Part shown: in pieces, positions 1-64,000 of the stretch | Position numbering within the stretch: the stretch's first letter is position 1 | Layout of the letters: each line of letters opens with the position of its first letter | Assembly: GCA_965208755.1 (NCBI GenBank) | Contig: OZ242353.1 | Coordinates: forward strand, 3,866,341 to 3,930,340 | Length of the DNA stretch: 64,000 nt | From: Candidatus Multivorans sp. | Lineage (GTDB): Bacteria; Acidobacteriota; Thermoanaerobaculia; Multivoradales; Multivoraceae | Reading direction: 5' to 3' | Translations under genes and position numbers: made by a program | Notes under the pieces: generated by a model | What the model saw: the letters and a program-made list of their open reading frames with translations, nothing else | Told to the model about the DNA's origin: nothing | Database searches by the model: none

Positions 1-622
1 GAGCGGCCGCCGAGATCGTGAGGGCCCGAGTACGCGCTTCCGTTCTGTTGCCGGATCCGGACGTTCCCGGCAACTGATAGCCGGCGACGACCAGCAAGAG
101 GACCAGGCTCTCAGGCCGGGTCATGAAGAGCAGCCCCAGGAGGGCGCCGATCAGCCGCGTGTCGGCTTCTTCGACGGTCTTGCGTGCCACGAGGACGACC
201 AGGAAGGCGAACAGACCGCCCTCCAGGCCGTTGGCGGCAACCAGCCAGAAACGGCCATGGACCGCCACCAGGGCGACCGCGGCCAGACAGGCCGCCGGTG
301 AGGCGCCGAGACCCCGCCCCAGCAGGTATGCCTCGCGTAGTGCCAGCAGCGCGAACGACACGCCGAGAGCGAAGGCCGCCGGCTCGACCGGCAGACGCAG
401 CGTTTCGACGAACGCCAGCAGCAGGGTCCACGACAGGCTGGTCACCCCCTCCACGCGCTCGCCGAGGCTGAACACCAGGCCGTTGCCGTCGGCAAGGTGG
501 CGGGCGTAGCGGAAGGTGATGAAGGCGTCGTCGATCGTCCGGATCGGCAGGAACAGCAGGGTAAGCAGCGGCAGGGCTGCCACCGACGCTCCGAGGAGTC
601 GGAGCGTCCCACGATCCGTCAC
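1..622 (-). CDS. Polytopic membrane protein, C-terminally truncated by the window edge. Possibly a GT-C-like glycosyltransferase or polysaccharide-locus membrane protein. N-terminus reads [48 protein letters not shown].
   Basis: Minus-strand frame open across all 618 nt with a strongly hydrophobic, membrane-like translation. GTG start at 620-622 overlaps the flippase stop at 619-621 (GTGA coupling). Not in the ORF track because no stop lies in the window. The listed ORFs 111-431(-) and 123-509(+) are Arg/Pro/Ala low-complexity and are rejected. Confidence 0.5.
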
Positions 623-2082
623 GAGGTCGTCCCGATGTCCGCGCTACCCGCGTCCGGCGCCGTCCCCGCCCGGCGGAAGAACCGCCGGTAGTCGGGCAGG
701 AAGCGAAGCAGAAGCACGCCGCCGCCGAGCGCGGCCGCCGCTGCGCTGGTGACGAACCTCGACCAACTGTCCGCCGGCAGCAGAGCCGCCGCGGCGAGGA
801 AGAAGGGCAGCGGCAGAAGATAGACCTGAGCCAGGCTCAGGACCAGCTTTCGTTTCTGTCCCGCGAAGATGCTGAAGATCTTGATCAGCATGAGCAGGCT
901 GCCCAGACGGACGAAGTTCGCCCAGGCCATGCCGATCGGTCCCCATTGGTATGTGAAGAGGATGCCGAGGGCGATCAGGGCCGTCATGTTCAGGACCACG
1001 GTCGTGAGCCACAGCCGGTCCCGGCCCTGCACCTTGAGCGCCTCGCCGCCGGTGGTCGTGAAGACGTCGACGAGCGGTACCAGGCACAGGATGCGCAGCA
1101 ACGGACCGACGTCGGTCCACGTCTCGCCGAACAGCAGGAGGACGACCTTCTCGATGTTGAAGAACAGGAAGTAGGCGGCGAGGACGATCCCGGACAGGAA
1201 GACGAGCGTTCCAAGCCGCAGCGTTTCAGCGAACTCGGCCTCGTCGTGCCGGAACTCGACGAGGGCCGGCAGTAGTGGGCGGACGGTCAGCGTGAGCGGA
1301 ACCAGGAAGGCGAGCCAGTAAGCCTGCGCGTAGTAACCGACGACCTCGCTCGACGAGAAGTACCTGACGATGTAGTAGTCGACGTACGTGAAGACCTGGA
1401 ACGCGACCCAGACTGCGAACAGGTAGCGGCTCGCTCGCAGCAAGGCGGGGATTCGCCGCATGTCCAGGGTCAGCGGAACTCGCCCGCGGGCCCGCCACAG
1501 CAGGAACAGGGCGAAGGCCGCCGAAGACGCCAGCTCGCCGCCGACGAAGGACCAGACGCCTGCGCCGTTTAGCGCCAGCAAAGCTGCCAGGACGCCGAAG
1601 AGCAGTGCACGAAGGACTTCGAAGCCAGCGATCTCGCGGATCAGGAGCCGCCGCTCGAAGTACGTCCGGTAGACCATGATGACCGCGTCGATCACGATCC
1701 AGGCCGACATGGCCCGCAGCACCTGGGGCAGGTCGGGTTCGTAGGAGAAGAGGCCGGCGACGGCGACGAGGATCAGCGACAGCAGGACGCCGACGCCGGC
1801 GCTCCAGGCCAGCACCGTGCCGTAGGACTCGCGCGGGTCCCGCATCAACTGGTGGGTAAGCCCGAGGTCGCGTGCCGCCGAGATGAGCACCACCACGCGT
1901 AGCGCCTGCTCGTAGATCCCGAGCTCCGAGGGCAGAATCAGACGGGCCAGTACGTACCGGGTCCCGAAGGCGATGATCAGCCGGACGAACAGCGTGGCGT
2001 AGGCACTGAACGTGGAGTGCAGCAACCGCTGCTTTGCTCCGACGACCGGAGCGGCCGGATCTTGGTGCGGGCTCTGTTCCAC
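619..2082 (-). CDS. Polysaccharide biosynthesis protein, Wzx-like oligosaccharide flippase (MOP superfamily)
   Basis: 487 aa with about 12 predicted TM segments and a typical flippase hydrophobic profile. GTG start confirmed at 2080-2082. Sits next to GT2 and nucleotide-sugar genes. Confidence 0.7.
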
Positions 2083-2092
2083 GGGTTACCGG

Positions 2093-3079
2093 CTACAACG
2101 CGAGGCTACGGTAGCGCAGGCAGCCCCGGAGCCGTCCCAGCCGCCAGCCGGCGAGCCAGATCCACCGGCCGCGCTTCGACCTGGACAGGAGTTGCGGACT
2201 GCGCAGTAACAGCGAGCCGAGTCGGAGCAGCCCTGGAAGAGCGGGCAACCGCGGCATGCCGCGCGACCGGTACCGCGTATAGATGTAGACGTTGTACTGA
2301 CCGTACCGGACCGCCTGGCGGAAGGCTCCCCGAAGCGTCGCCGGGAACCGCACATGGACGACCGCATCGGGCGCGAAGACGAGGCTGTAGTCGCCAAGTT
2401 GCAGGCGCCAGCACAGATCGGTGTCCTCCAGCGCAACGTACTCCTCGTCTAAACCGCCGAGCTCATCGAAGACGTGGCGCCGGATCCCGAAGCCGCAGCC
2501 GCCCGCGTGATCGAGGAAGGGCGGGTTCGTGTAGCTGCACAGGCCGTGCTGCTGCGCGGCGTTGCCGTGCAACCGTCGCGCCTGCTCGTCGTTCAAACGC
2601 TCGATCTCGTGGCGGCTCGCCGCCGCCTCGTGGCTCTCCAGCTCGCGTACCAGGCCGTCGATCCAGCCCTCGGCGACTACGTCGTCGGCGTCGCAGAAGA
2701 GAAGGACGTCGCCGGTGGCCGCCGCCGCGGCGACGTTCCTGGCGTGCGCCGGCCCCTGGCGGTCGGCGGCGGGCAGAACGCGCAGGCCGGGCAGCCGGTC
2801 GCGCCAGGACGCGGCCAGGTCCGCGGAGCCGTCGGTCGACCCGTTGTCCGCGACCAGCACCTCGAGGTCGCCCTGCCACGTCTGCCGACTGAGTGCTTCG
2901 AGTTGCGCGCCGAGAGTGCCGGCGGCGTTCAGGCAGGGGATGATGACGCTGACGCGCTCGATCGTGAACGGCCGAGGCCCTGCCTCGTCCTCGGTCACTC
3001 GAGGTAGCCCATCGCCTCGAGCGCCTTGCGCGCGGCCTCGGTGTGTGGCGTGACGTTCTGCGGCGAATCGCGGATCCAC
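2093..3079 (-). CDS. Glycosyltransferase family 2. The true start may be a GTG near 3001, which would avoid the overlap with the sulfatase gene.
   Basis: VSVIIPCLNAAGTLGAQLEALSRQT...LVADNGSTDGS...FCDADD motifs (GT-A fold with DxD). Confidence 0.8.
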   Translation of the reverse strand: MDPRFAAERHATHRGRAQGARGDGLPRVTEDEAGPRPFTIERVSVIIPCLNAAGTLGAQLEALSRQTWQGDLEVLVADNGSTDGSADLAASWRDRLPGLRVLPAADRQGPAHARNVAAAAATGDVLLFCDADDVVAEGWIDGLVRELESHEAAASRHEIERLNDEQARRLHGNAAQQHGLCSYTNPPFLDHAGGCGFGIRRHVFDELGGLDEEYVALEDTDLCWRLQLGDYSLVFAPDAVVHVRFPATLRGAFRQAVRYGQYNVYIYTRYRSRGMPRLPALPGLLRLGSLLLRSPQLLSRSKRGRWIWLAGWRLGRLRGCLRYRSLAL

Positions 3080-4443
3080 CTGCTCAGCCGTCGGCCGAGC
3101 CGGTCCCTGACCTCCGGAAACTCGGAGGCCACGTCTCTGAGTTGCAGCGGATCGGACGGCAGGTGGTAGAGCTCGATCGTCGGCTTCTCACGGTCCCGGT
3201 TCGGCGGACGCAGGACGAGTTGCCACTCGCCGTCCTGAATGCTCCGCAGGTGACGCTGGTAGGCCCCGGCATCGGCGAAAGCGATTGGATCCGTAACGGC
3301 GCCGGTTTCGGCTTCGTCGGCCTGCGGCTGCCCCCGCAGCAGAGGCGTCCAGCTGCGGCCCTCGAAGCCCTCGGGCATCGGTTCTCCCAGCAGCTCGACC
3401 AGGGTGGGGAAGAGGCCGATCAACTCGACCGGCTGCTCGACGCGTGCGCCCGTGTCGACCCAGGGTTCGCCGACGACGACCAGCGGCACGTGGACGCTGC
3501 TGTTGTAGGGCACCGGACCATGTTCGAAAGGCACTCCGTGCTCGTTCAGCTCCTCGCCGTGGTCGGCGGTCAGCACGAAGAGGCTCCCGTCGTCCATTCC
3601 GAGTTCCCCGATCTGGTCCAGGATGGCGCCGATCGCGCGATCCGTGACCCAGACGTTCGCGTCGTACTGGGCAACGTAGTAGCGGAGTTCCCGCTGGTCG
3701 CCGAGCGCACGCCCCTCGGCGCCCGTCAAGTCGACGATTTCGTCGCCGACATAGTGCTCGTCGTCCAGAAACGGATTCCCGGTTCCGGGCTGGAGCAGGT
3801 AAGGCACGTGCGGGTCGGTGTAATGCAGCCAGACGAACAGCCGCTCCTCGGAGGCCAGCGAGGCGAGCAGCGGCGCCGCCAGTTCGTTCACGCGGTCGGC
3901 CCACACGTGGCGCCGGAACGCCATCGGCCGCTGCTCGACCGGGAGTTCGTCGACGGCATCGAGGGTCGCCTGGTCGACCCAGGTCTGCTCGTAGCGGTCG
4001 AAGCCGCGGCCCCAACCGAGTTCCCGGCTCAGCACGGGGTTGGAGATCACGGCCGCCGTCGTGAAGCCGCGTTCCTGGAACCAGCCCGGCAAAGCGACAT
4101 AGGACTCTGGAATCGTCTGCGCGGCGTCATGTATCAGCCCGGTCGTGTGCGGGTAGAGGCTGGTGAACATCGAAGCGAAGGACGGTCCCGTCTTCGGCCA
4201 CTGGACGATCGCCCGCTCGAAGACGACACCGCGCTCGACCCACTCGTCGAGCCGCGGACTCGTGTCCCGGGGATAGCCATGCCAGCCCAGGTGATCAGCG
4301 CGCAGCGTGTCGACCGTGATCAGGAAGACGCGCCGCGGCGCTTCGGCTGCGGACTCGAGCGCCGGCTCAGTGCCAGTGCCGCAGGCCAGGGCCAGCGCTG
4401 CAAGTGGCAGGAGGGCCAGCGCTTGCAGGCGGCAACATCGCAT
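2995..4443 (-). CDS. Sulfatase-like hydrolase/transferase of the alkaline-phosphatase superfamily, predicted lipoprotein. The ORF track extends it to 4677, but the probable start is the Met at 4443.
   Basis: VFLITVDTLRADHLGWHGY N-terminal sulfatase motif. Signal peptide with lipobox LALACGTG starts at MRCCRLQALALLPLAALA. A canonical formylglycine C-x-P-x-R motif is not obvious, so true sulfatase activity is uncertain. Confidence 0.7.
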   Translation of the reverse strand: MRCCRLQALALLPLAALALACGTGTEPALESAAEAPRRVFLITVDTLRADHLGWHGYPRDTSPRLDEWVERGVVFERAIVQWPKTGPSFASMFTSLYPHTTGLIHDAAQTIPESYVALPGWFQERGFTTAAVISNPVLSRELGWGRGFDRYEQTWVDQATLDAVDELPVEQRPMAFRRHVWADRVNELAAPLLASLASEERLFVWLHYTDPHVPYLLQPGTGNPFLDDEHYVGDEIVDLTGAEGRALGDQRELRYYVAQYDANVWVTDRAIGAILDQIGELGMDDGSLFVLTADHGEELNEHGVPFEHGPVPYNSSVHVPLVVVGEPWVDTGARVEQPVELIGLFPTLVELLGEPMPEGFEGRSWTPLLRGQPQADEAETGAVTDPIAFADAGAYQRHLRSIQDGEWQLVLRPPNRDREKPTIELYHLPSDPLQLRDVASEFPEVRDRLGRRLSRWIRDSPQNVTPHTEAARKALEAMGYLE

Positions 4444-4497
4444 GGCTTCCTGCAGGAGACTAGCACTGGCCCGGACGCTAGAGTCCTCCGCGCGACC

Positions 4498-6972
4498 ATG
4501 ACTCCAACCGTCGTGCCAGGCCCTGTAGCGGAACCGGAGTTGCCGCGCCGCGCGAGCGTGATCGTGATCGGCGGTGGCGTGATCGGTTGCTCGGTCGCCT
4601 ACCACCTCGCACGCTCGGGGTGCTCCGATGTGCTGCTGCTCGAGCGCCGGCAGATCACTTCCGGCACCACCTGGCATGCCGCCGGCCTGCTCGGTCAGTT
4701 GCGGCAGTCGGTCACGATGACGAACCTCGCTCGCTACACGAGCGAGCTCTACGCCCGCCTCGAGCAGGAGACGGGACAGTCGACTGGCTATCGCCGCTGC
4801 GGCTCCTTCTCGGTCACCGCCGACCCCGAGCGGTTCGAGGAACTCAGGCGCGCGGCTTCACTGGCGAAGGTGCTCGGGCTGCCGGTCAATGTGGTGACGG
4901 CGAAGACGATCGGGGAGCGGGTGCCGCTGCTTGAGACGTCCGACCTGCTCGGCGGACTGCACATCCCCGGCGACGGCTACGCGAGTCCGACGGACGTCAC
5001 CCTGGCGCTGGCCGCGGGCGCCCGCTCCGCCGGCGCCCGGATCGTCGAGCAGGTGCCGGTGATCTCCGTTCGCACCGCCGGGGGACGCGTCATGGGCGTC
5101 GCGACGGAGCAGGGTGACGTCGATGCGGACTGCGTCGTCCTCTGCGCCGGCATGTGGACCCGGGAGCTGGCCGCATCGATCGGCGTCAACGTCCCGCTGC
5201 ACGCCTGCGAGCACTACTACGTGCGGTTCGACGATGTCGAGGGACTCGATGCGAACCTGCCCGTCGTGCGGGACTACGACGCCATCTCGTACTTCAGGTG
5301 CGACGCGGACAAGCTGATCGTCGGCGTCTTCGAGCCGAACGCGCGGCCCTGGGGCATGGACGGCATTCCCGAGGACTTCTGCTTCGACGAGATCGCCGCC
5401 AACCGCGAGCATTTCGAGCCGTTGCTCCGCGGCGCCAGGGAGCGGATGCCGGCACTCCAGTCGGCCGAGGTCCTGCAGCTCTTCTGCGGCCCGGAGAGCT
5501 TCACGCCGGACGTCCGCTACCACGTCGGCCCGGCCCCCGAGTGCGAGAACTGCTTCGTCGCGGCCGGCCTGAACTCGATCGGAATCCAGTCCGCGGGCGG
5601 GATCGGCAAGGTCGTTGCCGAGTGGATTCTCGAAGGGCATCCGCCGGCCGACCTCTGGGAAGCGGACGTGCGCCGCAACATGCCCTTCCAGGGCAACCGC
5701 AGGTACCTGCGCGAGCGGGTCTCCGAGAGTCTGGGCCTGCTCTACGCCATGCACTACCCGTATCGCCAGTTCGAGACGGCGAGGGGCGTGCGCCGGTCAC
5801 CGCTCTACGACCGGCTGGAGGCAGCCGGCGCCTGCCACGGGGAACTCGCCGGCTGGGAGCGCCCGAACTGGTTCGCGCCGGCCGGCGTGCCGGCCCGCTA
5901 CGAGTACAGCTACGGGCGCCAGAACTGGTTCGAGTACTCGGCCGCCGAACATCGGGCCGTGCGCGAAAACGTGGGACTGTTCGACCAGTCGTCGTTCGCG
6001 AAGTTCCGCCTGGAGGGCCGGGATGCGGCCAGGGTGCTCAACCGGGTCTGCGCCAACGACGTCGACGTGCCGCCCGGCCGCATCGTCTACACCCAATGGC
6101 TCAACGAGCGCGGCGGCATCGAGGCGGATCTCACGGTGACGCGCCTGGCGGAAGACAGTTTCCTCGTCGTCACCGCCGTCACCTCCGAGGTGCGGGACTT
6201 TCACTGGCTCAAGGGCCACACTCCGGACGACGCGCACTGCGTGTTGACGAACGTGACCTCGGCGATGGGCGTGATCTCCCTGATGGGCCCGGCTTCCCGC
6301 GCGCTGCTGCAGTCCCTCACGCCGGCGAACCTGGCCAACGAGGCGTTCCCGTTCGCGACCAGCCGCGAGATCGAACTGGGCTACGGCCTGGTTCGGGCAT
6401 CGCGCATCACCTACGTCGGCGAACTCGGCTGGGAGCTCTACGTTCCCACGGAGTTCGTGGCCGGCGTGTACGACGAGATCGTGGCTGCCGGCGAGGCCTT
6501 CGACCTCGTGCACGCCGGCTACCACGCCCTGGACTCGCTGCGCATCGAGAAGGCCTATCGCCACTGGGGCCACGACATCACCGATCAGGACTCGCCGCTC
6601 GAAGCGGGCCTCGGGTTCGCCGTCAGGTTCGGCAAGGCGGGCGGCTTCATCGGGCGCGAGGCGCTGCTCAGGGAGAAGGAGAGCGGCATCGCGAAGCGCC
6701 TGATCCAGTTCAGGCTCCGGGATCCGCGGCCGCTGCTCTACCACTACGAACCGATCTGGCTCGGGGACAAAATCGCGGGCTACGTCACTTCTGGGAACTA
6801 TGGCCACAGCCTCGGAGCGGCCGTCGGTCTCGGCTACGTCCCCATGTCGCTGTTGCCGGACTTCCCCAAACTGCCCGGTGGCTTCGAGATCGAGGTCGCG
6901 GGCGTTCGCGTCCCGGCCGAGGCTTCCCTCAGACCCATGTACGACCCTGGCGGCAAGCGCGTTCGCAACTGA
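4498..6972 (+). CDS. FAD-dependent oxidoreductase fused to a GcvT-like aminomethyltransferase domain (dimethylglycine/sarcosine dehydrogenase family)
   Basis: The start MTPTVVPG...VIVIGGGVIGCSVAYHL is a Rossmann FAD motif, followed by a C-terminal folate-binding GcvT-like domain. About 824 aa. The 1309-aa track ORF 3043-6972 is a run-on of this frame. Confidence 0.75.
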   Translation: MTPTVVPGPVAEPELPRRASVIVIGGGVIGCSVAYHLARSGCSDVLLLERRQITSGTTWHAAGLLGQLRQSVTMTNLARYTSELYARLEQETGQSTGYRRCGSFSVTADPERFEELRRAASLAKVLGLPVNVVTAKTIGERVPLLETSDLLGGLHIPGDGYASPTDVTLALAAGARSAGARIVEQVPVISVRTAGGRVMGVATEQGDVDADCVVLCAGMWTRELAASIGVNVPLHACEHYYVRFDDVEGLDANLPVVRDYDAISYFRCDADKLIVGVFEPNARPWGMDGIPEDFCFDEIAANREHFEPLLRGARERMPALQSAEVLQLFCGPESFTPDVRYHVGPAPECENCFVAAGLNSIGIQSAGGIGKVVAEWILEGHPPADLWEADVRRNMPFQGNRRYLRERVSESLGLLYAMHYPYRQFETARGVRRSPLYDRLEAAGACHGELAGWERPNWFAPAGVPARYEYSYGRQNWFEYSAAEHRAVRENVGLFDQSSFAKFRLEGRDAARVLNRVCANDVDVPPGRIVYTQWLNERGGIEADLTVTRLAEDSFLVVTAVTSEVRDFHWLKGHTPDDAHCVLTNVTSAMGVISLMGPASRALLQSLTPANLANEAFPFATSREIELGYGLVRASRITYVGELGWELYVPTEFVAGVYDEIVAAGEAFDLVHAGYHALDSLRIEKAYRHWGHDITDQDSPLEAGLGFAVRFGKAGGFIGREALLREKESGIAKRLIQFRLRDPRPLLYHYEPIWLGDKIAGYVTSGNYGHSLGAAVGLGYVPMSLLPDFPKLPGGFEIEVAGVRVPAEASLRPMYDPGGKRVRN

Positions 6973-7024
6973 AAGGGAGTAGGCTGGCCGCACGGCGAGC
7001 CAAGCGCCGACGATCGAGCCAACG

Positions 7025-8236
7025 ATGCACTCCCGACCTTCCCAGGCCGTGATCCTGGCCGGCGGCCGGGGCACCCGCCTGGCGCCCCTGACGGACACGC
7101 TGCCCAAGGCGCTGATTCCGTTCCACGGCAAGCCGTTCCTCGGCCACGTGATCGACATGCTGCGCGAACAGGGCTTCGAGCGCGTCCTGCTGCTGCTCGG
7201 CTATCGCGCGGAGGCGATGATCGACCACTTCGGCGACGGCTCGGCCTACGGTGTCGAGATCAGCCACCGGGTGACGGCGCCGGATGACCTGACGGCGCAC
7301 CGGGTCAAGGACGCGGCCGGCGAACTGGACGACCTGTTTCTGCTCCTCTACTGCGACAACTACTGGCCGATGCAGTTCGACCGGATGTGGCGCGCCTACG
7401 TCGACTCCGGGGCGGCGGCCCAGATCACCGTCTACGCGAACCGCGACGGCTACACCCGCGACAGCGTGATCGTGGGCGACGATGGCTTCGTCACCGTCTT
7501 CGACCGCGGCCGGACGACGCCGGGGCTCCGCGGAGTCGAGATCAGCTACGCGATCCTCAAGAAGTCGGCGGTGCTGCCGCTCCTGCCGGATCACCAGGAG
7601 CTGTTCGAGGAGGCGGTCTATCCGGCACTGACTGCCCGGGGCGAACTCCACGCCTATTGGAGCGAGCACCGCTACTACAGCGTCGGCGGCCACGAACGGT
7701 TGCCGCTGACCGAGGCGTTCTTCGCCCGCACGCCGACGATCATCCTGGACCGCGACGGCGTCCTCAACGTGCGCCCGCCGCGGGCGGAGTACGTCTGCAC
7801 GCCTGACGAGCTGCTCTGGCTGCCGGGCGCCCGCGAGGCGCTCGCCGCCTTCAACCGGGCCGGTTGGCGGGTGCTCGTCGTGTCGAACCAGCCCGGAGTC
7901 GCCCGTTGCCGCATGACGCTGGACGACCTGGCGGCGGTGCATCGACGCCTGTGCGGCGAGGCCGAGGCCGCGGGCGGGCGGATCGACCGCATCTACTTCT
8001 GTCCTCACGGCTGGGACGAGGGTTGCGACTGCCGCAAGCCGGCGCCGGGAATGCTCTTCCAGGCTCAGCGCGATCACCACCTCGACCTGACCAGGACGAC
8101 GTTCCTGGGCGACGATGAGCGCGACGGCCAGGCAGCGGACGCGGCGGGCTGCCCGTTCGGCCTGGTCACCGAGAGCGAACCGCTGCTCGCGCACGCCGAG
8201 CGGCTGCTGGCCTTGCGAACGGCGGCGGCGGGATGA
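7025..8236 (+). CDS. Bifunctional sugar-1-phosphate nucleotidyltransferase / HAD-IIIA phosphatase. Resembles a fusion of D-glycero-D-manno-heptose-1-phosphate guanylyltransferase HddC with D,D-heptose bisphosphate phosphatase GmhB.
   Basis: N-terminus [16 protein letters not shown]...KALIPF is the nucleotidyltransferase G-x-G-T-R motif. C-terminus [10 protein letters not shown]...VVSNQ...[14 protein letters not shown] is a GmhB/histidinol-phosphatase HAD motif with a Zn-binding Cys cluster. Confidence 0.8.
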
Positions 8237-9309
8237 GTACGGCCTTCGTTCGCCGTCCGGTCCTGGTGACGGGGCATCGCGGCTATCTCGGCTCGGTCAT
8301 GGCGCCGTTCCTGATGGAGCGAGGCTACGACGTCGTCGGGCTCGATACCGGCTACTTCGACGACTGCACGATCACGGCGGACCCGGTGCCGATCCCATCG
8401 ATCCGCAGGGACATCCGGGATCTCGAGCCGGCCGACCTGCGCGCGTTCTACGCGGTGATCCACCTCGCCGCCCTCTCGAACGACCCGATCGGCAACCTGG
8501 ATGAGAACTGGACCGAGGAGATCAACCACGGTTCGTCCGTGCGGCTTGCCGAGCTGGCGCGCGAGGCCGAGGTGCGTCGCTTCCTGTTCTCGTCTTCGTG
8601 CATCATGTACGGCCAGTCCAGCACGGAAACCGTGGACGAAACCTCGCCGCTCGACCCACGGACCCTGTACGCGCGTTCCAAGGTCCGGAGCGAGGAGGCG
8701 ATCCGGGAGCTGGCGCAGGACGGTTTCTCGCCGACCTTCCTGCGCAACGGTACCGTGTACGGCCTGTCGCCGCGGATGCGCTTCGACACGGTACTGAACG
8801 ATCTGACCGGAGCCGCCTTCGCCAACCGGCGAGTCGTCGTCTACGGCGACGGCAAGCCGTGGCGGCCGGTCGTCCACGTGGAGGATGTGGCGGCGGCGTT
8901 CGGCCGCGTGCTCGAAGCGCCGCTCTCGCTGGTTCACAACGAGGCCTTCAACACCGGCGCCGACCACCTGAACCACCGCGTGATCGAACTCGCGGAGATC
9001 GCGGCCGACCTCGTGCCCGGCTGCGAGATCGAGGTGCGAGGCGAGCCCGGCGCCGACCAGCGCACCTACCGCGCTTCGTTCGAGAAGTTCGCCAGTGCCT
9101 TCCCGGACTTCGAGTTCCGCGACGCTGCCGGCGGCGCGAAGCAGCTGATCGAGGGCTATCGCAGCGTCGGCCTCGATGCGGCGCTCTACGGCGACGCACG
9201 CTTCGTTCGGCTGCGCTGGCTCAACCGGCTGCTCGACTCGGGACGGCTGGACGGCTCTCTGCGCTGGAAGGCCAGCGGCGAAGAGACAGAACGGGAGGAG
9301 AAGGGATGA
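8233..9309 (+). CDS. NAD-dependent epimerase/dehydratase (extended SDR family)
   Basis: [12 protein letters not shown] glycine-rich NAD motif and YARSK catalytic YxxxK. ATGA overlap with the upstream gene. Confidence 0.8.
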
Positions 9310-9755
9310 TCCACGGCGTCAAGGTGGTTCCGCTTCGTCAGATCGTCGACGAGCGGGGCAAGATCATGCACATGCTGAAGGCCACCGATGAACACTTCCT
9401 CGGCTTCGGCGAGATCTACTTCTCGACCGCGTGGCCGGGGACGATCAAGGCCTGGCACATCCACCGGTCGATGACCGTCAACAACGCGGTGATCAGCGGC
9501 CGGGCCAAGCTCGTGATGTACGACCTGCGTGAGGACTCGCCGACCCACGGCGAGCTCCAGGAGGTCTTCTTCGGTGAGGACAACTACGTCCTGGTCCAGA
9601 TCCCGCCGGGGATCGCGAACGGCTACAAGGCGTACGGCGACACGCAGGTGATCATGGCGAACGCCGCCACCGAGCCGCACGACCCCGACGAGATGGACCG
9701 GCTCGATCCGCTCACCGACCGGATCCCCTACGACTGGGCGCTCCAGCACGGCTGA
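9306..9755 (+). CDS. RmlC-like cupin sugar epimerase (dTDP-4-dehydrorhamnose 3,5-epimerase-like / GDP-heptose C3,C5-epimerase-like)
   Basis: About 150 aa with a cupin-like pattern (KAWHIHRS..., [16 protein letters not shown]). ATGA overlap with the SDR gene. Family-level call only. Confidence 0.55.
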
Positions 9756-9777
9756 GGCGACGGGGATCCTCGCTGAC

Positions 9778-10785
9778 GTGGACGCATCGCGCCTGATCGT
9801 GACCCGTACGCCGCTCAGGGTGTCCCTGGTGGGCGGAGGCACCGACCTGCCGGCGTTCTACCGGCGCGAGGGCGGCGCCGTGCTCTCGACCACCATCGAC
9901 CGCTACGTCTACGTCACGGTGAAGCGGCACAGCGAGTTGTTCTTCGAGCCGGTCCGCGTCAACTACTCCCGGAGCGAGCAGGTCGAGCGGATCGACGAAC
10001 TGGACAACAACATTGCCCGCGAGTGCCTGCGCTTCGTGGGCATCGACCCGCCGGTCTACATCTCGACGGTCGGCGACGTGCCGGCGTCCACCGGCCTCGG
10101 CGGTTCGAGCGCCTTCGCCGTCGGCCTGCTGAACGCGCTGCACTCGTACAAGGGCGAGCGCGCGTCGGCGGGTCAGTTGGCGGAGGAGGCCTGCCACATC
10201 GAGATCGACGTCCTGGGTGCGCGGATCGGCAAGCAGGATCAGTACGCCGCGGCCTACGGCGGACTCAACCTGCTGTCGTTCAAGCGGGACGGCGGGGTGA
10301 CGGTCGAGCACTTGCGGATCCCCGGCGACCGTCTGCGCGAGCTGTTTCGTTCGGTGCTCATGTTCTGGACCGGACACCAGCGGGACGCGAGCGCGGTGCT
10401 CTCGGAGCAGGACGACCGCACCGAGCTGAACCTGGAATCGCTGCGCCGGATGCGGGACCAGGCGAGCGACCTGCACCGGGATCTCGGCGCCGGCGACATC
10501 GATGTCGAGGGCATTGGCCGGCTCCTCGACGAGGGCTGGCGGATGAAGCGGGAACTCGCCGGATCCATCACGACGCCGTTGATCGACGGCTGGTACGACG
10601 CGGCGATCGCGGCCGGCGCCCTGGGAGGCAAGCTCTGCGGCGCCGGCGGCGGCGGGTTCCTGCTGTTCGTCGTGCCGCCCGATCGGCAGGCCGCGGTCCG
10701 CGCGGCGCTGACCGACCTGTACGAGTTGCCCGTAGGCCACGAGTCCCACGGCTCGCAGCTCGTCGCTCCGTTCCACCATGGCTAG
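9778..10785 (+). CDS. GHMP kinase, D-glycero-D-manno-heptose 7-phosphate kinase (HddA)-like
   Basis: RTPLRVSLVGGGTDLPAFY N-terminus and PASTGLGGSSAFAVGL GHMP ATP-binding motif. Confidence 0.8.
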   Translation: MDASRLIVTRTPLRVSLVGGGTDLPAFYRREGGAVLSTTIDRYVYVTVKRHSELFFEPVRVNYSRSEQVERIDELDNNIARECLRFVGIDPPVYISTVGDVPASTGLGGSSAFAVGLLNALHSYKGERASAGQLAEEACHIEIDVLGARIGKQDQYAAAYGGLNLLSFKRDGGVTVEHLRIPGDRLRELFRSVLMFWTGHQRDASAVLSEQDDRTELNLESLRRMRDQASDLHRDLGAGDIDVEGIGRLLDEGWRMKRELAGSITTPLIDGWYDAAIAAGALGGKLCGAGGGGFLLFVVPPDRQAAVRAALTDLYELPVGHESHGSQLVAPFHHG

Positions 10786-12001
10786 CTGCCTCCTCTGCGC
10801 TGCATGCGAGGTGGAGACCTTCCTCGACCTCGGCAGCACAGCGCTCGCCAACAAGTTCCCCAGCGCTGAAGGCCTGAGCCGGCCCGAACCGCGCTTCCCG
10901 CTCCGCGTCGGCTTCTGCCACGCCTGCGGACACGTCCAGCTTGTGGAGCGCGTGCCTCCCGCCGCGATGTTCACGGACTACCTCTACGTGTCGTCCGCCT
11001 CCGACACGCTGCGGGCCCACTTCGACGACCTGGCGGCCACGCTGACTGCCAGGCATGACCTCGCCGACGGCGGCCTGGTCATCGACATCGGCTGCAACGA
11101 CGCGTCGCTCCTCTGCTGCTTCCGCGACCGCGGCGCCCGGATCCTGGGCGTCGATCCGGCCGAGAACCTGGTCGAGTACAGCCGCGACACCGGGATCGAG
11201 CGCTACCGGGGGTTTTTCGGCGCCGACACCTCTGGCGAGATCGCGGCCCGCTGGGGCCGGGCGGCGCTGGTCACCGCGACGAACACGTTCCCGCATGTAC
11301 CCGACCTCTCAGGCTTCGTCGCCGGCCTCGACGCGGTCCTCGCGCCCGGCGGCGCCTTCGTTCTCGAGGCGCACTACCTGGTCGACCTGCTCGACCAGCT
11401 CGCGTTCGACACGGTGTACCACGAGCACGTCTCCTACTGGGCGCTGGGTCCGATGAAGCGGCTCTTCGAGGACCACGGCATGGAAGTCGTGCGGGCGGAG
11501 CGGCTGCCGATCCACCATGGCCAGCTCCGTGCCACCGTGATGCGCCGCGGCGAGGGCGAGGTGGACAGCAGCGTCGCCGAGGTCCTGACCGCCGAGACTC
11601 AGCTCGGCATCGACCGGTTCGACACCTGGCGCGCGTTCGCCGGGCGGGTCGGGCGGTTGAAGGCGGAGGTCATGGACTGCCTCAACGGCCTCAAGGCGGA
11701 CGGCGGGCGCCTCGCCGGCTATGGCGCTCCCGCCAAGGGCAGCACGCTGCTCGAGTTCTTCGGCGTGGGCCCGGACCTGCTCGACTTCATTGCCGACCGG
11801 AGCCCGCTCAAGCAGGGCCGCTACACCCCGGGCTCCCATATTCCGATCGTCGCGCCGGAGCGGCTCCTGGAGGAGCCTTCGCCCGACCACGTGCTGCTCC
11901 TGGCCTGGAACTTCGAAGAGGAAATCCTCGCCCAGCAGGCCGAGTTCCGCCGCCGCGGCGGCAGGTTCATCCTACCGGTGCCGGAAGTGCGGATCGTCTG
12001 A
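10778..12001 (+). CDS. SAM-dependent sugar C-methyltransferase (TylC3/NovU-like; N-terminal putative Zn-binding domain, class I MTase, C-methyltransferase C-terminal domain)
   Basis: N-terminal Cys cluster CLLCAAC...CHACGHV, a methyltransferase core DIGCNDASLL, about 407 aa. Start overlaps the kinase stop. Confidence 0.7.
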   Translation: MASCLLCAACEVETFLDLGSTALANKFPSAEGLSRPEPRFPLRVGFCHACGHVQLVERVPPAAMFTDYLYVSSASDTLRAHFDDLAATLTARHDLADGGLVIDIGCNDASLLCCFRDRGARILGVDPAENLVEYSRDTGIERYRGFFGADTSGEIAARWGRAALVTATNTFPHVPDLSGFVAGLDAVLAPGGAFVLEAHYLVDLLDQLAFDTVYHEHVSYWALGPMKRLFEDHGMEVVRAERLPIHHGQLRATVMRRGEGEVDSSVAEVLTAETQLGIDRFDTWRAFAGRVGRLKAEVMDCLNGLKADGGRLAGYGAPAKGSTLLEFFGVGPDLLDFIADRSPLKQGRYTPGSHIPIVAPERLLEEPSPDHVLLLAWNFEEEILAQQAEFRRRGGRFILPVPEVRIV

Positions 12002-12011
12002 GCCAGCGGCC

Positions 12012-12791
12012 GTGTTCCGTTCGCGATCGGGATCGGGAGCGGGAGCGGGTGTCGTGGCCCTCCTGCTCGTCTGCTTCGCATGCGCGGGGTCCGAACCGCC
12101 GCCCCGGGAGCCGCCCTATCGCGGCACCGCCTTCATCGACCCCGACTTGATCGTTGCTTCCGACCCCTCGGCGCTGCGGAGTCTCGACTACACGGGGCTT
12201 GACACTCGCAGGATGTTCGACCGGCGCGCGGACGCCTTCGTGCTGACCGATGCCTATCTGTTCAACGCGACCTTCGAGCGTGAGACGGTCGTGGAGGTCC
12301 AGGTCAACGCGGAGTTCGGCGACCCGGTTCTGGCCGAGCGGCATGCAGCCTTCTACGCCCAGGCCATCGGCCAACTGCCGGCGGGCCTGCGGACGCTGGT
12401 CGAGACTGTGTGGATTCACCGGGGCGACCAGCCCTTCGGCGGCGGCAACGACAACATCCTGATCCACACGGGAAAGGCGGCGGAGTACCTGCGCGACGGC
12501 GTGCTGGAGGAGATCCTGATGCACGAGGCCGCGCACACCTCCCTGGATCCGGTGTTTGCGGCTGCCGAAGATTGGTTGACCGCGCAGGCCGCGGACGGCG
12601 GCTTCATCTCCGACTACGCTCGCGAGCATCCGCGGCGGGAAGACGTCGCCGAGAGCTTCGGGCCCTTCTTCGCGGTCCGGCACCGCCCGGAGCGGATCTC
12701 CCGCGACATGGCGGAGACGATCCAGGCGACGATGCCGAATCGCATCGAGTTCTTCGACCGCCTGGAACTCGACATGAACCCAGTCAGGTAA
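12012..12791 (+). CDS. Secreted or lipoprotein HExxH zincin-like protein, hypothetical
   Basis: GTG start at 12012 gives a signal peptide VVALLLVCFACAG. HEAAH motif (ILMHEAAHT). The track ORF 11721-12791 is a run-on through the upstream gene end. Confidence 0.45.
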   Translation: MFRSRSGSGAGAGVVALLLVCFACAGSEPPPREPPYRGTAFIDPDLIVASDPSALRSLDYTGLDTRRMFDRRADAFVLTDAYLFNATFERETVVEVQVNAEFGDPVLAERHAAFYAQAIGQLPAGLRTLVETVWIHRGDQPFGGGNDNILIHTGKAAEYLRDGVLEEILMHEAAHTSLDPVFAAAEDWLTAQAADGGFISDYAREHPRREDVAESFGPFFAVRHRPERISRDMAETIQATMPNRIEFFDRLELDMNPVR

Positions 12792-12803
12792 CGGGCCGCC
12801 GCG

Positions 12804-14252
12804 TTACGGCTCGCGAAAGCTGTACAGCTTCGACCGCGTTCGCATGACCAGCCGGTCGCCGGCCAGCGCCGGAGACGCGAGGGTCATCTCGTCCAGCGGA
12901 TTCGCGTGGAGCTGCTCGAACTCGTCGCCGGTTCCGAACACGAAGGTCGTGCCGCCCTCGTCGGTGGCGAAGATGCGGTCGCGGTAGGCCCAGGGCGAGG
13001 TCGTGAAGTGGCCGTTCGAGTCATCGATTCGGGACCGGTACAGCCGTTCCCCGGTGGCCGCGTCGTAGCGGGCGAAGATGCCCCGGTCGTAGACGACCCA
13101 CAGGGAGCCCTTGTAGGCGACAGGCGTAGGGATGTAGGTGCCGGCGCGGTCGTCGTTCCAGACGACGAACTCGCTGCTCGTCTCGTCCTCTGCCAGGGTG
13201 AGATCGCCGCTGGCGCCGGGGCGGATCGCCGTGATCGGGCGGTTCTGGTCTCCATGAACGCCCGATGTCACGTACAGGAGACCCTCGTAGGCGAAGGGCG
13301 TCGGCACCGGCAGCAGCGAGTGCCGGTAGAGCCGCCACAACTCGCGGCCTATCGTGTCGTAGCTGATCGCCGTGTAGGGACCGAGCGCGACGATCTCGGT
13401 GCGCTCGTCGTGACGCCAGACGAAGGGCGTGGTCCAGGAGCTTCGGTGGTTGGGGGCGTGCGGAGCGGCGAGCCGTCCCCGGGCCGCGCGCCAGAACTCG
13501 CGGCCGTCCTGCTTGGAGAAGGCGGCGAGGAACGGGTGCTCCTGGTTGTCGTTCAGGATGACGACCAGGTCGTCCGTGAGGGCGGGCGAACCGCCGGTCC
13601 CGAAGTCCATGTAGATCTGGAACGGGTCCAGCCGCCGCTCCCAGCTCAGGTCACCGTCGACGGAGTAGGCCCACAGGCCGAGGCCGGTGACGTAGACGAA
13701 GATCGTCTCGCCGTCGGTGACCGGCGTCTCGGAGGCGAAGGTGTTCGTCGAGTGGCGGCCGCCGGGAGGCGGTCCGGCGAAGAAGGTGCGTCGCCAGAGT
13801 TCGGCGCCGTCCTCGAGCGACCAGGCGATCAACTGGTAGTCGAGATCGACCTCGTCGGGGAACTCGATGAAGCGTTCGTCGTGCCGCTTGAGGACTTCCT
13901 CCCACGGAAGCCCCTGCTCGCGGAGTTCGCGCATGAACTCGTTGCTGTACTCGGTGCCGAACTCCGGCCGCTTGGTCGCCTCGATCGACCTGGCCGCCGT
14001 GGTCAGGAACACGGTGTCGCCGACGACGATCGGCGACGACCAGCCGGAACCCGGCACGTCGATGCTCCATTCGACGTTCTCTGTGGTCGACCAGTGGAGC
14101 GGCAGCCGTTCGTTGTCCGAAACGGGGATGCCGTCCGGGCCACGGAAGCCGGGCCAGATTGGTGTCGGCGTCGGCTCGGCCGCCGGCTGCGCAAGCGCGG
14201 GTAGCGCTACGCACGGCAGGATGAGCGCGGCAGCGAGGAGGCAGCGGCGCAT
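12804..14252 (-). CDS. PQQ-like beta-propeller repeat protein (BamB-like), secreted
   Basis: Signal peptide MRRCLLAAALILPCVALPALAQP at the internal Met at 14252. Repeated propeller-blade W-x-x-x-G motifs. The track ORF extends to 14960 but the upstream part lacks a signal peptide and looks non-coding. Confidence 0.7.
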   Translation of the reverse strand: MRRCLLAAALILPCVALPALAQPAAEPTPTPIWPGFRGPDGIPVSDNERLPLHWSTTENVEWSIDVPGSGWSSPIVVGDTVFLTTAARSIEATKRPEFGTEYSNEFMRELREQGLPWEEVLKRHDERFIEFPDEVDLDYQLIAWSLEDGAELWRRTFFAGPPPGGRHSTNTFASETPVTDGETIFVYVTGLGLWAYSVDGDLSWERRLDPFQIYMDFGTGGSPALTDDLVVILNDNQEHPFLAAFSKQDGREFWRAARGRLAAPHAPNHRSSWTTPFVWRHDERTEIVALGPYTAISYDTIGRELWRLYRHSLLPVPTPFAYEGLLYVTSGVHGDQNRPITAIRPGASGDLTLAEDETSSEFVVWNDDRAGTYIPTPVAYKGSLWVVYDRGIFARYDAATGERLYRSRIDDSNGHFTTSPWAYRDRIFATDEGGTTFVFGTGDEFEQLHANPLDEMTLASPALAGDRLVMRTRSKLYSFREP

Positions 14253-14294
14253 GGCGCGGATGTTAGCCGCCGCCTCTGCGTTACGCTGACCCGC

Positions 14295-15254
14295 GTGGCT
14301 GGACAGGGAGCACCGACGGTTGCCGCCCTCGTCCTGAACTACAACGGGCGCGACATCACGTTGCAGGCGTTGGCGAGCCTCGAAGCGATGACCTACACCG
14401 CCTGCGAGTTGATCCACATCGACAACGGTTCCGGCGACGGTTCGTTCGAGGCGGTCGCCGCCGAGCACCCGGGTGTGACCCAGATCCGGGTCGAGGAGAA
14501 CCAGGGTGTGGTCTACGGCATGAACAAGGGGATCGCACTTGCCGTCGACCGCGGCGTCGACTACCTCCTGCTGCTCAACAACGACATCGAGGTCGAGCCG
14601 GACTTCCTCGACGAACTCGTCGCGGTAGCTGAGGCTGATCCCGCTATCGGCTGCGTGGGTCCGAAGATCCTCTACCACGGCGAGCGGGACAGGTTGTGGT
14701 CTGCCGGCGGCCGGATTCGCTTTCGCGAGTCGATGACCCGGGAGCGCGGCGAAGGCCAGGTCGATCGCGGCCAGTACGACCGCGACGAGGAAGTGCCCTA
14801 CGTCAACGGCTGCGCGATGCTGGTGCGCCGCTCGGTCGTCGAGGAGATCGGCCTCTGGGATCCGCTGTTCCATCTGGCCCTCGACGACGCGGACTGGTGC
14901 ATGCGGATGAAGGCACGCGGCTACCGCTGCTACTACGCGCACCGGGCCGTGCTCTACCACATGGTTGCGCGGACGGTAGGCGGGTATCGGGCTTCGCGGA
15001 CGTTCTTCAACGGCCGCAGCGCCGCGCTGTTCGTGCGCCGCTACGGCGGGCCACTCCAGTGGTGCTCATTCCTCCTGTTTCTCTCGGCGGGCCTCTTCCT
15101 GGCCTTCTTTCGCGAACTCGTCCGCGGCAACCAGGGCGCCGTGATCGCCAAGCTCCGCGGCGTGGTCGAGGGCCTCCGGGCGCCGATGGCGCCGCCGCCG
15201 GGGGTCGACCCTCGGGAGGACCAGGCGCAGGCTGCAGGCTCCGGCTCGTTATGA
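14295..15254 (+). CDS. Glycosyltransferase family 2
   Basis: ALVLNYNGRDITLQAL...IDNGSGDGS...LLLNNDIEVEPDFL, GT2 GT-A fold. GTG start. Confidence 0.8.
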   Translation: MAGQGAPTVAALVLNYNGRDITLQALASLEAMTYTACELIHIDNGSGDGSFEAVAAEHPGVTQIRVEENQGVVYGMNKGIALAVDRGVDYLLLLNNDIEVEPDFLDELVAVAEADPAIGCVGPKILYHGERDRLWSAGGRIRFRESMTRERGEGQVDRGQYDRDEEVPYVNGCAMLVRRSVVEEIGLWDPLFHLALDDADWCMRMKARGYRCYYAHRAVLYHMVARTVGGYRASRTFFNGRSAALFVRRYGGPLQWCSFLLFLSAGLFLAFFRELVRGNQGAVIAKLRGVVEGLRAPMAPPPGVDPREDQAQAAGSGSL

Positions 15255-15269
15255 CAGTATTGCAGCCTT

Positions 15270-15557
15270 ATGGTGGTGCGTGCGACCTACTCACTCGACG
15301 AAGCTACCGTTCGGCGCCTTCGGCGAACGGCGGAGCGGCTCGGAAAACCCCAGAGCCAGATCGTTCGCGAGGCGATCGCCGACTATGCGGCCCGTTGCGA
15401 CAGGCTGAGCGAGGTCGAGCGGCTCAGGATGCTGGAGGTGCTCGGCCGACTGCGCAGCGCGCAGGTGACGGGCTCGGCGGAGGCTGTCGAGGCCGAGTTG
15501 CGTGAGATCCGCGAATCCCGTCGCGTCGGCTGGGACCGCGAGTCCGATCGGCGATGA
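15270..15557 (+). CDS. vapB: Ribbon-helix-helix (CopG/VapB-like) antitoxin
   Basis: 95 aa with an RHH-like N-terminus (SLDEATVRRLRRTAERLGKPQSQIVREAIADY). ATGA overlap with the downstream PIN gene. Confidence 0.65.
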   Translation: MVVRATYSLDEATVRRLRRTAERLGKPQSQIVREAIADYAARCDRLSEVERLRMLEVLGRLRSAQVTGSAEAVEAELREIRESRRVGWDRESDRR

Positions 15558-15928
15558 TCCACCTTGACACCTCGGCCCTGGTGGACGCTCTGGTGTCTCC
15601 TCACCGTTCGTTCGACCGGCTGATGTCCTTCGTTGAGGACGGCCACCGTTTGTGCATCTCCACACTGGTTCTGTACGAGTGGCTGCGCGGTCCGCGAACG
15701 GTGGCGGAGCGACTGGCGCAGGAGCAGATCCTGCCGGCCGCTGCCGCCGTGCCGTTCGACGCCGAGGCCGCGGCCCGGGCTGCCGAGATCTACGAAGTCG
15801 TCTCGCGGCCCCGCCGCCGCCAGGCGGACATCGCGATCGCGGCGTGCGCCCTGGTTCAGGGCGCCGCGCTCTGGACGCTCAACGAGCGCGATTTCGCGGA
15901 TGTACCCGAGCTGGAGATCGTCCAGTAA
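15554..15928 (+). CDS. vapC: PIN-domain ribonuclease toxin VapC
   Basis: MIHLDTSALVDAL ... acidic PIN residues ... TLNERDFADVPELEIV, classic VapC. Confidence 0.8.
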   Translation: MIHLDTSALVDALVSPHRSFDRLMSFVEDGHRLCISTLVLYEWLRGPRTVAERLAQEQILPAAAAVPFDAEAAARAAEIYEVVSRPRRRQADIAIAACALVQGAALWTLNERDFADVPELEIVQ

Positions 15929-15933
15929 CCCCG

Positions 15934-16484
15934 TCTTGAAGAACCTGCGCGAGGACACGCGCCGGCTGCGCGCGATCAAGACCAAGCCGTTCCCCTTCTA
16001 CGTGCTCGAGTCGCTGCTGTTCGAGAACGGCTACCAGGCCGTCGTCCTCTACCGGATCGCCCACTGGTTCAAGAGCCGCCGCGTTCCGGTGCTGGGGCCG
16101 TTCGTCGCCCGGCTCTCGCTGTTTCTCAACAGCGTCGACATCGCGCCGGGGGCCCGCATCGGACCGGGTCTGTTCATCAGCCACGGCATCGGCCTGGTGA
16201 TCGGCAACGGCGTGCGCATCGGGCGAAACGGAACGTTGCTCCACCAGGTCACGATCGGCGCCCCGACCGGCCGGCGGCTGGACCAGATGCCGACCCTTGG
16301 CGACAACGTCTTCGTCGGCGCCGGCAGCCGGCTGATCGGAAGCATCGAGATCGGCGACGACGTCTTCATCGGCGTGAACTGCGTCGTGACCGAGGACATC
16401 CCGGCCGGCACGAAGGTCACGACGACCGCTGGTCTGCTGCTCAAAGCCGGCGGCGGCACCCCGACCGACGGGGAGAGCGAGTAG
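15934..16484 (+). CDS. Hexapeptide-repeat acyltransferase, serine O-acetyltransferase (CysE/WcaB)-like
   Basis: Left-handed beta-helix hexapeptide repeats (IGPGLFISHGIGLVIGNGVRIGRNGTLLHQVTIGA...). Probable TTG start at 15934 giving MKNLREDTRRL, a typical short-SAT N-terminus. An ATG at 15900 is the alternative. Confidence 0.65.
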
Positions 16485-16582
16485 GACGCCGCGCCGCGGG
16501 AAGAGGGGGTGCCGTCGATGTCGGGGAGCGCATTGGTACGCTTGGGAATCGGATTTGGGAACACTGAGGAGCCGCCGCTCTG

Positions 16583-16843
16583 ATGATTGAAGTCAGTCGC
16601 TTCTACGGGATCGTCGTCGAGATGGAGTGTGGAGACACCCCTCCGGCCCACTTCCACGTCCGATACGGCGGTGCGGTCGCGTTGATCGGCATCGAGAAGA
16701 TGACCATGCTGAAGGGCCGCCTCCCGCCGCGCGCCCTCGGTCTGGTGATGGAGTGGGCTGAGTTGCACCGGGGCGAGTTGCGGCAGGCCTGGAAACGGGG
16801 GCAGCGCTCGGAAGACCTGGGGAAGATCGCGCCGCTGGAGTGA
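16583..16843 (+). CDS. DUF4160 family protein
   Basis: MIEVSRFYGIVVEMECGDTPPAHFHVRYGG matches the DUF4160 N-terminal signature. No DUF2442 partner is present. Confidence 0.65.
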   Translation: MIEVSRFYGIVVEMECGDTPPAHFHVRYGGAVALIGIEKMTMLKGRLPPRALGLVMEWAELHRGELRQAWKRGQRSEDLGKIAPLE

Positions 16844-16932
16844 GTGGTAGGCCACTCTGGTGGCTGCGCTCATCGCTGGAAGTGACTACGATCGACTGAC
16901 GACCGGCGGTCGGATTCACAGGAGGAACCAGG

Positions 16933-17877
16933 ATGAATCAACGAGTACCAGCAGCGACGCTTGCGTTCGTGGGGACGCTCTTCGTCTCGACGGGTTGCGG
17001 TGGCCAGCAGTTGGTCTACCGGCTCGACCCCGAGTTCGGCACCCGGTACGCGGGTAGCACGACGACGGAGACGCGGACGCAGACCCAGATGCAGGGAATG
17101 GACATCGAAGTATCGATCACGATGCGGATGGATCACGACGTGGTGTTCGAGGCGGGATCGGACGACACGGTGGTCGGGCGCTACACGACGACATCCGTGT
17201 CGGTGGAGATGGGCGGTATGCCTGGCCTGGATCAGATGCCGTTCGACCTGAACGACCTCTACCAGGGGATGGTCGGCGTGACCTTCACCTTGGTGATGAC
17301 CCGTGGCGGCGAGATGGTCGAGTTCGATGGGCTCGAGGCGATGATGGACGTCATGCTGGGTCGGCTGGAGGCGCCGGACGAGCTTCGCGCCATGATGGGC
17401 CAGTTCCTTGAAGGGAACTTCGGAGAAGACCAGATCAAGCAGATGGCCGGGCAGTCCGGTCTCTCAATGCCCGATCATCCGGTGGCGGTCGGGGACGCCT
17501 GGACGGATTCGGTGAGCGCTCTCGGCATCGACATCGAGACGACGTACACGCTGACTGACCGAAGCGACGGCCTGGCGGCCATCGATGCGACGGCGACGGT
17601 TTCGGGAGCCGATGATGCCGGCTTCGAGTTTCCGGGCGTCCCGAGCGTGCCCGGCATGGAGATGCGCTTCGAGAATCTGTCTGGTGCGCTGGAAGGCTCG
17701 TACGAACTCGACGAGTCGACCGGGCTGACGTCGGCCTACAGCATGAACATGACCATGGACACCGACATGGTGATGGAGATGCCTCAGGCGGAAGGTCAGC
17801 CGCCTGGCGCCTCTTCCATGTCCATATCCATGTCGATGGAGACGTCAGTGGAGGGGACGCTCGGCAAGGCTGAGTAG
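16933..17877 (+). CDS. Lipoprotein, hypothetical (Met-rich)
   Basis: Signal peptide with lipobox LFVSTGCGG. RBS AGGAGGAAC upstream. Confidence 0.55.
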   Translation: MNQRVPAATLAFVGTLFVSTGCGGQQLVYRLDPEFGTRYAGSTTTETRTQTQMQGMDIEVSITMRMDHDVVFEAGSDDTVVGRYTTTSVSVEMGGMPGLDQMPFDLNDLYQGMVGVTFTLVMTRGGEMVEFDGLEAMMDVMLGRLEAPDELRAMMGQFLEGNFGEDQIKQMAGQSGLSMPDHPVAVGDAWTDSVSALGIDIETTYTLTDRSDGLAAIDATATVSGADDAGFEFPGVPSVPGMEMRFENLSGALEGSYELDESTGLTSAYSMNMTMDTDMVMEMPQAEGQPPGASSMSISMSMETSVEGTLGKAE

Positions 17878-17985
17878 TGCGCACCAGTTGACGCACCTCG
17901 CCGGGCCGCGGTTTGGCGTCCCGGGGCGCCGGGAGACCATGTATTCTCGGCTCGCGCGTGGGGCCACTGCCCGCGTGCCTCCGCG

Positions 17986-19458
17986 ATGGTGGCGGTCGAG
18001 CATCACGTAACCGACCAGAAGGCCCGAGGGGCCTACTACACACCACCTGAGACCGCCGCCGCGCTGGTCCGGTGGGCCGTTCGAGACCCTGACGAGCACA
18101 TGCTCGACCCGTCCTGCGGCGACGGCCGGTTCCTCGCGCTACATCCCCGCAGCACCGGTGTCGATTGCGACGCCACGGCAGTCTCCAGTGCAACCGAGGC
18201 GGCACCTCGCGGAACCGTAGAGTGTGCGGACTTCTTCGATTGGGCCGCGTCCACGACGCAGCGCTTCGATTGCGCGGCCGGCAACCCCCCCTTCATCCGC
18301 TACCAGCGGTTCACCGGCGAGACGCGACGTCAGGCCCTGAAACTCTGCGCTACGTTGGGCGCCAAGTTGTCGGGGCTCTCGTCGTCCTGGGCACCGTACC
18401 TGATCGTGACCGCTTCTCTGCTTCGGCCCGGCGGCCGGATGGCTTTCGTCGTGCCAGCTGAGATCGGCCATGCTCCCTACGCGGCCCCGGTCCTCGACTG
18501 GTTCGCGGGTCACTTTGACGATGTGCAGTTGGTTCCGGTCCGGAAGAAGCTGTTCGCGGACCTGTCGGAAGATGTCTGGCTTCTCTACGCCGATGGCTTC
18601 GGCGGGAGGACGGGCCACTTCGACCTCGCGCTCCACGAGCGTTTCGTGTTCCGGTCCGAACCGCCGATAGCCGACACGCGCGTGTCGGTCCGAGAGTGGC
18701 GTCGCTGGGGCTCTCGGCTCCGGCCGATGCTCTTGCCGAGCAGGATTCGCGACGCCTACGAGAGGCTCAGAGACTCCGACCTGACCACCCCGCTCGGGCG
18801 AGTGGCCGGCGTAGGCATCGGCTACGTTTCCGGCGCCAACGACTTCTTCCACCTCCGCCCATCGGAGGCGGAGGAGTTGGGTATCCCGACGGAGCTGTTT
18901 CGCCCAACGGTCCGAAGCGGCCGGGAACTCCAGGCCGGGGCGATCACCGATGAGACGGTTGCAGGTTGGCGAACCAACGACAGGCCGAATTTCCTGCTGG
19001 CGCTCGGCCCCGAGACACCGCTGCCCGACACGGTCAGCCGTTACCTGGATTCACCTCGTGGCATCGAAGTCAGGAAGCGCTACAAATGTCGCATCCGAAC
19101 TCCGTGGTACGCGGTGCCCCATGTGTCCGTGCCCGACCTCTTTCTCTCGTACATGAGTGGAGAAGGGCCCGCCCTGGTCGAGAACCAGGCTCGTTGCACC
19201 TGTACGAACGCGGTCCATGGCGTCCGTCTGAACGACAGAGGCGTCACTGCGTCTCACCTCCGCCGGCGGTGGGAGACGACTCTGACTCGTCTCAGTTGCG
19301 AGATAGAGGGCCATCCGTTGGGCGGCGGCGTGTTGAAACTGGAGCCGCGCGAGGCGTTGAATGTTCTTGTGTGTCTGGAGGGCGACCTGGATGCCGGCGA
19401 TGAGCGCGGCCTGAAGGAGGGAGTCGAGACTCTGCGCCGGTGGCGGCACCGTGGCTAG
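17986..19458 (+). CDS. Gamma-class N6-adenine DNA methyltransferase (type II, M.TaqI/Eco57I-like) with a C-terminal target-recognition domain
   Basis: ARGAYYTPPE (motif X/I), DPSCGDGRFL, and NPPF (motif IV). Confidence 0.8.
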   Translation: MVAVEHHVTDQKARGAYYTPPETAAALVRWAVRDPDEHMLDPSCGDGRFLALHPRSTGVDCDATAVSSATEAAPRGTVECADFFDWAASTTQRFDCAAGNPPFIRYQRFTGETRRQALKLCATLGAKLSGLSSSWAPYLIVTASLLRPGGRMAFVVPAEIGHAPYAAPVLDWFAGHFDDVQLVPVRKKLFADLSEDVWLLYADGFGGRTGHFDLALHERFVFRSEPPIADTRVSVREWRRWGSRLRPMLLPSRIRDAYERLRDSDLTTPLGRVAGVGIGYVSGANDFFHLRPSEAEELGIPTELFRPTVRSGRELQAGAITDETVAGWRTNDRPNFLLALGPETPLPDTVSRYLDSPRGIEVRKRYKCRIRTPWYAVPHVSVPDLFLSYMSGEGPALVENQARCTCTNAVHGVRLNDRGVTASHLRRRWETTLTRLSCEIEGHPLGGGVLKLEPREALNVLVCLEGDLDAGDERGLKEGVETLRRWRHRG

Positions 19459-20338
19459 ACAGACGAACCGTTGTCGCTGGATCGGCCTCTCCGAGGCTCT
19501 CGACGCGTTTGTCTCTGTGCCCGGAAAGTCCCAGAGTCAGGCCCACATCCGGCCCCTACACTGGTACACCGCTTGCCGGCTCGTGGTTGAAGGCGGCTTT
19601 CACCCGGACGACATCGTTCCACGACCGCCTTTCTCGGTGCGCCGCTCGCGTGGCGGCCATGTTCTGGTTCACGACCCGGAAAGCGCGGCGGGAGGTGAGT
19701 TGACGGTGCTGGGAGGCTTGAAGACAAAGGACGTGGATGTCGTCGTCAGCAAGCCAGGCATCGGCCCCTGTGTTGCCGTGTCGATCAAGGGCACGCTGAA
19801 TGCCTTTCGTAACCTGACAAACCGCATGGAGGAAGCGGTCGGCGACTGTACGAACCTGCACATCTCCTACCCGAACCTGGTCTACGGGTTCCTCCACGTC
19901 ATTCGCGCCAACCGGGAAGGCCCCTTGGCGCGCGATGCGGCGCACTTCCTCAAAGCTGACGGTGCGGGCAACGTCGCCGCCAACGACATCGCCATCCGGG
20001 ATGACGGCGGAGTGGCCGAATCGATCGTTCGCTACCACGATGTTCTTCTTGGTCTCACCGGCCGCGACGGCGTGCGGAACGACATCTCGCGTTACGAGGC
20101 GCTGGCGCTGGCTCTGGTCGATCCGGAGAATCGAGCCGTGCTCCCGGACTGGCCGTCGGCCGAAAGCCCGCTTTGCATCGAGAAGTTCATGGACGCGATC
20201 TACCGCGCGTACGACCAGCGCTACGTTTACGCCGCGCCCAAGCTGGCGAAACGAACCGCCAGGTTCGCCTGGCGGGCCGACTCCCCGGCGTTCGCCGAAC
20301 CGTTGGCGGCAGCGTTCGCGCGACGGCTGGGGCACTGA
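19451..20338 (+). CDS. Hypothetical protein, possibly the cognate restriction endonuclease of the adjacent methyltransferase
   Basis: 295-aa ORF whose start overlaps the MTase stop by 8 nt. Candidate PD-(D/E)xK-like stretch HDPES...ELTVLGGLKTKDVDVVVSK. No confident family match from sequence alone. Confidence 0.4.
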   Translation: MARQTNRCRWIGLSEALDAFVSVPGKSQSQAHIRPLHWYTACRLVVEGGFHPDDIVPRPPFSVRRSRGGHVLVHDPESAAGGELTVLGGLKTKDVDVVVSKPGIGPCVAVSIKGTLNAFRNLTNRMEEAVGDCTNLHISYPNLVYGFLHVIRANREGPLARDAAHFLKADGAGNVAANDIAIRDDGGVAESIVRYHDVLLGLTGRDGVRNDISRYEALALALVDPENRAVLPDWPSAESPLCIEKFMDAIYRAYDQRYVYAAPKLAKRTARFAWRADSPAFAEPLAAAFARRLGH

Positions 20339-20357
20339 GATCACCTGAGCCGAAGAG

Positions 20358-20936
20358 ATGCCGCGCCGCGTCACCTACCAACTCAGGATCGATCTGAAGG
20401 GAACGAAGCCCCCCATCTGGCGGCGGGTTCTCGTGCCGCCTTCGTTCCCGCTTGATCGCCTGCACGAGGTCGTCCAGGTGGCCATGGGTTGGCTCGACGT
20501 ACACCTCCACATGTTCGTCAAGGGTCGACAGACCTACGCCCTCCCGAACCCCTGGGATGACGATTGGGCGCTTCCCGGAATGCCCGCGACACTCGATGAG
20601 AGAAAGTTCCGGGTCGGCCAACTTCTCAAGCGCGAGAAGGACTGGATCAGGTACGAGTACGACTTCGGCGACGGCTGGGAGCACCGAATCACGCTCCAGA
20701 AGATCCTCCCGTACGACCCGGCTCTCCTTCTCCCGGCATGCACTGGCGGGAAGCGGCACTGTCCGCCTGAAGACTGCGGCGGCGTTTGGGGCTACTACCA
20801 CAACCTGGAAGTCCTCAATGACCCGAAGCACGAGGAGTACGAACACATCCGGGAGTGGATGGGCGCCGGGTTCGACGCGGAGGAGTTCAGCGTCGACGAA
20901 GTCAACGAAGTGCTCCGTTCGATGGACCCGGCGTGA
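20358..20936 (+). CDS. Plasmid pRiA4b ORF-3-like family protein (PF07929-like)
   Basis: IWRRVLVPPSFPLDRLHEVVQVAMGW...HLHMF and YEYDFGDGWEH motifs typical of this family. Confidence 0.7.
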   Translation: MPRRVTYQLRIDLKGTKPPIWRRVLVPPSFPLDRLHEVVQVAMGWLDVHLHMFVKGRQTYALPNPWDDDWALPGMPATLDERKFRVGQLLKREKDWIRYEYDFGDGWEHRITLQKILPYDPALLLPACTGGKRHCPPEDCGGVWGYYHNLEVLNDPKHEEYEHIREWMGAGFDAEEFSVDEVNEVLRSMDPA

Positions 20937-20943
20937 AGCCGCG

Positions 20944-21966
20944 TCAAGCGCTGTACAGAATCCGCTCGCCCGCGTCGTCCCGCTGCAGCTCGCCCAGATC
21001 TTCCAGCCACCGCAGGTGCGCGATCGCTTCGCCGGTCGCGAACCAGCGCTGCATGATCGGGAAGTCGTCCCAGGACCTGGCCCGGATGTCCCAGGTCATT
21101 TCGCTGGCGGTCTGGTAGGCGTTGCGGCTGCCGTTCGCGCGCAGGATGTCGATGACCTCCTGGCCGCGGGTTTCGTGGTGCTTGCGAAGTTCGCGGCAGC
21201 GGCCCTTGAAGTCGTGAATCAGGCTGCGGTGGCCGGGCAGGCAGAGGTCGACGTCCAGCGCCTCGACCTTGGCGACGCTGTCGAGGTAGAGGCCCAACGG
21301 ATCGTGGTCGTCCGCCCAGGCCTGAATGTTGGGCGTGATGTCGCCCAGGATGTGGTCACCGGCGATGAAGAGGCGCTTCGCGCGGTCGTACAGCGAGATG
21401 TGACCGAACGTATGGCCGGGCGTGTCGATGACCTCGAGACGGTAGCCGGCGATCTCGATCACGTCGCCTTCGTAGAGCGGCGCGTACTCGATCATCTGGC
21501 CGCTGAAGCGCGCGCCCGGGTGGCGCTTGAAGGACTCGGCCAGCTCCTCGGGCGGGAAGCCGCTGCGCCTGAGGTAGACGCCCATCGGGCTGTTCTCGGA
21601 CCAGCCGCCGTGGGCCCGGCCCATCGCCGCGGCGTCGATGGCGCCCATTGAAGCAGTCCGCTCTGGTCGCAGAAGTTCCGGGATCAGGCCGTGGTGGTCG
21701 GCGTGGAGGTGGGTCGCCAGGAAGTCGGTCTTCTCGAGGTCTACGCCGATCTCGTCGAGCCCGGCGGTCAGAACCTCGCGGCACTCGGGCCGGTTCATTC
21801 CGGTGTCGATGACGAGGAAGCGGTCGTCCTCAGTGAGGACGTAGCAGTTCACTTCCTTGAGCGGGTTCCGCGGCAGCGGCACGACGACCCGGTAGAGCGA
21901 GTCGAGGATCTTCTCGGCGACTGGTTCGGTCATGGGCGCGAAGGGTAGCAAGCGGCTACGATTCAC
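20944..21966 (-). CDS. MBL-fold metallo-hydrolase
   Basis: HLHADHHG metallo-beta-lactamase motif. The start may be the internal Met near 21933. Confidence 0.8.
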   Translation of the reverse strand: MNRSRLLPFAPMTEPVAEKILDSLYRVVVPLPRNPLKEVNCYVLTEDDRFLVIDTGMNRPECREVLTAGLDEIGVDLEKTDFLATHLHADHHGLIPELLRPERTASMGAIDAAAMGRAHGGWSENSPMGVYLRRSGFPPEELAESFKRHPGARFSGQMIEYAPLYEGDVIEIAGYRLEVIDTPGHTFGHISLYDRAKRLFIAGDHILGDITPNIQAWADDHDPLGLYLDSVAKVEALDVDLCLPGHRSLIHDFKGRCRELRKHHETRGQEVIDILRANGSRNAYQTASEMTWDIRARSWDDFPIMQRWFATGEAIAHLRWLEDLGELQRDDAGERILYSA

Positions 21967-21992
21967 GATTCACGCGCGGAGAGGAGACCGAG

Positions 21993-23594
21993 ATGCCGCT
22001 GACCGAGAGCTACGTTCCCGCCGATACGAGTTCACCCGTCCTCGAGACGACGGTCGGCGGCATCCTCCGCGACGCCGCGGCCAAGTCCCCGGACACGGTA
22101 GCGCTGATCGAAGGCGTGCCGGGCGATCGGCGCACCTGGACCTACGCCGAACTCCTGGCGGGCGCGGAGCGCGTCGCGCGGGCGCTCGCCGCCCGCTTCG
22201 AGAAGGGTGACCGGGTCGCCGTCTGGGCGCCGAACATCCCGGAGTGGGTGCTGCTCGAGTACGGCGCGGGCCTGGCCGGTGTCGTCCTGGTGACGGTCAA
22301 CCCGGCCTACCAGCCGAAGGAACTCGAGTACGTGCTGCGTCAGTCCCGGTCGTCCGGCATCTTCTACCTGCGCTCGTTCCGCGGCAATCCGATGGAGGAG
22401 TCTCTGAAGCAGGTTGCGGACGGACTCCCGGATCTCAGGGAGATCATCCCGTTCGACGAGTTCGAGGAGTTCGTCGCATCGGCGCCGGACGATGTCGAGC
22501 TTCCCGAGGTGAGTCCGGACGACCCGGTCCAGATCCAGTACACGTCGGGCACCACGGGTTTCCCCAAGGGCGCCTACCTCCACCACCGCGGGATCACGAA
22601 CAACGCCCGGTTCGTCGCCGAGCGTCTGGGCGTCAGGCCCGGCGACGCCTACGTCAACCCGATGCCCCTGTTCCACACGGGCGGCTGCGTGCTGGGTGTC
22701 CTCGGTCCCTGTCAGCAGCAGGCGACCCTGGTCAACCTGGTCATGTTCGAGCCTGGGCTCATGCTGGCGCTGGTCGAAGAGCTGAGGGCCACGCATCTGC
22801 TCGGCGTGCCGACGATGCTGATCGCGGTGATGGAGCATCCCGACTTCGCCAGCCGCGACCTGTCGTCCGTCCACACCGTCTGCTCCGGCGGCGCGACGGT
22901 GCCGGCCGACCTGGTGCGGCGGATCGAGAAGACGCTCGGGGTGCAGTTCTCGATCATCTACGGGCAGACCGAGGCGTCGCCGGGCGTCACGCTGATGAAG
23001 CCGGACGACAGCGAGGAGGACAAGGCGAACACGCTCGGTCCGGTGCTGCCGCAGACCGAGATGAAGGTGATCGACCCCTCGACCGGCGACATTCTGCCGA
23101 TCGGCGAACAGGGCGAGCTCTGCTGCCGCGGCTACCTGGTCATGCTCGGGTACTTCGAGATGCCGGACAAGACGGCCGAGACGATCGACGAGGACGGCTG
23201 GCTCCACACCGGCGACCTGGTGACGATGGACGACCGCGGCTACACCACGATCACCGGCCGGCTGAGGGACATGATCATCCGCGGCGGCGAGAACATCTAT
23301 CCGCGGGAGATCGAGGAGCTGCTGTTCGAGCATCCGCAGGTCGCGGACGTAGCGGTCGTCGGTCTGCCGGACGAGCGCTGGGGGGAGATCGTGGGCGCCT
23401 TCGTCCGCGACGCGGACCCGTCGAACCCGGTCTCGGACGCGGAACTCCACACGTACTGTCGCGAGAACCTGTCTCCGCAAAAGACCCCCAAGGCCTGGTA
23501 CCGGGTCGACGAATTTCCGCTCACGCCCTCCGGCAAGATCCAGAAGTTCGTGCTGGTGGAGGAGTGGAAGAAGGGGGCCCACAGCGCGGCTTGA
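21993..23594 (+). CDS. AMP-dependent synthetase/ligase (acyl-CoA synthetase)
   Basis: YTSGTTGFPKGA AMP-binding motif and a C-terminal GKIQK. Confidence 0.85.
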   Translation: MPLTESYVPADTSSPVLETTVGGILRDAAAKSPDTVALIEGVPGDRRTWTYAELLAGAERVARALAARFEKGDRVAVWAPNIPEWVLLEYGAGLAGVVLVTVNPAYQPKELEYVLRQSRSSGIFYLRSFRGNPMEESLKQVADGLPDLREIIPFDEFEEFVASAPDDVELPEVSPDDPVQIQYTSGTTGFPKGAYLHHRGITNNARFVAERLGVRPGDAYVNPMPLFHTGGCVLGVLGPCQQQATLVNLVMFEPGLMLALVEELRATHLLGVPTMLIAVMEHPDFASRDLSSVHTVCSGGATVPADLVRRIEKTLGVQFSIIYGQTEASPGVTLMKPDDSEEDKANTLGPVLPQTEMKVIDPSTGDILPIGEQGELCCRGYLVMLGYFEMPDKTAETIDEDGWLHTGDLVTMDDRGYTTITGRLRDMIIRGGENIYPREIEELLFEHPQVADVAVVGLPDERWGEIVGAFVRDADPSNPVSDAELHTYCRENLSPQKTPKAWYRVDEFPLTPSGKIQKFVLVEEWKKGAHSAA

Positions 23595-23665
23595 GATCTG
23601 ACATGATCGCCGCTCTTCACGCAGACTTCTCTTCGCCGCTCCGCGACTAGCGAAGCGGTTGGCGC

Positions 23666-25297
23666 ATGCAGGCTCTCAGATCCAACGTCGACGTTCGCTC
23701 GGAGCAGTTCAGGAAGAACCGCACCGACATCCTGGAACAGATCGAGCAAGTGAACGATCTGCTCGAGCAGGTGGCCGGCGGGGGCGGGCCGGAGGCGATG
23801 AACCGGCTGCGGAGCCGCGGCAGGCTGCCGGTGCGCGAGCGCGTGGCGAACGCCCTCGATCGGGACAGCCCGTTCCTCGAGATCTCGCCGCTCGCGGCCT
23901 GGAACTCGTACTACACGGTCGGTTCCGGGTTCGTGCTCGGCGTCGGCGTGATCTCGGGCACGGAGTGCGTGATCCTCGGCCACGACCCGTCGGTTCGGGC
24001 CGGCGCCTTCAACGAGTTCAACTCGAAGAAGCTGATGCGCGGCCTGGAGATCGCGCGGATCAACCGGTTGCCCTACGTCCAGTTCGTGGAGTCCGCGGGC
24101 GCCGACCTGCGCGGCAACACGGGTGACGATCCGGACGCGCAGACGAAGCGGACCCTGGGGCACTTCGCCGAGTCGGGCCGTCTCTTCTACGAGATCTCCG
24201 AGCTCTCCAAGATGCGCATTCCAACCGTGTCGATCGTCTTCGGCGCCTCGACGGCCGGCGGCGCCTACCAGCCGGGGATGAGCGACTACAACATCTTCGT
24301 CAAGAACCAGGCGATGGTCTCGCTCGGCGGTCCGCCCCTGGTCAAGATGGCGACCGGTGAGGACGCCGAGCCAGAGAGCATCGGCGGCGCGGACATGCAC
24401 TGCCGCGTTTCGGGTCTTGGCGACTACCTGGCGCAGGACGAGATGGACGGAATTCGCCTCTGCCGAGACGTGATCGCCCACCTGAACTGGCGCAAGGAAG
24501 GTCCCGGTCCGAGCCTGCCGCCCGACGACCCGGTGCTCGATCCGGAGGAACTGCTTGGCCTCGTCTCACGCGACCTGCGCTCTCCGCTGGACATCCGGGA
24601 GGTCATCGGCCGGATCGTCGACGGATCGCGGTTCGAGGAGTTCAAGCCGCTCTACGGGCCGACGATCGTCTGCGGCTGGTCGTCGATCCACGGCTATCCG
24701 GTGGGCATCCTGGGCAACAACGGCGCGCTGTTCTCCGAGTCGGCGGAGAAGGCGACCCAGTTCATCCAGCTCTGCAACCAGATCGACGTGCCGCTCCTGT
24801 TCCTGCACAACATCACCGGTTACATCGTCGGCACCGACTACGAGCAGGGCGGGATCACGAAGAACGGATCGAAGATGATCAACGCGGTGGCGAACTCGAC
24901 CGTGCCGCACCTCTCGGTCATCGTCGGCGCGTCGTACGGGGCCGGCAACTACGGCATGAGCGGTCGCGCCTACGGCACCCGCTTCACCTACATCTGGCCG
25001 ACCGCGAAGATCGCGGTCATGGGCCCGGAGCAGATGGCGGGCGTGATGACGATCGTGACCCGGAGGGCGGCGCAGCGGCGCGGCATCGAGTTCGACGAAG
25101 AGGCCGACCGGAAGCGCGCGGCGGGCGTAATCCACTGGGCCGAGAAGCGCTCGCTGGGTCTCTACGCGACCTCTCGGGTTTCCGACGACGGGATGATCGA
25201 CCCGCGCGACACCCGCACCGTGCTCGGTCTGTCCCTGTCGGCCTGCCACAGCCGGGCAGTCGAGGGGGCGAAGGGCTATGCAGTCTTCAGGATGTGA
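23666..25297 (+). CDS. Acyl-CoA carboxylase carboxyltransferase subunit (methylcrotonyl-CoA carboxylase beta-like)
   Basis: 543 aa with the carboxyltransferase architecture of MCCase/PCCase beta chains. Confidence 0.8.
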   Translation: MQALRSNVDVRSEQFRKNRTDILEQIEQVNDLLEQVAGGGGPEAMNRLRSRGRLPVRERVANALDRDSPFLEISPLAAWNSYYTVGSGFVLGVGVISGTECVILGHDPSVRAGAFNEFNSKKLMRGLEIARINRLPYVQFVESAGADLRGNTGDDPDAQTKRTLGHFAESGRLFYEISELSKMRIPTVSIVFGASTAGGAYQPGMSDYNIFVKNQAMVSLGGPPLVKMATGEDAEPESIGGADMHCRVSGLGDYLAQDEMDGIRLCRDVIAHLNWRKEGPGPSLPPDDPVLDPEELLGLVSRDLRSPLDIREVIGRIVDGSRFEEFKPLYGPTIVCGWSSIHGYPVGILGNNGALFSESAEKATQFIQLCNQIDVPLLFLHNITGYIVGTDYEQGGITKNGSKMINAVANSTVPHLSVIVGASYGAGNYGMSGRAYGTRFTYIWPTAKIAVMGPEQMAGVMTIVTRRAAQRRGIEFDEEADRKRAAGVIHWAEKRSLGLYATSRVSDDGMIDPRDTRTVLGLSLSACHSRAVEGAKGYAVFRM

Positions 25298-25318
25298 GGG
25301 CGGCGCGGTGAGGGCGGC

Positions 25319-27322
<2,004 letters not shown>

Positions 27323-27353
27323 GGCGCGGAGCGCAGACGCGAGGAGGATCTGG

Positions 27354-28157
27354 ATGTCGAACCAGCCTGGTACGGAGTGCACGCTCTACGAGGTCAAGAG
27401 CGGCGCCGCCTGGATCACGCTGAACCGCCCGGAACGGCGGAACGCCCTGTCGCCGACGCTGGTCACGGAGGTCCATGACCACCTGGCCGCGGCGCAGGCC
27501 GACGACAGCGTCCGCTCGATCGTCATCACCGGCAAAGGCCCGGGCTTCTGCTCTGGCGCCGATCTCAAGCGGCAACCGGGCGAGAGCGAGCCGGAGAGGA
27601 TCGTGCCCTACCCGGAAGTCCTGACCGCGATCTGGGAGGGCGAGAAGCCGGTGATCGCCGCGGTGAACGGCCATGCCTTCGCCGGCGGCCTGGGCATGGT
27701 CGCGGCCTCGGACCTCGTGATCACCGCCGAAGAGGCGATGTTCAGCTTCAGCGAGGTGCGGATCGGCGTCATCCCGGCGATCATCGCGGTCGTCTGCCTG
27801 CGCAAGCTGGGGCCGCACCACGGCATGCGGCTGTTCCTGACCGGCGACCGGTTCAGCGGCCGCCAGGCGGTGGAGTACGGCCTCGCCCACAAGGCGGTGC
27901 CGCGCGACGAGCTGATGGCGACGGTCCAGGAGGAGATCGACGCGATCAACCTGGGCGGCCCGAACGCGGTCGTCGAGTGCAAGAAGCTGGTCCGCGCGGT
28001 CCCCGACATCTCGCTCGCCGAGGGCTTCGAACTGACCCAGGGCTGGAGCCGGCGCATGTTCCAGAGCGAGGAGGCGGCCGAGGGCATGGCGGCCTTCCGC
28101 GAGAAGCGCAAGCCGAGCTGGGCGGCGGCTGTCGGGTCCGGCGGAGAGTCCTCGTGA
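27354..28157 (+). CDS. Enoyl-CoA hydratase/isomerase (crotonase; methylglutaconyl-CoA hydratase-like)
   Basis: Crotonase-fold motifs (GKGPGFCSGADL, ALGGGL-like). Lies immediately after the carboxylase subunits. Confidence 0.75.
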   Translation: MSNQPGTECTLYEVKSGAAWITLNRPERRNALSPTLVTEVHDHLAAAQADDSVRSIVITGKGPGFCSGADLKRQPGESEPERIVPYPEVLTAIWEGEKPVIAAVNGHAFAGGLGMVAASDLVITAEEAMFSFSEVRIGVIPAIIAVVCLRKLGPHHGMRLFLTGDRFSGRQAVEYGLAHKAVPRDELMATVQEEIDAINLGGPNAVVECKKLVRAVPDISLAEGFELTQGWSRRMFQSEEAAEGMAAFREKRKPSWAAAVGSGGESS

Positions 28158-28765
28158 CGATTCAGCTCTACCACTGTCAGGGCGCCCGCTCGCTGCGTGC
28201 GGTGTGGACGCTGGAGGAGATGGGCATCGACTACGACCTGCACGTCTTGCCCTTCCCGCCGCGGGTGTTCAAGAAGGACTACCTCGGAACCAACCTCCTG
28301 GGCACGGTTCCCTACATGATCGACGGCGATGTCCACATGACGGAGTCTTCGGGGATCGCGAAGTACCTGGTCGACCGCTACGGCCCGACCCCGATCGGCG
28401 TGGATGTGGACGACCCGGAGTACGGCGCGTACCTCAACTGGCTGTTCTACAGCGACGCGACGCTGACCTTCCCGCAGACGCTGTTCCTGCGCTACACGCG
28501 GCTCGAGCCCGAGGAGCGCCGGGTCCCGCAGGTCGCGGAGGACTACCGGAAGTGGTTCCTGGGCCGGCTGCGGCTGGTCGAGTCGGCGACCTCGGACGGC
28601 CGCGAATTCCTGTGTTGCGGCCGCTTCACGATCGCCGACATCTGCGTCGGCTACGGCCTGAAGCTCGCGGCCTCGCTCGGCATCGACGACTTCGGCGACA
28701 ACGTCCGCCGCTACTGGACGGGCCTGCAGGAAGTCCCCTCGTACCAGCGGATCCGCGAGGTCTAG
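28153..28765 (+). CDS. Glutathione S-transferase
   Basis: GTG start in a GTGA overlap with the crotonase stop. GST N-terminal thioredoxin-like motif and C-terminal helical domain. About 204 aa. Confidence 0.65.
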
Positions 28766-28766
28766 G

Positions 28767-29270
28767 TTGCGCCTTGGAACGATCTTCCGACTGTTCCTGG
28801 CAACAGTCGCGCTTCTAGCCGGCGCCTGCGGCCCGACCCAGAACCTGCCCACGCCCGAGCAGCCGATCGCGTACGACCACCAGGTCCATATCGAGGCTGG
28901 GCTGGAGTGCGTCCGTTGCCATCGGGGTGCTGAGGAGGGGGTGCATGCGGGAATGCCGTCCGTGCAGGCCTGTGCGGGCTGCCATCGGCGGGAGATTCCC
29001 GATCATCCCGAGGTTCAGAAGGTGATGCTCGCGAATGAGAACCGGGAGCCGATCCAGTGGGCGAAGGTCAACGTGATCCCGGACTCGGCGATGGTGCACT
29101 TCAACCACAGGGCCCATGCCCGGGCGGGTATCGAGTGCCTGACTTGCCACGGTGACGTGGCTTCGATGACGGTGGCCGAGCCGGTGCGGAATGTTGCCGA
29201 CATGGGCTGGTGCGTCGAGTGCCACCGCGAGAACGAGGCCAGTGACGACTGCCTGGCTTGCCATCGGTGA
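28767..29270 (+). CDS. actA: Pentaheme cytochrome c, alternative complex III subunit ActA-like
   Basis: Five CxxCH motifs: CVRCH, CAGCH, CLTCH, CVECH, CLACH. N-terminal signal or lipoprotein peptide. Confidence 0.7.
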   Translation: MRLGTIFRLFLATVALLAGACGPTQNLPTPEQPIAYDHQVHIEAGLECVRCHRGAEEGVHAGMPSVQACAGCHRREIPDHPEVQKVMLANENREPIQWAKVNVIPDSAMVHFNHRAHARAGIECLTCHGDVASMTVAEPVRNVADMGWCVECHRENEASDDCLACHR

Positions 29271-29277
29271 GGATGGG

Positions 29278-31575
29278 ATGAGCAGCGGCAACGGCAAGCG
29301 CGGCGAACCGCGGGTCACGATCGGGCGGCGGGACTTCTTCAAGGTCTACGCCGCGGCCGGGGTGGCGGTGCTTCAGGGCTGTCGGCGGCGTGACCAGGAA
29401 CTGATCGAGTCTCCGGTGCGGCGGAGTACGGCGCTGCCCGGCGCCTCCGTGTGGCGGCGGTCGATCTGCGAGCAGTGCGGCGCCGGCTGCGAAGTCGAAG
29501 TGCGAACGGTCGACCGGCTGGCGAAGAAGATCGAGGGGCTGCCGTCGGGGTTCGTCAACGCGGGCGGTGTCTGCGCGCTGGGGCACTCGGCGCTGCAGGA
29601 GCTGTATCACCCGGACCGGGTGACGGAGCCGATGCGGCGGGGCTCCTCAGGCGAGTTGGAGCCTGTCTCGTGGGAGGAGGCGCTCGAAACCGCGGCGACG
29701 GCGATCGCGGCCGCGCCGGCTGCGACAACGGTTGTCGCGGGGGCGCCGTCGGGGCCACTCCTCGGCTTGTGGCGGCGGTTCGCGGCGACGGTGGGTGCGC
29801 CTGCGCCGGTTCACTGGCAGCCGGCCGACGTGGTCGTCGAACGGGAAGCCGCGCGGCTCGCGTTCGGCGAATCGACCCGGCCCGCCTACGACCTGGGCCG
29901 GGCCGACTACGTCGTGTCCGTCGGCGCCCCTTTCCTCGACCGCTGGCGTAGCCCCGTCCACTTCGGCGCCGCCTGGGCCGAGCTCACCGCCGACCGGCGC
30001 GGCAAGCTGGTGCAGGTCGAGGCGCGGCACTCGCTGACCGCCGCCAACGCCGACGACTGGCTGCCGGTGCGGCCGGGCAGCGAGGGCTTCTTCGCGCGCG
30101 GCCTCGCCGGACTCCTGCTCGGATCGCGAGCGGTCGGGGAAGAGGAGCGCGCGGCCTACGAGGCGCTCTATCCCGAGGCGCCGCCCGACCTCGCGGCGAC
30201 CGCCGAACGCTGCGGTATCGATGCCGGCCGGATCGAGCGGCTCGCGGCCGAACTCTCTCGTGCCCACCGGCCGCTGGTGATGGTCGGCGGATCGGCGCTC
30301 GAGGGCGAGAACGGCGTGGCAGCGGGCGCGGCGGCGCTCGCGCTCAACCTGCTGCTGGGCGCGGCGGGTCGCGAGGGCGGCGTCTTCGCCGGCGTCGACT
30401 TCGGTTTCGAGGACCGGCTGGCCGGCGACGCCGCCGCGTCCTCTCCGCCGGCGATGCTGGCGGATCTGCTGGCCGGGGACGGCGAATCGGGCGTTCTCGT
30501 CGTGTCGGAGGCCGATCCGCTCCACGGAATGCCGGGGCTCGAGGCCGCCTTCAAGCGCGCCGGCACGGTCGTCGCTCTTTCCGCCTTCTTCGACGACACC
30601 ACGGTAGGGGCCGATGTCGTGCTGCCGGTCCAGACGGACCTGGAGCGCTTCCAGGCGGTGGAGCCGGACCCGGTGCAGGGCGTTCCGGCCCTGCTCATCG
30701 CCTCGCCGACCGTGGCGCCGCGCGGCGAGGCGCGGCATCCCGGTGATGTGGCGCTGGCGCTGGCCGCGGCGGCCGGCAGCGCTCTGCCCTGGCCCGGCTT
30801 CCAAGAGGCGGTCGAGTCGGCGCTGAGCGACGCCTTTGCGGCGACGAGGGCGGCCGGCGACGACACGAGCAACCCGGCCACCCTGCCGGCGTCGCTGATC
30901 GCCGGCGCGCTGAACGCCCGGCAGTTCGTGCGCCGGACGACGGATGCCGGCGGCCTGGTGGGCATCGAGGAGATGCGGCGCGCGCCCGCCGCGCCGGCTT
31001 CGGGCGACGCGGACGAGGCGCCGGGCCCGATTCCCGATCCGGCTTCGCTGCCGGCGCCGGCCGCTCCGGCGGGCGTCGAGTCCTTCACGCTGATCCCCTT
31101 CGAATCGCTGAAGCTGGGCGACGGCCGCGGCGCCAGCCGTCCGTGGCTGCAGGAGTTGCCGGACCCGCTGTCCACCGTCATGTGGGGGTCGTGGGTAGAG
31201 GTGGCGACTGCCGACGCGGACCGGTTGGGCATCCACACTGGCGACATCGTGCGGCTGACCGGAACCGCGGCGGAGATCGAACTGCCGGCGATCGTTCTGC
31301 CGACGGTGCGGCCGGGCTCGGTCGGCGTGCCGGTCGGCGGTGGTCACGCGGACTACGGCCGTTACGCCCGCGGCCGGGGCGTCAACGTGAACGCCCTGCT
31401 CGATCCGGACCGCCGCGTGACCGGCGCCGGCGCGTTCGCGCGGGCCGAGCTCCGCGTGCGGATCGAGAGACTGCGCCGGCCTCAACGCAACGAGCGGCCG
31501 GTGATCTACGGCCGCGGCCTGCGGCAGGCCGAGGAGATACCGGTCGGCTGGGCGCCGCACGATGGAGGGAAGGCA

Positions 31576-31578
<3 letters not shown>
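29278..31578 (+). CDS. actB1: Molybdopterin-oxidoreductase-like subunit lacking an obvious cofactor role, ACIII ActB1-like, Tat-exported
   Basis: Twin-arginine signal RRDFFKVYAAAGVAVL at the internal Met at 29278, about 767 aa. ATGA overlap with the next gene. Confidence 0.7.
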
Positions 31579-32272
<694 letters not shown>

Positions 32273-32276
<4 letters not shown>

Positions 32277-33670
32277 CGGATCGGCCCCAGGCCTCTGCCA
32301 GGGCACTCGACGGCGAGCTGCTCGGCCGTCTCGACCGGCGCCGTCCGGGCCTGCTCGTCGGCTCGCTCGCCAGCGGCGCCCTGGTCCTCGTCTTCTTCTA
32401 CTGCTGGGGCTACCAGATCGCGAACGGCATCGGCGTCACCGGCATCAATCGGCCGGTGTTCTGGGGCTTCTACATCATCAACTTCGTCTTCTGGATCGGC
32501 ATCAGCCACGCCGGCACGCTGATCTCGGCGATCCTGCGGGTGACGAAGGCGGAGTGGCGGCGACCGGTTACGCGGTCGGCCGAGGCGATCACCCTGTTCG
32601 CGCTCGCGATCGGCGGCCTGTTCCCGCTGATCCACCTCGGCCGGGTGACGATCTTCTACTACATGATCCCGTACCCGAACAGCCGGATGCTGTGGCCGAA
32701 CTTCCGGTCGCCGCTGGTGTGGGACATCGCCGCGATCACGACCTACATCATCGGCAGCGCCCTCTACCTGTTCCTGCCCCTGATCCCGGACGCGGCGGTC
32801 ATGCGGGACCGCGCGGCGGCTGGCCTCAAGAAGCGCTTCTACGCGGTTCTGGCTCTCGGCTGGCGCGGCACGGCCCAGCAGTGGCACAGCCTGGAGTGGG
32901 GGATTCGCATCCTGGCGGTCGCGATCATCCCGGTGGCGGTCTCGGTCCACACGATCGTGTCCTGGGACTTCGCGATGACCCAGACGCCGGGCTGGAAGAG
33001 CACGATCTTTGGCCCCTACTTCGTCGTCGGTGCGATCTTCTCGGGGATCGCGGTCCTGATGATCGCGATGGCGCTGCTCCGGCGCGGCCTCGCGCTCGAG
33101 CGTTTCCTCACCGACCGCGTGTTCAACAACCTCGGCCTCCTGTTCGTGACGATGTCCCTGGTCTGGGGCTACTTCACGTTCGCGGAGCACCTGACCGTCT
33201 GGTACAGCGGCGATCTGTTCGAGAAGAACGTGCATCACGTCCTGCTGCACGGCGACTTCGCGGTTCCGTTCTGGACGATGGTCGTGGTCAACCTCGTGAT
33301 TCCGGTGGCCGTGCTCTCCTTCCCGCGCGGTCGACGGCCGCTGCCGACCGCGCTGGTCGGTTGCGGCGTGCTGGTGGGCATGTGGCTCGAACGGTTCCTG
33401 ATCGTCGTGCCGGCCCTTTCGACGCCGCGGCTGGCCTACAGCATTGGCGACTACCTGCCGAGCTGGGTGGAACTGGGGATCATGATCGGAGCGGTCGGAG
33501 TCTTCGCCTGCCTCTACTTCACGTTCACCCAGTTGCTGCCGATCGTCTCCGTGTGGGAGATGCGTGAGGGCTGGCGGCACGCGGAGGGTGGCGGCGAGAG
33601 CGGCCGGACTTCCGGGGCTGCGCCGACGTCCGCGGCGGCGTCACCGGTGCCCGGAGGAGGCGGGGCATGA
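32273..33670 (+). CDS. actC: NrfD/PsrC-like polytopic quinol-interacting membrane subunit, ACIII ActC-like
   Basis: 465 aa with about 10 TM helices in the NrfD family pattern. GTGA overlap. Confidence 0.75.
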
Positions 33671-34209
33671 CCGCGGCGGCCCAGGACCATCTCGTCGAAG
33701 CTGCGTTCGAGCGCGTCGAGGACGCGCGTGCGGTCGTCGAAGCCGCTCTGGAGTCGGGGGTCGCGGCCTCGCAGGTCGAAGTGCGCAGTCCGTCGCCGCT
33801 GGAAGAAGGCGAACTGCCGCTGCCGAAGCCGAAGTCCCGGGTGCTGTTGTTCGCTCTTGCCGGCGCCGTCCTCGGCGGTCTGACCGCCTTCGGCCTGGCG
33901 GCCGGCACCGCGCTGGCCTACCCGCTGCCGACGGGCGGTATGTCGATCGTCGCCGGGCCGCCGGTCGGCGTCGTGACCTACGAGGGCACGGCGCTTGGCC
34001 TGATCATCATGACGGTCCTGCGCGTGCTGTGGGAAGGCGGGCTGCTCCCGGGCCGGGCGATCCGGGGTGGCCGCGGCCGGGCTTCGGAGCTGGATCACCA
34101 CGTCGCCGACGGTCGGTTGCTGCTCCGGATCCACGGTCTGACCGAGAGTGGAGCGGAGGAGGTGCGCGAGTTGTGCCGGCCTCGTGCTGTCTCACTGGTT
34201 GAGGGGTAG
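33667..34209 (+). CDS. actD: Small two-TM membrane protein, ACIII ActD (DUF3341)-like
   Basis: 180 aa with a soluble N-domain then two TM helices. Position and size match ActD. ATGA overlap. Confidence 0.55.
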   Translation: MTAAAQDHLVEAAFERVEDARAVVEAALESGVAASQVEVRSPSPLEEGELPLPKPKSRVLLFALAGAVLGGLTAFGLAAGTALAYPLPTGGMSIVAGPPVGVVTYEGTALGLIIMTVLRVLWEGGLLPGRAIRGGRGRASELDHHVADGRLLLRIHGLTESGAEEVRELCRPRAVSLVEG

Positions 34210-34235
34210 CCGTTGGGCGCCGGCGCCGGGTGCGG

Positions 34236-35903
34236 CTAGAGGGCCGGCGAAGGCGAAGAGCGAAGCAGACTGATCTCGCCGGTGACCTCATCGCGCAGGC
34301 CTGCGGCGACGGTCCACTCGCCGACCGGTAGATCGAGCCGGATGCTCGCCTGCCAAGGGCCGGGTGCGCTCGGTCCGGCGAGGAAGCCCTCCCGCGCCGC
34401 GGTTTCCCGGCCTTCCGGGTCCACCACGTAGAGCCAGAGACGCAACCTGCGCTCGCTTTGCGACGAGAGGCTCAGAAGGGTTGTGACCGCGTCGGTGCCG
34501 AGGCCGAGGGAGGCCACGAGGCCGTCGGAATCCTCCGTCACGAGGAGCTGGGCGCCGAGGGGATTCGGCAGGCTGGCGTCGGGGCGCAGATCCGGCGCTC
34601 GGGCCGCCGTACGCAGGCCGTCGGCCCATTCCTGCTGCATGGTGCGATCCATGTAGCTGCGACGGTAGTGGAGCCTGGTGCGGCGCTTCACGTCGCCGAC
34701 CAGCCGGACCTCGAGTACGTGCCTCTCTCCGGTTCGCTGGTGCTGGGGATAGAAGGCAAGCGTGTAGACCGCCTCGCCTGCCTCCAGGGATCGGAGCACC
34801 GGCTTGACCACGTTGTTCGCGTTGAAGATCGTGCTGCCCCCGGTCTCCGACGCGAGCTGGGTCAGGCCGGACTGCAGGTTGGCGTTCGTGATCATCTGGT
34901 TCAGTTGGGTTCCGCCGAAGCGCGCGGAATCCAGGGCCGCGTTGGCCTGCGATGGCGCGCCGATGCCGCGTGCGTCGACCGTCACCAATGTCACGCGATG
35001 GGAGTTCGCGAGCCCGGCCACGCGGTGCAGTCGATTCGCCATGTTCTGCGTGCTCAGGACGCGATTGCTCAGCTCACTCGACAGATCGGGACAGAGGTCC
35101 TGAAGGTGCTCGAGAATCGCCACGCCCGGCTGGATCTCGATCCTGCCGGCAATCACGATCAGCATCTTGCGGCCCGGCACGGCGCTCAGGTACTGGATCG
35201 CATCGCCGAGCAGCCGGGCTCGCAGCTCGCTCGAGGCGAGGGCCGTGGCGGCGTAGTCGTCCGCGACGGCGAGAAGCTGCCCCCGGGAGTCGATGCAATT
35301 GGAGTGGGCGAGGACGTTCTCGATCTCGCGCATGGCGAAGAAGATGCCCTGCTGCTCTCGCACTGCGGAGGCGCGGCTCGACTCCTTGAAGTCCGTCGCG
35401 TCGGCCACCGTCCCTCCCCCCAGTTGCAGGGTCAGGCGCCCGCGCCGGAAGTGCCGGAAGACGACGAGCTCGGCGCCATGCGGGTTCGACGGCTCGGAGA
35501 GTGCCTGGATTGTGCGCAGGGCGCGGTTCCTTTGGCCCGGACCGAGGCTCACATCGTCGACGAACACCCCGACGATGCCGCCGCTTCCCCTGGACGCCTG
35601 TGGGGCCGATTCTGATGGAGCGGCCCGGGATGCCTCCGCGAGGGGCGCTGCTTCGCCGTTCGTACCGGTGACGTTCGGCGGCGAGAACACCGCGATCTCC
35701 ACCGGCTCGCCGTCCTCCAACAGGACGAAGTCCTCGATCCCCAGATCGGTGACCGGTTTGCCCCTGCGTTCCACGCGCACGTCGACGTGGACGAGGCGGA
35801 CGTCCAGTTGGTCCGCGAATTCGGCGCGAGCCGGATCGGCCGGCTGCGCGTGGATCGCGGCGGGCCAAGCCAGGAGCAGGATCGTTGTCGTGTACTTCAG
35901 CAT
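34236..35903 (-). CDS. VWFA-related acidobacterial domain protein (von Willebrand factor A), secreted
   Basis: Probable start MLKYTTTILLLAWPAAIHAQ, a signal peptide. vWA fold. Paralogous to 46773-48665 (shared IEDFVLLEDGEPVEI / DDFELKVENEPVEI). Confidence 0.65.
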   Translation of the reverse strand: MLKYTTTILLLAWPAAIHAQPADPARAEFADQLDVRLVHVDVRVERRGKPVTDLGIEDFVLLEDGEPVEIAVFSPPNVTGTNGEAAPLAEASRAAPSESAPQASRGSGGIVGVFVDDVSLGPGQRNRALRTIQALSEPSNPHGAELVVFRHFRRGRLTLQLGGGTVADATDFKESSRASAVREQQGIFFAMREIENVLAHSNCIDSRGQLLAVADDYAATALASSELRARLLGDAIQYLSAVPGRKMLIVIAGRIEIQPGVAILEHLQDLCPDLSSELSNRVLSTQNMANRLHRVAGLANSHRVTLVTVDARGIGAPSQANAALDSARFGGTQLNQMITNANLQSGLTQLASETGGSTIFNANNVVKPVLRSLEAGEAVYTLAFYPQHQRTGERHVLEVRLVGDVKRRTRLHYRRSYMDRTMQQEWADGLRTAARAPDLRPDASLPNPLGAQLLVTEDSDGLVASLGLGTDAVTTLLSLSSQSERRLRLWLYVVDPEGRETAAREGFLAGPSAPGPWQASIRLDLPVGEWTVAAGLRDEVTGEISLLRSSPSPAL

Positions 35904-36042
35904 CGGTTGCGGCGGCCTCCCTGTGAGCCTGGGGCTACTGACTCTTACGAAGGAAGCTGCCCATCCGTTTACACGAACGGAGAAAGCCCGGCGCCTCAAC
36001 GGGTGAGGCGCCGGGCCGTTGCCCTTTCAGTGGCCGGGGGCG

Positions 36043-38769
36043 TCAGAACTCGAAGCGGACGCCGGCCTCGTAGCGGCGCGGCTGCACGTATGCCGTGGCT
36101 GCGTCCAGAGCCAGGCCGCCAGCGCAGCCTTCGACTCTCGTGCAGACCGTGGTCACCTGCTCCTCGTCGAAGACGTTGAAGACCGCCCCGATCAGCTCGA
36201 AGCGAAGGTCGCGCCCGAAGATGAAGCCCTTCGATACCTGGACGTCCATGCCGTAGCGGTCGTTCGCTTCCCTGCTGCCGCGCCGCTCCGTGAAGATCCG
36301 GCCGTATGCCTCGGACGCTTCCGTCGGCGCGTAGACGCCCGCGGACGACCAGAAACCCTCGAAGGCCAGGGAGAAGTCGAGCGGAAGATCGACGAAGCCG
36401 TTCACCTTGACCCGGTGCCTGCGGTGGTCCGAGAGATAGCCATACGTGTTCTGGAAGTGGTCCGGATAGATGTCGAAATCGAGGCCGGCGTTCTGCGTGT
36501 AGCCGACGTTTCCCTCGGACTCGGAGTTCGTGTACGAAGCGAGAACGTGGAACCAGTCCGTGAAGCGGGACTCGAAGTCGAGGACGAAGCCGCTGTAGTC
36601 GCGCACCAGTCCCGGCAGGTTCGCCATGACGTAGAAATCGCAGTCCGCCCCGGCGGCCGGCGCCGGCAGGTTGCCATTGCAGGTGTCTTCGAAGATGTCC
36701 AGGGTCTCCTTGGTGATGTAGGTCAGGCCGATCGATGTGCGTCGGGTCAGTTCGCGTTCGACGCCGACGCTCCACTGGTCGGCGTAGGTCGGCTCGAGAG
36801 CGGCCGAGATCCTGCTCGCGGTACTCGAGAACACCCTGTTGTAGAACCAGCCGTTCGGATCAAACCCTGCAGGGTCGGCGATCCAGTTCGAGAAGGTCAG
36901 GCCGCCGACTGTTTGTTCACCGGGGTACGCGTCGCGGCAGTTCGCGCCCAGTTGCGGCCGGAACGACGAGCAGGAGATCCAGCGGACCGTCGGGAACTGG
37001 TTGACCCTCGCGAAGCTCGGCAGCGTGAGGGCGTTCGGGTGCATGAAGCGGCCCCAGTTCGCGCGAGCGACTGTCCTGGCGTCGCCGCCGATATCCCAGG
37101 CAATCCCGAACCGCGGCTGCAGCTTGGACAGGGCCGCCACCTCGTTGCCGATGTCGTTCTCGAACGCGACTTCATCGTGGCGCAGACCGAGCTTGAGCGT
37201 CAGGTTCGGCAGTACGCGCCATGTGTCCTGGACGTACGCGGTGAACTGCCTGCCGTCGTTCTCGGCCGGCGACTCGATCGGCGAAAAGAGGAGCGTGTAG
37301 GGCGCGCCGAAACGGTCGCCAAACGAGTAACCGCCTCCGGTGGCGTTGTTCTGGGTGGCGAAGAAGTTGCTGGCGTACTCCACACCCACCTCGACTTCGT
37401 GGTCGCCCGCGGCGCCATCGGTGAACCAGACCAGATTCGTCGTCAGGTCGTCCCGGTCGCGGGTCGAGAACTGCTGGTTCGTGTAGTTCACCGATCTCGA
37501 GCCGTCGCCGAAGGAGTCGACGTGACCGATCGTGTCGAAGTCGCGGCTCTGTGGGAACGAGTTCAGCTCGCCGCGGACCGTCCCGGCCTTGATGTGCCAC
37601 TGCAGGTTCGGGGTCAACAGTCCGAGCGCGTCCAGGCCGAGAATGGTCTTCGGCTGCTCCTGGAAGCGCGTGGCTTCCGGCGCCACGGAGCGGGAAGCGT
37701 TCGCGTTGGTGATCGTTGCGTCTTCGCCGATGTACCGGCCGGTGAGCTGCCACTCCGGGCTGGCCTGCCACGTCAGCTTGCCGTTGAGGTTCATGCCTTC
37801 GAAGTCGCGGGTGGCCGGCGACTCGGTGGGGGTGTTCTTCGATCTCACCGGGTTGGCCGCGGCGAAGAACCAGAGTTCGTCCCGGCGGATCGGACCGCCA
37901 AGTGTGGCGGCCGTCTCCTGGAACTCGACGACGTTGTCGTCCGTGTCGAAGTGCTCGCCGCTGGTGTTGAAGTCCGTGTCGCGGTAGCGCACGTCCAGAC
38001 TGCCCGAGAACGCGTTGCCCCCGGACTTCGTGACGACGTTGACCACGCCGCCGGTCGCGTTCCCGTAGCGGGCCTCGAATCCGCTCGTCTCGAAGTTGAT
38101 CTCCTGGACCGTGTCGAAGTTCATGTTGATGTTCCAGGTCGCGGTGACCGGATCGGTCGTGTTCACGCCGTCGACGACGAAGGAGTTCTCGCCCAGAGTG
38201 GAGCCGAACACGTTCGGGTTCGATCCGCCCGCGACGCCGCCGACGTCGGTCAGCACACTCTGGTAGCTGCGGTTCGCCGAGCCGATGGAGGCCTTCTTCA
38301 GGTACTCGGCGCCGAATGTTTGCGAGGTCGACACCTGCTCGGGATCGACTACGGGAGTTTCGGCGACGACCATCACTTCTTCACCGAACTCGCCCGCAGG
38401 CATCGAGAAGTGGATTTCCGTGACGCGGTTCAGCCGGACCTCGACCTCGGTCCGTTGCTGCGGGATGAAGCCATCCAGTTCGGCTTCGACGGTGTAGACA
38501 CCCGGCGGAAGACTGGGGAAACTGAAGCCGCCCTCAGCGTCCGCGAAGTCAGTTCGGGAACCCATGAGGTTGGGCGAGTTGACGGTTACCGTCGTGCCTG
38601 GAAGCGGCGAACCGTCGGCGTCCATGACCTGGCCGGCCAGCCGGCCGGTGAGCTGCGCGGTCGTTGGGGCGGCCAGGAAAGCGAGCGCCAGGGCGGCGCA
38701 TAGACCGAGGACCACGCTTCGGCTCAGGCCGGCGCGGTTTCCTCGGTGCTCGTTCTGAAGATGTAACAC
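36043..38769 (-). CDS. TonB-dependent receptor with N-terminal carboxypeptidase-regulatory-like domain (Oar-like)
   Basis: CarbopepD_reg-like N-terminus (PGTTVTVNSPNLMGSRTDFADAEGGFSFPSLPPGVYTVEAELDGF). Large beta-barrel ending ...EAGVRFEF. A GTG start near 38769 gives signal peptide ...LGLCAALALAFLAAPTTAQ. The track start at 38853 is the alternative. Confidence 0.75.
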   Translation of the reverse strand: MLHLQNEHRGNRAGLSRSVVLGLCAALALAFLAAPTTAQLTGRLAGQVMDADGSPLPGTTVTVNSPNLMGSRTDFADAEGGFSFPSLPPGVYTVEAELDGFIPQQRTEVEVRLNRVTEIHFSMPAGEFGEEVMVVAETPVVDPEQVSTSQTFGAEYLKKASIGSANRSYQSVLTDVGGVAGGSNPNVFGSTLGENSFVVDGVNTTDPVTATWNINMNFDTVQEINFETSGFEARYGNATGGVVNVVTKSGGNAFSGSLDVRYRDTDFNTSGEHFDTDDNVVEFQETAATLGGPIRRDELWFFAAANPVRSKNTPTESPATRDFEGMNLNGKLTWQASPEWQLTGRYIGEDATITNANASRSVAPEATRFQEQPKTILGLDALGLLTPNLQWHIKAGTVRGELNSFPQSRDFDTIGHVDSFGDGSRSVNYTNQQFSTRDRDDLTTNLVWFTDGAAGDHEVEVGVEYASNFFATQNNATGGGYSFGDRFGAPYTLLFSPIESPAENDGRQFTAYVQDTWRVLPNLTLKLGLRHDEVAFENDIGNEVAALSKLQPRFGIAWDIGGDARTVARANWGRFMHPNALTLPSFARVNQFPTVRWISCSSFRPQLGANCRDAYPGEQTVGGLTFSNWIADPAGFDPNGWFYNRVFSSTASRISAALEPTYADQWSVGVERELTRRTSIGLTYITKETLDIFEDTCNGNLPAPAAGADCDFYVMANLPGLVRDYSGFVLDFESRFTDWFHVLASYTNSESEGNVGYTQNAGLDFDIYPDHFQNTYGYLSDHRRHRVKVNGFVDLPLDFSLAFEGFWSSAGVYAPTEASEAYGRIFTERRGSREANDRYGMDVQVSKGFIFGRDLRFELIGAVFNVFDEEQVTTVCTRVEGCAGGLALDAATAYVQPRRYEAGVRFEF

Positions 38770-39137
38770 TGGGGGAAGTCCCTCCTGGTTGCGGGGCACA
38801 AGGCCGTTGAGCAAGGCGGATGCCAGTCGTTGTGACGAGGGTCGGACGAGCACCCGGTCAGGCCGTTCGGTGTTGTTTCTGCGCGGTTTTCTTGAGTTCT
38901 GGCGTCGGTTGACTCTCGGTCGTCCCGAGGCGGCAATTCACCGTACTGGACGGATCTCCTGCGAATCGCTGGATCCGGCGGATCCAGAATTCGGCCCTCG
39001 GATTCCGGTTCTTGAATCGTGCGGCGCCCCGGAATGACTCCCGCGTGGGGCGGCCTGTGGCGCCCTCCGGCCGCCTGCGATAGCTTCGCGGCCTCAAATC
39101 ACAGAGCCCTCTAGCTGGGAGAAGGAGCAAGCGAGCC

Positions 39138-40412
39138 ATGCCCGATCTCGACCCGTTCGGCATCGACGCCGAGTTGTACGACCTTTCGATGTCCGATGGA
39201 GCGAAGCCGCTTCTGACGAAGGTCAAGAACTTCATGGCCGACTACGTCGAGCCGATCACCGAGGAGTACTACCGCCGCGGCGAAGGGCGGGAGGACCGCT
39301 GGAGCTACGGCGAGGGCCAGTTGGAGTTGCTCGACGGCGCCAAGGCGAAGGCCAGAGAGATGGGCCTGTGGAACTTCTTCCTGCCTGACGCGGAGACGGG
39401 CGAAGGCCTGAAGAACCTGGACTACGCCTACATCGCCCAGGAGCTGGGGAAGAACCCGCTCGCCTCGCAGTGCATGAACTGCAGCGCGCCGGACACCGGC
39501 AACATGGAGGTGCTCGAGCGGGTCGGCACGCCGGAGCAGAAAGAGAAGTGGCTGGAGCCCCTGCTCAACGGCGAGATCCGGTCGTGCTTCGGCATGACGG
39601 AACCGAACCTGGCCTCGTCCGACGCCAAGAACATCGGCACCCGCGCGACCCTCGACGGCGACGAGTGGTTGATCCAGGGCGAGAAGTACTACATCTCCGG
39701 CGCCGGCGATCCGCGCTGCAAGATCATGATCTGCATGGTGAAGACGAGCCCCGGTGGGCCCGCCCACCGCCAGCAGTCGCAGATCCTGGTGCCGATGGAC
39801 ACCCCGGGCGTGAATGTCCTGGGACCGATGAAGGTCTTCGGGCACGACCACGCGCCCCACGGCCACATGCACATCAAGCTGGACAACGTCCGGGTGCCGA
39901 AGGAGAACATCCTGCTCGGCGAGGGCCGCGGCTTCGAGATCTCCCAGCTTCGCCTGGGGCCCGGCCGGATCCACCACTGCATGCGGTCCGTGGGTCAGGC
40001 CGAGAAGGCGCTCGACCTGATGGTCAAGCGTGGCATGTCCCGCGAGGCCTTCGGCCGGCCGATCATCCAGCTCGGCAAGAACATCGAACTCGTGTCGCGT
40101 GCCCGGATCGACATCGAGGCGATGCGCCTCATGGTGCTCCGCGCCGCCAAGGCGATGGACGTGCTCGGCAACCGCGAAGCGAGAGTCTGGGTCCACGCGG
40201 TCAAGGCGATGGTCCCGGAACGCACCTGCCAGATCATCGACCAGGCGATCCAGATGCACGGCGCCACCGGCGTCTCGCAGTGGACGCCGCTCGCCGACAT
40301 GTACACCGGCCAGCGGACGCTGCGCATCGCGGACGGCCCGGACGAGGTCCATCACCTCGTCGTCGGCCGCGCCGAGCTGCGGCGGTACACGGAGGAGAGC
40401 GCCGCGAACTAG
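39138..40412 (+). CDS. Acyl-CoA dehydrogenase family protein
   Basis: ACAD N/M/C domain pattern. 424 aa. Confidence 0.8.
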   Translation: MPDLDPFGIDAELYDLSMSDGAKPLLTKVKNFMADYVEPITEEYYRRGEGREDRWSYGEGQLELLDGAKAKAREMGLWNFFLPDAETGEGLKNLDYAYIAQELGKNPLASQCMNCSAPDTGNMEVLERVGTPEQKEKWLEPLLNGEIRSCFGMTEPNLASSDAKNIGTRATLDGDEWLIQGEKYYISGAGDPRCKIMICMVKTSPGGPAHRQQSQILVPMDTPGVNVLGPMKVFGHDHAPHGHMHIKLDNVRVPKENILLGEGRGFEISQLRLGPGRIHHCMRSVGQAEKALDLMVKRGMSREAFGRPIIQLGKNIELVSRARIDIEAMRLMVLRAAKAMDVLGNREARVWVHAVKAMVPERTCQIIDQAIQMHGATGVSQWTPLADMYTGQRTLRIADGPDEVHHLVVGRAELRRYTEESAAN

Positions 40413-40446
40413 CCGAGCGCGTCGCGACATCGGTTACACCCGCCTA

Positions 40447-40608
40447 GGCGAGCGCCGGAAGGCCGTCCCTGCGGCCGCTCGCGCTTGATCGGACGATGAG
40501 GAGTCGGCGCTCGCTGCGGTCGGCTGCGCTCCGGTTGGGCGTCAGTCGATGTAGGGCATCGGCCGTCGCTTGCCGACAGCCCGCGGGGACGGCCTTCCGG
40601 CGCTCGCC
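40447..40608. repeat. 162-bp element bounded by 28-bp near-perfect terminal inverted repeats. MITE-like, or a long stem-loop RNA.
   Basis: GGCGAGCGCCGGAAGGCCGTCCCTGCGG at 40447-40474 versus CCGCGGGGACGGCCTTCCGGCGCTCGCC at 40581-40608. They are reverse complements with a single mismatch. Confidence 0.5.
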
Positions 40609-40946
40609 CAGGCTGGAGGTTGTCTATGTGGCGTCCCGGTGGCCTGCGGTTCTGGCTCGTGCACCCGCAGAGGAGGTTAGAGTCCTGCGTACAGTGATTG
40701 ACGAGGGATCCCCGAATGCGTAGAGAATCGCAAAGCGACCGACAGCGGCAGGACCACCGGCCCTTCAAGTCGGTCGCCGAGGTTCAGGACTTCTTTCGGC
40801 AGTGCGATGCGGATCAGGCTCGCGGAGTCGAGCCCGACTGGGACGAGCACCTGGTAGTGATCCGGGAGTCGCGGAGACGCGGCAAGTCCGGGAACTGAGT
40901 CTAGGTTGCTGGCCGCCGGTGGGAACCGTATGAGGCGGTCACCGCC

Positions 40947-42314
40947 TTACCTCACGTACACCGGATTCGAGTAGATCCAGGTCCGCCATTCGCCGTCGAC
41001 TTCTAGCCAGCCTTCGACTCGGTAGACGCCCGGGCCATCGAGGCGGTGTGTGAGGGAACGGGCTTCGGTGACGGCGATCTCTTCGCCGTTGCGGATGAGG
41101 CGGATGGTTGCGGGCAGGGGTAAGAGGGCCTTGAGCTCGGCTGTTGCGCCGGCTTCCAGGGTCCACTCGTCGCCCATGATGGCGGTCGGCGCTCCAGGTT
41201 TGCCGACGAAGAACTGGAAACCGGTCGGGTCGGCCAGCCAGTCGTGGGCGACGTAGACGTGGCCCGCGGCGATGGCGCTGCGGATCGCTGCTTCGTCGAG
41301 TGCCGGTGCCAGGATGTGGGTCGTCGAGTTCCGCATCGACACCCAGTAGGGGTCGAGGTCGTAGCGGCCGATGACGGTGCCGGGTTCGTGGCCGCGGACG
41401 AGTTCGGGGATTCCTGGTGCGTCCGCGGCGGTCAGGACCCTCATCTCGTCCGGGTCGTCGACGATCGTGCCGACGCGGACTGAGTGGTCGTCGACCTTGA
41501 TCACGACGAAGACCTGGTTGTGGTGGCAGTCGTTCGCGTTGACGCCGACGATCCGGCGGTGGGCGGTTTCCCGGTCCCACTTGGCGAGGTACAGGGCGGG
41601 GTAGTCGAACTGGGCGCCGAAGACCTCCTCGGGGTACAGCTCGACGGCTCGGGCCAATGCCTTCGACTGGTCCGGATCGACGATCCAGCTGACCAAGGCG
41701 CGCATGGAATCGCCGTCGTCGAGGGCGTCGGCGTGGCGGTTGTAGATCTCCATGCCGGTCAGGCCGTCCATCGGATGGTCGACCCGCGCTTCGACGTGGG
41801 AAAGGAAGGCCATGCCGGCGCCGCGGTTCACCTGGCGGAGCAAGGTGCCGGCGTCGGCCCGCATGTGCTCGACGACGGACTCCTCGGGATGGATCAGGAA
41901 GCCGTGCGCTTCCGAGCCGGGGATGAAGAGCACGCCGTCGTGGAGTCCGCGCCAACCGTCCATGAAGTCACGGGGCGGCCGGTAGTGGTCGGACAGGAAG
42001 ACGACATCGACGTCGACCCGTCCGGCGTCCCGGAGCAACTCCTCAGGGGTGCCGCCGGTGTGATCGGAGTCGCCGGCGTGAGCGTGGAACACGCCGCGGT
42101 AGTCGTTGAGGCCGGGGCGGGGCGGCGGCGGTTGAACCGCCGCGCGGAGCCGTTCGACATCGGCGTGGGCTGCCGCGAGGCGTTCCGCGGACAGGCGCTC
42201 GAGGGTCGTCCAGCGCCGCGCCGGCGGTTCGCCTGGCGCTGGCTCCTGAGTCTGACTCCAGGCGGCCGCCGCGGCCAGCAGGCCGCAGATTCCAACCTGG
42301 AGCCGCCGTCTCAC
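40947..42314 (-). CDS. Secreted PHP-domain (polymerase/histidinol-phosphatase-like) metal-dependent phosphoesterase
   Basis: YRGVFHAHAGDSDHTGG PHP motif. GTG start at 42314 in a GTGA overlap with the upstream amidohydrolase. Signal peptide MRRRLQVGICGLLAAAAAWSQ. Confidence 0.55.
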   Translation of the reverse strand: MRRRLQVGICGLLAAAAAWSQTQEPAPGEPPARRWTTLERLSAERLAAAHADVERLRAAVQPPPPRPGLNDYRGVFHAHAGDSDHTGGTPEELLRDAGRVDVDVVFLSDHYRPPRDFMDGWRGLHDGVLFIPGSEAHGFLIHPEESVVEHMRADAGTLLRQVNRGAGMAFLSHVEARVDHPMDGLTGMEIYNRHADALDDGDSMRALVSWIVDPDQSKALARAVELYPEEVFGAQFDYPALYLAKWDRETAHRRIVGVNANDCHHNQVFVVIKVDDHSVRVGTIVDDPDEMRVLTAADAPGIPELVRGHEPGTVIGRYDLDPYWVSMRNSTTHILAPALDEAAIRSAIAAGHVYVAHDWLADPTGFQFFVGKPGAPTAIMGDEWTLEAGATAELKALLPLPATIRLIRNGEEIAVTEARSLTHRLDGPGVYRVEGWLEVDGEWRTWIYSNPVYVR

Positions 42315-43333
42315 AAGGAATAGACCCTGACCGCGGTCCGGTAGAACATCGCGTCCTGCTCGTCGTCCGGGAACCCGGCCGCGATCTTCTTCAGCGCGTT
42401 GTAGAGCACGTGGTAGGCGATCGAGAGCTTGTCGACCGGGAAGTTGCTCTCGAACATGCAGCGCTGCGGGCCGAAGCACTCGATCGTGTGCAGGTAGTAG
42501 CGGCGGTGGGCGGCGACGAGTTCGGCGGAGGTCGCTGGGGTGGCGCGCTCGCTCCAGCCGAAGCCGTTGTCGGGCATCGCGAGGCCGCCGATCTTGGCGA
42601 CGACGTTGGGACACTCCGCGATCTCGGCGATGTCGTCCTTCCAGGCCTCGAAGATCTCGTCGCGCTTGTCCGCGTAGGGACCGACCCCAAGCGGCGTGCC
42701 GAAGTGGTCGAGGATCATCGTCGTCCCTGGCACGGCGCGGGCCAGGGCGGCGAAGTCGCGGTTCTGGTGGTGGTAGTGCCAGGTGTCGAAGGTCAGGCCT
42801 CGATCTCCCAGGACCTTCATGCCGCGCCGGAAGTCGTCGCGGGCGTACAGGCCTTCGGGCGCCCTGCCCGCGATCCGCAGGTGCTCAGGATGCGGGTCGC
42901 GGGCCCCTGAGTGGCGGATGCCGCGAAACAGCCCGTTGCCTGCCTCCTCATGGGCGTCGAGCACCTCGGCGACCTCGTCGCCCAGGGTCAGGTTCGCGTG
43001 ACTGACGATGCCGGCGATGGTCGCACCGTCACCCGCGGCGGAGGCGGCGGCAGCTTCCGCCACGAACTCGGTCTCGCCCACGCAGCGCAGGTGCTCCGGC
43101 CCGTCTTCGCGGTAGCAGGCCCGGCACTCGACGAACACGGTCTTCTCGACGTTGTGGCTCTGGGCGTCGGAACCGACTGCCTCCGTGTCGTCCCACAGGT
43201 CCTCCAGCAGGTAGTCGCCGGTGGGACGCCGCCAGAGGTGGTGGTGCGGATCGACGATCCGGCGCGCCGGGTCGACCGTTGCTTCCTGGACCTGGGCGAG
43301 CCACTCGGGCGTGCCGGGCTTTGGTGCTGACAT
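42311..43333 (-). CDS. Amidohydrolase-2 family metal-dependent hydrolase (TIM barrel)
   Basis: RIVDPHHHLW metal-binding HxH start motif typical of amidohydrolase_2. Confidence 0.7.
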   Translation of the reverse strand: MSAPKPGTPEWLAQVQEATVDPARRIVDPHHHLWRRPTGDYLLEDLWDDTEAVGSDAQSHNVEKTVFVECRACYREDGPEHLRCVGETEFVAEAAAASAAGDGATIAGIVSHANLTLGDEVAEVLDAHEEAGNGLFRGIRHSGARDPHPEHLRIAGRAPEGLYARDDFRRGMKVLGDRGLTFDTWHYHHQNRDFAALARAVPGTTMILDHFGTPLGVGPYADKRDEIFEAWKDDIAEIAECPNVVAKIGGLAMPDNGFGWSERATPATSAELVAAHRRYYLHTIECFGPQRCMFESNFPVDKLSIAYHVLYNALKKIAAGFPDDEQDAMFYRTAVRVYSL

Positions 43334-43378
43334 TGCGCCTCCTGGATGGTCTGGGGGCGCTACCGTAGCAGCGTCGCC

Positions 43379-44416
43379 TCAGTGCTTGTAGTCGCGGTGG
43401 TGCTGCGCCAGCAGATCGCGGCCGAAGTCGCCTTTGAAGTCACGCCAGACGGTGTGGCTGTGGTTCGCGCGGTTCTGGACGTTGTCGTACTCGATGACGA
43501 AGTCCGGCGCCTGGATCCGGTAGTAGTGCGGCGCACCGGTCTCGCCGGGGCCGATCCAGGCGAAGTGGATCGCGTCGCCGGCCGCCTCAACCTGGGCGCG
43601 ACGCTTCTCGGCCAGGTCCGGCGGCACGTTGCCCGCGTACTCCTCGATCAGCGCGTCGAGCAGTTCGCGCTGTTCGGGCCGGAGCGCGCTCGCGGCCAGG
43701 CCCTGAGCCTCTTCGGGCGTCACTCGCGGCTGGTTCGACGTGAAGATGTCACGGGGAGCCTCGTCGCCGATCACGGCCTGCGTGCGCTGTTCGTCGTCGA
43801 GCGAATCGAGCAGTGCGCGGGCGAGGTCCTCCTCGCGGCCCAGGGCCCGCAGCCCTTCGCGTGGACCGCTCGGCACGCGGTGTGGATTGGCGCCCAGGAA
43901 CAGGGGTGCGGAGGCGGTCGCGTCGCCGGCGACGACGGTGAAGTTGAGCGACACGTGGTGCCCCTCGAAGCTCCAGCCCCAGTCGCCTTCTTCGCTCGGT
44001 GCGCCGAAGAAGGTCACGTGGTAACGGAGCGGATCCCGCATCGACGTGAAGCGGTTGGCGCCTGCGGCTTCCTCGAGCCTGCGCAGCACGGACTCCAGGC
44101 TCATCACGGTGGTCGTCTTGCCGTATCCCGTGCGGCTGAGCGATGCGCTGAGCAGGGCGTGAAGCAGGTGGTGCTGCGCGGGGTCCATGTCCAGCATCGA
44201 GAGGCCCTTGCGCTCCTTTGGGATGAAGTGCCAGTCGACGCGTTCGGCCGCGTCGAAGTCGAGCATGACGGTCGCGCGCTGGTCGTCGCTCAGGGCGGCG
44301 AGCAGGTTGTTCGCCGCCGAGGCCATCGTGTCGGAGGTCTTGTCGTTGCCGGCGGCACCGAGAAATCCGGCCGCGCCGGCGCAGCCCAGGGCGATCAAGA
44401 ACATGCGTGCGGACAT
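43379..44416 (-). CDS. DUF3500 family protein, secreted
   Basis: Start MSARMFLIALGCAGAAGFLGAA. C-terminus HYYRIQAPDFVIEYDNVQNRANHSHTVWRD matches the DUF3500 signature. Confidence 0.65.
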   Translation of the reverse strand: MSARMFLIALGCAGAAGFLGAAGNDKTSDTMASAANNLLAALSDDQRATVMLDFDAAERVDWHFIPKERKGLSMLDMDPAQHHLLHALLSASLSRTGYGKTTTVMSLESVLRRLEEAAGANRFTSMRDPLRYHVTFFGAPSEEGDWGWSFEGHHVSLNFTVVAGDATASAPLFLGANPHRVPSGPREGLRALGREEDLARALLDSLDDEQRTQAVIGDEAPRDIFTSNQPRVTPEEAQGLAASALRPEQRELLDALIEEYAGNVPPDLAEKRRAQVEAAGDAIHFAWIGPGETGAPHYYRIQAPDFVIEYDNVQNRANHSHTVWRDFKGDFGRDLLAQHHRDYKH

Positions 44417-44548
44417 CGTATGTCTCCCGCGGTTTCTCGGCGCCGGCGGCAATCGCCGGGGCCCGCTCGTTGCCGGTTCGGACATTCCAGCGTATCGCGC
44501 AGCGACGCCGGAGCGTCGGCTTGCGGGAGCCGCCGCTAGTATCGCCCG

Positions 44549-46771
44549 ATGGTCGGACTGGGCAAGCGCGGGGCAGTCTTGTGCGCTGTCGTTCTCGCTT
44601 TGCTGGCTTCCTTCCCCGTCGTCGCCCAGGACCGGCCCTCCGTCACGGCGCTCCAGACCGAGCAGGCGGTTCGTGTCGACGGCGAACTGACGGACTCCGC
44701 CTGGCTGGAGGCCGAGTGGGCGGGCGACTTCACGCAGCGCGATCCGAGTCCCGGCGCGCCGTCGACGGAAACGACGGAGTTCGCGGTCGCCTACACGCCG
44801 GACACCCTGTTCGTCGCGGTGCGCGCCAATGACCGCGAGCCGGAGCGGATCGTGGCGAAGGAGATGGAGAGGGACAGCGACCTGTTCCAGGACGATTCGA
44901 TCCTGTTGATGCTGGACACGTTCCACGACCTTCGCAACGGCTACGTCGTGGTCACGAACCCGAACGGCGCCCGCGGCGACGCGCTGATCACCGACGAGGG
45001 CCGCGACGTGAACTGGGCGTGGGACGGCGTATGGCGGGTCTCGGCGGGTCGGACGGCGGCGGGCTGGGTGGCGGAGATCGCGATTCCCGTTTCCACTCTC
45101 CGGTTCGATCCCCAGGTCGAGAAGTGGGGCCTCAACGTCCAGCGGATCATCCGCCGGCGCAACGAGGAGACTCACTGGGCGGCGCTGCCTCTCGAAGCCA
45201 GCGCCGAGGATCTCAACCAGCAGGGGAAGATCGCGGTGTATCGCGTCTCGCTGGCCGGCGATCTGGTCGGTCTTCGAGGGCTCCGGCCCTCGCGTCAGTT
45301 CGACGTGAAGCCCTATGTCATCGGAGGCCGCACCGAGGACCCGGCCCTGGGCGGCACCGACGACTCGGACGGAGGCATCGACCTGAAGTGGGGCCTGACT
45401 CGTTCGATGGTCCTGGACCTGAGCTGGAACACGGACTTCGCCGAAACGGAGGTCGACGATCAGCAGGTGAACCTGACCCGGTTCTCCCTGTTCTTCCCGG
45501 AGAAGCGCGACTTCTTCCTCGAGAACGCTGGCGTGTTCGACTTCGGGCCCAGGCCCAAGGTGCCGTGGGAGAGCGCGCTGATGAGGCCGTTCTTTTCCCG
45601 CCGCATCGGCCTCGACCACGGTCGCACGGTTCCGCTCGAGGTCGGCGCCAGACTCACCGGCCGCGCCGGGGGCTGGAACGTCGGAGCTCTCGGTGCGCGG
45701 ACCGGAGAGCTCCTCGATGACGGCGGTGGCGTGCTGGTTCCCGAGACGACCTACGGCGTGACCCGAGTCACCCGGAACATCGGCGACCGTTCAACGGTCG
45801 GCGGCATTTTCACGGAGAGGAGCCGCGCGGGGTTCGAGAGTGAACGGCTCTACGGACTCGATGTCGACTTCAAGCCGACTCAACGCCTCGAGTTCTCCGG
45901 GTTCTGGGCAGTGAGCGATCGGGGACTCCCGGATTCCGAGCAGGAGGCCAACTCGACGCGCGGGGCCGGGTTCATCTACCAGGGACCGGAGCTCAGTCTG
46001 ACGGGGGACTACGTCGAGGTTGAGCCGGACTACGAGCCGGCGGTCGGATTCCTGCAGCGTCGCGACTTCCGGATGATCAATCCACGTCTCGAGTGGCGGC
46101 CGAGGATCGAGAGGGCCGGGCTCCTCAGTTGGTGGTCCGATCTGAGCTACGAGCGCTTCGAACGGAGCAGCGACGGCCGGCTCGAGAGCGAGACGGTCGG
46201 TGTCTCGCCCCTTGGTTTTCAGACCCTGAGCGGCGAGTTCCTCTGGGGCGGCGTCAGGAGAACGAAGGAACAGTTGTTCGTCCCGTTCGAGATCTCGCCC
46301 GGGATCGTGGTGCAGCCGGGTCTCTACGAGAACGACGGCTTCGCCGGCGGGTTCTCGACGAGCGGCAGGCGGGCCGTCTGGTTCGACAACATCACCTTCG
46401 GCGGCGGCTTCTTCGACGGCAACTGGCTGAGAACGAACTCCGGGTTGACCTTCCGCCTGTCCCGGTTCATACGCGCCTCGACGCAGTGGACCTACGCGGA
46501 CGTCAAACTCCAGGCCGGCAGCTTCAGCTTCGACCAGTTCCGCCAGAGGATCGACGTTTCATTCAGCCCGAACATCCGGCTCAACCTGCTGGCCCAGTAC
46601 AACACGTCCGACGAACTGCTCGGCGTCAACGCGCGCTTCCACTGGATCTACCGGCCGGGCTCGGACCTCTTCATCGTCTACAACGAGAACTGGACGGCGG
46701 AGACGATCAGCCGCCGCGAGCCACTGGGCCGGCAGTTGATTGTCAAAGTGAACTACCTGCTGCAGCGCTAG
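44549..46771 (+). CDS. DUF5916 / carbohydrate-binding-module-9-like domain protein, secreted
   Basis: Signal peptide. N-terminus VRVDGELTDSAWLEAEW...LFQDDSILLMLDTFHD is a CBM9-like pattern. Large beta-rich C-terminal part. Confidence 0.65.
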   Translation: MVGLGKRGAVLCAVVLALLASFPVVAQDRPSVTALQTEQAVRVDGELTDSAWLEAEWAGDFTQRDPSPGAPSTETTEFAVAYTPDTLFVAVRANDREPERIVAKEMERDSDLFQDDSILLMLDTFHDLRNGYVVVTNPNGARGDALITDEGRDVNWAWDGVWRVSAGRTAAGWVAEIAIPVSTLRFDPQVEKWGLNVQRIIRRRNEETHWAALPLEASAEDLNQQGKIAVYRVSLAGDLVGLRGLRPSRQFDVKPYVIGGRTEDPALGGTDDSDGGIDLKWGLTRSMVLDLSWNTDFAETEVDDQQVNLTRFSLFFPEKRDFFLENAGVFDFGPRPKVPWESALMRPFFSRRIGLDHGRTVPLEVGARLTGRAGGWNVGALGARTGELLDDGGGVLVPETTYGVTRVTRNIGDRSTVGGIFTERSRAGFESERLYGLDVDFKPTQRLEFSGFWAVSDRGLPDSEQEANSTRGAGFIYQGPELSLTGDYVEVEPDYEPAVGFLQRRDFRMINPRLEWRPRIERAGLLSWWSDLSYERFERSSDGRLESETVGVSPLGFQTLSGEFLWGGVRRTKEQLFVPFEISPGIVVQPGLYENDGFAGGFSTSGRRAVWFDNITFGGGFFDGNWLRTNSGLTFRLSRFIRASTQWTYADVKLQAGSFSFDQFRQRIDVSFSPNIRLNLLAQYNTSDELLGVNARFHWIYRPGSDLFIVYNENWTAETISRREPLGRQLIVKVNYLLQR

Positions 46772-46772
46772 C

Positions 46773-48665
46773 TCAAGCGACGCTCGGGTCCGCCTGGACC
46801 GCCAGCTCCCGGACCACGAAGGACGAGCGTCCGCTGTTCTTCTCCCAGATGCCGACCGCCAGCCGGTAGGAGCCCGGCGGCAGCAGCACTTCGCTGCGGA
46901 CAGCGATGTACTGGCCTGCCGCTTGCTCGAGTTCGGCGACCGGCACGTTCAGCTCGAAGTCGAAGTGCTGGGGCGGCATTCGGCTGCCGTCTTCGCGCTG
47001 GACCTGAACCACGACGCGGAAGAAGCCGCTGGCGACCGGGTTGCGGGTCGCCCGGGTCGGCGCGAGTTCAAGGTCGCCGATCGGCAGGCTGGCCCTGACT
47101 TCCAGCGGCGTCTGCCCCGGTCGGTCCGGCCGTTCTCGCGACGCGGACCTCCTGACCTGGACCTCCATACCGTGGTTGTTCTCCTCCCAGCCGAACAGCA
47201 GCGTGCCCCAGGCTCGGCTGGCGAGGTTCTGCTGGATCGTCACCGGCGCGTAGCTCGCCCGATAGCGGAGCGAGCCGTTCCGGGCGAGGGGCCGCTGGCG
47301 CAGCCGGAGCGTGATCTCGCGAATGCCGGAGTCGCCCATCGAGTCGGGCGGCGTGAAGGAGAGCGAGTAGTAGGTCGAGATGTCGGTGCGGGTCGACTGC
47401 AGGAACTCGGCGACGCCGGTGTCGGAGACGAAGGAGAGGCCGCCGGTCAGGCCGGCCAGACTGTTCAGGCCTGTCCGCACGTTCGACAGCTCGACGATCG
47501 AGCCGCGGTCCTTGGCGCTCTCGCCGAGTTCGCTGATCGCCGGGTCGATGACCGGCGGCTTGAGCGGATAGAACGTCACCCGGTGGGTGTTCGCGAGCGC
47601 CGCCAGTTGATCGAAGGCGTCCGCGCAGCTCAGCTCGGCGGCCATGGTCTGGAAGGCGAAGGCGCCGCCGTCGTCGACCTGGACGATGTTCGTCGCTCTT
47701 CCCATGCGGTCGGCCCGGTCAACGCCGAAGGGTCGGTGGTTGCGGTCGTTCAGGTCGAGCGAGCCGGGCGCGCTGATCATCTCGTCGCCCTCGAGCTGGC
47801 GGGAAGAGCCGGCGAGACGGTCGTACATCGTCTTGGCGGCGCTGTCGAGAGGGTGGCGGGGGAGCCCGTCGCTCACGAACAGGATCGCCTTGCGGCCGGG
47901 AACGAAGGCGAGCGCTTCGACCAGGGAGCGCACCGCGCTGACGGTCAGCAGCGTGTCCTGCCGCAGGGCCTGCCCGAAGCTCCGGAGGTTCGCCTCCACG
48001 CTGGCGAGGGAGGCCTCGCCGAGACGGTAGCGGCTGCCTCTCGCCGCCATCAGCCGCAGCGTCTCCCTCATCGCCAGGGAAGCGGAGCGCTGCTGGGAGC
48101 GCAGCGTCGTCGTCGGAATGTCCCGGCCCATCGCGGCTTCGATCGTCGTCCGCACGGCCGCGCGGTCGCGAGTCGGCGACAGCAGCGGTTCGAGACGCTC
48201 ACCGAACGCCGCGGCCGCCACCCAGGTCGGGTTGGCCTCGATCTCCTCGTCGAGGGCTTCCGCGATCTCGGCCAGGGCCGCGTCGCGGTGCTTCCGCTGC
48301 AGGTGGCGCTCGTCGATGAACAGGAGAATCGTCAGTCGCCCGGTGACGGTGGTGCGGAGGTCCTGGCCTGCCGCGACGCTCAGTATCTCCACCGGTTCGT
48401 TCTCGACCTTGAGTTCGAAGTCGTCCTTGGTCAGGCCGGTCACCGGCCGATCGGAGGAGTCGGTGACGACGGCGTCGAGACTGATCAGCCGGACGTCGAT
48501 CGACTCGCGGAGCACGATGTCCTCTCGAATCGGATGCTGCCGCGGCGAACGGTCCTGCGCGCGGGCCGCTTCCGGGCCCGCGAAGTGGGCCGCGGCCGTG
48601 AGCGCCATGGCGGCGGTAGCGACCAGCAGCCTCGGCGGCCGGCGGTGAAGTGCGGAACCCGTCAA
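46773..48665 (-). CDS. VWFA-related acidobacterial domain protein, secreted
   Basis: Signal peptide. vWA domain. Paralog of 34236-35903. Confidence 0.65.
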   Translation of the reverse strand: MTGSALHRRPPRLLVATAAMALTAAAHFAGPEAARAQDRSPRQHPIREDIVLRESIDVRLISLDAVVTDSSDRPVTGLTKDDFELKVENEPVEILSVAAGQDLRTTVTGRLTILLFIDERHLQRKHRDAALAEIAEALDEEIEANPTWVAAAAFGERLEPLLSPTRDRAAVRTTIEAAMGRDIPTTTLRSQQRSASLAMRETLRLMAARGSRYRLGEASLASVEANLRSFGQALRQDTLLTVSAVRSLVEALAFVPGRKAILFVSDGLPRHPLDSAAKTMYDRLAGSSRQLEGDEMISAPGSLDLNDRNHRPFGVDRADRMGRATNIVQVDDGGAFAFQTMAAELSCADAFDQLAALANTHRVTFYPLKPPVIDPAISELGESAKDRGSIVELSNVRTGLNSLAGLTGGLSFVSDTGVAEFLQSTRTDISTYYSLSFTPPDSMGDSGIREITLRLRQRPLARNGSLRYRASYAPVTIQQNLASRAWGTLLFGWEENNHGMEVQVRRSASRERPDRPGQTPLEVRASLPIGDLELAPTRATRNPVASGFFRVVVQVQREDGSRMPPQHFDFELNVPVAELEQAAGQYIAVRSEVLLPPGSYRLAVGIWEKNSGRSSFVVRELAVQADPSVA

Positions 48666-48774
48666 CGGACACCCATGCTAGCGCCAGCGCCGGGCCGCGG
48701 CGGAACCAGGCGAGCGGGCTGCTATTCTCCCCGTTCGCGACCAGAGCAGGCCCTCATCGGAGGAGGCAGATTGT

Positions 48775-49612
48775 GATGAAGCGGAGTCTCACGGAACGGG
48801 CGGTGTTGACGCAGCTCGCGGCGTTGCTGCTAGCGGCATTGGTGCTCGCGGCGGCGCCCGCGGCAGGGCAGGACACCGACTACAGGGCGCCGCGCACCCA
48901 CGACGACAAGCCGGATCTCAACGGGATCTGGCAGGCGCTGGGCGCGGCCCACTGGGACATCGAACCGCACGCCGCGCGTCACGGCCCGGTGGTCGAGATG
49001 GCGGCGCTGGGCGCGATTCCCGGCGGTCTCGGCATCGTCGAAGGCGGCAGAATTCCGTACCTGCCGGAGGCCCTGCAGAAGCGCGATCAGAACCGCGAGA
49101 ACTGGCTGGCGCTCGATCCGGCGGTGAAGTGCTACATGCCGGGCATCCCTCGCGCCAACTACATGCCCTTCCCGTTTCAGATCGTCCAGACACCCGAACA
49201 TGTGCTGATCGCTTACGAGTTCGCCAGCGCCAGCCGCGTGGTGTACATGGACAGGGAGGGCTTCGAGGCTCCGTTCGACACCTGGATGGGACACTCGATC
49301 GGGCGCTGGGAAGGGGAGACGCTGGTGGTCGACGTGACGAGCCAGGTGCCCGATACCTGGCTCGATTCGAGCGGCAACCACCACACGGACGCGATCCACG
49401 TCGAGGAGCGCTGGACCGCGATGAGCCCCCATCACCTCCAGTACGAGGCGACGATCACGGACGAGAACGTCTACAGCGAGCCCTGGAAGATCAGCCTGCC
49501 GCTCTACCGCCGGGTTGACCCGAACGTCCAGCTACTCGAGTTCAAGTGCGTCGAGTTCGCCGAGGAGCTGATGTACGGCCACCTGCGCAAGGGCGCCGAC
49601 CCGGGTCCCTGA
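48775..49612 (+). CDS. Secreted hypothetical protein (family A)
   Basis: RBS GGAGGAGG. Start MKRSLTERAVLTQLAALLLAALVLAAAPAAGQ. Shares PDLNG/PDLTG and IGRWEGETLVVDVT / IGWWEGDTLVVETT blocks with 50088-51188. Confidence 0.55.
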
Positions 49613-49640
49613 CCGGCACCGCCACGAAGAGGAGAACAGC

Positions 49641-50067
49641 GATGAAGTTCCAGCGAATCGTCCTACTGGCAGCAGGCCTGGCTCTGGTGCTCGCCATCCC
49701 GCTTGCCGCTCATCACGCCTTCTCGGCCGAGTTCGACGCCGATCGGCCGCTCCAGCTTCGCGGCAAGGTGACGAAGATGGAGTGGATCAACCCCCACGCC
49801 TGGATTCACCTGGAGGTGATGAATGACGACGGCAGTGCGACCGTCTGGATGGTCGAGGGCGGCACGCCGAACACGCTCGCCAGGCGCGGCTTCACGAAGA
49901 GGTCGCTTCTGCCGGGGACCGAGATCGTCGTCGACGGCTACCAGGCGAAGGACGGCTCGAACAAGGCGAACGGCCGCGACCTGACCTTCCCGGACGGCCG
50001 CAAGCTGTTCATGGGTTCATCCGGCACGGGCGCCCCGCGCGACGGCCGGGATCCGACCGAGCAGTAG
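49641..50067 (+). CDS. DUF6152-like small secreted protein
   Basis: RBS GAGGAGAA. Signal peptide then HHAFSAEFD...VTKMEWINPHAWIHLEV, typical of DUF6152. Confidence 0.55.
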
Positions 50068-50087
50068 CGGAAGCAGCGGCTCGGGAG

Positions 50088-51188
50088 CTACTGGCCGCCG
50101 CTGGCCGCGCTGCGCGTCTCGTCCTCGAGCAGTCGCGCGCCCCTGAGGATGTTGCCCATCGCGTAGTTCCCCTCGTGGCAGGCGTACTCGTAGACCTTGG
50201 CCGGCGTGCCGGGCCACAAGTACTCGCCGCTCCAGGGCGCGCTCCACACGGTCGGATCCTCGACCGTGAAGGCGTAGAGCAGGTCGTCCGCGTTGACCCG
50301 GGTGAAGCGCTCGGTCACCTTGAGGTTCCGTGAGGCGAGGAAGAGCGCCGGACGGTCGATGAAGTTCGTGGTCTCGACCACGAGCGTGTCGCCCTCCCAC
50401 CAGCCGATCGAGTCGCCGAGCCAGCGGCGCTCGTCCTCCGGGATGTGCTCGCCGCCGATGCGGACGATGCGGGCGTCGTGGACCATCTCGACCAGGATCA
50501 TCAGGTGGTCCTCGGTCTGCACGATCCGCTTGGCGTTGTTGTAGAGCACGGGCAGCATGGGCGGCCCACCGGTGGAGCCAAAGCCGATCAGGCAGCGTTC
50601 GGGGACGCCCAGAGTCTCCGGACCGTCGTACGGACCGGGGCCTTCGATCTCGAGCCACCAGGCGGTGCCGTCGTTGCCGCGTCTTCGCCCGCGCCGCTCG
50701 GACAGCCGCTGCATCGTCTCGGCGGTCAGTTGCGGCATCCTGCCGTTCGCCGGGTCGACGATGATCGAGGTTCGGAACCTGCCGTCGATCGAGAACACGT
50801 CACTGCCGCGATCCGTCCAGAAGTTGTTGTAGCCGCCGACGTTGCCGGCGCCGCTCGTCTCCCGGAACTCGTCGCCCAGGCCGATCGGCGGCGCGCCGCC
50901 GGGCGGGGGCGGTTCGTCGATCTGGCGGGTAGCGGCCCGGGCCGCCACCCGCTGGCGCTCCCGTTCGACGATCTCCTGCGCCTGCTCGGACGTCAGGTAC
51001 AGGTTGTCTCCGAACTCCCGCGGACGCTGCAACGGCGTCAGCGTGGCGATCTCGTAGTCGCCCGTGAGGTCGGGACGGCCCGAGGCCGTGCGCGGGATCG
51101 CGTCGTCGTCGGCGGCAGGCGCGGCGGGCGCCGCGAGCAAGACGATGGCGGCGGCCGTGGCGGCAGCGAGGGAGACTCTGCTCTGCAT
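50088..51188 (-). CDS. Secreted hypothetical protein (family A paralog)
   Basis: Signal peptide. Block similarity to 48775-49612. Confidence 0.55.
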   Translation of the reverse strand: MQSRVSLAAATAAAIVLLAAPAAPAADDDAIPRTASGRPDLTGDYEIATLTPLQRPREFGDNLYLTSEQAQEIVERERQRVAARAATRQIDEPPPPGGAPPIGLGDEFRETSGAGNVGGYNNFWTDRGSDVFSIDGRFRTSIIVDPANGRMPQLTAETMQRLSERRGRRRGNDGTAWWLEIEGPGPYDGPETLGVPERCLIGFGSTGGPPMLPVLYNNAKRIVQTEDHLMILVEMVHDARIVRIGGEHIPEDERRWLGDSIGWWEGDTLVVETTNFIDRPALFLASRNLKVTERFTRVNADDLLYAFTVEDPTVWSAPWSGEYLWPGTPAKVYEYACHEGNYAMGNILRGARLLEDETRSAASGGQ

Positions 51189-51374
51189 GGTGGCTCTCCT
51201 TATCGATTGCCGGGGGGCTCCGTTATACCAGCATGCGGTGGCGTCGGGAACTACGTAGGAAGCTGGCCAAGCGGCTGGCGAACGGGGTTCTGAATCCAGT
51301 TCTCGTCTAGGTCTGCAGGGGAAGTGATTCCCATAGCCGACTTGCTATAGGCTCAGTATTCCGTGCCCGATCCG

Positions 51375-51470
51375 CACCCGGTCCACAGGCCACGCGCGGC
51401 CCAGCTACCATCCGCTCGGACAGCAGATCCGGCCTGCTGCGCCTATCTCCTGCCCAGATTCAGTCGCTCT
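51375..51470. repeat. Degenerate copy of the ~190-bp intergenic repeat family (see 54722-54925 and 58975-59165)
   Basis: CACCCGGTCCACAGGCCACGCGCGGCCCAGCTACCATCCGC is similar to ACCCGGCTCGCAGGCCCACGGCGCG...AAGCTACCGCGCC in copy A. Confidence 0.35.
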
Positions 51471-51688
51471 TCGTTGCCGACGCCCGATCCTGCAAGACGC
51501 TAGCCCGATGCACGAGACGAGAACAGCGCCTGGCAGGCGTCCCGAGAGCGCGGGGGCGTTCCCAAGGTGATCGAGATGTTCCCAAAGGCTGGCGCCGCTG
51601 AGAACTGGTTCGAGGACACGACCGACCAGATGGCCGCGGTCGTTCCAGGCTTGGACTGCAAGCGCCTCCGGCACCGAGAGCTCGTCCC

Positions 51689-52729
51689 ATGAGGACGAAA
51701 CACACTGCTGTCAGTCTGTTCTCCGGAGCTGGCGGCATGGACATCGGAGTCGACCGAGCCGGATTCAAGACGGTTTGCGGGATTGACCTCGATCCTCACT
51801 GTGCAAACACACTCCGCCGTAACGGTCGCGGCAAGACAGTGTGGAACGCCGATGTTCGGATAGTCGATCCTGACCGTCTCCGAGATGCCCTCGGCATGAA
51901 GAGAGGCGATTTGCGGCTCCTTCATGGCGGGCCGCCGTGCCAGCCGTTCAGTCAGATAGGCAAACGCGCCGGCATTAGTGACCCGAGAGGCGCGCTCGTC
52001 TTTGAGATGGCGAGGTTCGCCGAAGCGCTTCGCCCGACGGCGGTGATGATCGAACAGGTCGCCTACTTTCTCCGTGCGAGAATGCCGGATGGCAGGCCGG
52101 TATCAGAGGCGCTGGCCGAGGAGTTTCGCCGCTTGGGCTACGACATGTTTGTGCGTGTTCTCGACGCGAGCCAGTATGGTCTCCCGCAACGGAGGCAACG
52201 GGCTATCCTGGTATGCGTGCCGAGGGGGCAGCACTTCTGGTTCCCGCAGGGCAAAGGTGAATCCAAGACCGTCGGAGCCGCATTGCGTGGTCTTCCGGAG
52301 CCGGTTCGTCGCGGCGAGAAGCCAGCCCTGCCGAACCATGTCGACGTTACGCCAGACCGAGACCGGGAACGCATCTCATACGTGCCTGAAGGACTGTGGT
52401 TGTCCAAGTGCAAGGACGTTCCGCCGCAGATCATGCAGCGGCTCACCCGTAAGGACACCACGAAGTTCCGTCGGCTTGATCGAGCTTCGCTCGCGCCGAC
52501 TCTTCGGTGCGGTGAGGCTCCCTATCACCCGATCGCGGACCGGTACATCACACCGCGGGAGGCGGCACGGCTACAGAGCTTCCCGGACTCTCACGTCTTC
52601 ACTGGCCCGATTCGAGGTCGCAGCGGAAGTGTGCGGGACCTCGATCAGCATCGCCAAGTGGCGAATGCGGTGCCGCCGTTGCTCGCCCGCGTGGTAGCGA
52701 ACCAGCTGTCTGAGACGCTATGCCTGTAG
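51689..52729 (+). CDS. DNA (cytosine-5)-methyltransferase
   Basis: Motif I LFSGAGG, motif IV GGPPCQPFS, motif VI EQV. Confidence 0.85.
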   Translation: MRTKHTAVSLFSGAGGMDIGVDRAGFKTVCGIDLDPHCANTLRRNGRGKTVWNADVRIVDPDRLRDALGMKRGDLRLLHGGPPCQPFSQIGKRAGISDPRGALVFEMARFAEALRPTAVMIEQVAYFLRARMPDGRPVSEALAEEFRRLGYDMFVRVLDASQYGLPQRRQRAILVCVPRGQHFWFPQGKGESKTVGAALRGLPEPVRRGEKPALPNHVDVTPDRDRERISYVPEGLWLSKCKDVPPQIMQRLTRKDTTKFRRLDRASLAPTLRCGEAPYHPIADRYITPREAARLQSFPDSHVFTGPIRGRSGSVRDLDQHRQVANAVPPLLARVVANQLSETLCL

Positions 52730-53682
52730 TTGCGGAACTGTACGGGCAGACCCTCGACGACCGCATTGATCCCAGCCTTTGCCGAACCGCTCAGTGCCCG
52801 TTCATTGGGGCGATTTGCGATGGTGGGGGAAACCGCGATATGGCGCGAGTCAGCGCCTCGGATTTAACGCTTGGCCACCTTTTCTCACGCTCGGTGGGGC
52901 AGGAGACCGAGGGCTGGTTGCCGTGCGGCGTCTGCTCCGTGCGCACTAGCAGCAACAAGGCCTGGGCAATCTGTCCTCATCGCCTGTTTGGCTTCGGTCC
53001 GAACGGTGTATCTCCCAGGCACCGTGATCTGGCTCAGCGGGTGTTTCGCCTCGCGGGCTTCGAGCCAGGCCAACTGGTAGGCGTCTGGCCGGAGATCACC
53101 CTGTCTGAGATAGGTGAAGGCGGCCAGCAGTTCAGGTACCGACTGGACTACGTTCTTCGGGCCATGGACGCTGCTTCGTCGCCGCCGATTATCGTTGAAG
53201 TCATGACGTGCTCGACATCGGGGGGCAAGAAAGCAAAGGGCACAGACATTCAGGCGGCTTTCAAGCGCGCCGTACTGTTCGCTCACACGCCCGCAAAGGA
53301 GGAAGTGGCATCTCCTGGCGTCAACCTGCGGCAAGTTTGGGCGCGGATGGCTTCTCAACTCGTGGCTAAGTCCGAAGCCGCGAACAGCTGGGGCGGCCGG
53401 ACCATCTGGATCGTGCAGGACCTGCTCGCCGACTACATTCGCACACAAACCGCTCTACCGTTGGATGATCTGCACTCCGACGACTGGTCGCCTCACGAGG
53501 TCAACATGGTGGTGGCCGATCTGGATGGGCCAGTGGCTCTTTACGCGGGACCCATCCGTTCTCAGAACGGAGACCGGCGCTGCTGGCTTGAGATCCTCGG
53601 CGCTCCTCATCTCCCTTCTCTCGCGTCCATGACTAGGAAGTTGAACGACGTTCAGCCGTTAGCGGTCGTCGCGGCCCTCTAG
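52720..53682 (+). CDS. NotI-family type II restriction endonuclease
   Basis: N-terminal Cys cluster and WAICPHRLFGFGPNG block aligned by eye to NotI (TGTCPF...C...GVCVVN...WLVCPNR...LFGYGP). Start overlaps the MTase stop by 10 nt. Confidence 0.65.
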   Translation: MPVVAELYGQTLDDRIDPSLCRTAQCPFIGAICDGGGNRDMARVSASDLTLGHLFSRSVGQETEGWLPCGVCSVRTSSNKAWAICPHRLFGFGPNGVSPRHRDLAQRVFRLAGFEPGQLVGVWPEITLSEIGEGGQQFRYRLDYVLRAMDAASSPPIIVEVMTCSTSGGKKAKGTDIQAAFKRAVLFAHTPAKEEVASPGVNLRQVWARMASQLVAKSEAANSWGGRTIWIVQDLLADYIRTQTALPLDDLHSDDWSPHEVNMVVADLDGPVALYAGPIRSQNGDRRCWLEILGAPHLPSLASMTRKLNDVQPLAVVAAL

Positions 53683-53693
53683 GGAAGGCGACC

Positions 53694-54107
53694 ATGGTTG
53701 ACACCGTGTCTCGGGAACGCCGGAGCGAGATTATGGCCCTCGTCAGGTCGAAGGACATGAAGCCCGAGATGGCGGTGCGCCGGATCACTCATGCGATGGG
53801 CTACCGCTACAGGCTTCACCGGAAGGAACTGCCAGGAAGGCCGGATCTGGTGTTTCCGGCCCGCAGCAAGGTGATCTTCGTTCACGGTTGTTTCTGGCAC
53901 CAGCACTCACCTTGCAAGAATGTGCGAGAACCGAAGTCGAACCGAGACTACTGGCTCCCGAAGCTCAGACGGAACGTCGAGCGAGATGTGGAGAACCAAG
54001 CGCGGTTGTCCGAGATCGGTTGGCGAGCGTTGGTCCTGTGGGAGTGCGAGGTGCGAAGTCGGAACGATACAGCCCACCGCATCCGAGAGTTCTTGGAGCG
54101 TCCATGA
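53694..54107 (+). CDS. vsr: Very-short-patch repair endonuclease
   Basis: LVRSKDMKPEMAVRR...FVHGCFWHQHSPCK...WECE, canonical Vsr. Confidence 0.85.
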   Translation: MVDTVSRERRSEIMALVRSKDMKPEMAVRRITHAMGYRYRLHRKELPGRPDLVFPARSKVIFVHGCFWHQHSPCKNVREPKSNRDYWLPKLRRNVERDVENQARLSEIGWRALVLWECEVRSRNDTAHRIREFLERP

Positions 54108-54283
54108 GGTGTCGGGACGAGCCGAGGTCCAAGCGCCCCTGCGGGCGTCCGAAGCGTCTGAGGCCGGAGTTTCCCGATCCGACGCGACGAGGGACGGTCT
54201 GGGAGAACAACGTTTGCCAACGCGAAGGCTGCTTGGTCCGAGCCTCCGGCCTAGGAGCCGACTGAAGGCCTGACGACACGCTG

Positions 54284-54622
54284 GTGGACCTCCAAGGCTG
54301 GCTTCCCGTGATCGGCGTCGCCCTCGCAGCGACCGCTCTGCTCACTAGAGTCGTCTGGCGGCGAGCTGAGGCGCAGGGAACCAAGAGGGCGCTTCGCTTG
54401 GAGATCTTCGAGCAGGCCAGAACCGGGGAACTCCGAGGGCCGGCGCTTCGCCACAAGGCCCAAGATGCTGGCTTGGCGAAGCGAGAGGTTCAGTTCGTCG
54501 TCGAGTACCGAGGGAAGCAGAACAAACTCCTGAATCACGGGTACGGGGCTTCGAGCGAGCAAGACGAAGCCGAAGCTGCAAGACTCACGCAGGAGTTTGA
54601 GCGCATCCTGCTAGGCGACTGA
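54284..54622 (+). CDS. Small hypothetical protein with an N-terminal TM helix
   Basis: GTG start. WLPVIGVALAATALL TM segment, the rest is charged and helical. Weak call. Confidence 0.3.
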   Translation: MDLQGWLPVIGVALAATALLTRVVWRRAEAQGTKRALRLEIFEQARTGELRGPALRHKAQDAGLAKREVQFVVEYRGKQNKLLNHGYGASSEQDEAEAARLTQEFERILLGD

Positions 54623-54721
54623 GCCCGCCTGGCTGGCTTCCGATGCAGGCCCACGGCGTCCCGTGACCGGGGACCGGAGGAGAGGGTTGGCGCCGGGCCT
54701 TGTTGGTCGCCATGCACAGTG

Positions 54722-54925
54722 GGCACGAAACGCCCCGCCTATTCGCCGAGCGCCGGGAGCGACCCGGCGCCTGGTGTCGACTGTTGTATTCGGCAGGAGA
54801 CCCGGCTCGCAGGCCCACGGCGCGACGACAACCAACCACGAGAAGCTACCGCGCCGCCGATTGCGCGTCAAACGAACCGGCCAGCGGTCGGGCAGGGGCC
54901 GAGACGGATGCCGAGGTGAGACTAG
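54722..54925. repeat. ~190-bp repeat family copy A, ending in a truncated 3-codon ORF with RBS
   Basis: Shares GGGAGCGACCC...GGCAGG..CCGGCTCGCAGGCCCAC.GCGC..GACGAC.AACCAACGAG...GAGACGATG with copy B at 58975-59165. About 70-75% identity over 150+ nt. Confidence 0.55.
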
Positions 54926-54942
54926 GGCTTGGCCGCGCCTGG

Positions 54943-55641
54943 TCAGGGGAGGGCGGCCGTCGCCGCCGCGACCATCAAGCCCGCCAGACCGATCTCCAGC
55001 ACCTTTCCCGCGGCCCAGTTGATCGCGGCGATAGCGAACCCCGCCGGCCTGGACAGCCGGAACACGGCGGCAGCGCCCAGGCCGAGCAGAAGAAAGGACC
55101 AGACGAAGACGAAGGAGCTGACCATCAGGTCGAGAATGGCGCCGGGCGCGATGGCGGCCACGACCGCCAGCGCGTCCAGCCCTGAGCCCGCTTCTCTGTT
55201 CAGGACGTTCCGTTGAAACTCAAGGAGGCCGCCGACCTGGGTGGTTCTCAAGGCCGAGCGGACCACTAGCCCCACGGCGCTGATCAGGCTGACGTGGAGC
55301 GCCAGCGACAGGCACTGTTCGATGCTCGCCCGACCCTTCAGGGCCGCCGCCAGGAGCCGGAGCACGACGGTCTCGAACAACAGCGCGAGCGGGATGGCCG
55401 CGAGGAAGAACGAGACCATCCCGTATGGAATCTCGAGAGAGTCACCGATGCTCTCCATCGCATCGCCGAACCACCAGGCAGTCAGCAGACCGGCCAGGAG
55501 CACCAGGAAGATGCCCAATGCCAGGCCTGCGCCCCACGGATGGTGCTCGCGGATGACGACGAAGCTCTTCCGCGGAGCGGTGAAGATCCAGATCAGGGCT
55601 TTGAACCAGAGGTGACGGCTGGCCTCCGGTCGCTCGCCCAT
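54943..55641 (-). CDS. Yip1-like polytopic membrane protein
   Basis: N-terminus WFKALIWIFTAPRKSF then about 5 TM helices. Paralog of 55687-56466 (NAWLKALIGIFTSPRQSFEII). Confidence 0.55.
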   Translation of the reverse strand: MGERPEASRHLWFKALIWIFTAPRKSFVVIREHHPWGAGLALGIFLVLLAGLLTAWWFGDAMESIGDSLEIPYGMVSFFLAAIPLALLFETVVLRLLAAALKGRASIEQCLSLALHVSLISAVGLVVRSALRTTQVGGLLEFQRNVLNREAGSGLDALAVVAAIAPGAILDLMVSSFVFVWSFLLLGLGAAAVFRLSRPAGFAIAAINWAAGKVLEIGLAGLMVAAATAALP

Positions 55642-55686
55642 TTGGGGGACTGTATCGACTGGGGATCGACCTGCGCGATGGCCGCG

Positions 55687-56466
55687 TCAGGTCGGCATGA
55701 GTCGGGCTGCCAGGCCAATCGTCGCGGCCGCGAAGGCCGTCGTCGTTGCCCAGTAGATGGCGGCCAGCAGCCAGGCCTTGCGCTGTGGGACCTCGAACGC
55801 CGCGGCGGCGCCTAGGGCGAGCAACGCGAGAAACCAGACCGTGAACGGATTGATGCTCGCGTAAACGACGTTGAGCGTCGCGTTGTCGCCGGCCAGCAGC
55901 AGGTCGAGTCCCATCGGCGCCTGGAGGTCCAGTTGCGATCGGATCGCGTCGGTGCCACGGACGTGGAGGAGAAGGAAGTTGGCCCAGCTCTTGAGGTGGG
56001 TGATCACGGCCAGATGGACCATCAGGGAGAGGGACTGGACAAATCGGGGCCGTCCCTTGAGTGCTACCGCCAACAGCCACACGAAGACGGTCTGAACCGC
56101 GAGTCCGAGGGCCAGTTGCAGGGGTCCGGTGGCCATCGAAACCCATCTCGCCGCCGCGGCCGTCTGCTCGATCTGCGCCATCATGGCGTCGACCTGTTCC
56201 GGGTTGCCCGGCATCCGCTCCGTCAACTGGTTCCGCATCGCCTGGAGACCCAGAGGCGCCGAGGACATCGCCAGGGCGGCGCTTCCGGCTACGAGAAGAA
56301 GCAGCGGCGCGAGCCATGGGTTGCGGCGCCGGATGATCTCGAAACTCTGCCGCGGCGACGTGAAGATCCCGATGAGCGCCTTGAGCCAGGCGTTCCGGCC
56401 CTGTGAGTGGTCGCCGGTGGCTTTGATGTTGCGTTCGTCGTGGATGCTGCCTGCGTGCTCGGTCAT
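55687..56466 (-). CDS. Yip1-like polytopic membrane protein
   Basis: Internal Met start MTEHAGS at 56466 in an ATGA overlap with the ABC ATPase stop. The track ORF extends to 56604 inside the ATPase gene. Confidence 0.55.
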   Translation of the reverse strand: MTEHAGSIHDERNIKATGDHSQGRNAWLKALIGIFTSPRQSFEIIRRRNPWLAPLLLLVAGSAALAMSSAPLGLQAMRNQLTERMPGNPEQVDAMMAQIEQTAAAARWVSMATGPLQLALGLAVQTVFVWLLAVALKGRPRFVQSLSLMVHLAVITHLKSWANFLLLHVRGTDAIRSQLDLQAPMGLDLLLAGDNATLNVVYASINPFTVWFLALLALGAAAAFEVPQRKAWLLAAIYWATTTAFAAATIGLAARLMPT

Positions 56467-57248
56467 GTCGCGCTCCTGTTGCCGATCCAGGAGAGGCGGG
56501 AGAACCTCTCGCGCCTGGAGATACTGAGAATGAGGTTCTCGAGCCGCCCGGCGCCGTCTTCTCCCTCGGCGGCTGGCAGTTCGCGGAACTCCTCCCGGGA
56601 GCACGACAGGAGGACCTTGCCGTCCCTGATGACGGCGATGTGGGTCGACACGCGCTCGACGTAGTCGAGCATGTGGGAAGTGAGGAAGACGGCTGCGCCC
56701 TGCTCCGCCATCTGCTGCAGGATCGACATGACGGTCCGGGCGCTCAGGGCGTCCATACCCTCGAACGGCTCGTCGAGGAACAGGACCCGCGGCGCGTGAA
56801 GCGTCGCTGCCGCGAGGCGGATCTTCTTCCTCATCCCGTGCGAGTAGGTCGTGATCGGCCGTTTGGCTGCGCCTTCGAGGTCGAAGACCGAGAGCGCTTC
56901 GTCGGTCCGCTGCCCGGCGTCCTCGCGGCTCAGGCCGTAGATGCGGGCATAGGAGAGCAGCAGCTCTTCGCCGGTCAGGCTCTCGAACATCACGCTGTGG
57001 TCGGGGACGATGCCGAGTTGTTGCTTGAGTTCCGTGTCGTTGATGTCCATCGGCCTGCCCAGCAGGCGGACCGTGCCGCTCGTGGGATTGAGCACCCCGG
57101 TCAGCATGGACCAGGTCGTCGTCTTTCCGGCCCCGTTGGGACCGACGAAGCCCAGGATCTGTCCCTCCCGGACGTCCAGGTCGACGCCGTCGACGACGAC
57201 GTTGCCTCCGTACGACCGGGTCAGGTTCTCTGCCTTGATTACTTCCAT
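56463..57248 (-). CDS. ABC transporter ATP-binding protein
   Basis: Walker A GPNGAGKTT, signature-like YSHGMRKK, Walker B VLFLDEP. Confidence 0.85.
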   Translation of the reverse strand: MEVIKAENLTRSYGGNVVVDGVDLDVREGQILGFVGPNGAGKTTTWSMLTGVLNPTSGTVRLLGRPMDINDTELKQQLGIVPDHSVMFESLTGEELLLSYARIYGLSREDAGQRTDEALSVFDLEGAAKRPITTYSHGMRKKIRLAAATLHAPRVLFLDEPFEGMDALSARTVMSILQQMAEQGAAVFLTSHMLDYVERVSTHIAVIRDGKVLLSCSREEFRELPAAEGEDGAGRLENLILSISRRERFSRLSWIGNRSAT

Positions 57249-57300
57249 CCGTGAGGTGTTCCTTGTGGTTGCAGGGGCGGTAGAGGTAGGGGCAGGGGTT

Positions 57301-58887
57301 CTAGTGGGAGGAGTCCTTGAGCAGGAGTTCGCGGCCGCGGGCCGCCAGCATCCGTCTCTGCCTTTGGCGAGACGCGTAGGCGGCCGCTGCGGCGAGGAGG
57401 AGTACGCCGACCGCGATGAGCGCGGCTGTCAGCGGCGTCACGCGCTGGCGTTCCAGGAACGCCCAGAGGAGAAAGGAGAGGGCGCCCGGCAGGCCGACGA
57501 GGTGTGCGGCCACCAGGGTGGCGCCGAGCCTGGCGCCGTCGGGATCGTGCAGGAACCCCTCGTTGCGTTGAGGCCAGCGAAGCTGAATCAGGCCGTACGT
57601 TGCGGTGGCCATGAGGAATCCCGCGAGCATCAGGCAGACGGCGACGAAGAAGAACGGCCAGCCGAACCACTCAAGCGGCGTCAGTCCCAGGATGAACGCG
57701 ATGACGAAGACGATGACCGCGTTCATCGCACGGCCGGGTGCGCTGAAGATCCGCCGGACCGGGAACGGCAGCGTTAGCGACTCCCGCCATACGTGGCAGG
57801 TCGGGGGCTGCTTTCCGATGCGGAACTCGTGCAGAAAGATGGCGAAGAGAGCCGCCGGCCCTACCGCGAAGCCGCCTGCGGTGGGCACCAGGACGAGGGA
57901 GGTGCCCAAGACCAACGCGAGAACCAGACGTGCCGGTTTGAGACGCAGGAGGCACTCGCTCTCGACCAGCGTCAGGACGCCCGCCGGAGTGAGATGCTTC
58001 GCCTTGCGGAGCAGCCGGGCCACCGGCAGGCTCCCGGAAGCCGCGCGCCGGTCGCCGCCAGGACGCTCCAGGTAGCCGCGGAGCAGCAGCCGGTTCTCCA
58101 GTACGACCAGGGCGCCGAGAATCGCGAACAGGCTGCCGAGTCTCGCCAGATTCGACGCCGAAAGCCCCGGTTGGTGGACGATGCCGGCGACCAGCCCGGG
58201 CGGCGTGTAGCCGAGCCCGCCGAGAACGGCCGACTCCTCGATCGCCCGAGTGAGCCCTTCGGAAGCGATCTCTCCGCCGAAGGCCAGCACCCCGAGCATG
58301 ATCGCGCCCTGGCACGCGGCAATGATCGCCACGATGGCCAGGGCGCCGAGCTTGCCTTCGACCGGCCGGTTGACGAGAAGCGACAGGATCGCCGCGGTAC
58401 GGCCGAAGATCCACACCAGGCCCAGGATGGCGAGCAGGGTGATCGGCGCTCCGCTGACGCCTCCCGATCTCATGACGGCGAGGTAGACGCCGGCGGGACC
58501 GAGGACGGGGAGCCAGTACCCGATCGTGCTCAGGGCAAACCGGAGACCGTAGAGGTCCCGGAAGCTGACTGGCAGCCGCAGCAGATCCTCCAGGTCGAGC
58601 AGAAAGATCACGGGCGCTCGAAGCAGCACCTGGGCGAGCAACGCGACCGCCGTCACGGAACAGGCGATCAGGCTCAGGAGGTTTCTCCGCAGGACCTCGC
58701 TCTCGATGGCGAAGATCGCCGGAAGCAGCCCCAGGGTCGCGACAGTCGCGAACGCGAGGAACAGGACGGCAACGAAGATCGCCACCGCCAGCGGCTGCTT
58801 GCTCCGCCGGACCGCGTCCGGCAAGGCCAGCCGCGCGAGCGTCAGCAGCAGATCGGCCCGGCTACCCGGGTGCGTGAACGTCGCCAT
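57301..58887 (-). CDS. Large polytopic membrane protein, putative ABC-2-type permease partner
   Basis: 528 aa with at least 12 hydrophobic segments. Lies directly upstream of the ABC ATPase on the same strand. Confidence 0.55.
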   Translation of the reverse strand: MATFTHPGSRADLLLTLARLALPDAVRRSKQPLAVAIFVAVLFLAFATVATLGLLPAIFAIESEVLRRNLLSLIACSVTAVALLAQVLLRAPVIFLLDLEDLLRLPVSFRDLYGLRFALSTIGYWLPVLGPAGVYLAVMRSGGVSGAPITLLAILGLVWIFGRTAAILSLLVNRPVEGKLGALAIVAIIAACQGAIMLGVLAFGGEIASEGLTRAIEESAVLGGLGYTPPGLVAGIVHQPGLSASNLARLGSLFAILGALVVLENRLLLRGYLERPGGDRRAASGSLPVARLLRKAKHLTPAGVLTLVESECLLRLKPARLVLALVLGTSLVLVPTAGGFAVGPAALFAIFLHEFRIGKQPPTCHVWRESLTLPFPVRRIFSAPGRAMNAVIVFVIAFILGLTPLEWFGWPFFFVAVCLMLAGFLMATATYGLIQLRWPQRNEGFLHDPDGARLGATLVAAHLVGLPGALSFLLWAFLERQRVTPLTAALIAVGVLLLAAAAAYASRQRQRRMLAARGRELLLKDSSH

Positions 58888-58974
58888 CGAGTCCTGGGTG
58901 TCGTTCTAGCCGGCTCTGAGGAAAGGTGGGCCGGCACCTGGACTGGTGGCGGGCCGAATCGGCCGCTCTGCGCA

Positions 58975-59165
58975 GGAGAAACGAGACCCCCCGCCGACTT
59001 GCCTGACGCAGGGAGCGACCCTGAGCCCAGGGGCGACGGCTAGGTCTGGCAGGGGGTCCGGCTCGCAGGCCCACTGCGCCTCTGACGACCAACGAGTGGA
59101 CGCTAGCGCGCCGGGATAGCGCCCGTCAAACATCTCTGCGGGGAGGAGAGACGATGGCAACGAAG
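58975..59165. repeat. ~190-bp repeat family copy B, ending in RBS+ATG of a 31-codon ORF (59154-59249, +)
   Basis: See copy A. Ends GGGGAGGAGAGACGATG. Confidence 0.55.
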
Positions 59166-59262
59166 AGGACGCGGGAGGTCGACCTGACCGGGGCCGCTCG
59201 CGGGGGATCTCCGTTGCCATCGAACTCTCTCTACGCCGATCTACCGTGAGTGAGGGCGGGGC

Positions 59263-59550
59263 CTACTTGCAGAAGACCAACGCAACAGGTGCGTACGCTC
59301 CGATAATGGCGGCCCCGACACCGCCGGTGGCGGCGCCGGTTCCCATGGCAACGAAGCTGAAGGCGAGCACCGCGCCGACGCAGCTCCAGTTCGTTCCGCC
59401 GGTTGCCGTCGCGAGCAACGCTTCCCCGGTCTGCTCGGCCTCGACGGGGATGCTGGCCGTCGGGACGGCGGGTCCACTGGCGCCCGTGGCCGGGGCCAGA
59501 GCGAACAGAAACGTGAGAAGGAGGGTTGCGGCTACTGCTTTCTTGGACAT
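59263..59550 (-). CDS. Small secreted peptide with a double-glycine-like motif and a Gly-rich two-Cys C-terminus (bacteriocin-like precursor)
   Basis: N-terminus MSKKAVAATLLLTFLFALAPATGASG is Sec-like. An internal VEAEQTGEALLATATGG|TNWSC... resembles a GG-leader. A GTG start at VEAEQ would give an 18-aa GG-leader. Core TNWSCVGAVLAFSFVAMGTGAATGGVGAAIIGAYAPVALVFCK has 2 Cys. Confidence 0.5.
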   Translation of the reverse strand: MSKKAVAATLLLTFLFALAPATGASGPAVPTASIPVEAEQTGEALLATATGGTNWSCVGAVLAFSFVAMGTGAATGGVGAAIIGAYAPVALVFCK

Positions 59551-59619
59551 GTCGTTTCCTTTCAGTGATTCAGAGTGTCTTCGGTGTAGGGGTCTGATTG
59601 GTTTCTGGTAGGACCGGAT

Positions 59620-59979
59620 TCAGAAGAACATGGCGCAGGCCATGCCGGCGCCTGCCAGCGCCAGACCAGGGCCTGCACCGACGCCGGTCAACGCGAGAGC
59701 GAAGCCAGCGCCAGTGGCGGCTCCGCACAGGAAGTCGGAAGTGGGGCCTGCCCCTGCTGTTCGAGCCAGAACCCGGTCGGACAGGGACTGCGGCCCGAGG
59801 CCGGGGGCAGGCTGGAGGGCGGACACGTCTGGGGCCGGGGTTGGGACCGGCCCGAGATCCCAGGTGGCCCTCAGCGTGGCCGCGCCTGGGTCCTGCGCCT
59901 CGCCGGCGGTTGGTGTCGCCATAGCGGCGCCGGCAAGGAACAGGAAGAGGACGGAAAGAAAGGCAATGCGTAGTTTCAT
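59620..59979 (-). CDS. Small secreted peptide, leader-conserved paralog 1 (Gly/Ala-rich hydrophobic two-Cys core)
   Basis: MKLRIAFLSVLFLFLAGAAMATPTAGEA...ATWDLGPV is a conserved leader. Core ...SDFLCGAATGAGFALALTGVGAGPGLALAGAGMACAMFF. RBS AAGGAGCC. Confidence 0.5.
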   Translation of the reverse strand: MKLRIAFLSVLFLFLAGAAMATPTAGEAQDPGAATLRATWDLGPVPTPAPDVSALQPAPGLGPQSLSDRVLARTAGAGPTSDFLCGAATGAGFALALTGVGAGPGLALAGAGMACAMFF

Positions 59980-60043
59980 CGAGAGTTGGCTCCTTCGAGG
60001 TCTATTGGGTTGTGCGTGAGACGGACGCGTAGTTCGCTGTGGC

Positions 60044-60217
60044 TCAGACGGGGAAGTAGCAGGTAAGGGCGATCAGGCCGCCCAGGCCGGGAGCGATGGT
60101 GTCGACCATTGCCGCTACCACCATGCAAGCCCAGGAGACGGCCCAGCCGGACCCGCCGGTGACCGTCGCCAGGCCTGCCTCGGGCAGGTTCGCAATCAGG
60201 ATTGAAGTGGCGTTCAT
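60044..60217 (-). CDS. Double-glycine-leader bacteriocin-like precursor peptide, 57 aa (not in the ORF track)
   Basis: Hand translation: MNATSILIANLPEAGLATVTGG|SGWAVSWACMVVAAMVDTIAPGLGGLIALTCYFPV. RBS AAGGAGA 6 nt upstream of the ATG at 60217. Leader fits the L..E.L..V.GG consensus. Core is Gly-rich with 2 Cys. Confidence 0.6.
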   Translation of the reverse strand: MNATSILIANLPEAGLATVTGGSGWAVSWACMVVAAMVDTIAPGLGGLIALTCYFPV

Positions 60218-60257
60218 TTCGCGTCTCCTTGAGGCTCTTGGTTGTCAGGGCACGGCA

Positions 60258-60569
60258 CTAGAAGAGGATGGGAGGAAGGCACTTGTCGGGACCGGGCCAC
60301 GGGCTCGGGAACGGCCAAGGAACCGGGAAGGGGCGGGGCGAGGGAGGAAAGGGAAAGCTGTCGCAGGGCCAGGGGTAGTACACAGCCGTCCGTGTCGGCG
60401 CATCCGTCCGAAGGACGTAGCCGTCGGGGGCGGCAACCGGCCCGAGATCCCAAGCGGCCACCAGCGAGATGTCGTCCGGGCCCCGCGCCTCGCCGGCGGT
60501 CGGCGTCGCCATGGCCGCGCCGGTGAGAAACAGGAAGAGGAGGGAAAGGAAGGTAGTGCGTAGTTTCAT
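60258..60569 (-). CDS. Small secreted peptide, leader-conserved paralog 2 (Pro/Trp/Phe-rich two-Cys core)
   Basis: MKLRTTFLSLLFLFLTGAAMATPTAGEA...AAWDLGPV leader is near-identical to paralog 1, including about 50 nt upstream. Core YYPWPCDSFPFPPSPRPFPVPWPFPSPWPGPDKCLPPILF. ATGA overlap with the C39 gene stop. Confidence 0.5.
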   Translation of the reverse strand: MKLRTTFLSLLFLFLTGAAMATPTAGEARGPDDISLVAAWDLGPVAAPDGYVLRTDAPTRTAVYYPWPCDSFPFPPSPRPFPVPWPFPSPWPGPDKCLPPILF

Positions 60570-61186
60570 TGAGAGCTATCTCCTTCAAGGGTTGTGGGTT
60601 GGGGTGAAACGGACGGCATCGTGGCCGTCCGGGAAATCGGTGGCGGGCCGCTGGTGAAGGACAGAACGACGCCGTCCCAGGATCGTTCGAAGGTCCTGGA
60701 ACTCATGCGCAGCCGCCCGAGGGAGGGGTCGTCGATGACGAGTTCGTCGCCGGCGCTGCGAATGACGACGAAGTGATCGCCGTGCACGTGCGCGATCGCG
60801 GGGAGCGGGATGTCGTGGAGCCGCTGGACCGGTAGCCGGAGGCCCTGGCTCGTCACGCCTCGCTTTTCCGCGGCCTTCTTGAGCGCGAGCAGGCTGGTGC
60901 CGTCCGGGCCGGTTCCGGTGGCGAGCTCGAGCTCGGCGAGGGTCGTATCCTGGATGCCCCAGTGATCGAGGACCATCTTCAGGGCCGCCGGGCCGCAGTC
61001 GGCGCGTCTCTGCTGGCGAACGATCTCGCCTGGGGCCGGCGCCGATGGGTCGAGCGTGGCGGCCCAGGCCAGCCGGTCCATGGTCGGCCCCAGGGCCCGG
61101 GCCGCGACCGTCACGAGACCGGCCGCGAGCAGCAGACCGGCAGCGGCCGCGTGCGGTGGGCGAATCCGGAATCGCTCAGAGTGCAT
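60566..61186 (-). CDS. Standalone peptidase C39 (bacteriocin-processing cysteine peptidase) domain protein with an N-terminal TM or signal anchor
   Basis: Internal Met start MHSERFRIRPPHAAAAGLLLAAGLVTVAARALG. QQRRADCGPAALKMVLDHWG (catalytic Cys) ... LPAIAHVHGDHFVVI (catalytic His). No ABC domains are fused. The track ORF extends to 61336 overlapping the upstream gene. Confidence 0.7.
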   Translation of the reverse strand: MHSERFRIRPPHAAAAGLLLAAGLVTVAARALGPTMDRLAWAATLDPSAPAPGEIVRQQRRADCGPAALKMVLDHWGIQDTTLAELELATGTGPDGTSLLALKKAAEKRGVTSQGLRLPVQRLHDIPLPAIAHVHGDHFVVIRSAGDELVIDDPSLGRLRMSSRTFERSWDGVVLSFTSGPPPISRTATMPSVSPQPTTLEGDSSQ

Positions 61187-61682
61187 CGCCGCCGGATTCC
61201 AGAAAGGAGCGCCAGGCGATCTCTGGACGCTCTCCGGTGGTGACCGCGAGGATCCGGGACTGGCCGTCGACCAGGAACACCAGCGGTACATGGACGACGC
61301 CGAATCGCTTCGAGACGGCGCCGTCCGGATCGGCAATGGCCGCGTGGACGCCGTCGCCGTCGAGTTCGGGCGAATCCGAGCCGGCGACGACCGCGATCAG
61401 GTCGAAGGTCGGACCCTCCGTCCGTGCCATGCGGCGCAGGGCGGTGATGGTGCGGTCGCAGTTGCCGCAGCCGGCCCTGGCGAAGGTCACGACCCGCAGC
61501 CGGCCGGGAGCGGCCGGCAGGGCTTCACCGTCCGCGAGGCCCGGCAGCGCGGGGAACAGCGCGCCGACTTCGGGGCGCTGGGCCTGCCGCGCGCGGATCC
61601 CGGATTCGAACCAGATCAGACCTCCGAAGGGGGCGAGGACGGCCACGACGACGGTGGCGATGGCAAGTCGGCGGCGGTTCAT
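61176..61682 (-). CDS. Membrane-anchored thioredoxin-fold thiol-disulfide oxidoreductase (TlpA/ResA-like, CxxC)
   Basis: Internal Met start MNRRRLAIATVVVAVLAPF (TM anchor). CGNC active-site motif in ARAGCGNCDRT. Overlaps the C39 gene by 11 nt. Confidence 0.65.
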   Translation of the reverse strand: MNRRRLAIATVVVAVLAPFGGLIWFESGIRARQAQRPEVGALFPALPGLADGEALPAAPGRLRVVTFARAGCGNCDRTITALRRMARTEGPTFDLIAVVAGSDSPELDGDGVHAAIADPDGAVSKRFGVVHVPLVFLVDGQSRILAVTTGERPEIAWRSFLESGGDAL

Positions 61683-62028
61683 CGCCGCCCTCCCGCGAAG
61701 CCGGTTGCCCGCCGGCGGATCGCCGGTCTCGTCCGGCTGTGCAGCATGGAGACCAGTGGTCCGGACCGCTCGCCGAGCATGCGGAACGCGCGCGTCAGGC
61801 CGGCTTCGAGGGCGCTGGCCGGAGGATGGGAGAGGCGGGGACTCCATTCGCGCAGCAGATGACGCGCGCCTGGAGCGGTTGGCGGTTGGCGGAGGTTCGG
61901 AGGGAGGTTCGGGGACGTCATCGTCCAGCTCCAGTCGTTCCGTTCGTGACGGCCGGACGGCCGTTGTCGGGTTGTCGTTGAGGTCGAGGGCGGTCGTTCA
62001 GCGGCCGCGTGTATCGACTAAGACGCAA

Positions 62029-62066
62029 AAGGGCCTTCGGAACCCGTAACGGTTCCGAAGGCCCTT
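62029..62066 (-). terminator. Rho-independent terminator downstream of the SNF2 helicase gene
   Basis: Perfect 16-bp stem AAGGGCCTTCGGAACC / GGTTCCGAAGGCCCTT with a 6-nt loop. On the minus strand it is followed by UUUUGCGUCUU. Confidence 0.6.
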
Positions 62067-62105
62067 CGATGCAGCCGGCAGGACCGGCCTACTCGGCGCC
62101 CTGCG

Positions 62106-64000
62106 CTAGCTCAGCAGGAGCCGGAGATCGTCGGCAGTGAGATCCCGCAGGGACGATCCGCCGCCTTCGAGGATCGCGTCGGCGATCTGCCGCTTCGATC
62201 GCTGGAGTTCCAGCATCTTCTCTTCCACGGTGTCACGCGCGATCAGGCGATAGGCGAACACAGGCTGGGTCTGGCCGATGCGGTGGGTGCGGTCGATGGC
62301 CTGCGCCTCGACGGCCGGGTTCCACCACGGATCGAGCAGGAAGACGTAACCGGCGGCGGTCAGGTTCAGACCGACGCCGCCCGCCTTCAGGCTGATCAGG
62401 AAGATGTTCGTGTCCGGGTCGTTCTGGAAGTGGTCGACCACCTCGCCGCGGTTCCGGGTCTGGCCGTCGAGGTAGGCGTAGGGGACGGCCTGCTCCTCGA
62501 GGTGGCTCCGCACGTAGGCCAGCAGCGACGTGAACTGGGAGAACACGAGGCACTTGTGGCCCTCGTCGAGCACCTCGGACACCTGCTCGAACAGCGACTC
62601 GAGCTTGGCGCTTCCGGCGTCGTTCCAGGACTCGTCGATGAGCCCCGGGTGGCAGGCGACCTGCCGCAGGCGGAGCAGCGCCTCGAGCACCTGCATCGCC
62701 GATCCGCCGACGCCCTTGTCCTCGACCTGCTTCAGCAGGCTGTCGCGGTAGCCGGCGCGGAGCTGATCGTAGATCTCCTGCTGCTTCGGGTTCAGGGTGC
62801 ACTGCAGGATCTGCTCGGTCTTCTCCGGCAGGTCCGGGAGCACCTCTCGCTTGCTGCGGCGGAGGATGAAGGGCCGCAGACCCTTGGCGACGAGGGCGAG
62901 TTCCTGTTGGCTCGGCGCCCGGCCGCCGGCAAGCACGTCCAGGGCCGGCAGCCGGCCGAGCAGTCCCGGGTTGAGGAACTCGAAGATCGAGCCGAGTTCG
63001 CCCAGGTGGTTCTCGATCGGGGTGCCGGTCAGCGCCAGGCGGTGCTGGCCGTTCAGCAGGCGGCAGGCCTTGGCGGTCTGCGAGGTCGCGTTCTTGATCG
63101 CCTGGGCTTCGTCGAGGATCACGGTGTCGAAGTCGACGGTCGCGAGGTAGCCGATGTCGCGGCGGACGGTGCCGTAGGTCGTGACGACGAGGTCGGCGGA
63201 GTCGACCTCGTCCCGCAGATCCTCGCGGTCGCGACCGGCGTACTCCAGCACCTTGAGGTCCGGCGTGAAGCGGGCGGCCTCGTCGATCCAGTTGTACACC
63301 AGGCTGCGCGGCGCGACGACCAGGTAGGGCAGTTTCGTCGTCCGCGAGGCGGTGCGGTACATGCGAAGCAGCGCCAGCGCCTGGATCGTCTTGCCCAGCC
63401 CCATGTCGTCCGCGAGCACGCCGCCGAGGCCGAACTCGCGCAGGAAGCACAGCCAGCCCAGGCCCAGGCGCTGGTAGGTGCGGAGCGTGCCGACGAAGCT
63501 GCGCGGCTCCTTCTTCGGCTTGATCGACGAGAAAGTGCTCAGCTTCTCGCGCAGCTCGGCGAAGGTCTTGCTGACGTTCACCGGCGGCGTCACGGCCAGG
63601 AGCGCGTCGACCAGCAAGGCCTGCGAGGGCAGGAAGCGCAGTCCCTCGTCGCTCGAGGCCTGCGCAAGCTGACTGAGCGAGCCGTAGTTCTCGACCCAGG
63701 CTGCCGGCAGCAGTCCCTTCGAGCCGTCGTCCAGCTCGACCGATCGCCGCCCCTCCGAGATCGCCGACAGGATCTCCGAGAACTCGATCTGGTCCCCGCC
63801 GAAGTCGATCTGGCCGCTGAGTTCGAACCAGTCGACACCGCTCTCGATACGTAACGCCGGCGGGCTTGGCGGCCGGATCGAGGCGCCGTGGGCTTCCACC
63901 TCCCATCCCTCCGCGAGCAGCGGCTCCGCGACCGCGGGCAGGTCGCGCGGCTCGAGCTCCAGGCTATGGCCGGCCTTGGACGCCACCGGCTTCAGGTCGA
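62106..64000 (-). CDS. SNF2-family DEAD/DEAH-box helicase (RapA/HepA-like), N-terminus outside the window
   Basis: LADDMGLGKTIQALALL (motif I), DEAQAIKN (motif II), helicase C-terminal motifs (QTRNRGEVV...LISLKAGGVGLNLTAA...DPWWNPAVEAQAIDRTHRIGQ). The frame stays open to the window edge beyond the first Met at 63986. Confidence 0.8.
   Translation of the reverse strand, partial: DLKPVASKAGHSLELEPRDLPAVAEPLLAEGWEVEAHGASIRPPSPPALRIESGVDWFELSGQIDFGGDQIEFSEILSAISEGRRSVELDDGSKGLLPAAWVENYGSLSQLAQASSDEGLRFLPSQALLVDALLAVTPPVNVSKTFAELREKLSTFSSIKPKKEPRSFVGTLRTYQRLGLGWLCFLREFGLGGVLADDMGLGKTIQALALLRMYRTASRTTKLPYLVVAPRSLVYNWIDEAARFTPDLKVLEYAGRDREDLRDEVDSADLVVTTYGTVRRDIGYLATVDFDTVILDEAQAIKNATSQTAKACRLLNGQHRLALTGTPIENHLGELGSIFEFLNPGLLGRLPALDVLAGGRAPSQQELALVAKGLRPFILRRSKREVLPDLPEKTEQILQCTLNPKQQEIYDQLRAGYRDSLLKQVEDKGVGGSAMQVLEALLRLRQVACHPGLIDESWNDAGSAKLESLFEQVSEVLDEGHKCLVFSQFTSLLAYVRSHLEEQAVPYAYLDGQTRNRGEVVDHFQNDPDTNIFLISLKAGGVGLNLTAAGYVFLLDPWWNPAVEAQAIDRTHRIGQTQPVFAYRLIARDTVEEKMLELQRSKRQIADAILEGGGSSLRDLTADDLRLLLS

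Follow-up and report, generated by a model that had tools for sequence, protein, structure and literature searches.

We identify a five-gene operon that, judged by the relatives of its enzymes, fairly probably makes a modified nucleotide-activated heptose for a surface glycan, by way of the glycosyltransferases and flippase that flank it. As its end product we predict an epimerised NDP-3-C-methyl-heptose with the 6-hydroxyl intact; each step of the route set out below is drawn from homology. The pathway type is already known, while this gene set is apparently unstudied and its product a prediction.

A coupled operon under purifying selection

The five genes lie on the + strand at positions 7025-12001 of the window, as we call the whole 64-kb stretch of DNA analysed. 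All five are located where they were originally placed and have Pfam matches above gathering scores, in agreement with the initial annotation. They encode a nucleotidyltransferase/HAD-IIIA phosphatase fusion (7025-8236, 403 aa), an extended SDR (8233-9309, 358 aa), a small RmlC/CapF-type cupin (9306-9755, 149 aa), an HddA/WcbL-like GHMP kinase (9778-10785, 335 aa) and a sugar C-methyltransferase of the TylC3/TcaB9/KijD1 family (10778-12001, 407 aa). The genes are translationally coupled: the fusion stop and SDR start share an ATGA overlap, as do the SDR and cupin genes, a 22-nt gap separates the cupin from the kinase, and the kinase and C-methyltransferase genes overlap by 8 nt. The same gene order, with identical or near-identical proteins, is found in one ENA contig and 33 related genome loci. 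Because this order is conserved in relatives, and because within the close-relative clade each gene has a dN/dS of 0.03-0.20 and no stop codons, the five genes are real, functional and under purifying selection. The host is a sponge-associated acidobacterium.

Predicted activation of a heptose phosphate

The kinase contains both GHMP_kinases_N and GHMP_kinases_C domains (Pfam, above gathering scores). Its best solved relatives are all heptose kinases (3k85, 1e-48; WcbL 4usk, 1e-39; C. jejuni 4n3o, 1e-36), compared with 4e-19 for fucokinase and 7e-13 for galactokinase. Its top NCBIfam family is HddA (NF049969), matched at 154 bits, short of the cut-off of 600. These matches predict an enzyme that phosphorylates heptose 7-phosphate at the anomeric C1.

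The fusion comprises a sugar-1-phosphate nucleotidyltransferase at residues ~1-230 (Pfam NTP_transferase, 5e-18, residues 8-139) and a GmhB-like HAD-IIIA phosphatase at residues ~236-390 (Pfam HAD-type domains, residues 190-382). The C-terminal half is a predicted GmhB-like sugar-bisphosphate phosphatase, which would strip the 7-phosphate. Its solved relatives include the GmhB structures 4pnh (3e-33) and 3l8h, and the fusion passes both TIGR01656 (124 bits, cut-off 84) and TIGR01662, scoring 148 bits against the GmhB equivalog NF006506 (cut-off 178) and 78 bits against the alpha-specific NF050049 (cut-off 250). The HAD half, tested for a DxD nucleophile motif and a Cys/His zinc loop, carries a near-invariant GDDERD, and the near-invariant motifs among 49 fusion sequences include CpH.W..gC.CRKP and GDD.RD.

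The N-terminal half, with 7whr and HddC 6jq8 as solved relatives, retains the G-rich loop, the Lys and the YCDNY Asp, and would form the NDP-heptose. In HddC, Glu80 of the motif ExEPLGTGGA reads guanine (PMC6981941); alignment to 6jq8 places a different 10 residues here in the fusion, which scores 52.5 bits against the HddC equivalog NF049965 (cut-off 300). Because the transferase lacks this guanine-reading motif, a GDP linkage, as in the route first invoked, is unproven; GDP would be expected by analogy, with an atypical base-reading loop. No operon enzyme reaches its NCBIfam equivalog cut-off.

GmhA and the candidate substrate

GmhA is the sedoheptulose-7-phosphate isomerase of the NDP-D-glycero-D-manno-heptose pathway. 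Searches by tblastn and with a profile from 120 cassette-type GmhA proteins detected no gene for it, or for any other SIS protein, in the 64-kb window, as had been noted from the outset, or in 34 close-relative loci, where flanks of +/-10 kb around the cassette were covered. Among the best 120 matches of a search for cassette-type GmhA, none fell on a chromosome that matches those of the clade in size. Of the 44 distant homologous loci that could be evaluated, 31 have a GmhA-like gene immediately upstream of the fusion gene; its product matches PDB GmhA structures at 4e-22 and has TIGR00441 as its best NCBIfam match, at a score of 95 against an equivalog cut-off of 209. Heptose enzymes are the best match for four separate enzymes: the kinase, the phosphatase, the SDR (Cj1427) and the GmhA-like protein of homologous cassettes.

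The missing gmhA could mean that the clade activates some other phosphosugar, whether a hexose 6-phosphate or another aldose phosphate, en route to a C-methyl hexose. The absence extends to all 34 clade loci and the window, an adjacent gmhA is likewise missing from about a quarter of the distant loci, every enzyme scores well below its heptose equivalog cut-off, and the base and sugar loop of the transferase is atypical. We nevertheless regard this substrate as unlikely. The clade operons are syntenic with cassettes that have an adjacent gmhA, and their proteins share 60-85% identity with the products of those cassettes, which argues against a change of substrate; the kinase clearly belongs with heptose kinases; hexose 1-phosphates are normally made by mutases, not by a kinase/phosphatase pair; and a GmhA for the LPS core, encoded elsewhere in the genome, would suffice. 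The earlier assignment of kinase, phosphatase and nucleotidyltransferase to heptose rather than hexose enzymes is upheld, if indirectly, by the kinase's closest relatives, the GmhB-like HAD domain and the gmhA genes of the distant loci.

Predicted oxidation, epimerisation and C-methylation

The SDR matches Pfam Epimerase at 5e-43, and its top PDB match is the C4-dehydrogenase Cj1427 (6vo6; 1e-24, query residues 8-310), which scores 90.7 bits where the second-best solved relative scores 70.9. Both proteins share the YxxxK and G(L/I)SPRMR(F/L)D..(L/V)ND(L/F)T motifs. We therefore describe the SDR as a predicted Cj1427-like NDP-heptose C4 oxidoreductase, which would oxidise C4 of the activated sugar. 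It had first been likened to the C4-reductases of Campylobacter, a comparison displaced by the Cj1427 match and by the presence of a single SDR in the operon. It falls far under every cut-off of the NCBIfam dehydratase and GalE equivalog models, with no 4,6-dehydratase signature (GMD TIGR01472, 25 against 415; dTDP-glucose dehydratase TIGR01181, 40 against 365; CDP-glucose dehydratase, 18 against 278), and the operon and its flanks hold no second SDR, dehydratase or second reductase. The deoxyheptose product entertained initially is therefore unlikely, at least in its 6-deoxy form.

The cupin matches Pfam dTDP_sugar_isom (PF00908; 3.5e-12, 46.8 against a cut-off of 27) and Polysacc_synt_C (PF14667; 1e-8), and scores 31 against TIGR01221 (cut-off 156). 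Its best PDB match is 3ejk (1.8e-29), of unknown function, followed by RmlC enzymes, Cap5F and the C. jejuni GDP-4-keto-heptose epimerases 8dcl and 8dak. The protein is ~80% identical across phyla and keeps the DERG motif and a His aligned with the catalytic His of RmlC; the Lys and Tyr positions of RmlC are Ala and Met. We predict a C3 and/or C5 epimerase that would act on the free 4-keto sugar.

These assignments require that the SDR release a keto sugar. It might instead be a plain epimerase, either HldD-like at C6, giving an L-glycero heptose, or acting at C4, with the cupin and C-methyltransferase working in another way or on another substrate. Its Ser...YxxxK arrangement is GalE-like (SSSCIMYG), it matches GalE (78 bits) and the heptose 6-epimerase model TIGR02197 (47 bits) weakly, and rhizobial cassettes lack the small cupin. 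We judge this quite unlikely, as Cj1427 is the best match over the full length and shares the distinctive motif, every cassette has at least one cupin, of the small type or canonical RmlC-like, and cupin epimerases and C-methyltransferases need a released keto sugar that no other operon enzyme could supply.

The C-methyltransferase has Methyltransf_13 (PF08421), Methyltransf_23 (PF13489) and Methyltransf_14 (PF08484; 2e-53) domains, all above their Pfam cut-offs, and aligns end to end with KijD1 (5t64, 1e-90; 4rv9, 3e-89) and TcaB9 (3ndi, 3e-87), bearing out its description as TylC3-like. It conserves the residues that in TcaB9 bind Zn (four cysteines) and form the active site (Tyr, His and Tyr-x-Glu-His). 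Enzymes of the TylC3/TcaB9 type are known to act adjacent to a 4-keto group, in keeping with the 4-keto sugar predicted as the product of the SDR; the operon enzyme would C-methylate beside the keto group, most likely at C3. No C-methyl heptose was found in the literature searched.

All solved relatives of the C-methyltransferase use dTDP-6-deoxy sugars, and dTDP-6-deoxy-4-keto sugars are the substrates of most cupin relatives. Two pathways might thus be interleaved by chance, one activating an NDP-heptose and the other, comprising the SDR, cupin and C-methyltransferase, methylating a dTDP-6-deoxyhexose in the manner of mycarose. This is highly improbable: in about 11 phyla the SDR and cupin genes are flanked by those for the transferase and the kinase, translationally coupled and in the same order; no RmlA or RmlB 4,6-dehydratase is encoded in the operon or flanks; and the SDR is nearest a GDP-heptose enzyme. 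For the single heptose pathway that we favour, the keto group would finally be re-reduced. Because no second reductase is conserved, we infer, and purely so, that the same SDR probably performs this step with retained NADH.

Comparison with known systems

The proposed route shares its logic with heptose modification in Campylobacter, where kinase, phosphatase and transferase activation is likewise followed by C4 oxidation without dehydration, so that the 6-hydroxyl survives and the 4-keto sugar passes to a cupin. Cj1427 of C. jejuni is the best solved relative of the SDR, and homology to the cupin can be detected in the 4-keto-heptose epimerases of the same species. The operon differs in that its transferase and phosphatase are fused, its cupin is shorter (149 aa) and has neither the Lys nor the Tyr of RmlC, its transferase is without the HddC guanine motif, and a C-methyltransferase is added; its enzymes are ~30% identical to their Campylobacter counterparts. 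Campylobacter performs keto reduction with a separate NADPH reductase, whereas the operon has one SDR and no Cj1428-type reductase. WcbL/HddC-type systems use the same three activation chemistries, and the operon enzymes find some of their best solved relatives in the structures of WcbL and HddC, but the genes of those systems are separate and their clusters include gmhA. The 6-deoxy routes employ a 4,6-dehydratase (DmhA/WcbK), which the operon lacks.

TylC3, MtmC, KijD1 and TcaB9 (mycarose, kijanose, tetronitrose) have the same three-domain architecture as the operon's methyltransferase, align with it end to end (1e-87 to 1e-90) and share its Zn-binding and active-site residues. Their substrates are dTDP-4-keto-2,6-dideoxy or 3-amino sugars of antibiotic pathways, in contrast to the predicted NDP-4-keto-heptose of a surface-glycan locus. 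Staphylococcus aureus CapF (Cap5F) is an SDR C4-reductase fused to a cupin C3-epimerase. The operon cupin matches its C-terminal cupin family (PF14667, 1e-8; 4yrd and 2zkl, ~8e-5) and is also paired with an SDR, but here the two proteins are separate, the SDR is Cj1427-like rather than CapF-like, and the CapF substrate is UDP-hexosamine-derived.

Distribution and genomic context

The fusion, at first thought uncommon, has thousands of homologues: 3742 of 8000 scored candidates match at E <= 1e-10, the top 120 range from 379 to 431 aa, each with both domains, and it occurs in 80 species-level genomes of about eleven phyla. Across 47 distant loci from about 11 phyla (53-70% identity), the genes retain the fusion-SDR-cupin-kinase order, with the SDR present in 40 of 43, the small cupin in 27 of 41 and the kinase in 37 of 39. 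The gene after the kinase encodes a C-methyltransferase in all 33 clade loci and in 12 of 37 distant ones. The operon is the C-methyltransferase flavour of a widespread and apparently uncharacterised cassette of gmhA, fusion, SDR, cupin and kinase, with a variable tailoring slot.

These cassettes lie within polysaccharide loci that also contain GT2, Wzx, Wzm/Wzt and Bac_transf genes, and the GT2 and flippase genes originally reported beside the operon are present. A Wzx-like polysaccharide flippase (619-2082, - strand; Pfam Polysacc_synt_3, 4e-31; nine hydrophobic segments) adjoins the operon in most clade loci and is a probable user of its product. One GT2 glycosyltransferase (2093-3079, - strand; Pfam Glycos_transf_2, 4e-29) is conserved in clade loci; another (14295-15254, + strand; Glycos_transf_2, 3e-19) lies downstream of the operon in nearly all of them and is 70% identical in the outgroup locus L034. 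Further downstream, a hexapeptide-repeat acyltransferase (15900-16484, + strand; Pfam Hexapep, 1.6e-12) has an uncertain start codon, its 194-aa form agreeing with the gene called in locus L001, and possibly O-acetylates the glycan.

Operon organization and conservation

The five genes lie on the forward strand, in a window of 65-70% G+C, and encode a 403-residue fusion of a sugar-1-phosphate nucleotidyltransferase with a GmhB-like HAD-IIIA phosphatase (7025-8236), an SDR (8233-9309), a 149-residue cupin (9306-9755), a GHMP kinase (9778-10785), and a C-methyltransferase (10778-12001). Every domain named in the initial annotation is confirmed above its Pfam gathering score, and close solved relatives can be found by sequence for all five proteins. 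The junctions, comprising two ATGA overlaps, one 22-nt gap, and one 8-nt overlap, indicate a single translationally coupled operon. An ENA contig (locus L001) carries identical operon proteins in unchanged order, and dN/dS among the sponge-associated close relatives (the clade) is 0.03-0.20 for all five genes; together with the domain matches, these data establish the operon as real. The same dN/dS values rule out decay of the operon after loss of gmhA. The window belongs to a sponge-associated acidobacterium of the Holophagales/Thermoanaerobaculia 'Candidatus Multivorans' group. Its fusion protein shares 99% identity with the copy in the metagenome-assembled genome (MAG) VXSP01000040.1 and 88-98% with those in about 30 further MAGs of this group. 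One MAG, COS3_bin_14, holds two operon copies on separate contigs (L007 and L008), and the upstream flank of the ENA contig differs from that of the window, with DNA methylase, ResIII helicase, PIN, and HEPN/nucleotidyltransferase defence-type genes.

Sugar activation and nucleotide

Judged by sequence comparison, the kinase and the phosphatase side with heptose enzymes, and neither is an equivalog. Among NCBIfam families the kinase scores highest with HddA (154 bits; cut-off 600), and the structures closest to it are those of heptose kinases (3k85, 1e-48; WcbL 4usk, 1e-39; C. jejuni 4n3o, 1e-36), which outscore fucokinase and galactokinase structures by a wide margin. In its C-terminal half the fusion resembles GmhB (NF006506, 148 bits against a cut-off of 178; top structures PDB 4pnh and 3l8h) and contains the DxD motif and a Cys/His zinc loop. 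These heptose-type matches, with the GmhA-linked cassettes described below, argue against a grouping with hexose enzymes, the alternative that the initial annotation had raised.

The identity of the nucleotide is less certain. The fusion scores 52 bits against the HddC equivalog cut-off of 300, and in an alignment to Yersinia HddC the position of ExEPLGTGGA, the guanine-reading motif of HddC (PMC6981941), is occupied by [10 protein letters not shown]; the GDP of the proposed donor is therefore presumptive. Two motifs, YCDNYWPM and HRYYS, are invariant in the fusion family and particular to it. Nor is the fusion uncommon, as had been supposed: 3742 of 8000 scored candidates match at E <= 1e-10, and the best 120 homologues are all 379-431 residues long and 65-90% identical, with both domains present. 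The only fusions matched in the plasmid collection are 32% identical and lie on Azospirillum plasmids amid IS elements.

A predicted heptose cassette shared across phyla

Comparison of gene order gives the strongest support for the predicted heptose route. We detect the fusion gene in 80 species-level genomes, and the order fusion-SDR-cupin-kinase is kept in 47 distant loci (53-70% identity) from Acidobacteriota, Gemmatimonadota, Alphaproteobacteria, Actinomycetota, Chloroflexota, Rokubacteria, Nitrospirota, Verrucomicrobiota, Omnitrophota, Binatia, and Armatimonadota. Of 44 evaluable distant loci, 36 contain a GmhA-like SIS gene, which in 31 immediately precedes the fusion gene. The top models for this SIS protein are GmhA, and it matches GmhA structures at 4e-22; when the GmhA of locus L034 was the query, the best 120 of 7852 matches were all cassette-type GmhA, none of them on a chromosome as long as those of 'Ca. 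Multivorans'.

The reported lack of GmhA in the window holds: tblastn and a 120-sequence profile returned no SIS/GmhA gene there or in any of the 34 clade loci, and an adjacent gmhA is likewise missing from roughly one in four distant loci. Since the operon is clearly under selection, the simplest explanation would be that the clade supplies GmhA from elsewhere in the genome, for example from a copy serving the LPS core.

The GmhA-like protein of the cassette (loci L033-L080) scores 95 bits with TIGR00441, for which the cut-off is 209, and represents a divergent subfamily; its gene lies ~600 bp 5' of the fusion gene (for example L034 9372-9989). At the four zinc-ligand positions of Burkholderia GmhA (His64, Glu68, Gln175, and His183) it carries His, Asp, Glu, and Asp, and a different metal or a different stereochemical outcome might be possible.

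Predicted oxidation, epimerization, and methylation

The top solved relative of the SDR is Cj1427 (6vo6, 1e-24, residues 8-310 aligned), with which it shares the YxxxK and GxSPRMRxD..ND.T motifs. This likeness speaks against the earlier assignment as a Campylobacter-type C4-reductase. The Cj1427 system is odd in being alpha-ketoglutarate-dependent. A 4,6-dehydratase function for the SDR is ruled out by dehydratase models scoring 18-40 bits against cut-offs of 278-415, and a deoxyheptose, one of the products initially envisaged, is unlikely given that no 4,6-dehydratase was found and that the operon flanks hold no second SDR.

The cupin is of the RmlC/CapF type, ~80% identical between phyla, and its nearest structure, 3ejk, is a function-unknown entry. 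It retains the DERG motif and a His aligned with the RmlC catalytic base, and as the Lys and Tyr of RmlC are not retained, its epimerization pattern is not predictable. Loci that lack this small cupin have a canonical RmlC-like gene, so that every cassette includes a cupin. Over its full length the C-methyltransferase can be aligned with KijD1, the 4rv9 mycarose enzyme, and TcaB9 (1e-87 to 1e-90), with conservation of the zinc cysteines and of the Tyr, His, and Tyr-x-Glu-His residues. Enzymes of the KijD1/TcaB9 type methylate the carbon adjoining a 4-keto group; this would suit an SDR producing a 4-keto sugar.

The slot 3' of the kinase varies. It holds the C-methyltransferase in 33/33 clade loci and in 12/37 distant loci, a DAO oxidoreductase with a short SDR in one locus, and, in 15 loci (for example L034 13767-15576 and L047 13484-15394), a canonical RmlC-like epimerase with a DXR-like oxidoreductase of ~445 residues, whose DRL_cat label comes from the sole copy with Pfam annotation (L084). 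Carriers of this last add-on include Mesorhizobium and Sinorhizobium (L047-L052), Microvirga, and Oceanibium (O. sediminis O448, L040, is cultured), among others, and a DXR-like enzyme beside a keto-sugar pathway could yield a heptose branched or rearranged in another way. Cultured Magnetospirillum sp. SS-4 (L071) has the C-methyltransferase form. Among outgroup genomes the nearest is a Thermoanaerobaculia MAG (L034; 70% identity), whose locus has both gmhA and the RmlC/DRL add-on, along with homologues of the GT2 and acetyltransferase of the window. From this content we suggest that the sponge clade has lost the neighbouring gmhA and has the C-methyltransferase where the outgroup has the add-on.

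Proposed route and significance

We propose that the kinase would phosphorylate a heptose 7-phosphate at C1, that the HAD domain would then remove the 7-phosphate, and that the transferase domain would form an NDP-heptose. The SDR would oxidize C4, the cupin would epimerize the resulting 4-keto sugar, and the methyltransferase would add a methyl group, probably at C3. Re-reduction of C4 would probably fall to the same SDR, because a reductase conserved with the cassette is lacking, and the product would be used by the GT2 enzymes, flippase, and acetyltransferase. We regard this scheme, from heptose 7-phosphate to a tailored NDP-heptose, as somewhat favoured; the assignment of an NDP-heptose with 4-keto-dependent tailoring appears more secure than the scheme as a whole, and the one-SDR cycle and the position of the methyl group less so.

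A fuller reading, which we offer only tentatively and consider rather doubtful in its entirety, makes the operon the C-methyltransferase form of a widespread, uncharacterized heptose cassette. Here one Cj1427-like SDR would oxidize C4 and later reduce it with the retained NADH, and in between the small non-canonical cupin and the TcaB9-like methyltransferase would act on the released 4-keto-heptose. The 3-C-methyl-heptose so formed would be the first heptose with a carbon branch, and sponge-symbiont Acidobacteriota, together with bacteria of at least six further phyla, would display it on their surface.

In its chemistry the pathway recombines known enzyme families. Our literature search found nothing linking a heptose with a C-methyltransferase, nor any description of the fusion or the cassette, and to our knowledge nearly all work on heptose modification has been done in Campylobacter, Yersinia, and Burkholderia. 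Our data point to a related but differently built heptose route, distinguished by its fused transferase-phosphatase, single dehydrogenase-type SDR, and small cupin, that occurs widely among environmental bacteria and symbionts, cultured rhizobia and Magnetospirillum among them. Should the product be as predicted, C-methyl heptose would be a new monosaccharide class in bacterial surface glycans, and the pathway a simpler, redox-neutral counterpart to the Cj1427 system. In sponge symbionts the operon identifies a conserved locus for a surface glycan, with a possible bearing on host recognition. No major concept is altered; the cassette is a well-defined target for enzymology.

Neighbouring genes

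A dimethylglycine/sarcosine-dehydrogenase-like protein of 820 residues (4510-6972, forward strand; DAO, FAO_M, GCV_T, and GCV_T_C domains) is encoded 52 bp 5' of the operon, at the site taken by gmhA in other phyla. It occupies this position in 21/33 clade loci and is missing from 12/33 and from all distant loci; we reject it as a pathway member, and its patchy presence makes it probably unrelated to the sugar. A sulfatase-family ORF (2995-4677, reverse strand; 560 residues from the first ATG) overlaps the start of the dehydrogenase-like gene by ~170 nt, and the start codon of one or the other is probably mis-set. The high G+C accounts for a spurious 1309-residue ORF (3043-6972).

Directly 3' of the C-methyltransferase, a 245-residue protein with no family match (12054-12791, forward strand) has a lipoprotein-like N-terminus (LLLVCFAC) and a HEAAH (HExxH) metalloprotease motif. 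Its gene is kept in most clade loci and missing from distant cassettes; on the ENA contig an AAA_14/DUF4143 gene is inserted 3' of it. A ribbon-helix-helix/PIN toxin-antitoxin pair (15270-15928, forward strand) is inserted between the GT2 and acetyltransferase genes. Further along the forward strand, at 17986-20936 and 21993-28157, an M.Eco57I-like DNA methyltransferase, a PRiA4_ORF3 protein, and a leucine/isovalerate-type catabolic set (acyl-CoA ligase, carboxyltransferase, biotin carboxylase, and enoyl-CoA hydratase) have no relation to the sugar operon. Downstream of the flippase, a truncated membrane protein (2-643, reverse strand) has no Pfam match but shows five hydrophobic segments, together with the motif [10 protein letters not shown]; it could act as a GT-C-type glycosyltransferase, or else polymerize the same glycan.

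Follow-up and report, generated by a model that had tools for sequence, protein, structure and literature searches.

A probably acquired Type II restriction-modification cassette with a putative NotI-fold endonuclease, a Vsr repair gene and a transposase relic in Candidatus Multivorans

Here we describe a Type II restriction-modification (R-M) operon, accompanied by a repair gene, in a 64,000-nucleotide stretch of the genome of Candidatus Multivorans sp. (the window). We have good confidence in its horizontal acquisition, for which carriage by an IS1595-family element is the most likely route. The transposase of this element would later have been internally deleted; with the transposase in this state, the cassette would now be fixed in place. 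A first-pass annotation of the window had proposed that the genes form an R-M module (Type II) that was acquired and is self-contained, with Vsr as an accessory, and this proposal is supported by the composition of the region, by the transposase relic and by the linkage of the methylase and endonuclease genes. The features are as follows.

51189-51518, no strand assigned: remainder of the junction, where neither a gene or RNA nor a promoter consensus or IS terminal repeat was recognised
51519-51692, + strand: IS1595/ISXO2-family transposase relic with an internal in-frame deletion
51689-52729, + strand: M, C5-cytosine DNA methyltransferase, 346 aa
52720-53682, + strand: R, putative Type IIP restriction endonuclease with a NotI-like fold, 320 aa
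53694-54107, + strand: Vsr, very-short-patch repair T:G mismatch nicking endonuclease, 137 aa
54108-54650, + strand: probably the tail of the acquired DNA on its right side, including an uncalled 112-aa ORF (54284-54622)

Open reading frames and domain searches confirmed the three co-oriented genes at 51689-54107, all on the forward strand in the order M (C5-cytosine methyltransferase), R (putative endonuclease) and vsr. The overlap of 10 nt between M and R is as had been reported (M stop TAG at 52727-52729, R ATG at 52720), and the two genes may be translationally coupled. A spacer of 11 nt, with GGAAGG in it, separates the R stop (TAG, 53680-53682) from the vsr ATG at 53694; the distance of 12 nt given earlier is correct when counted from the end of the stop to the start. 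We favour 51689 as the start of M over the shorter version in the ENA record, since the orthologs align from residues 1-7. In the comparison with the related locus L002, dN/dS was 0.059 for M, 0.065 for R and 0.128 for Vsr, and all three genes are under purifying selection (dN/dS 0.06-0.13).

M matches the DNA_methylase family of Pfam (PF00145; 6e-52, model positions 3-323 of 324), TIGR00675 over its full length (4e-45) and the PADLOC MTase_II profile (2e-74). Its translation carries motifs I (FSGAGG), IV (GPPCQPFS), VI (IEQV), VIII (QRRQR), IX (REAARLQSFPD) and X (GNAVPP), with motif VI reading EQV, not ENV, as it also does in the orthologs from loci L004 and L077. Of these, L077 is a distant member and comes from the cultured Neglectibacter timonensis SN17. 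Searched alone against PDB, the TRD segment gave nothing informative, the only match being to motif IX of 3G7U and DNMT1. Deriving specificity from a comparison of this TRD with M.NotI was dropped, M.NotI being an enzyme of a different class.

Similarly, Vsr matches PF03852 (7e-27), TIGR00632 (1e-43; positions 1-119 of 119, from model position 1), the PADLOC Vsr profile (2e-28) and E. coli Vsr (1CW0; 8e-28), and in the alignment to 1CW0 it keeps all catalytic and zinc motifs (PGRPD, HGCFWHxH..C, NVERD and WEC). As in dcm-vsr (E. coli Dcm/Vsr) and other m5C-methylase/Vsr pairs, a Vsr homolog thus stands beside a C5 methylase. In contrast to dcm-vsr, the vsr gene of the cassette comes after the endonuclease gene, does not overlap the methylase gene and is facultative in the R family: it is found within 6 kb in 15 of the 79 other loci that we collected (~19%), in variable positions. 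This linkage is far above chance for a gene found about once per genome.

The endonuclease had been assigned to the NotI family. Since the relationship escapes ordinary sequence search, we limit this label to the level of fold or superfamily, where it holds; it does not extend to the NotI sequence family. R has both parts of the NotI fold, a PD-(D/E)XK core and an N-terminal metal-binding domain, and hhalign of the R family against the NotI family gave 96.8% with E 2.8e-10. Identity between R and NotI is 18-23%, and a pairwise BLASTP gave E 5e-4, a value that applies to a single comparison only. Against PDB, neither phmmer with R nor hmmsearch with a 22-sequence profile returned a NotI match at E<=10, and Foldseek of R did not recover NotI (best match E 0.16). 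PDB matches to the RSV G protein were set aside as a chance CxxC...WAIC resemblance. Nothing relevant was obtained with R from Pfam and NCBIfam at E<=10, although the missing Pfam match is uninformative, since the Pfam models used do not match even NotI. When the R-family profile was searched against 1.84 billion proteins, 282 clusters (50% identity) were recovered, of which the best 150 were inspected, versus 1383 homologs for NotI alone; R-family members were absent among the best 120 of these 1383 matches. Two neighbouring PADLOC REase_II profiles are matched by these proteins, PDLC03464 by the R family and PDLC03465 by NotI, the match of R to its Type II REase profile being weak but significant. 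It is profile-profile comparison alone that appears to link the two families.

The N-terminal motifs said to be shared with NotI were only partly recovered. The predicted Cys4 metal site of R (C26/C33/C72/C85) is invariant in 26 sequences, and C26, C72 and C85 share hhalign columns with C42, C65 and C81, which are invariant in the NotI family. From order and invariance, C33 would pair with NotI C55, at a point where hhalign is gapped, and invariance likewise suggests C42, C55, C65 and C81 as the Cys4 ligands of NotI. The WxxCPxR motif aligns as well and, like the Cys4 residues, is invariant in both families. The LFG(F/Y)GP block, on the other hand, is conserved in neither family, is left unpaired by hhalign and is paired by BLASTP only through a 13-residue gap; this resemblance is probably coincidental. 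In the core, E125, D143 and E160 of R align with E145, D160 and E182 of NotI and are invariant in both families, and Met162, also invariant, occupies the K/Q position of the NotI D...E-x-Q motif (D160, E182, Q184).

Compared with NotI from Nocardia otitidiscaviarum (383 aa; PDB 3BVQ/3C25; a family of ~1400 members), R is shorter (320 aa), has Met162 in place of Gln184 and Ser167 in place of H189, and belongs to a family in which an invariant CDGGGNR loop replaces the C55-x-K57 region. Residues 243-320 of R, its C-terminal ~80, have no alignment to the C-terminal ~110 residues of NotI. The partner methylases also differ: in two N. otitidiscaviarum genomes, notIR has a gene for an N6_N4_Mtase (PF01555) upstream, whereas the partner of R is a C5 enzyme (PF00145).

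An R homolog lies directly downstream of an orthologous C5 methyltransferase gene in all 80 related loci, which come from more than 12 phyla and two domains, bacteria and archaea. Identity of the M orthologs across these loci ranges from 43 to 86% and tracks that of R; M and R are co-oriented and inherited together, which is the adjacency pattern of a Type II R-M system. Of the 80 loci, 14 carry a disrupted or atypical R and 4 such an M; preferential decay of R would be expected if the gene encodes a toxic endonuclease. At the DNA level, the closest relative is homologous over 51711-54055 only, and the genes flanking the cassette in the window are common to no other locus. Plasmids and phages gave no match to R by tblastn.

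The composition of the cassette also sets it apart from its surroundings. Its coding GC of 0.616 marks the lowest 2.4-kb stretch within the 64-kb window, and its tetranucleotide deviation is the largest there. The low GC had previously been placed in a 500-bp junction upstream of M. The anomaly is real, but it belongs to the islet as a whole, since GC is lower in the coding cassette than in the junction itself (0.640; window mean 0.678), and the junction reaches only the 10th percentile among 500-bp windows. To the right, the 112-aa ORF has a GC of 0.628 and a GC3 of 0.717, cassette-like and unlike the neighbours, with no Pfam or PADLOC match and no homolog in the other loci, and GC climbs to 0.71 from about 54600. 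We regard 54108-54650 as a probable tail of the acquired islet, the membership of this segment being uncertain.

The junction is not plain intergenic DNA, as it had been described, because 51519-51692 encodes a transposase relic of 57 residues, in which an N-terminal part of ~33 aa is fused to a C-terminal part of ~25 aa. Its TGA stop overlaps the ATG of M (ATGA). The remaining 51189-51518 has no Rfam match and no sigma-70-like site; the divergent 366-aa gene presumably has its promoter here, and the acquired DNA its left edge. Neither IS terminal repeats, for which match scores stayed at background level, nor a target duplication were found in the window. Intact tnp-M-R units with related, imperfect terminal inverted repeats of 24-31 nt are present in three relatives (L004, L040 and L028), and L004 is also bounded by an 8-bp target duplication, AAACTTAG. 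The marks of an IS1595 element (transposase, inverted repeats and 8-bp duplication) are therefore complete in L004 and partial in L040 and L028. The window copy has the relic only, without inverted repeats or duplication, and is thus a fossil, not a member of these elements. With its repeats and duplication gone, and with a transposase trace in only about 10 of the 80 loci, the case for an IS origin of the window copy depends on the 57-residue relic. Transposon-like R-M units in which flanking inverted repeats are combined with 8-bp duplications have been described, and one of these units includes a transposase-like gene in decay (Furuta, Abe & Kobayashi 2010, PMC2853133). The tnp-M-R units of the relatives likewise have inverted repeats and, in L004, an 8-bp duplication. 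They differ from the described units in that their transposase is intact and identifiable as IS1595/ISXO2, with a stop that overlaps the methylase start, while the window copy differs in being an internally deleted relic whose terminal repeats are gone.

It could be argued that the cassette is ancestral to this genome and that its low GC reflects only the amino-acid composition of its proteins. The island borders in the window offer no tRNA, integrase or significant flanking repeats, and the search for an empty site found none and no relative for comparison: for the flanking 366-aa gene, even the best relatives found in metagenomes do not exceed 67% identity, and Yip1 genes are adjacent in none of them. 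However, GC3 is 0.70-0.75 in the cassette versus 0.80-0.93 in neighbouring genes, and this difference, the tetranucleotide outlier, the relic and the occurrence of the same cassette in unrelated contexts across phyla and domains make an ancestral origin very improbable. A different objection concerns R, which might be a NotI-like protein that has lost catalysis or taken on another role, for instance as DNA-binding regulator or nickase, leaving an orphan methylase and Vsr. The invariant Met162 speaks for this view, as K, E, Q and N are listed at the corresponding position of PD-(D/E)XK enzymes and M is not (PMC4081073), and because of this Met at the Lys (NotI Gln) position the catalytic mechanism of NotI cannot simply be transferred to R. 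Yet the Met is invariant throughout the family together with the three acidic residues, which is better explained by a conserved variant of the active site than by decay. The R dN/dS of 0.065, the obligatory adjacency and overlap with the methylase in 80 of 80 loci, the preferential loss of R over M and the PADLOC match likewise count against a dead enzyme, a reading that we consider unlikely.

A third alternative accepts an active R and makes it a NotI isoschizomer, or another 8-bp GC-rich cutter, with M protecting the GCGGCCGC sites of the window; an 8-bp, GC-rich, NotI-like site had indeed been proposed. In favour of this idea are the fold, shared with NotI, and the alignment of the metal-site and catalytic residues. 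In NotI, base pair 2/7 is reported to be read by three residues, N230, G190 and H189 (PMC3089450); R keeps the first two, as N202 (invariant) and G168, and has S167 in place of H189. The identity of 18-23%, the unaligned C-terminal quarter and the different class of the partner methylase (N6_N4 versus C5) argue in the other direction; restriction enzymes this divergent commonly differ in specificity. GCGGCCGC does occur at all four positions quoted for it, but it is not depleted in the window, where 17 sites were observed against 20.6 expected (O/E 0.83, compared with 0.90 for CGGCCG). When the 80 loci were pooled (0.99 Mb), O/E was 0.82 for GGCC, the lowest value of any palindromic tetramer there, 0.78 for CGGCCG and 0.88 for GCGGCCGC. 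Inside 78 pooled cassettes, GGCC again ranks lowest among these tetramers (O/E 0.70), with counts that are not independent because the cassettes are homologous. GGCC depletion is compatible with a site that contains GGCC. However, CGATCG, CGCGCG and CTCGAG have O/E values below that of CGGCCG in the pooled loci, and palindrome depletion was rejected as a route to the recognition site, CGGCCG being no more depleted than several unrelated palindromes. NotI-like specificity is thus unsupported, site depletion being uninformative, and we judge an isoschizomer of this kind improbable. Enzymes of the EagI/Eco52I type fall in a size class of about 300-320 aa, and NotI and EagI are similar in sequence. 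The EagI/Eco52I systems (C^GGCCG) also pair a C5 methylase with an enzyme for a GC-rich site, as M and R probably do, and M.EagI is characterised as a C5 methylase acting on the inner C (PMC4722110); the likeness is one of described properties.

Returning to the preferred reading, an acquired R-M operon with a repair gene, the cassette proteins would, judging from their sequences, be enzymatically active. M would methylate a cytosine of the host DNA within a recognition site that is short and probably both palindromic and G+C-rich, and R, as a NotI-fold PD-(D/E)XK endonuclease, would cut the same site when unmethylated, with its N-terminal Cys4 metal cluster predicted to scaffold the DNA-reading elements. 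Vsr would nick 5' of the T in T:G mismatches that arise by deamination of 5-methylcytosine and so start short-patch repair, which may offset the mutagenic cost of the methylase.

The cassette is an ordinary kind of system from a poorly annotated family, and the current understanding of R-M systems and of Vsr is unchanged by it. Our results allow about 280 clusters (50% identity) of "hypothetical" proteins to be named as putative NotI-fold restriction endonucleases with a specific C5-methylase lineage, thereby correcting how defence islands are annotated in many uncultured bacteria and archaea. The tnp-M-R units of the relatives are a clear example of an R-M system inside an IS1595-type element, and these intact units explain the junction of the window as a decayed mobility gene. 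It is tempting to speculate, although we hold this tentatively and with more doubt than belief, that the NotI-fold R family, with its D...E-x-M variant, its CDGGGNR loop and its single C5-methylase lineage, recognises a site absent among characterised enzymes and spreads between phyla, for the most part in MAGs with names that point to sponge and marine symbionts, as a passenger of an autonomous IS1595-family element. If so, this would be an R-M system carrying its own transposase. R itself could serve as a reagent if its site turned out to be GC-rich and either long or new.

The islet consists of three open reading frames on one strand of the window, together spanning 51689-54107:

51689-52729, + strand: M, a complete C5-cytosine methyltransferase of 346 aa (PF00145, TIGR00675)
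52720-53682, + strand: R, the middle ORF, a putative NotI-like endonuclease
53694-54107, + strand: vsr, 137 aa (PF03852, TIGR00632)

M and R overlap by 10 nt (M stop at 52727-52729, R ATG at 52720), and vsr starts after an 11-nt spacer containing GGAAGG (R stop at 53680-53682); the first-pass annotation had this anatomy right. For each of the three ORFs, ortholog alignments begin at the very first residues, which favours these starts (51689, 52720 and 53694) over the shorter ones in the public metagenome copy of the locus. M matches PF00145 across the entire model (Pfam search, 6e-52) as well as TIGR00675 (NCBIfam search, 4e-45), and its translation shows motifs I, IV (PCQ), VI, VIII, IX and X, with motif VI reading EQV. 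Vsr matches PF03852 (7e-27), TIGR00632 (1e-43, from model position 1) and E. coli Vsr (1CW0, 8e-28), and it retains the PGRPD, HGCFWHxH..C, NVERD and WEC motifs.

The R protein had no match in Pfam, NCBIfam or PDB sequence searches up to E = 10, although the missing Pfam match carries little weight because NotI itself gets none in the same Pfam copy. R nevertheless has a well-conserved family: 351 homologs were collected at 90% clustering, all unnamed and lacking a Pfam domain, and a separate search of 1.84 billion representatives gave 282 clusters at 50% identity, of which 93 reach E<=1e-30. Against the PDB, a 22-sequence profile of the R family found no recognisable relative; its sole matches, at E about 0.6, fell on the RSV G glycoprotein in the cysteine-noose region (PCxxCS...WAICxR), a short chance resemblance over R residues 66-88 for which we reject homology. 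We compared the R family alignment with that of NotI (sequence checked against the PDB; 1383 homologs) by hhalign. The two align colinearly over 210 columns, R residues 3-242 against NotI 14-270, at a probability of 96.8% and an E-value of 2.8e-10.

Residues invariant in both families, R family first
C26, C33, C72, C85 and NotI C42, C55, C65, C81: predicted Cys4 metal site
W82..C85-P86..R88 and NotI W78..C81-P82..R84: WxxCPxR element
E125, D143, E160 and NotI E145, D160, E182: acidic catalytic residues
N202..R209..Q213..K217 and NotI N230..R237..Q241..K245: shared helix

The Cys4 ligand set is inferred from invariance, as is the C33-C55 pairing, which lies in a stretch that hhalign gaps. R also weakly matches the PADLOC Type II REase profile PDLC03464 (1.4e-7), and NotI weakly matches the adjacent profile, PDLC03465. 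The earlier label of NotI-like endonuclease thus holds at the level of the fold but not as membership of a family: judged from these alignments, R is a remote relative of NotI that lies outside the NotI sequence family. The islet represents an already known kind of system, of which it is a new and hitherto unannotated member.

Several features set the R family apart from NotI. The catalytic Lys position, occupied by Gln184 in NotI (PMC4081073), is an invariant Met162 in the R family, whose metal domain also has a CDGGGNR loop, likewise invariant and absent from NotI; moreover, R residues 243-320 fail to align with the C-terminal 110 residues of NotI. The LFG(F/Y)GP block, initially proposed as common to both, is variable within the R family and was matched to that of NotI by BLASTP alone, over a 13-residue gap, whereas hhalign leaves it unpaired; in our view the likeness is probably coincidental. 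The 8-bp NotI-like specificity that had seemed plausible (GCGGCCGC) finds no support, and some of the evidence speaks against it. In two Nocardia otitidiscaviarum genomes, the upstream neighbour of notIR is an N6_N4_Mtase gene (PF01555) and not a C5 methylase, so the modification chemistry differs and the methylase TRDs are not comparable. NotI is reported to contact base pair 2/7 via N230, H189 and G190 (PMC3089450); R retains the first and last of these (N202, G168) but has Ser167 in place of H189. No depletion of GCGGCCGC was seen in the window (17 observed vs 20.6 expected) or pooled over the carrier loci (O/E 0.88). In the carrier loci (0.99 Mb) and within the cassettes, CGGCCG and GGCC show a mild depletion, no stronger than that of several unrelated palindromes. 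EagI has been described as pairing a C5 methylase with a GC-rich cutter (PMC4722110), a possible parallel.

In all 80 retrieved loci, the window's included, an orthologous C5 methylase directly precedes the R homolog on the same strand; these methylases are 43-86% identical, and their divergence parallels that of R. Among the 80 loci, 14 have a disrupted or atypical R and 4 such an M, the order of decay usual for a toxic endonuclease. Measured against L002, the closest relative at 85% identity, M has a dN/dS of 0.059, R of 0.065 and Vsr of 0.128. The constant linkage, the R-biased decay and the low dN/dS all argue for a pair that would work as an R-M system. Only 15 of the 79 other loci have vsr within 6 kb, either downstream or upstream, or else on the opposite strand, which makes Vsr a recurrent accessory and not a core component; the nearest relatives of the window (L002, L003 and L006) have the same M-R-V order. 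Some genomes hold several M-R copies, namely the Alphaproteobacteria MAG OZ251539 (L007, L026, L056) and the Azotimanducaceae MAG OZ251532 (L021, L042), most with R truncated or frameshifted and M intact, a pattern consistent with earlier transposition followed by endonuclease loss.

An IS1595/ISXO2-type transposase, intact or fragmentary, immediately precedes the methylase in L004, L040, L049, L025, L028, L046, L041 and L054, and transposase fragments lie downstream of vsr in L030. The complete elements and the remnant in the window are as follows:

L004:3930-7138: IS1595-family transposase-M-R element, with inverted repeats and an 8-bp duplication
L040:3906-7183: IS1595-family transposase-M-R element, with terminal inverted repeats
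L028:4264-7229: IS1595-family transposase-M-R element, with terminal inverted repeats
Window 51519-51692, + strand: internally deleted transposase relic (HMM match, E 2.9e-9)

The complete elements measure about 3.0-3.3 kb and carry methylase and endonuclease as passenger genes between related 24-31-nt terminal inverted repeats, which start GGG(G/A)(A/C/G)TTA(C/T)A; the L004 element is flanked by a perfect 8-bp target duplication, AAACTTAG. L049 has the left repeat only and a truncated R. Since terminal repeats and 8-bp duplications had already been reported for R-M units (Furuta et al. 2010, PMC2853133), these units are a clean further example and no new principle.

The 500-bp junction before M (51189-51688) had been taken for plain intergenic DNA; instead, it contains a decayed IS1595 transposase gene. 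The L004 DNA alignment reaches 74 nt further upstream, and there an intact 323-aa IS1595/ISXO2-type transposase (DDE_Tnp_IS1595, 1e-43; Zn_ribbon_IS1595) precedes the methylase, its stop overlapping the methylase start. An HMM built from three intact copies (L004, L040, L049) was run on the junction translated in six frames and matched one frame, which terminates at a TGA overlapping the methylase ATG. Because model positions 8-40 are joined directly to 294-318, the match marks an internally deleted relic. The window retains no terminal repeats, and no tRNA, integrase or Rfam element was found in it. This copy is a fossil.

A second C5 methylase gene, about 30% identical, lies within a few kb of the cassette at L030:3140-4765, L002:4814-5758 (- strand) and L029:8152-9137 (- strand). 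Fragments of the IS1595-type transposase stand directly before the one in L030, which suggests that this transposase travels with methylases of different kinds. In L037, a ~90-nt internally palindromic repeat occurs inverted on either side of the M-R cassette (4512-4602 and 7807-7896); it shows no relation to the ends of the IS1595 elements and resembles a REP or MITE-type element.

The view of the islet as an acquired R-M and Vsr module is borne out by its composition and surroundings. At GC 0.616, the coding cassette is the most GC-poor 2.4-kb stretch of the window, for which the mean is 0.678 and the sd 0.020. GC3 in the cassette is 0.70-0.75 vs 0.80-0.93 for the genes around it, and tetranucleotide deviation across the window peaks there. 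The junction is indeed below the mean (GC 0.640), but among 500-bp windows it ranks no lower than the 10th percentile, and the coding cassette is lower. DNA similarity to the closest relative is restricted to 51711-54055, and the flanking genes are common to no other retrieved locus. A search among metagenomic relatives of the flanking 366-aa gene found no empty-site relative. Downstream, a 112-aa ORF (54284-54622, + strand) with an N-terminal hydrophobic segment and islet-like GC3 (0.72) has no family match and no homolog in the other loci, and the contig's public annotation leaves it uncalled; it may represent the end of the acquired segment or may be no gene at all. The left flank (48650-51188) encodes two paralogous ~320-366-aa proteins of unknown function and a DUF6152 protein, the sole Pfam assignment there; this cluster recurs in many metagenome contigs from soil and marine sources (L083-L162), where paralogs often stand in tandem.

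The carriers are almost all uncultured and include Acidobacteriota, Gemmatimonadota, Rhodothermales, Alpha- and Gammaproteobacteria, Chloroflexota, Thermodesulfobacteriota, Cyanobacteria (Ca. Synechococcus spongiarum), Bacteroidales, Bacillota, Actinomycetota and Planctomycetota, together with two archaeal MAGs, a Cenarchaeum and a Woesearchaeote. Plasmid and phage collections gave 0 matches to R. Record names among L002-L065 (Ca. Synechococcus spongiarum, Cenarchaeum, Ca. Porisulfidus, and SB066x, RHO3 and CAR4 bins) suggest, as names only, that many carriers are sponge or marine symbiont MAGs. The more distant branch (31-37% identity) occurs in Bacteroidales and Clostridia whose names, the only guide to habitat, point to gut and rumen.

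Follow-up and report, generated by a model that had tools for sequence, protein, structure and literature searches.

Two paralogous copies of a candidate cis-regulatory leader RNA from a narrow clade of Acidobacteriota

Two homologous copies of a noncoding element, here termed type A and type B, lie on the minus strand of the 64,000-nucleotide stretch of 'Candidatus Multivorans' DNA under analysis (the window), and this element is best read as a novel candidate for a cis-regulatory leader RNA and riboswitch. Each copy probably comprises a promoter and, downstream of it, a structured 5' leader RNA of ~150 nt, specified by the minus strand and acting in cis on the gene downstream, an interpretation to which we assign a probability of roughly 0.65. 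If correct, this would add a previously undescribed member to the structured regulatory RNAs, from an uncultured and little-studied clade of Acidobacteriota (Thermoanaerobaculia, 'Ca. Multivorans'), and an alignment, a model and leader boundaries are ready for experimental testing. It would also link two gene sets into one regulon, a 528-aa/ABC/YknW-like transporter and a member of an unannotated protein family of more than 8000 members, and this shared regulon would offer a handle on the function of the proteins involved.

The similarity of the two copies, first noticed in a sequence-only reading of this DNA, is real. Pairwise alignment of A and B gives 79% mean column identity, the two share an ungapped 136-nt repeat (54688-54823 and 58944-59079, 71% identity), and a covariance model built from orthologues finds only these two matches in the window, the next-best match scoring 22 bits. 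Across ~45 orthologous copies, conservation on the plus strand stops sharply at CGTCAAAC (54875 and 59134); the conserved block starts at 54688 in A, and in B it extends to the start codon at 58887. The 'GAGACG(G)ATG' ends, which had been taken as a ribosome-binding site plus ATG belonging to the repeat, lie outside this block. Likewise, the degenerate third copy proposed at 51375-51470 was detected by none of the pattern, repeat or covariance model searches, and local alignment to copy A gives it a best score of 21, at the level of chance (shuffles: mean 20.75, maximum 30). A 14-nt repeat, GCAGGCCCACGGCG, occurs at 54645-54658 and within the core at 54809-54822; as a candidate partial duplicate of the core at the edge of an insertion, the former was rejected, its score of 28 falling inside the shuffle range (maximum 30).

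Table. Coordinates of features of the two copies and their surroundings in the window
Feature	Position	Strand	Details
366-aa secreted protein gene	50088-51188	-	Normal target of type A leader
Displaced gene-proximal part of type A leader	51189-51238	-	Conserved GCUGGUAUAACGG motif (51220-51232) and SD
Inserted R-M cassette	51239-54679	+	3.4 kb; Pfam matches
Dcm	51689-52729	+	
Putative REase	52720-53682	+	
Vsr	53694-54107	+	
Uncalled ORF	54284-54622	+	112 aa
Type A leader RNA core	54688-54836	-	149 nt; covariance model 155 bits; orphaned in this genome
Type A putative -10 box	54843-54848	-	TAGCTT; 17-nt spacer
Type A putative -35 box	54866-54871	-	TTGACG, invariant; core begins 35 nt downstream in every type A copy
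Operon 3' of type B	54943-58887	-	528-aa membrane protein, DrrA-like ABC ATPase, two Yip1/YknW-like membrane proteins
Type B 3' leader, possible expression platform	58885-58943	-	CACC-AGUCCA-GGUG hairpin, GCCGGC hairpin, SD AGGA (58892-58895), AUG (58885-58887); conserved at every B locus
Type B leader RNA core	58944-59093	-	150 nt; covariance model 160 bits
Type B stem P1	59085-59093 with about 58957-58965	-	
Type B putative -10 box	59100-59105	-	TAGCGT; 18-nt spacer; TANNNT kept, spacer sequence varies
Type B putative -35 box	59124-59129	-	TTGACG, invariant in every copy
Long hairpin	59145-59231	-	Between upstream peptide gene (stop at 59263) and type B promoter

The element is present in 32 Acidobacteriota species genomes (Thermoanaerobaculia, 'Ca. 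Multivorans'), and its range is one narrow clade of this phylum. A 22-mer from the core identifies 41 loci in these genomes, together with seven chance matches within coding regions; searching those loci with the covariance model yields 54 copies, the divergent type A copies of 'Ca. Multivorans' included, and six further copies in metagenome loci. In a large metagenome collection the pattern was found in only five DNA stretches, with a small gain in diversity. Each genome carries the two paralogous types, each at its own fixed syntenic position. Type B is found 55-58 nt before the ATG of the 528-aa homologue in all 30 copies, and type A 8-125 nt before that of the 366-aa homologue in 25 of 26, in both cases in the 5' UTR position, directly upstream of the gene and on its strand; the lone exception, the type A copy of this window, arises because of the insertion of a restriction-modification (R-M) cassette. 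No leader, even a divergent one, was found with those homologues of the 366-aa gene that are 62-69% identical to it. The core is 83-95% identical between species, compared with 65-86% for adjacent coding DNA and 55-69% for upstream intergenic DNA, and the type A core of the window is identical in sequence to copies in other species.

Upstream of the core, the minus strand has a constant layout, in which an invariant TTGACG is followed by a variable spacer of 17-18 nt, TANNNT and, ~7 nt further on, the ~150-nt core, such that the distance from TTGACG to the first base of the core is always 35-36 nt. The putative -10 boxes of type A orthologues read TAGCTT, TAACTT or TAATTT, with variable spacers of 17-18 nt. 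This arrangement resembles a sigma-70-like promoter, TTGACG matching the sigma-70 consensus at 5/6 positions and the -10 box at only 3/6; because of the latter, both putative promoters fall below the threshold of a simple sigma-70 scanner, which called neither.

Single-sequence folds of either strand are no more stable than those of shuffled sequence (z-scores -0.85 to +0.13), and the structural argument is therefore drawn from comparative data only. An RNAalifold consensus leaves 99.1% of alignment cells paired, compared with 32-44% when partners are slid, and a rod-shaped model 89.7%, compared with 44-50%. Stem P1 and the lower part of P2 are robust across the alignment: eight of the nine P1 pairs vary and 99.5% of cells are still paired, the variation consisting almost entirely of transitions that preserve pairing on one strand only. 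On the minus strand, G·U cells outnumber A·C cells by 258 to 2 in one model and 427 to 30 in the other. When the same helices are placed on the plus strand pairing falls to 82% and 72%, and the consensus fold energy is -28.0 kcal/mol on the plus strand and -36.1 kcal/mol on the minus strand. Compensatory changes occur at pairs 73-85 (C-G, A-U, G-C), 71-87 (G-C, G·U, A-U, C-G) and 85-91 (U-A, G-C). Pairing is kept on the minus strand, but double-sided changes are sparse (2-4 pairs, owed mostly to differences between types A and B and to a handful of individual lineages) and 'pairs with change on both sides' do not exceed the shuffle control. Many positions are invariant and do not covary, with invariant runs of 17-22 nucleotides, and two mutually exclusive interior folds, the rod-shaped model and a three-way junction, fit about equally.

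On the favoured reading, A and B would be ancient paralogues kept as a pair in one Acidobacteriota clade, type B controlling the operon of the 528-aa membrane protein, ABC ATPase and YknW-like proteins and type A controlling the secreted 366-aa protein. The G/U-rich 5' strand of the putative transcript, GUUGGUYGU, would pair ~125 nt downstream to form P1, closing the whole domain, and the 3' strand of P1 could alternatively pair with the next downstream segment to form an 'anti-P1' hairpin. For the latter, 78.7% of cells are paired and there is one compensatory change (pair 133-141, C-G to U-A). A bound signal that stabilised the domain, conceivably a small molecule or a protein, would re-route downstream folding and so alter expression, a riboswitch-like logic. 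In the type B 3' leader, pairing in a small hairpin shifts between lineages from A-U through G·U to G-C. Neither type has an intrinsic terminator, the two 'terminator-like' matches of a terminator scan near copy A being weak 5-6 bp stems inside the element, and there is no consistent SD-sequestering helix common to A and B. Candidate SD/anti-SD pairings, namely the AGUCC loop with the GGACU SD (type B), CUCUC with GAGAG (type A) and the apical loop with GAGCGAC, were rejected, as they are uncompensated across lineages and none is common to both types.

A more specific form of this reading, which we regard as possible but tentative, is that the element represents a hitherto undescribed class of riboswitch, its two paralogues in each genome being aptamers that sense a small molecule and co-regulate a YknW-type ABC export or immunity system and a very widespread, uncharacterised secreted protein with a lipocalin/FABP-like barrel; the fit of both interior folds would then correspond to the two states of the switch. 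Comparative genomics has produced lineage-restricted orphan riboswitch and leader RNA motifs, such as Acido-1 and Acido-Lenti-1 in Rfam. In common with such candidates, the element is noncoding, occupies a 5' UTR on the strand of the gene, is more conserved than adjacent coding DNA, has several paralogous copies per genome before different genes and may have a P1 stem that closes the domain and competes with a hairpin downstream. It differs from them in its very narrow phylogenetic range, its uncharacterised regulated genes, its fit to both a rod-shaped model and a three-way junction, and in having no sequence or structure match to 4227 Rfam models: Rfam 15 at gathering thresholds gives no match in the whole window, and those models, run on both regions with E-values up to 10, give scattered miRNA/sRNA noise far below threshold. 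A full-text literature search returned no papers on Thermoanaerobaculia riboswitches, 'Candidatus Multivorans' or DUF6152. Ribosomal-protein leaders are protein-binding and autoregulatory, and EAR is a processive-antitermination leader. Like these, the element has a long, irregular, conserved hairpin at the putative start of an operon transcript, and its internal and apical loops, which do not vary, might serve as contacts for a protein. However, neither regulated unit contains an identifiable gene for an RNA-binding protein and, as regards EAR, one target is a single gene, for which processive antitermination makes little sense.

Among the alternatives, each copy might be an independent small RNA gene, with its own promoter and a trans-acting RNA of ~150 nt that stops short of the next gene, itself served by a separate promoter. 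The intact sequence of the type A copy of the window, cut off from its gene, accords with this, although the insertion may be too recent for decay to be visible. Similarly, in long-form type A loci a GC-rich hairpin between core and gene is followed by a conserved GCTGGTATAACGG motif that resembles an extended -10 element (TGnTATAAC), whereas short-form loci have only about 25-45 nt, without a terminator, between core and ATG, and type B lacks a U-tract terminator. Coupled with the invariant position directly upstream of the same two genes, this makes a small RNA gene an unlikely explanation. It is also improbable that the element acts at the DNA level only, as an extended promoter/operator bound by one or more transcription factors, its long imperfect palindrome being a feature of the DNA. 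The conserved -35 box, the many invariant positions and a 12-bp inverted repeat across the type B promoter spacer (GACGGACGCTAC...GTAGCGTCCGTC) would suit such a site; however, near-invariance over ~150 bp downstream of the promoter far exceeds the typical need of an operator, and neither the tolerance of G·U and avoidance of A·C nor the one-strand transitions of P1 would be expected of a duplex DNA site.

The sequence-only reading had offered three options. Two of these, a structured RNA family and a promoter/leader cassette, were right in kind but wrong as to strand, mobility and the RBS+ATG features, and it is a lesson of method that the plus-strand cues suggestive of a mobile cassette were artefacts, the wrong strand having been read. 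Its lead hypothesis, att-type scars of serial module insertion, is very improbable, as is a mobile repeat of the MITE/REP type. In favour of these, the core is a GC-rich, intergenic, imperfect palindrome of ~150 bp, as MITE/REP repeats are, with inverted terminal segments (GTTGGTYGTC ... GRCGRCCRAY), and the R-M cassette was inserted 8 nt from the end of copy A. Unlike such repeats, the element occurs just twice per genome, at sites that are orthologous among the 32 species genomes, and nowhere else in the window, it lacks a target-site duplication, its pairing asymmetry between strands points to RNA and not DNA, and the metagenome collection yielded so few stretches. Nor do the copies bracket three accessory modules, as had been proposed: synteny is conserved over 20-30 loci for the peptide genes, the 366-aa gene and the ABC/Yip1 operon, the R-M trio alone is accessory and adjoins copy A without being delimited by repeats, the supposed third site is at chance level, and the neighbours annotated between 46.9 and 64 kb include no integrase, transposase or recombinase. 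Finally, although a frame opens at a GUG (alignment column 20) through the whole core of both window copies, a small protein or leader peptide is hardly credible and was rejected on the grounds of frame-breaking 1-, 2- and 4-nt indels, stop codons that interrupt this frame in type A copies from 'Ca. Multivorans', the absence of codon periodicity (23/25/32 variable columns over the three phases) and invariant runs that include would-be third codon positions.

In this genome the type A leader is uncoupled from its gene by the R-M cassette. Homology to uninterrupted loci ends at 54680 and resumes at 51238; the four cassette genes are absent from all other loci, the R-M trio occurring only in the source of the window, and the GC content of the cassette is 0.60-0.63, compared with 0.65-0.73 for its flanks. 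The cassette, probably acquired horizontally, was inserted within the putative type A 5' UTR, parting leader from gene, which provides a natural experiment. The displaced gene-proximal part aligns to the long-form type A leaders of loci L008, L010, L016, L023 and L033 and of 'Ca. Multivorans' genomes. The 366-aa protein has more than 8000 homologues, all unnamed and none with a Pfam match; AlphaFold2 predicts a C-terminal barrel, for which a fold search gave only a weak resemblance to FABP/lipocalin folds. Sequence searches of the PDB with this protein and with the 528-aa protein were empty, the type B operon being annotated from Pfam and NCBIfam matches, with its synteny kept in 27-39 loci.

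Upstream of the type B promoter, the long hairpin has a minimum free energy of -52.8 kcal/mol (z-score -1.85), its arms covary (GAUGGCAACG to GAUGGCCACG) around a loop of variable length, and other lineages have an equivalent hairpin of unrelated sequence in the same place. A 31-codon ORF reported here is mechanically present but lies outside the conserved block and is the reverse complement of this hairpin. The type B operon adjoins a C39-peptidase/secreted-peptide cluster.

The two leader copies in the window, copy A and copy B, are best regarded as a cis-regulatory leader RNA not described before, a riboswitch candidate present as two paralogues per genome. In their pairwise alignment of about 230 columns the mean column identity is 79%, and the repeat finder returned an ungapped 136-nt repeat at 71% (54688-54823 versus 58944-59079). 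When a covariance model was run across the whole window with filters off, only these two copies were recovered (160 and 155 bits); the next match, at 22 bits (rough E-value 0.004), covers 72 nt of the 150-position model and is probably noise. The similarity of the two copies had been recognised in the sequence-only reading, which also placed a degenerate third copy at about 51375-51470, a stretch that proves to lie just inside the left edge of the restriction-modification (R-M) insert. That copy was rejected: pattern and repeat searches found nothing comparable to copies A and B there, and its best alignment to copy A scores 21, at the level of shuffled sequence (mean 20.75, maximum 30). The earlier interpretation as a leader or structured RNA was partly right in kind, whereas the strand, the proposed mobility and the supporting details were wrong. 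No known Rfam family was detected anywhere in the window at gathering thresholds, nor in the regions of copies A and B at E-values up to 10, and a full-text literature search (Thermoanaerobaculia riboswitch, 'Candidatus Multivorans', DUF6152) found no paper mentioning the element. No inverted repeat of the window is longer than one found elsewhere, whose 43-nt arms are 86% complementary and separated by 92 nt.

An exact scan of one genome per species for a 22-nt core sequence (CCGGCTCGCAGGCCCACNGCGC) returned 48 loci, seven of which are chance matches within coding regions of unrelated phyla. The other 41 belong to 32 Acidobacteriota genomes, labelled Thermoanaerobaculia, 'Ca. Multivorans', Holophagales and similar, and often comprise, like the window, two same-strand matches at a spacing of 3.5-5.3 kb. 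Alignments resolve two paralogous types, A and B, each near-invariant between species and set in divergent flanks; the types align nearly gap-free over 150 nt, and conservation breaks off sharply at CGTCAAAC on the plus strand. Identity between species is 83-95% in the core, compared with 65-86% over the initial 600 nt of the gene downstream and 55-69% in DNA upstream of the promoter. With a covariance model built on the A/B alignment, divergent type A copies were also picked up in 'Ca. Multivorans' genomes, along with one divergent type B copy and six further copies in metagenome loci. Every one of the 30 type B copies has the ATG of a homologue of the 528-aa membrane protein 55-58 nt downstream, and 25 of 26 type A copies have that of a homologue of the 366-aa secreted protein within 8-125 nt, the exception being copy A of the window. 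The leader is restricted to this clade, since none was found at distant 366-aa homologues of 62-69% identity.

Comparative evidence from 45 distinct cores supports the action of the core as an RNA on the minus strand. A coding reading was rejected, as the core carries indels of 1, 2 and 4 nt and stop codons without codon periodicity. P1, the stem that closes the whole domain (columns 1-9 with 129-137), varies at eight of its nine pairs while 99.5% of cells remain paired. For the interior there are two models. The RNAalifold consensus combines P1 with P2 (15-18/122-125), P3 (25-29/101-105), P4 (30-40/74-82), P5 (44-46/68-70) and P6 (83-85/91-93), and leaves 99.1% of cells paired versus 32-44% with slid partners. 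The rod model, which is the minimum-free-energy fold of individual sequences, combines P1 with P2 (15-25/115-125, extended by 28-32/110-114), P3 (37-46/100-109) and a hairpin (58-76/82-96) with a UCGCU cap, and leaves 89.7% paired versus 44-50%. Each has support of its own: pair 71-87 occurs as G-C, G·U, A-U and C-G and pair 69-89 changes to A-U in one related locus (L018), which favours the rod only, and pair 40-74 changes to U-A in another (L026) with pairs 44-70 and 46-68 holding in the L030 group of loci, which favours the consensus fold only. The strand is indicated by the non-Watson-Crick cells, where minus-strand G·U outnumbers A·C by 258 to 2 in one model and 427 to 30 in the other. 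On the plus strand the paired fraction of the same helices falls to 82% and 72%, and the best plus-strand consensus is weaker and devoid of long-range stems. Folded singly, neither A nor B exceeded shuffled sequence in stability on either strand. Only 2-4 pairs show true double-sided covariation, so that the structure has support but falls short of proof.

On the minus strand, every copy has the same order of GTTTGACG, a variable spacer of 17-18 nt, a -10-like box (TAGCTT, TAACTT, TAATTT or TAGCGT), about 7 variable nt and the core, which begins GTTGGTYGTC and runs on for 150 conserved nt; TTGACG precedes the first base of the core by 35-36 nt throughout. This pattern suggests a sigma-70 promoter with a transcript beginning at the core, an assignment kept putative because the -10 box matches at 3 of 6 positions and the promoter scanner called neither promoter. 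Type B alone carries a 12-bp inverted repeat (GACGGACGCTAC-N9-GTAGCGTCCGTC) in the spacer of the putative promoter and the adjoining flanks, overlapping the -35 and -10 boxes and with equivalents in L002, L006 and other related loci. Possible roles are the operator site of a dimeric regulator and, should the transcript begin further upstream, an RNA hairpin.

Riboswitch expression platforms usually work by competition between a closing stem such as P1 and an alternative downstream hairpin. An anti-P1 hairpin can be drawn in which the 3' strand of P1 (columns 129-135) pairs with columns 139-146; 78.7% of its cells are paired, pair 133-141 has undergone a compensatory change from C-G to U-A in one lineage, and the hairpin forms in silico when the 5' strand of P1 is blocked. 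A stabilised P1 would thus free the downstream segment and re-route later hairpins, among them, in type B, a small hairpin whose AGUCCA loop is conserved and whose stem changes between A-U, G·U and G-C across lineages. Scans, folding and lineage comparison found no terminator or SD-sequestering helix common to both types; the output step may be translation initiation or Rho-dependent termination.

The genes relevant to both copies all lie on the minus strand of this metagenome assembly (see table). Across loci, the type B operon consists of the 528-aa protein, a DrrA-like ABC ATPase and one or two YknW-family proteins, and is a predicted exporter or protection-type ABC system; the 528-aa multi-pass protein itself has no Pfam, NCBIfam or PDB match. 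The ABC system adjoins a conserved cluster of C39 peptidase and secreted peptides. Two of these peptides are paralogues, and their shared signal-peptide and N-terminal parts (MKLR..FLS.LFLFL.GAAMATPTAGEA) form a 164-nt direct repeat of 80% identity; they lie downstream of the stand-alone C39 peptidase and redoxin-like protein, and the cluster is kept across the clade. An ENA contig of the same organism stops at about 60258, within the direct repeat.

Positions of the leader copies, genes and other features in the window
Feature	Position	Strand	Remark
SNF2 helicase	62106-63986	-	First in minus-strand order
Redoxin-like protein		-	Between SNF2 helicase and C39 peptidase
C39 peptidase	60566-61336	-	
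Three small secreted peptides	60258-60569, 59620-59979, 59263-59550	-	Upstream of copy B
Direct repeat, 164 nt	59837-60000, 60427-60590		
Long hairpin	59145-59231	-	
Inverted repeat, 12 bp	59106-59123		Type B only
Copy B core	58944-59093	-	
528-aa membrane protein	57301-58887	-	Directly after copy B
DrrA-like ABC ATPase and two Yip1/YknW-like membrane proteins	Down to 54943	-	Then copy A
Copy A core	54688-54836	-	
R-M insert	51239-54679		3,441 bp
Dcm / putative REase / Vsr trio	51689-54107	+	Between copy A and 366-aa gene
Proximal motif	51220-51232	-	
366-aa secreted protein	50088-51188	-	Beyond R-M trio
DUF6152 gene	49546-50067	+	
Inverted repeat, 43-nt arms	40439-40481, 40574-40616		
Weak covariance-model match	28568-28639	-	

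The type A leader of the window is orphaned by insertion of an R-M cassette. Alignment with uninterrupted long-form type A loci, in which the leader between core and gene is longer, shows that leader-side homology stops at 54680 (...GGCGCCAACCCTCTC) and restarts at 51238 (CCGCATGCTGGTATAACGG...), followed by the SD and ATG of the 366-aa gene. The interval holds Dcm, REase, Vsr and a 112-aa ORF missed by the source's gene caller. Its GC content is 0.60-0.63 versus 0.65-0.73 in the flanks, and no other locus carries its genes, although the surrounding genes are retained there; among about 25 syntenic loci, the cassette occurs in this genome alone. The homology break, lower GC and absence elsewhere place the insertion in the type A 5' UTR, where the cassette is antisense, and transcripts from the orphaned promoter would enter the R-M genes in antisense. 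A proximal motif (TGGTATAAC; minus-strand GCTGGTATAACGG), kept in all long-form type A leaders, lies 35-45 nt upstream of the 366-aa ATG. Its likeness to an extended -10 element (TGnTATAAC) points to a possible second promoter, which would maintain expression of the gene despite the insertion; the promoter scanner made no call there.

Upstream of type B, a long hairpin lies between the stop codon of the 95-aa peptide gene, which it directly follows, and the promoter, about 15 nt before the -35 box. Its arms covary between species (GAUGGCAACG/CGUUGCCAUC versus GAUGGCCACG/CGUGGCCAUC), its loop differs in length, and other lineages have an unrelated strong hairpin in the equivalent place. It is probably a terminator-like, 3'-end or RNA-stabilising hairpin without a U-tract. 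The plus-strand RBS and ATG with which the repeat had been said to end fall outside the conserved block and over this hairpin, of which the 31-codon ORF is the mirror image.

The 366-aa protein has more than 8000 homologues, all unnamed, and no Pfam match. Its structural model, of moderate confidence (pLDDT 73), shows a C-terminal barrel with weak likeness to FABP/lipocalin folds. The family carries an invariant C-terminal YEYACHEGNY motif; within the clade the gene is always the convergent partner of a DUF6152 gene, and in distant relatives it lies beside TonB-dependent receptor genes.

Follow-up and report, generated by a model that had tools for sequence, protein, structure and literature searches.

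Four minus-strand genes at positions 54943-58887 of the window, as we call the whole 64,000-nucleotide stretch of DNA analyzed here, encode a permease, an ABC ATPase and two Yip1-family proteins (Yip1a and Yip1b), and we are inclined to regard their products as a pump that provides self-immunity by extracting the peptides of an adjacent operon from the membrane, possibly coupled to their release. The gene identities, the operon layout, the recurrence of the whole gene set between unrelated flanks and the pattern of evolutionary rates have been established directly. An earlier note on this DNA had proposed a module for "immunity or export"; its link to the peptides is upheld by co-occurrence, and the evidence now leans more toward immunity or extraction than toward primary export.

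The genes are arranged in the order permease (57301-58887; 528 aa), ATPase (56463-57248; 261 aa), Yip1a (55687-56466; 259 aa from its ATG, the mechanical ORF extending to 56604) and Yip1b (54943-55641; 232 aa), all on the minus strand. The permease and ATPase genes are separated by 52 nt, those of the ATPase and Yip1a overlap by 4 nt (ATGA), and 45 nt lie between Yip1a and Yip1b; this spacing fits a single operon. The peptide operon (pepA-pepD; 59263-60569, minus strand), which encodes the presumed substrates, is located directly upstream of the pump genes, and the genes for a C39 peptidase and a thioredoxin-like protein precede those of the peptides. The earlier note had drawn the four ORFs at these positions, directly downstream of the peptide operon and bracketed by repeat copies A and B, and both statements are confirmed, the two copies being 71% identical over 189 nt (E ~1e-18) in direct orientation. 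No tRNA genes were found in the window.

As had been expected, the ATPase matches ABC_tran in Pfam (4e-30). Its top NCBIfam match is the drrA subfamily (5e-64, 216 bits, the trusted cut-off of 312 not being reached), and the solved proteins nearest to it are ABCA3/4/1/7, NosF and Rv1218c; judged from its sequence, it is a member of the DrrA/ABCA class, as used in ABC-2 / type V exporters. Two oddities are found throughout the family: an Asp takes the place of the Q-loop Gln (locus L036 has a second ATPase, a paralog, in which the residue is Ser), and the signature motif reads YSHGM. The permease is polytopic and founds a small unannotated family. Since the window protein has no match in Pfam or NCBIfam, the ABC2_membrane match anticipated in the earlier note is absent at the sequence level, and distant members of the family reach PF13346 only at E = 2e-4 to 4e-3, below the cut-off. 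Among membrane proteins, type V exporters are the best matches of its structure model, Rv1217c (529-residue chain) being one of the structural matches; sequence similarity to Rv1217c and PmtABCD is undetectable. The permease presumably consists of two fused halves of 6 TM helices each, forming a membrane domain of the type V (ABC-2-like) kind. An internal duplication was considered and rejected, hhalign profile comparison of the two halves giving no signal (probability 0.1).

Both small membrane proteins have the Yip1 similarity on which the earlier note had staked its proposal, with 48.4 bits for Yip1a (1.2e-12) and 39.7 bits for Yip1b (6.1e-10) against a Pfam cut-off of 28.6 bits (PF04893). 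The sole NCBIfam match of either protein is YknW_fam (NF052650), at 71.9 and 29.1 bits, respectively, both below the equivalog cut-off of 110 bits. They are also paralogs, as had been claimed (32-36% identity, E=1.5e-15), and hydropathy, a crude method, predicts five TM helices for Yip1b and four to five for Yip1a. Yip1a is present in every locus that reaches its position (46-88% identity), and the ATGA overlap of its start with the ATPase stop is kept in related and even distant loci; Yip1a is predicted to be translationally coupled to the ATPase. Yip1b is optional, occurring in 12 of 36 loci, mostly pepB carriers: 11 of the 14 pepB loci have it (in a twelfth, L004, it is frameshifted), as does one locus without pepB. 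A one-to-one assignment of Yip1b to a peptide family was rejected, since its tracking of pepB is imperfect and confounded by phylogeny. Word-index searches with Yip1a and with pepD gave matches confined to the same clade.

Within the peptide operon, pepA (60258-60569), pepC (59620-59979; GxG site) and pepD (59263-59550; GG site) have Sec-type signal peptides, and pepB (60044-60217) has its GG site within a short leader of the classical GG type and lacks a Sec signal; all are on the minus strand. Cys residues lie close to both ends of every peptide core in the window, and the peptide families, which are presumably antibacterial or toxin-like, reappear in shuffled form across loci. The stand-alone C39 peptidase (60566-61186, minus strand; Peptidase_C39, 1.5e-31) belongs to proteins of ~205-256 aa which have no ABC domains and are not fused to an ABC exporter, and its translation shows the motifs around the catalytic Cys (DCGPAAL) and His (GDHFVV). 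It has a positively charged N-terminus and an N-terminal membrane anchor of one TM helix, which predicts a catalytic domain on the periplasmic side. The thioredoxin-like protein (61176-61847, minus strand), which has a CGNC motif and weak matches to Redoxin, Thioredoxin_2 and DsbE, begins with 13 K/R followed by a single TM helix and is likewise predicted to be membrane-anchored with its domain in the periplasm; CxxC homologs occupy the equivalent position in L036, L037 and L041. We infer that the peptides are indeed cut by the C39 peptidase and acquire disulfides.

The host bacterium is a sponge symbiont, and all sequences used here are uncultured metagenome-assembled genomes. The relatives compared are 35 Acidobacteria genomes (Thermoanaerobaculia, 'Candidatus Multivorans'), whose syntenic loci are not independent observations. 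The order SNF2, thioredoxin-like protein, C39 peptidase, peptides, permease(s), ATPase, Yip1(s) and orf366 is found in all 35, where the contig reaches. Co-occurrence of the pump with C39 and GG-peptide genes, the other point on which the earlier note could have failed, was observed in 33 of 33 related loci reaching far enough upstream; the other two of the 35, L020 and L022, lie on contigs too short for this. It repeats in seven non-syntenic contigs of distant Acidobacteria that carry distant relatives of the permease between unrelated flanks, with the ATPase adjacent in all seven, a Yip1 gene in six, a stand-alone C39 gene in five and small GG/Cys peptide genes upstream in six, and the D-type core 'GAY(A/V)P...C' reappears in the distant contigs.

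Conservation is high in the ATPase and in the genes flanking the locus, and the permease, Yip1 proteins and peptides are fast-evolving. Identity of the ATPase is 89-99% over the 35 loci, with dN/dS of 0.03-0.15 across loci and 0.03-0.08 versus the closest relatives; the SNF2 flank has 0.05 versus close relatives. In the same comparison with close relatives the permease has 0.25-0.31, the Yip1 proteins have 0.24-0.42 (Yip1a 0.21-0.47 across loci) and pepB has 0.6-1.16, the peptides as a whole ranging from 0.3 to 1.2. Because dS of the permease in five relatives (0.5-1.2) is far above that of the flanks (0.14-0.30), allele replacement is indicated. The permease, Yip1 and peptide genes show variable copy number and cassette-like swapping. 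The ATPase is the conserved engine of the module: one ATPase per locus is found against one to three permeases. Some relatives have, in addition, an orphan permease paralog without an ATPase, which by analogy resembles orphan immunity genes. Type III permease was found in exactly six loci, in every one (6/6) together with the peptide pair E/F and within the peptide operon; one-to-one pairing of permease subtypes with peptide families is clean only for this combination and was rejected as a general rule. A second paralogous pump was not found in the window, the weak match at 23981-24307 being a carboxyltransferase, and the ORF at 43346-44539, considered as the window counterpart of the relatives' orphan paralog, is unrelated.

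Element B (58926-59140, minus strand; repeat copy 58944-59131) is non-coding and separates the peptide operon from the permease gene, and element A (54668-54882, minus strand; repeat copy 54688-54873) is the second copy, downstream of Yip1b. In the relatives element A is located directly upstream of orf366; the R-M island of the window lies between these two. Element B always immediately precedes whichever type I/II permease comes first, and its identity across loci (75-97%) exceeds the conservation of the flanking coding sequences. It consists of TTGACG (59129-59124), an 18-nt spacer, TAGCGT (59105-59100) and a leader of ~160 nt, and element A has TTGACG (54871-54866), a 17-nt spacer and TAGCTT (54848-54843). 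Because a strict sigma-70 scan of 54200-62100 gave no match, the TTGACG/TAGCGT boxes are termed only promoter-like. Nor did any candidate for an intrinsic terminator prove convincing. The consensus fold of the element has 98% of its cells paired and contains numerous G-U/A-U/G-C switches, and the leader of element B is like a structured RNA. Rfam gave nothing credible for the whole window at gathering thresholds or, with E values of up to 1 allowed, for element B, the sole match of the latter being COG3860 RNA (E=0.88). A small protein gene was rejected on the basis of missing 3-nt periodicity and of 1-/2-nt indels among A copies, and a genome-wide repeat on the basis of just two copies in the 64-kb window and two in each related locus. 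A metagenome scan detected the element in five stretches on four contigs, and the two sufficiently long contigs have two copies each.

In the following scheme we infer the membrane topologies, which substrates are carried and in which direction, and what Yip1 contributes. The four genes would encode one ABC machine, in which an ATPase dimer drives a fused 12-TM type V (ABC-2/DrrA-like) permease with the help of one Yip1 subunit or two, each of 5 TM helices. This machine would act on the neighbouring peptides, which are mostly Sec-exported. Their precursors are probably cleaved behind the Gly-Gly-type site by the C39 peptidase, anchored in the membrane and facing the periplasm, and the thioredoxin-like protein, likewise periplasmic, then probably introduces the disulfide staple. 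Once mature, these hydrophobic hairpins would enter the inner membrane of the very cell that makes them, and the pump would pull them from the outer leaflet and expel them, giving both self-immunity and an aid to release, a dual function as in LanFEG and PmtABCD. Specificity may be located in the permease and Yip1 proteins, which would be why these diversify and exchange with the peptides and the ATPase stays constant. A wider reading, which we put forward tentatively and would doubt as a whole, is an undescribed bacteriocin system of Acidobacteria, of which the module would form one half and which might combine Sec export, a cut at the Gly-Gly-type site by the periplasmic anchored C39 and stapling by a dedicated thioredoxin; a near-invariant ATPase, with its atypical Q-loop and YSHGM motif, might power interchangeable 'specificity' permeases, one to three per locus with orphans elsewhere in the genome, Yip1 proteins might serve as adaptors, and a locus-specific, two-copy, ~160-nt structured RNA leader might control the pump and the adjoining orf366.

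A dedicated exporter, carrying precursors (at least the Sec-less ones) over the inner membrane before the periplasmic C39 peptidase trims the leader, with immunity as a mere by-product, appears to us rather unlikely. Since pepB and a D-type peptide of L039 carry only a short GG leader and lack a Sec signal, some exporter is needed, and the pump is the sole candidate encoded at the window locus; pumps of the ABC-2 class can export unsignalled peptides, and the ATPase matches the PmtA model of NCBIfam at 1.7e-31. However, Sec-type signals are found on three of the four window precursors and on most precursors elsewhere, and therefore inner-membrane crossing of these needs no ABC exporter. In L048, moreover, a complete C39-ABC exporter (PCAT) stands beside the pump module and already covers export, so that immunity is left as the free role for the pump. 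Both the ATPase and the permease fall outside the type IV class of PCATs, and multiple and orphan permeases are better suited to immunity.

We consider it improbable that the pump works in BceAB-like sensing/resistance, detecting peptides of neighbours and mainly signalling to regulators, since neither a histidine kinase nor a regulator was found in the window locus or the 35 relatives and the permease has no FtsX/BceB features in the Pfam scan or among the structure-model matches. This would nonetheless accommodate the LuxR-type response regulator right after Yip1 in L036, the type I permeases kept in loci without peptides C/D, and the regulated expression that the conserved leader elements suggest. 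A general efflux or lipid ABC-2 transporter located beside peptide genes by coincidence would agree with a permease without annotated family and with an ATPase class that includes drug and lipid exporters, but it is very improbable: the gene set reappears in seven unrelated genomic contexts, the contexts examined for this tiny permease family are all at peptide loci except the orphan-paralog copies (L025 and L050), and it evolves fast and in a cassette-like manner, as the peptides do.

Partnership of Yip1 proteins with ABC transporters in protection against peptide toxins is already known from YknW of Bacillus and from bacteriocin clusters of Gram-positive bacteria. If self-immunity by extraction is true, this little-studied partnership is extended to another transporter class and to the Acidobacteria, a diderm phylum, and a permease family unannotated in databases obtains its first functional handle. 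Dominant sponge symbionts would then possess a hypervariable, cassette-swapping toxin/protection locus, which could shape strain competition within the sponge host, and 'one engine, several swappable permeases' would provide a model, amenable to testing, of the way in which ABC immunity pumps acquire new specificities.

In contrast to the module described here, the ykn operon is not known to be located beside peptide genes. As the earlier note had stated, the Yip1-family protein YknW and the ABC transporter YknXYZ protect B. subtilis against the SDP cannibalism peptide (PMC4887032). YknWXYZ is like the module in that a 5-TM Yip1-family protein is encoded with, and required by, a protective ABC transporter, and its target is a hydrophobic peptide of ~42 aa with one disulfide (PMC4887032). 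YknYZ is of the MacB type (FtsX) and is combined with the fusion protein YknX, whereas the module has a DrrA/ABCA ATPase and a putative fused 12-TM type V-like permease. Because the module has this ATPase, no FtsX/MacB_PCD match in Pfam and no membrane-fusion protein, the analogy drawn with YknXYZ holds for the Yip1 partner only and fails for the transporter type. Yip1 genes also recur beside ABC genes in circular and leaderless bacteriocin clusters, where immunity or transport has been suggested (PMC10707071, PMC11580447). Those clusters (e.g., bawDEFG), known from monoderms (Firmicutes, Actinobacteria), have an HlyD/ATPase/permease set of the YknXYZ kind and leaderless or circular peptides, whereas the neighbours of the module are Sec/GG precursors; HlyD had no match among ten locus proteins and was not called in the distant loci.

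PCATs share with the locus a C39 peptidase and GG-type cleavage sites, but their C39 domain is fused to a type IV ABC exporter, whereas here a separate anchored C39 peptidase accompanies a different ABC class. Rv1217c of M. tuberculosis, which we take to be a single fused permease, works with the separate ATPase Rv1218c, like the permease and ATPase of the module, and PmtABCD of S. aureus, of which only PmtA was matched here, is an ABC-2 pump with two tasks, the export of peptide toxins and protection from them. Unlike the module, these two systems have no Yip1 subunit and no adjacent GG-peptide/C39 genes. LanFEG has separate 6-TM LanE and LanG and no Yip1, in contrast to the single fused permease of the module, and the ATPase of the module scores 142.7 bits versus the LanFEG family cut-off of 309.75 (TIGR03740). 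No lanthionine enzymes were found in the window; LanM is present in L036. The two systems are alike in having an ABC-2-class ATPase (galliderm_ABC, 1.3e-41) and in adjoining peptide, protease and export genes, and the task of LanFEG, expelling the producer's own membrane-active peptide, is the one proposed for the module.

The earlier note had described a permease, an ABC ATPase and two paralogous Yip1-like proteins as one minus-strand unit, and all four genes were confirmed, where the note had placed them, in the window, which is GC-rich (~68%). The polytopic permease (57301-58887, 528 aa), the ATPase (56463-57248, 261 aa), Yip1a (55687-56466) and its paralog Yip1b (54943-55641) are joined by a 52-nt gap, a 4-nt ATGA overlap of the ATPase stop with the Yip1a start, and a 45-nt gap, respectively; because of this spacing, the four pump genes are compatible with one operon. 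Among the Pfam domains proposed for them, ABC_tran was found in the ATPase (4e-30) and Yip1 in both small membrane proteins (48.4 and 39.7 bits for Yip1a and Yip1b, above the cut-off of 28.6 bits), but ABC2_membrane was not found, the permease having zero matches in Pfam and NCBIfam. Yip1a and Yip1b share 32-36% identity, and the sole NCBIfam match of each is the YknW family (71.9 and 29.1 bits, respectively, both under the equivalog cut-off of 110).

The permease belongs to a small family, with 79 members in an index of 5.8 billion proteins and just 61 proteins among 1.84 billion representatives searched with a profile. The few members with a named source come from metagenome-assembled genomes labelled Holophagales or Acidobacteria, which, judging by the assemblies and locus tags, are presumably sponge-associated. 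Distant members give sub-threshold matches to ABC2_membrane_5, confined to the C-terminal half. The charge distribution assigns both termini of the permease, as well as a central loop of charge +12, to the cytoplasm, a pattern that would fit 6+6 TM helices; no internal sequence repeat was detectable in the protein. The best NCBIfam matches of the ATPase (DrrA, RbbA, GldA, NodI and a lantibiotic-protection ATPase) and its nearest solved relatives (ABCA3/4/1/7, NosF and Rv1218c) all belong to type V/ABC-2 systems. In the ATPase family (the window protein and those of the distant loci L036-L051), the Q-loop Gln is replaced by Asp (..VVPD.. or ..VHD..), YSHGM(K/R)K stands in place of the LSGGQ signature, and a C-terminal LSW motif is mostly conserved, with Trp alone invariant. 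These peculiarities persist even among distant members, and a second, paralogous ATPase of L036 has Ser at the Q-loop Gln position. The Walker-B Glu of the window ATPase is E160, within the motif LDEPFEGMD.

Six more genes of the same strand lie immediately upstream of the module. One, at 61176-61847, encodes a thioredoxin-like protein whose motif is CGNC; a second, from 60566 to ~61186, encodes a stand-alone C39 peptidase (Peptidase_C39 in Pfam, 1.5e-31); and the other four are small and encode peptides A-D. Peptides A, C and D carry typical N-terminal Sec signal peptides (e.g., MKLR...AAMA/TP), and the leader of peptide B is of the classical short double-glycine type (...LPEAGLATVTGG). Peptide D has a GG site and peptide C a GxG site, and all predicted cores are hydrophobic or proline-rich with one Cys near either end. 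By the positive-inside rule, the C39 peptidase and the thioredoxin-like protein would each cross the membrane with a single TM helix, the N-terminus being in the cytoplasm and the catalytic domain in the periplasm. The operon (59263-61847) looks like an undescribed maturation route, in which a Sec signal peptide, a pro-region, a Gly-Gly-type site and a two-Cys core are combined with a membrane-anchored C39 peptidase and a CxxC thioredoxin, both periplasmic by prediction. In both pepA and pepC, the ribosome-binding site and the region for the signal peptide lie within a direct repeat of 164 nt with 80% identity (59837-60000 and 60427-60590), and therefore one duplicated leader is common to two unrelated cores.

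Distant relatives of the permease were found on seven contigs with unrelated flanks (L036, L037/38, L039/40, L041/42, L048, L049 and L051), and in these independent contexts the co-occurrence with C39 and GG-peptide genes, proposed earlier as a check, is clear. The permease is adjoined by the ATPase in all seven, by a Yip1 gene in six, by a stand-alone C39 gene in 5/7 and by a gene for a Trx-like CxxC protein in three (L036, L037 and L041). Two or three small genes directly upstream of it (6/7) code for GG...Cys...Cys peptides, among which the D-type core (...GG(V/A)GLALAGAY(A/V)P...C) is found again. In L048, the Yip1-permease-ATPase set adjoins a complete C39-ABC exporter (PCAT). In L036 (1-5548), the module has two neighbours, a LanM-type lanthipeptide synthetase and a second pair, in which an ATPase is accompanied by a 520-aa protein that has no annotation.

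A genome scan gave 35 related loci, with titles of Thermoanaerobaculia, 'Candidatus Multivorans', Holophagales, Acidobacteria/Acidobacteriota and one Vicinamibacteraceae. The order SNF2 helicase, Trx, C39, peptides, permease(s), ATPase, Yip1(s) and orf366, a conserved neighbour gene, is kept in all contigs reaching these genes. Identity to the window is 90-98, 86-97 and 89-99% for the conserved frame of SNF2, orf366 and ATPase, and 42-93, 46-88 and 30-100% for the variable permease, Yip1a and peptides, respectively. Each locus has one ATPase, 1-3 permeases and 1-3 Yip1 genes, with frameshifts in several permease copies. The second copies in L014, L019, L022, L023, L033 and L034 are frameshift-split or truncated, which reflects either gene decay or assembly errors in metagenome-assembled genomes. 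Several relatives also have an orphan permease paralog of 31% identity without an ATPase (L025 18483-20096, minus strand; L050 7001-8623), directly upstream of a DUF5916/CBM9 gene; the DUF5916 gene of the window (44549-46771) is present without it.

Compared with the closest relatives, dS is alike across genes (~0.11-0.22 for most, up to 0.3 for Yip1 genes and higher for short peptide genes), and dN/dS differs sharply: 0.05 for SNF2, 0.03-0.08 for the ATPase, 0.10-0.14 for orf366, 0.25-0.31 for the permease, 0.26-0.42 for Yip1a, 0.24-0.38 for Yip1b and 0.6-1.16 for pepB. In five loci (L013, L014, L018, L019 and L031), permease dS is 0.5-1.2 versus 0.14-0.30 for the flanks, several times lower, which indicates replacement by divergent alleles. 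Clustering gave three permease types (I, II and III) and about ten peptide families, which are shuffled as modules between strains in the order A/A2 first, then B, I, J or nothing, then C-D, E-F or G-H. The type III permease gene, located within the peptide operon before element B, occurs in exactly the six E-F loci, spread over two clades. Associations of permease or Yip1b with peptides are looser elsewhere: type I permeases are retained where C-D is absent, and Yip1b accompanies pepB in 11 of 14 pepB loci, with a frameshifted copy in a twelfth (L004) and one Yip1b locus without pepB.

The bracketing of the module by two repeat copies was also confirmed, with the non-coding elements A (54668-54882) and B (58926-59140), both on the minus strand, having ~190 nt in common at 71% identity. 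Both were found in nearly all related loci long enough, at 75-97% identity, above that of the neighbouring coding sequence; element A was not detected in L025. Element B immediately precedes the first type I/II permease, and element A sits in the interval that separates the last Yip1 gene from orf366. Each opens with promoter-like boxes, TTGACG and TAGCGT or TAGCTT with a 17-18 nt spacer, which fail to satisfy a strict sigma-70 scan, followed by an RNA-like fold of ~160 nt closed by a 9-bp stem kept via G-U wobble switches. Variation is without codon periodicity, and the consensus fold (98% of cells paired) has many G-C/G-U/A-U switches, one strongly covarying pair and few true double changes. 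There was no match in Rfam, and the core was found at this locus only in the 35 genomes and a metagenome scan. Tentatively, the elements may be a locus-specific promoter and structured leader common to the pump operon and orf366.

The orf366 gene (50088-51188, minus strand) is conserved and secreted-looking, with dN/dS of ~0.1 and no Pfam match, and is preceded in relatives by element A. A DUF6152 gene (49546-50067, plus strand) adjoins it, and a weak paralog is at 49178-49489. A plus-strand restriction-modification island (~51210-54665), absent from 35/35 related loci, sits exactly between element A and the orf366 ribosome-binding site. Within it are a C5 cytosine methylase (51689-52729), Vsr (53694-54107) and two further ORFs, one of 320 aa that has no annotation and is probably the endonuclease (52720-53682) and one of 112 aa (54284-54622).

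The proposal that the module serves for immunity or export survived both of its tests, Yip1 similarity above the Pfam cut-off and co-occurrence with peptide genes. Between these roles, we lean towards immunity, in which the pump would extract peptides that have entered the membrane, perhaps with release coupled to this step. This is because most precursors carry Sec signals, the processing enzymes appear periplasmic, one distant locus (L048) has a separate PCAT, and extra or orphan permeases resemble orphan immunity genes. Primary export by the pump seems rather unlikely on the same grounds, and in its favour pepB and one D-type peptide of L039 have no Sec signal and require an exporter. We give little weight to a sensing role for the pump or to a coincidental neighbourhood of pump and peptides. 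Under a mechanism such as that of LanFEG/Pmt, immunity and export may coincide.

From context and evolution, the module is best described as a putative bacteriocin-linked ABC pump for protection/release that has Yip1 proteins as partners and, as its membrane component, a member of an unannotated permease family in Acidobacteria. The literature confirms the role assigned to YknW in the earlier note, as a Yip1 protein that YknXYZ needs for protection from SDP, a peptide of 42 aa containing a single disulfide (PMC4887032). The analogy stands for the Yip1 partner and fails for the transporter: since neither a MacB/FtsX permease nor a membrane-fusion protein was found with the pump, it is not a YknXYZ homolog, and the likeness lies in the Yip1 partner alone. 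Yip1 genes are also recurrent alongside ABC genes in clusters for circular and leaderless bacteriocins (PMC11580447, PMC10707071).
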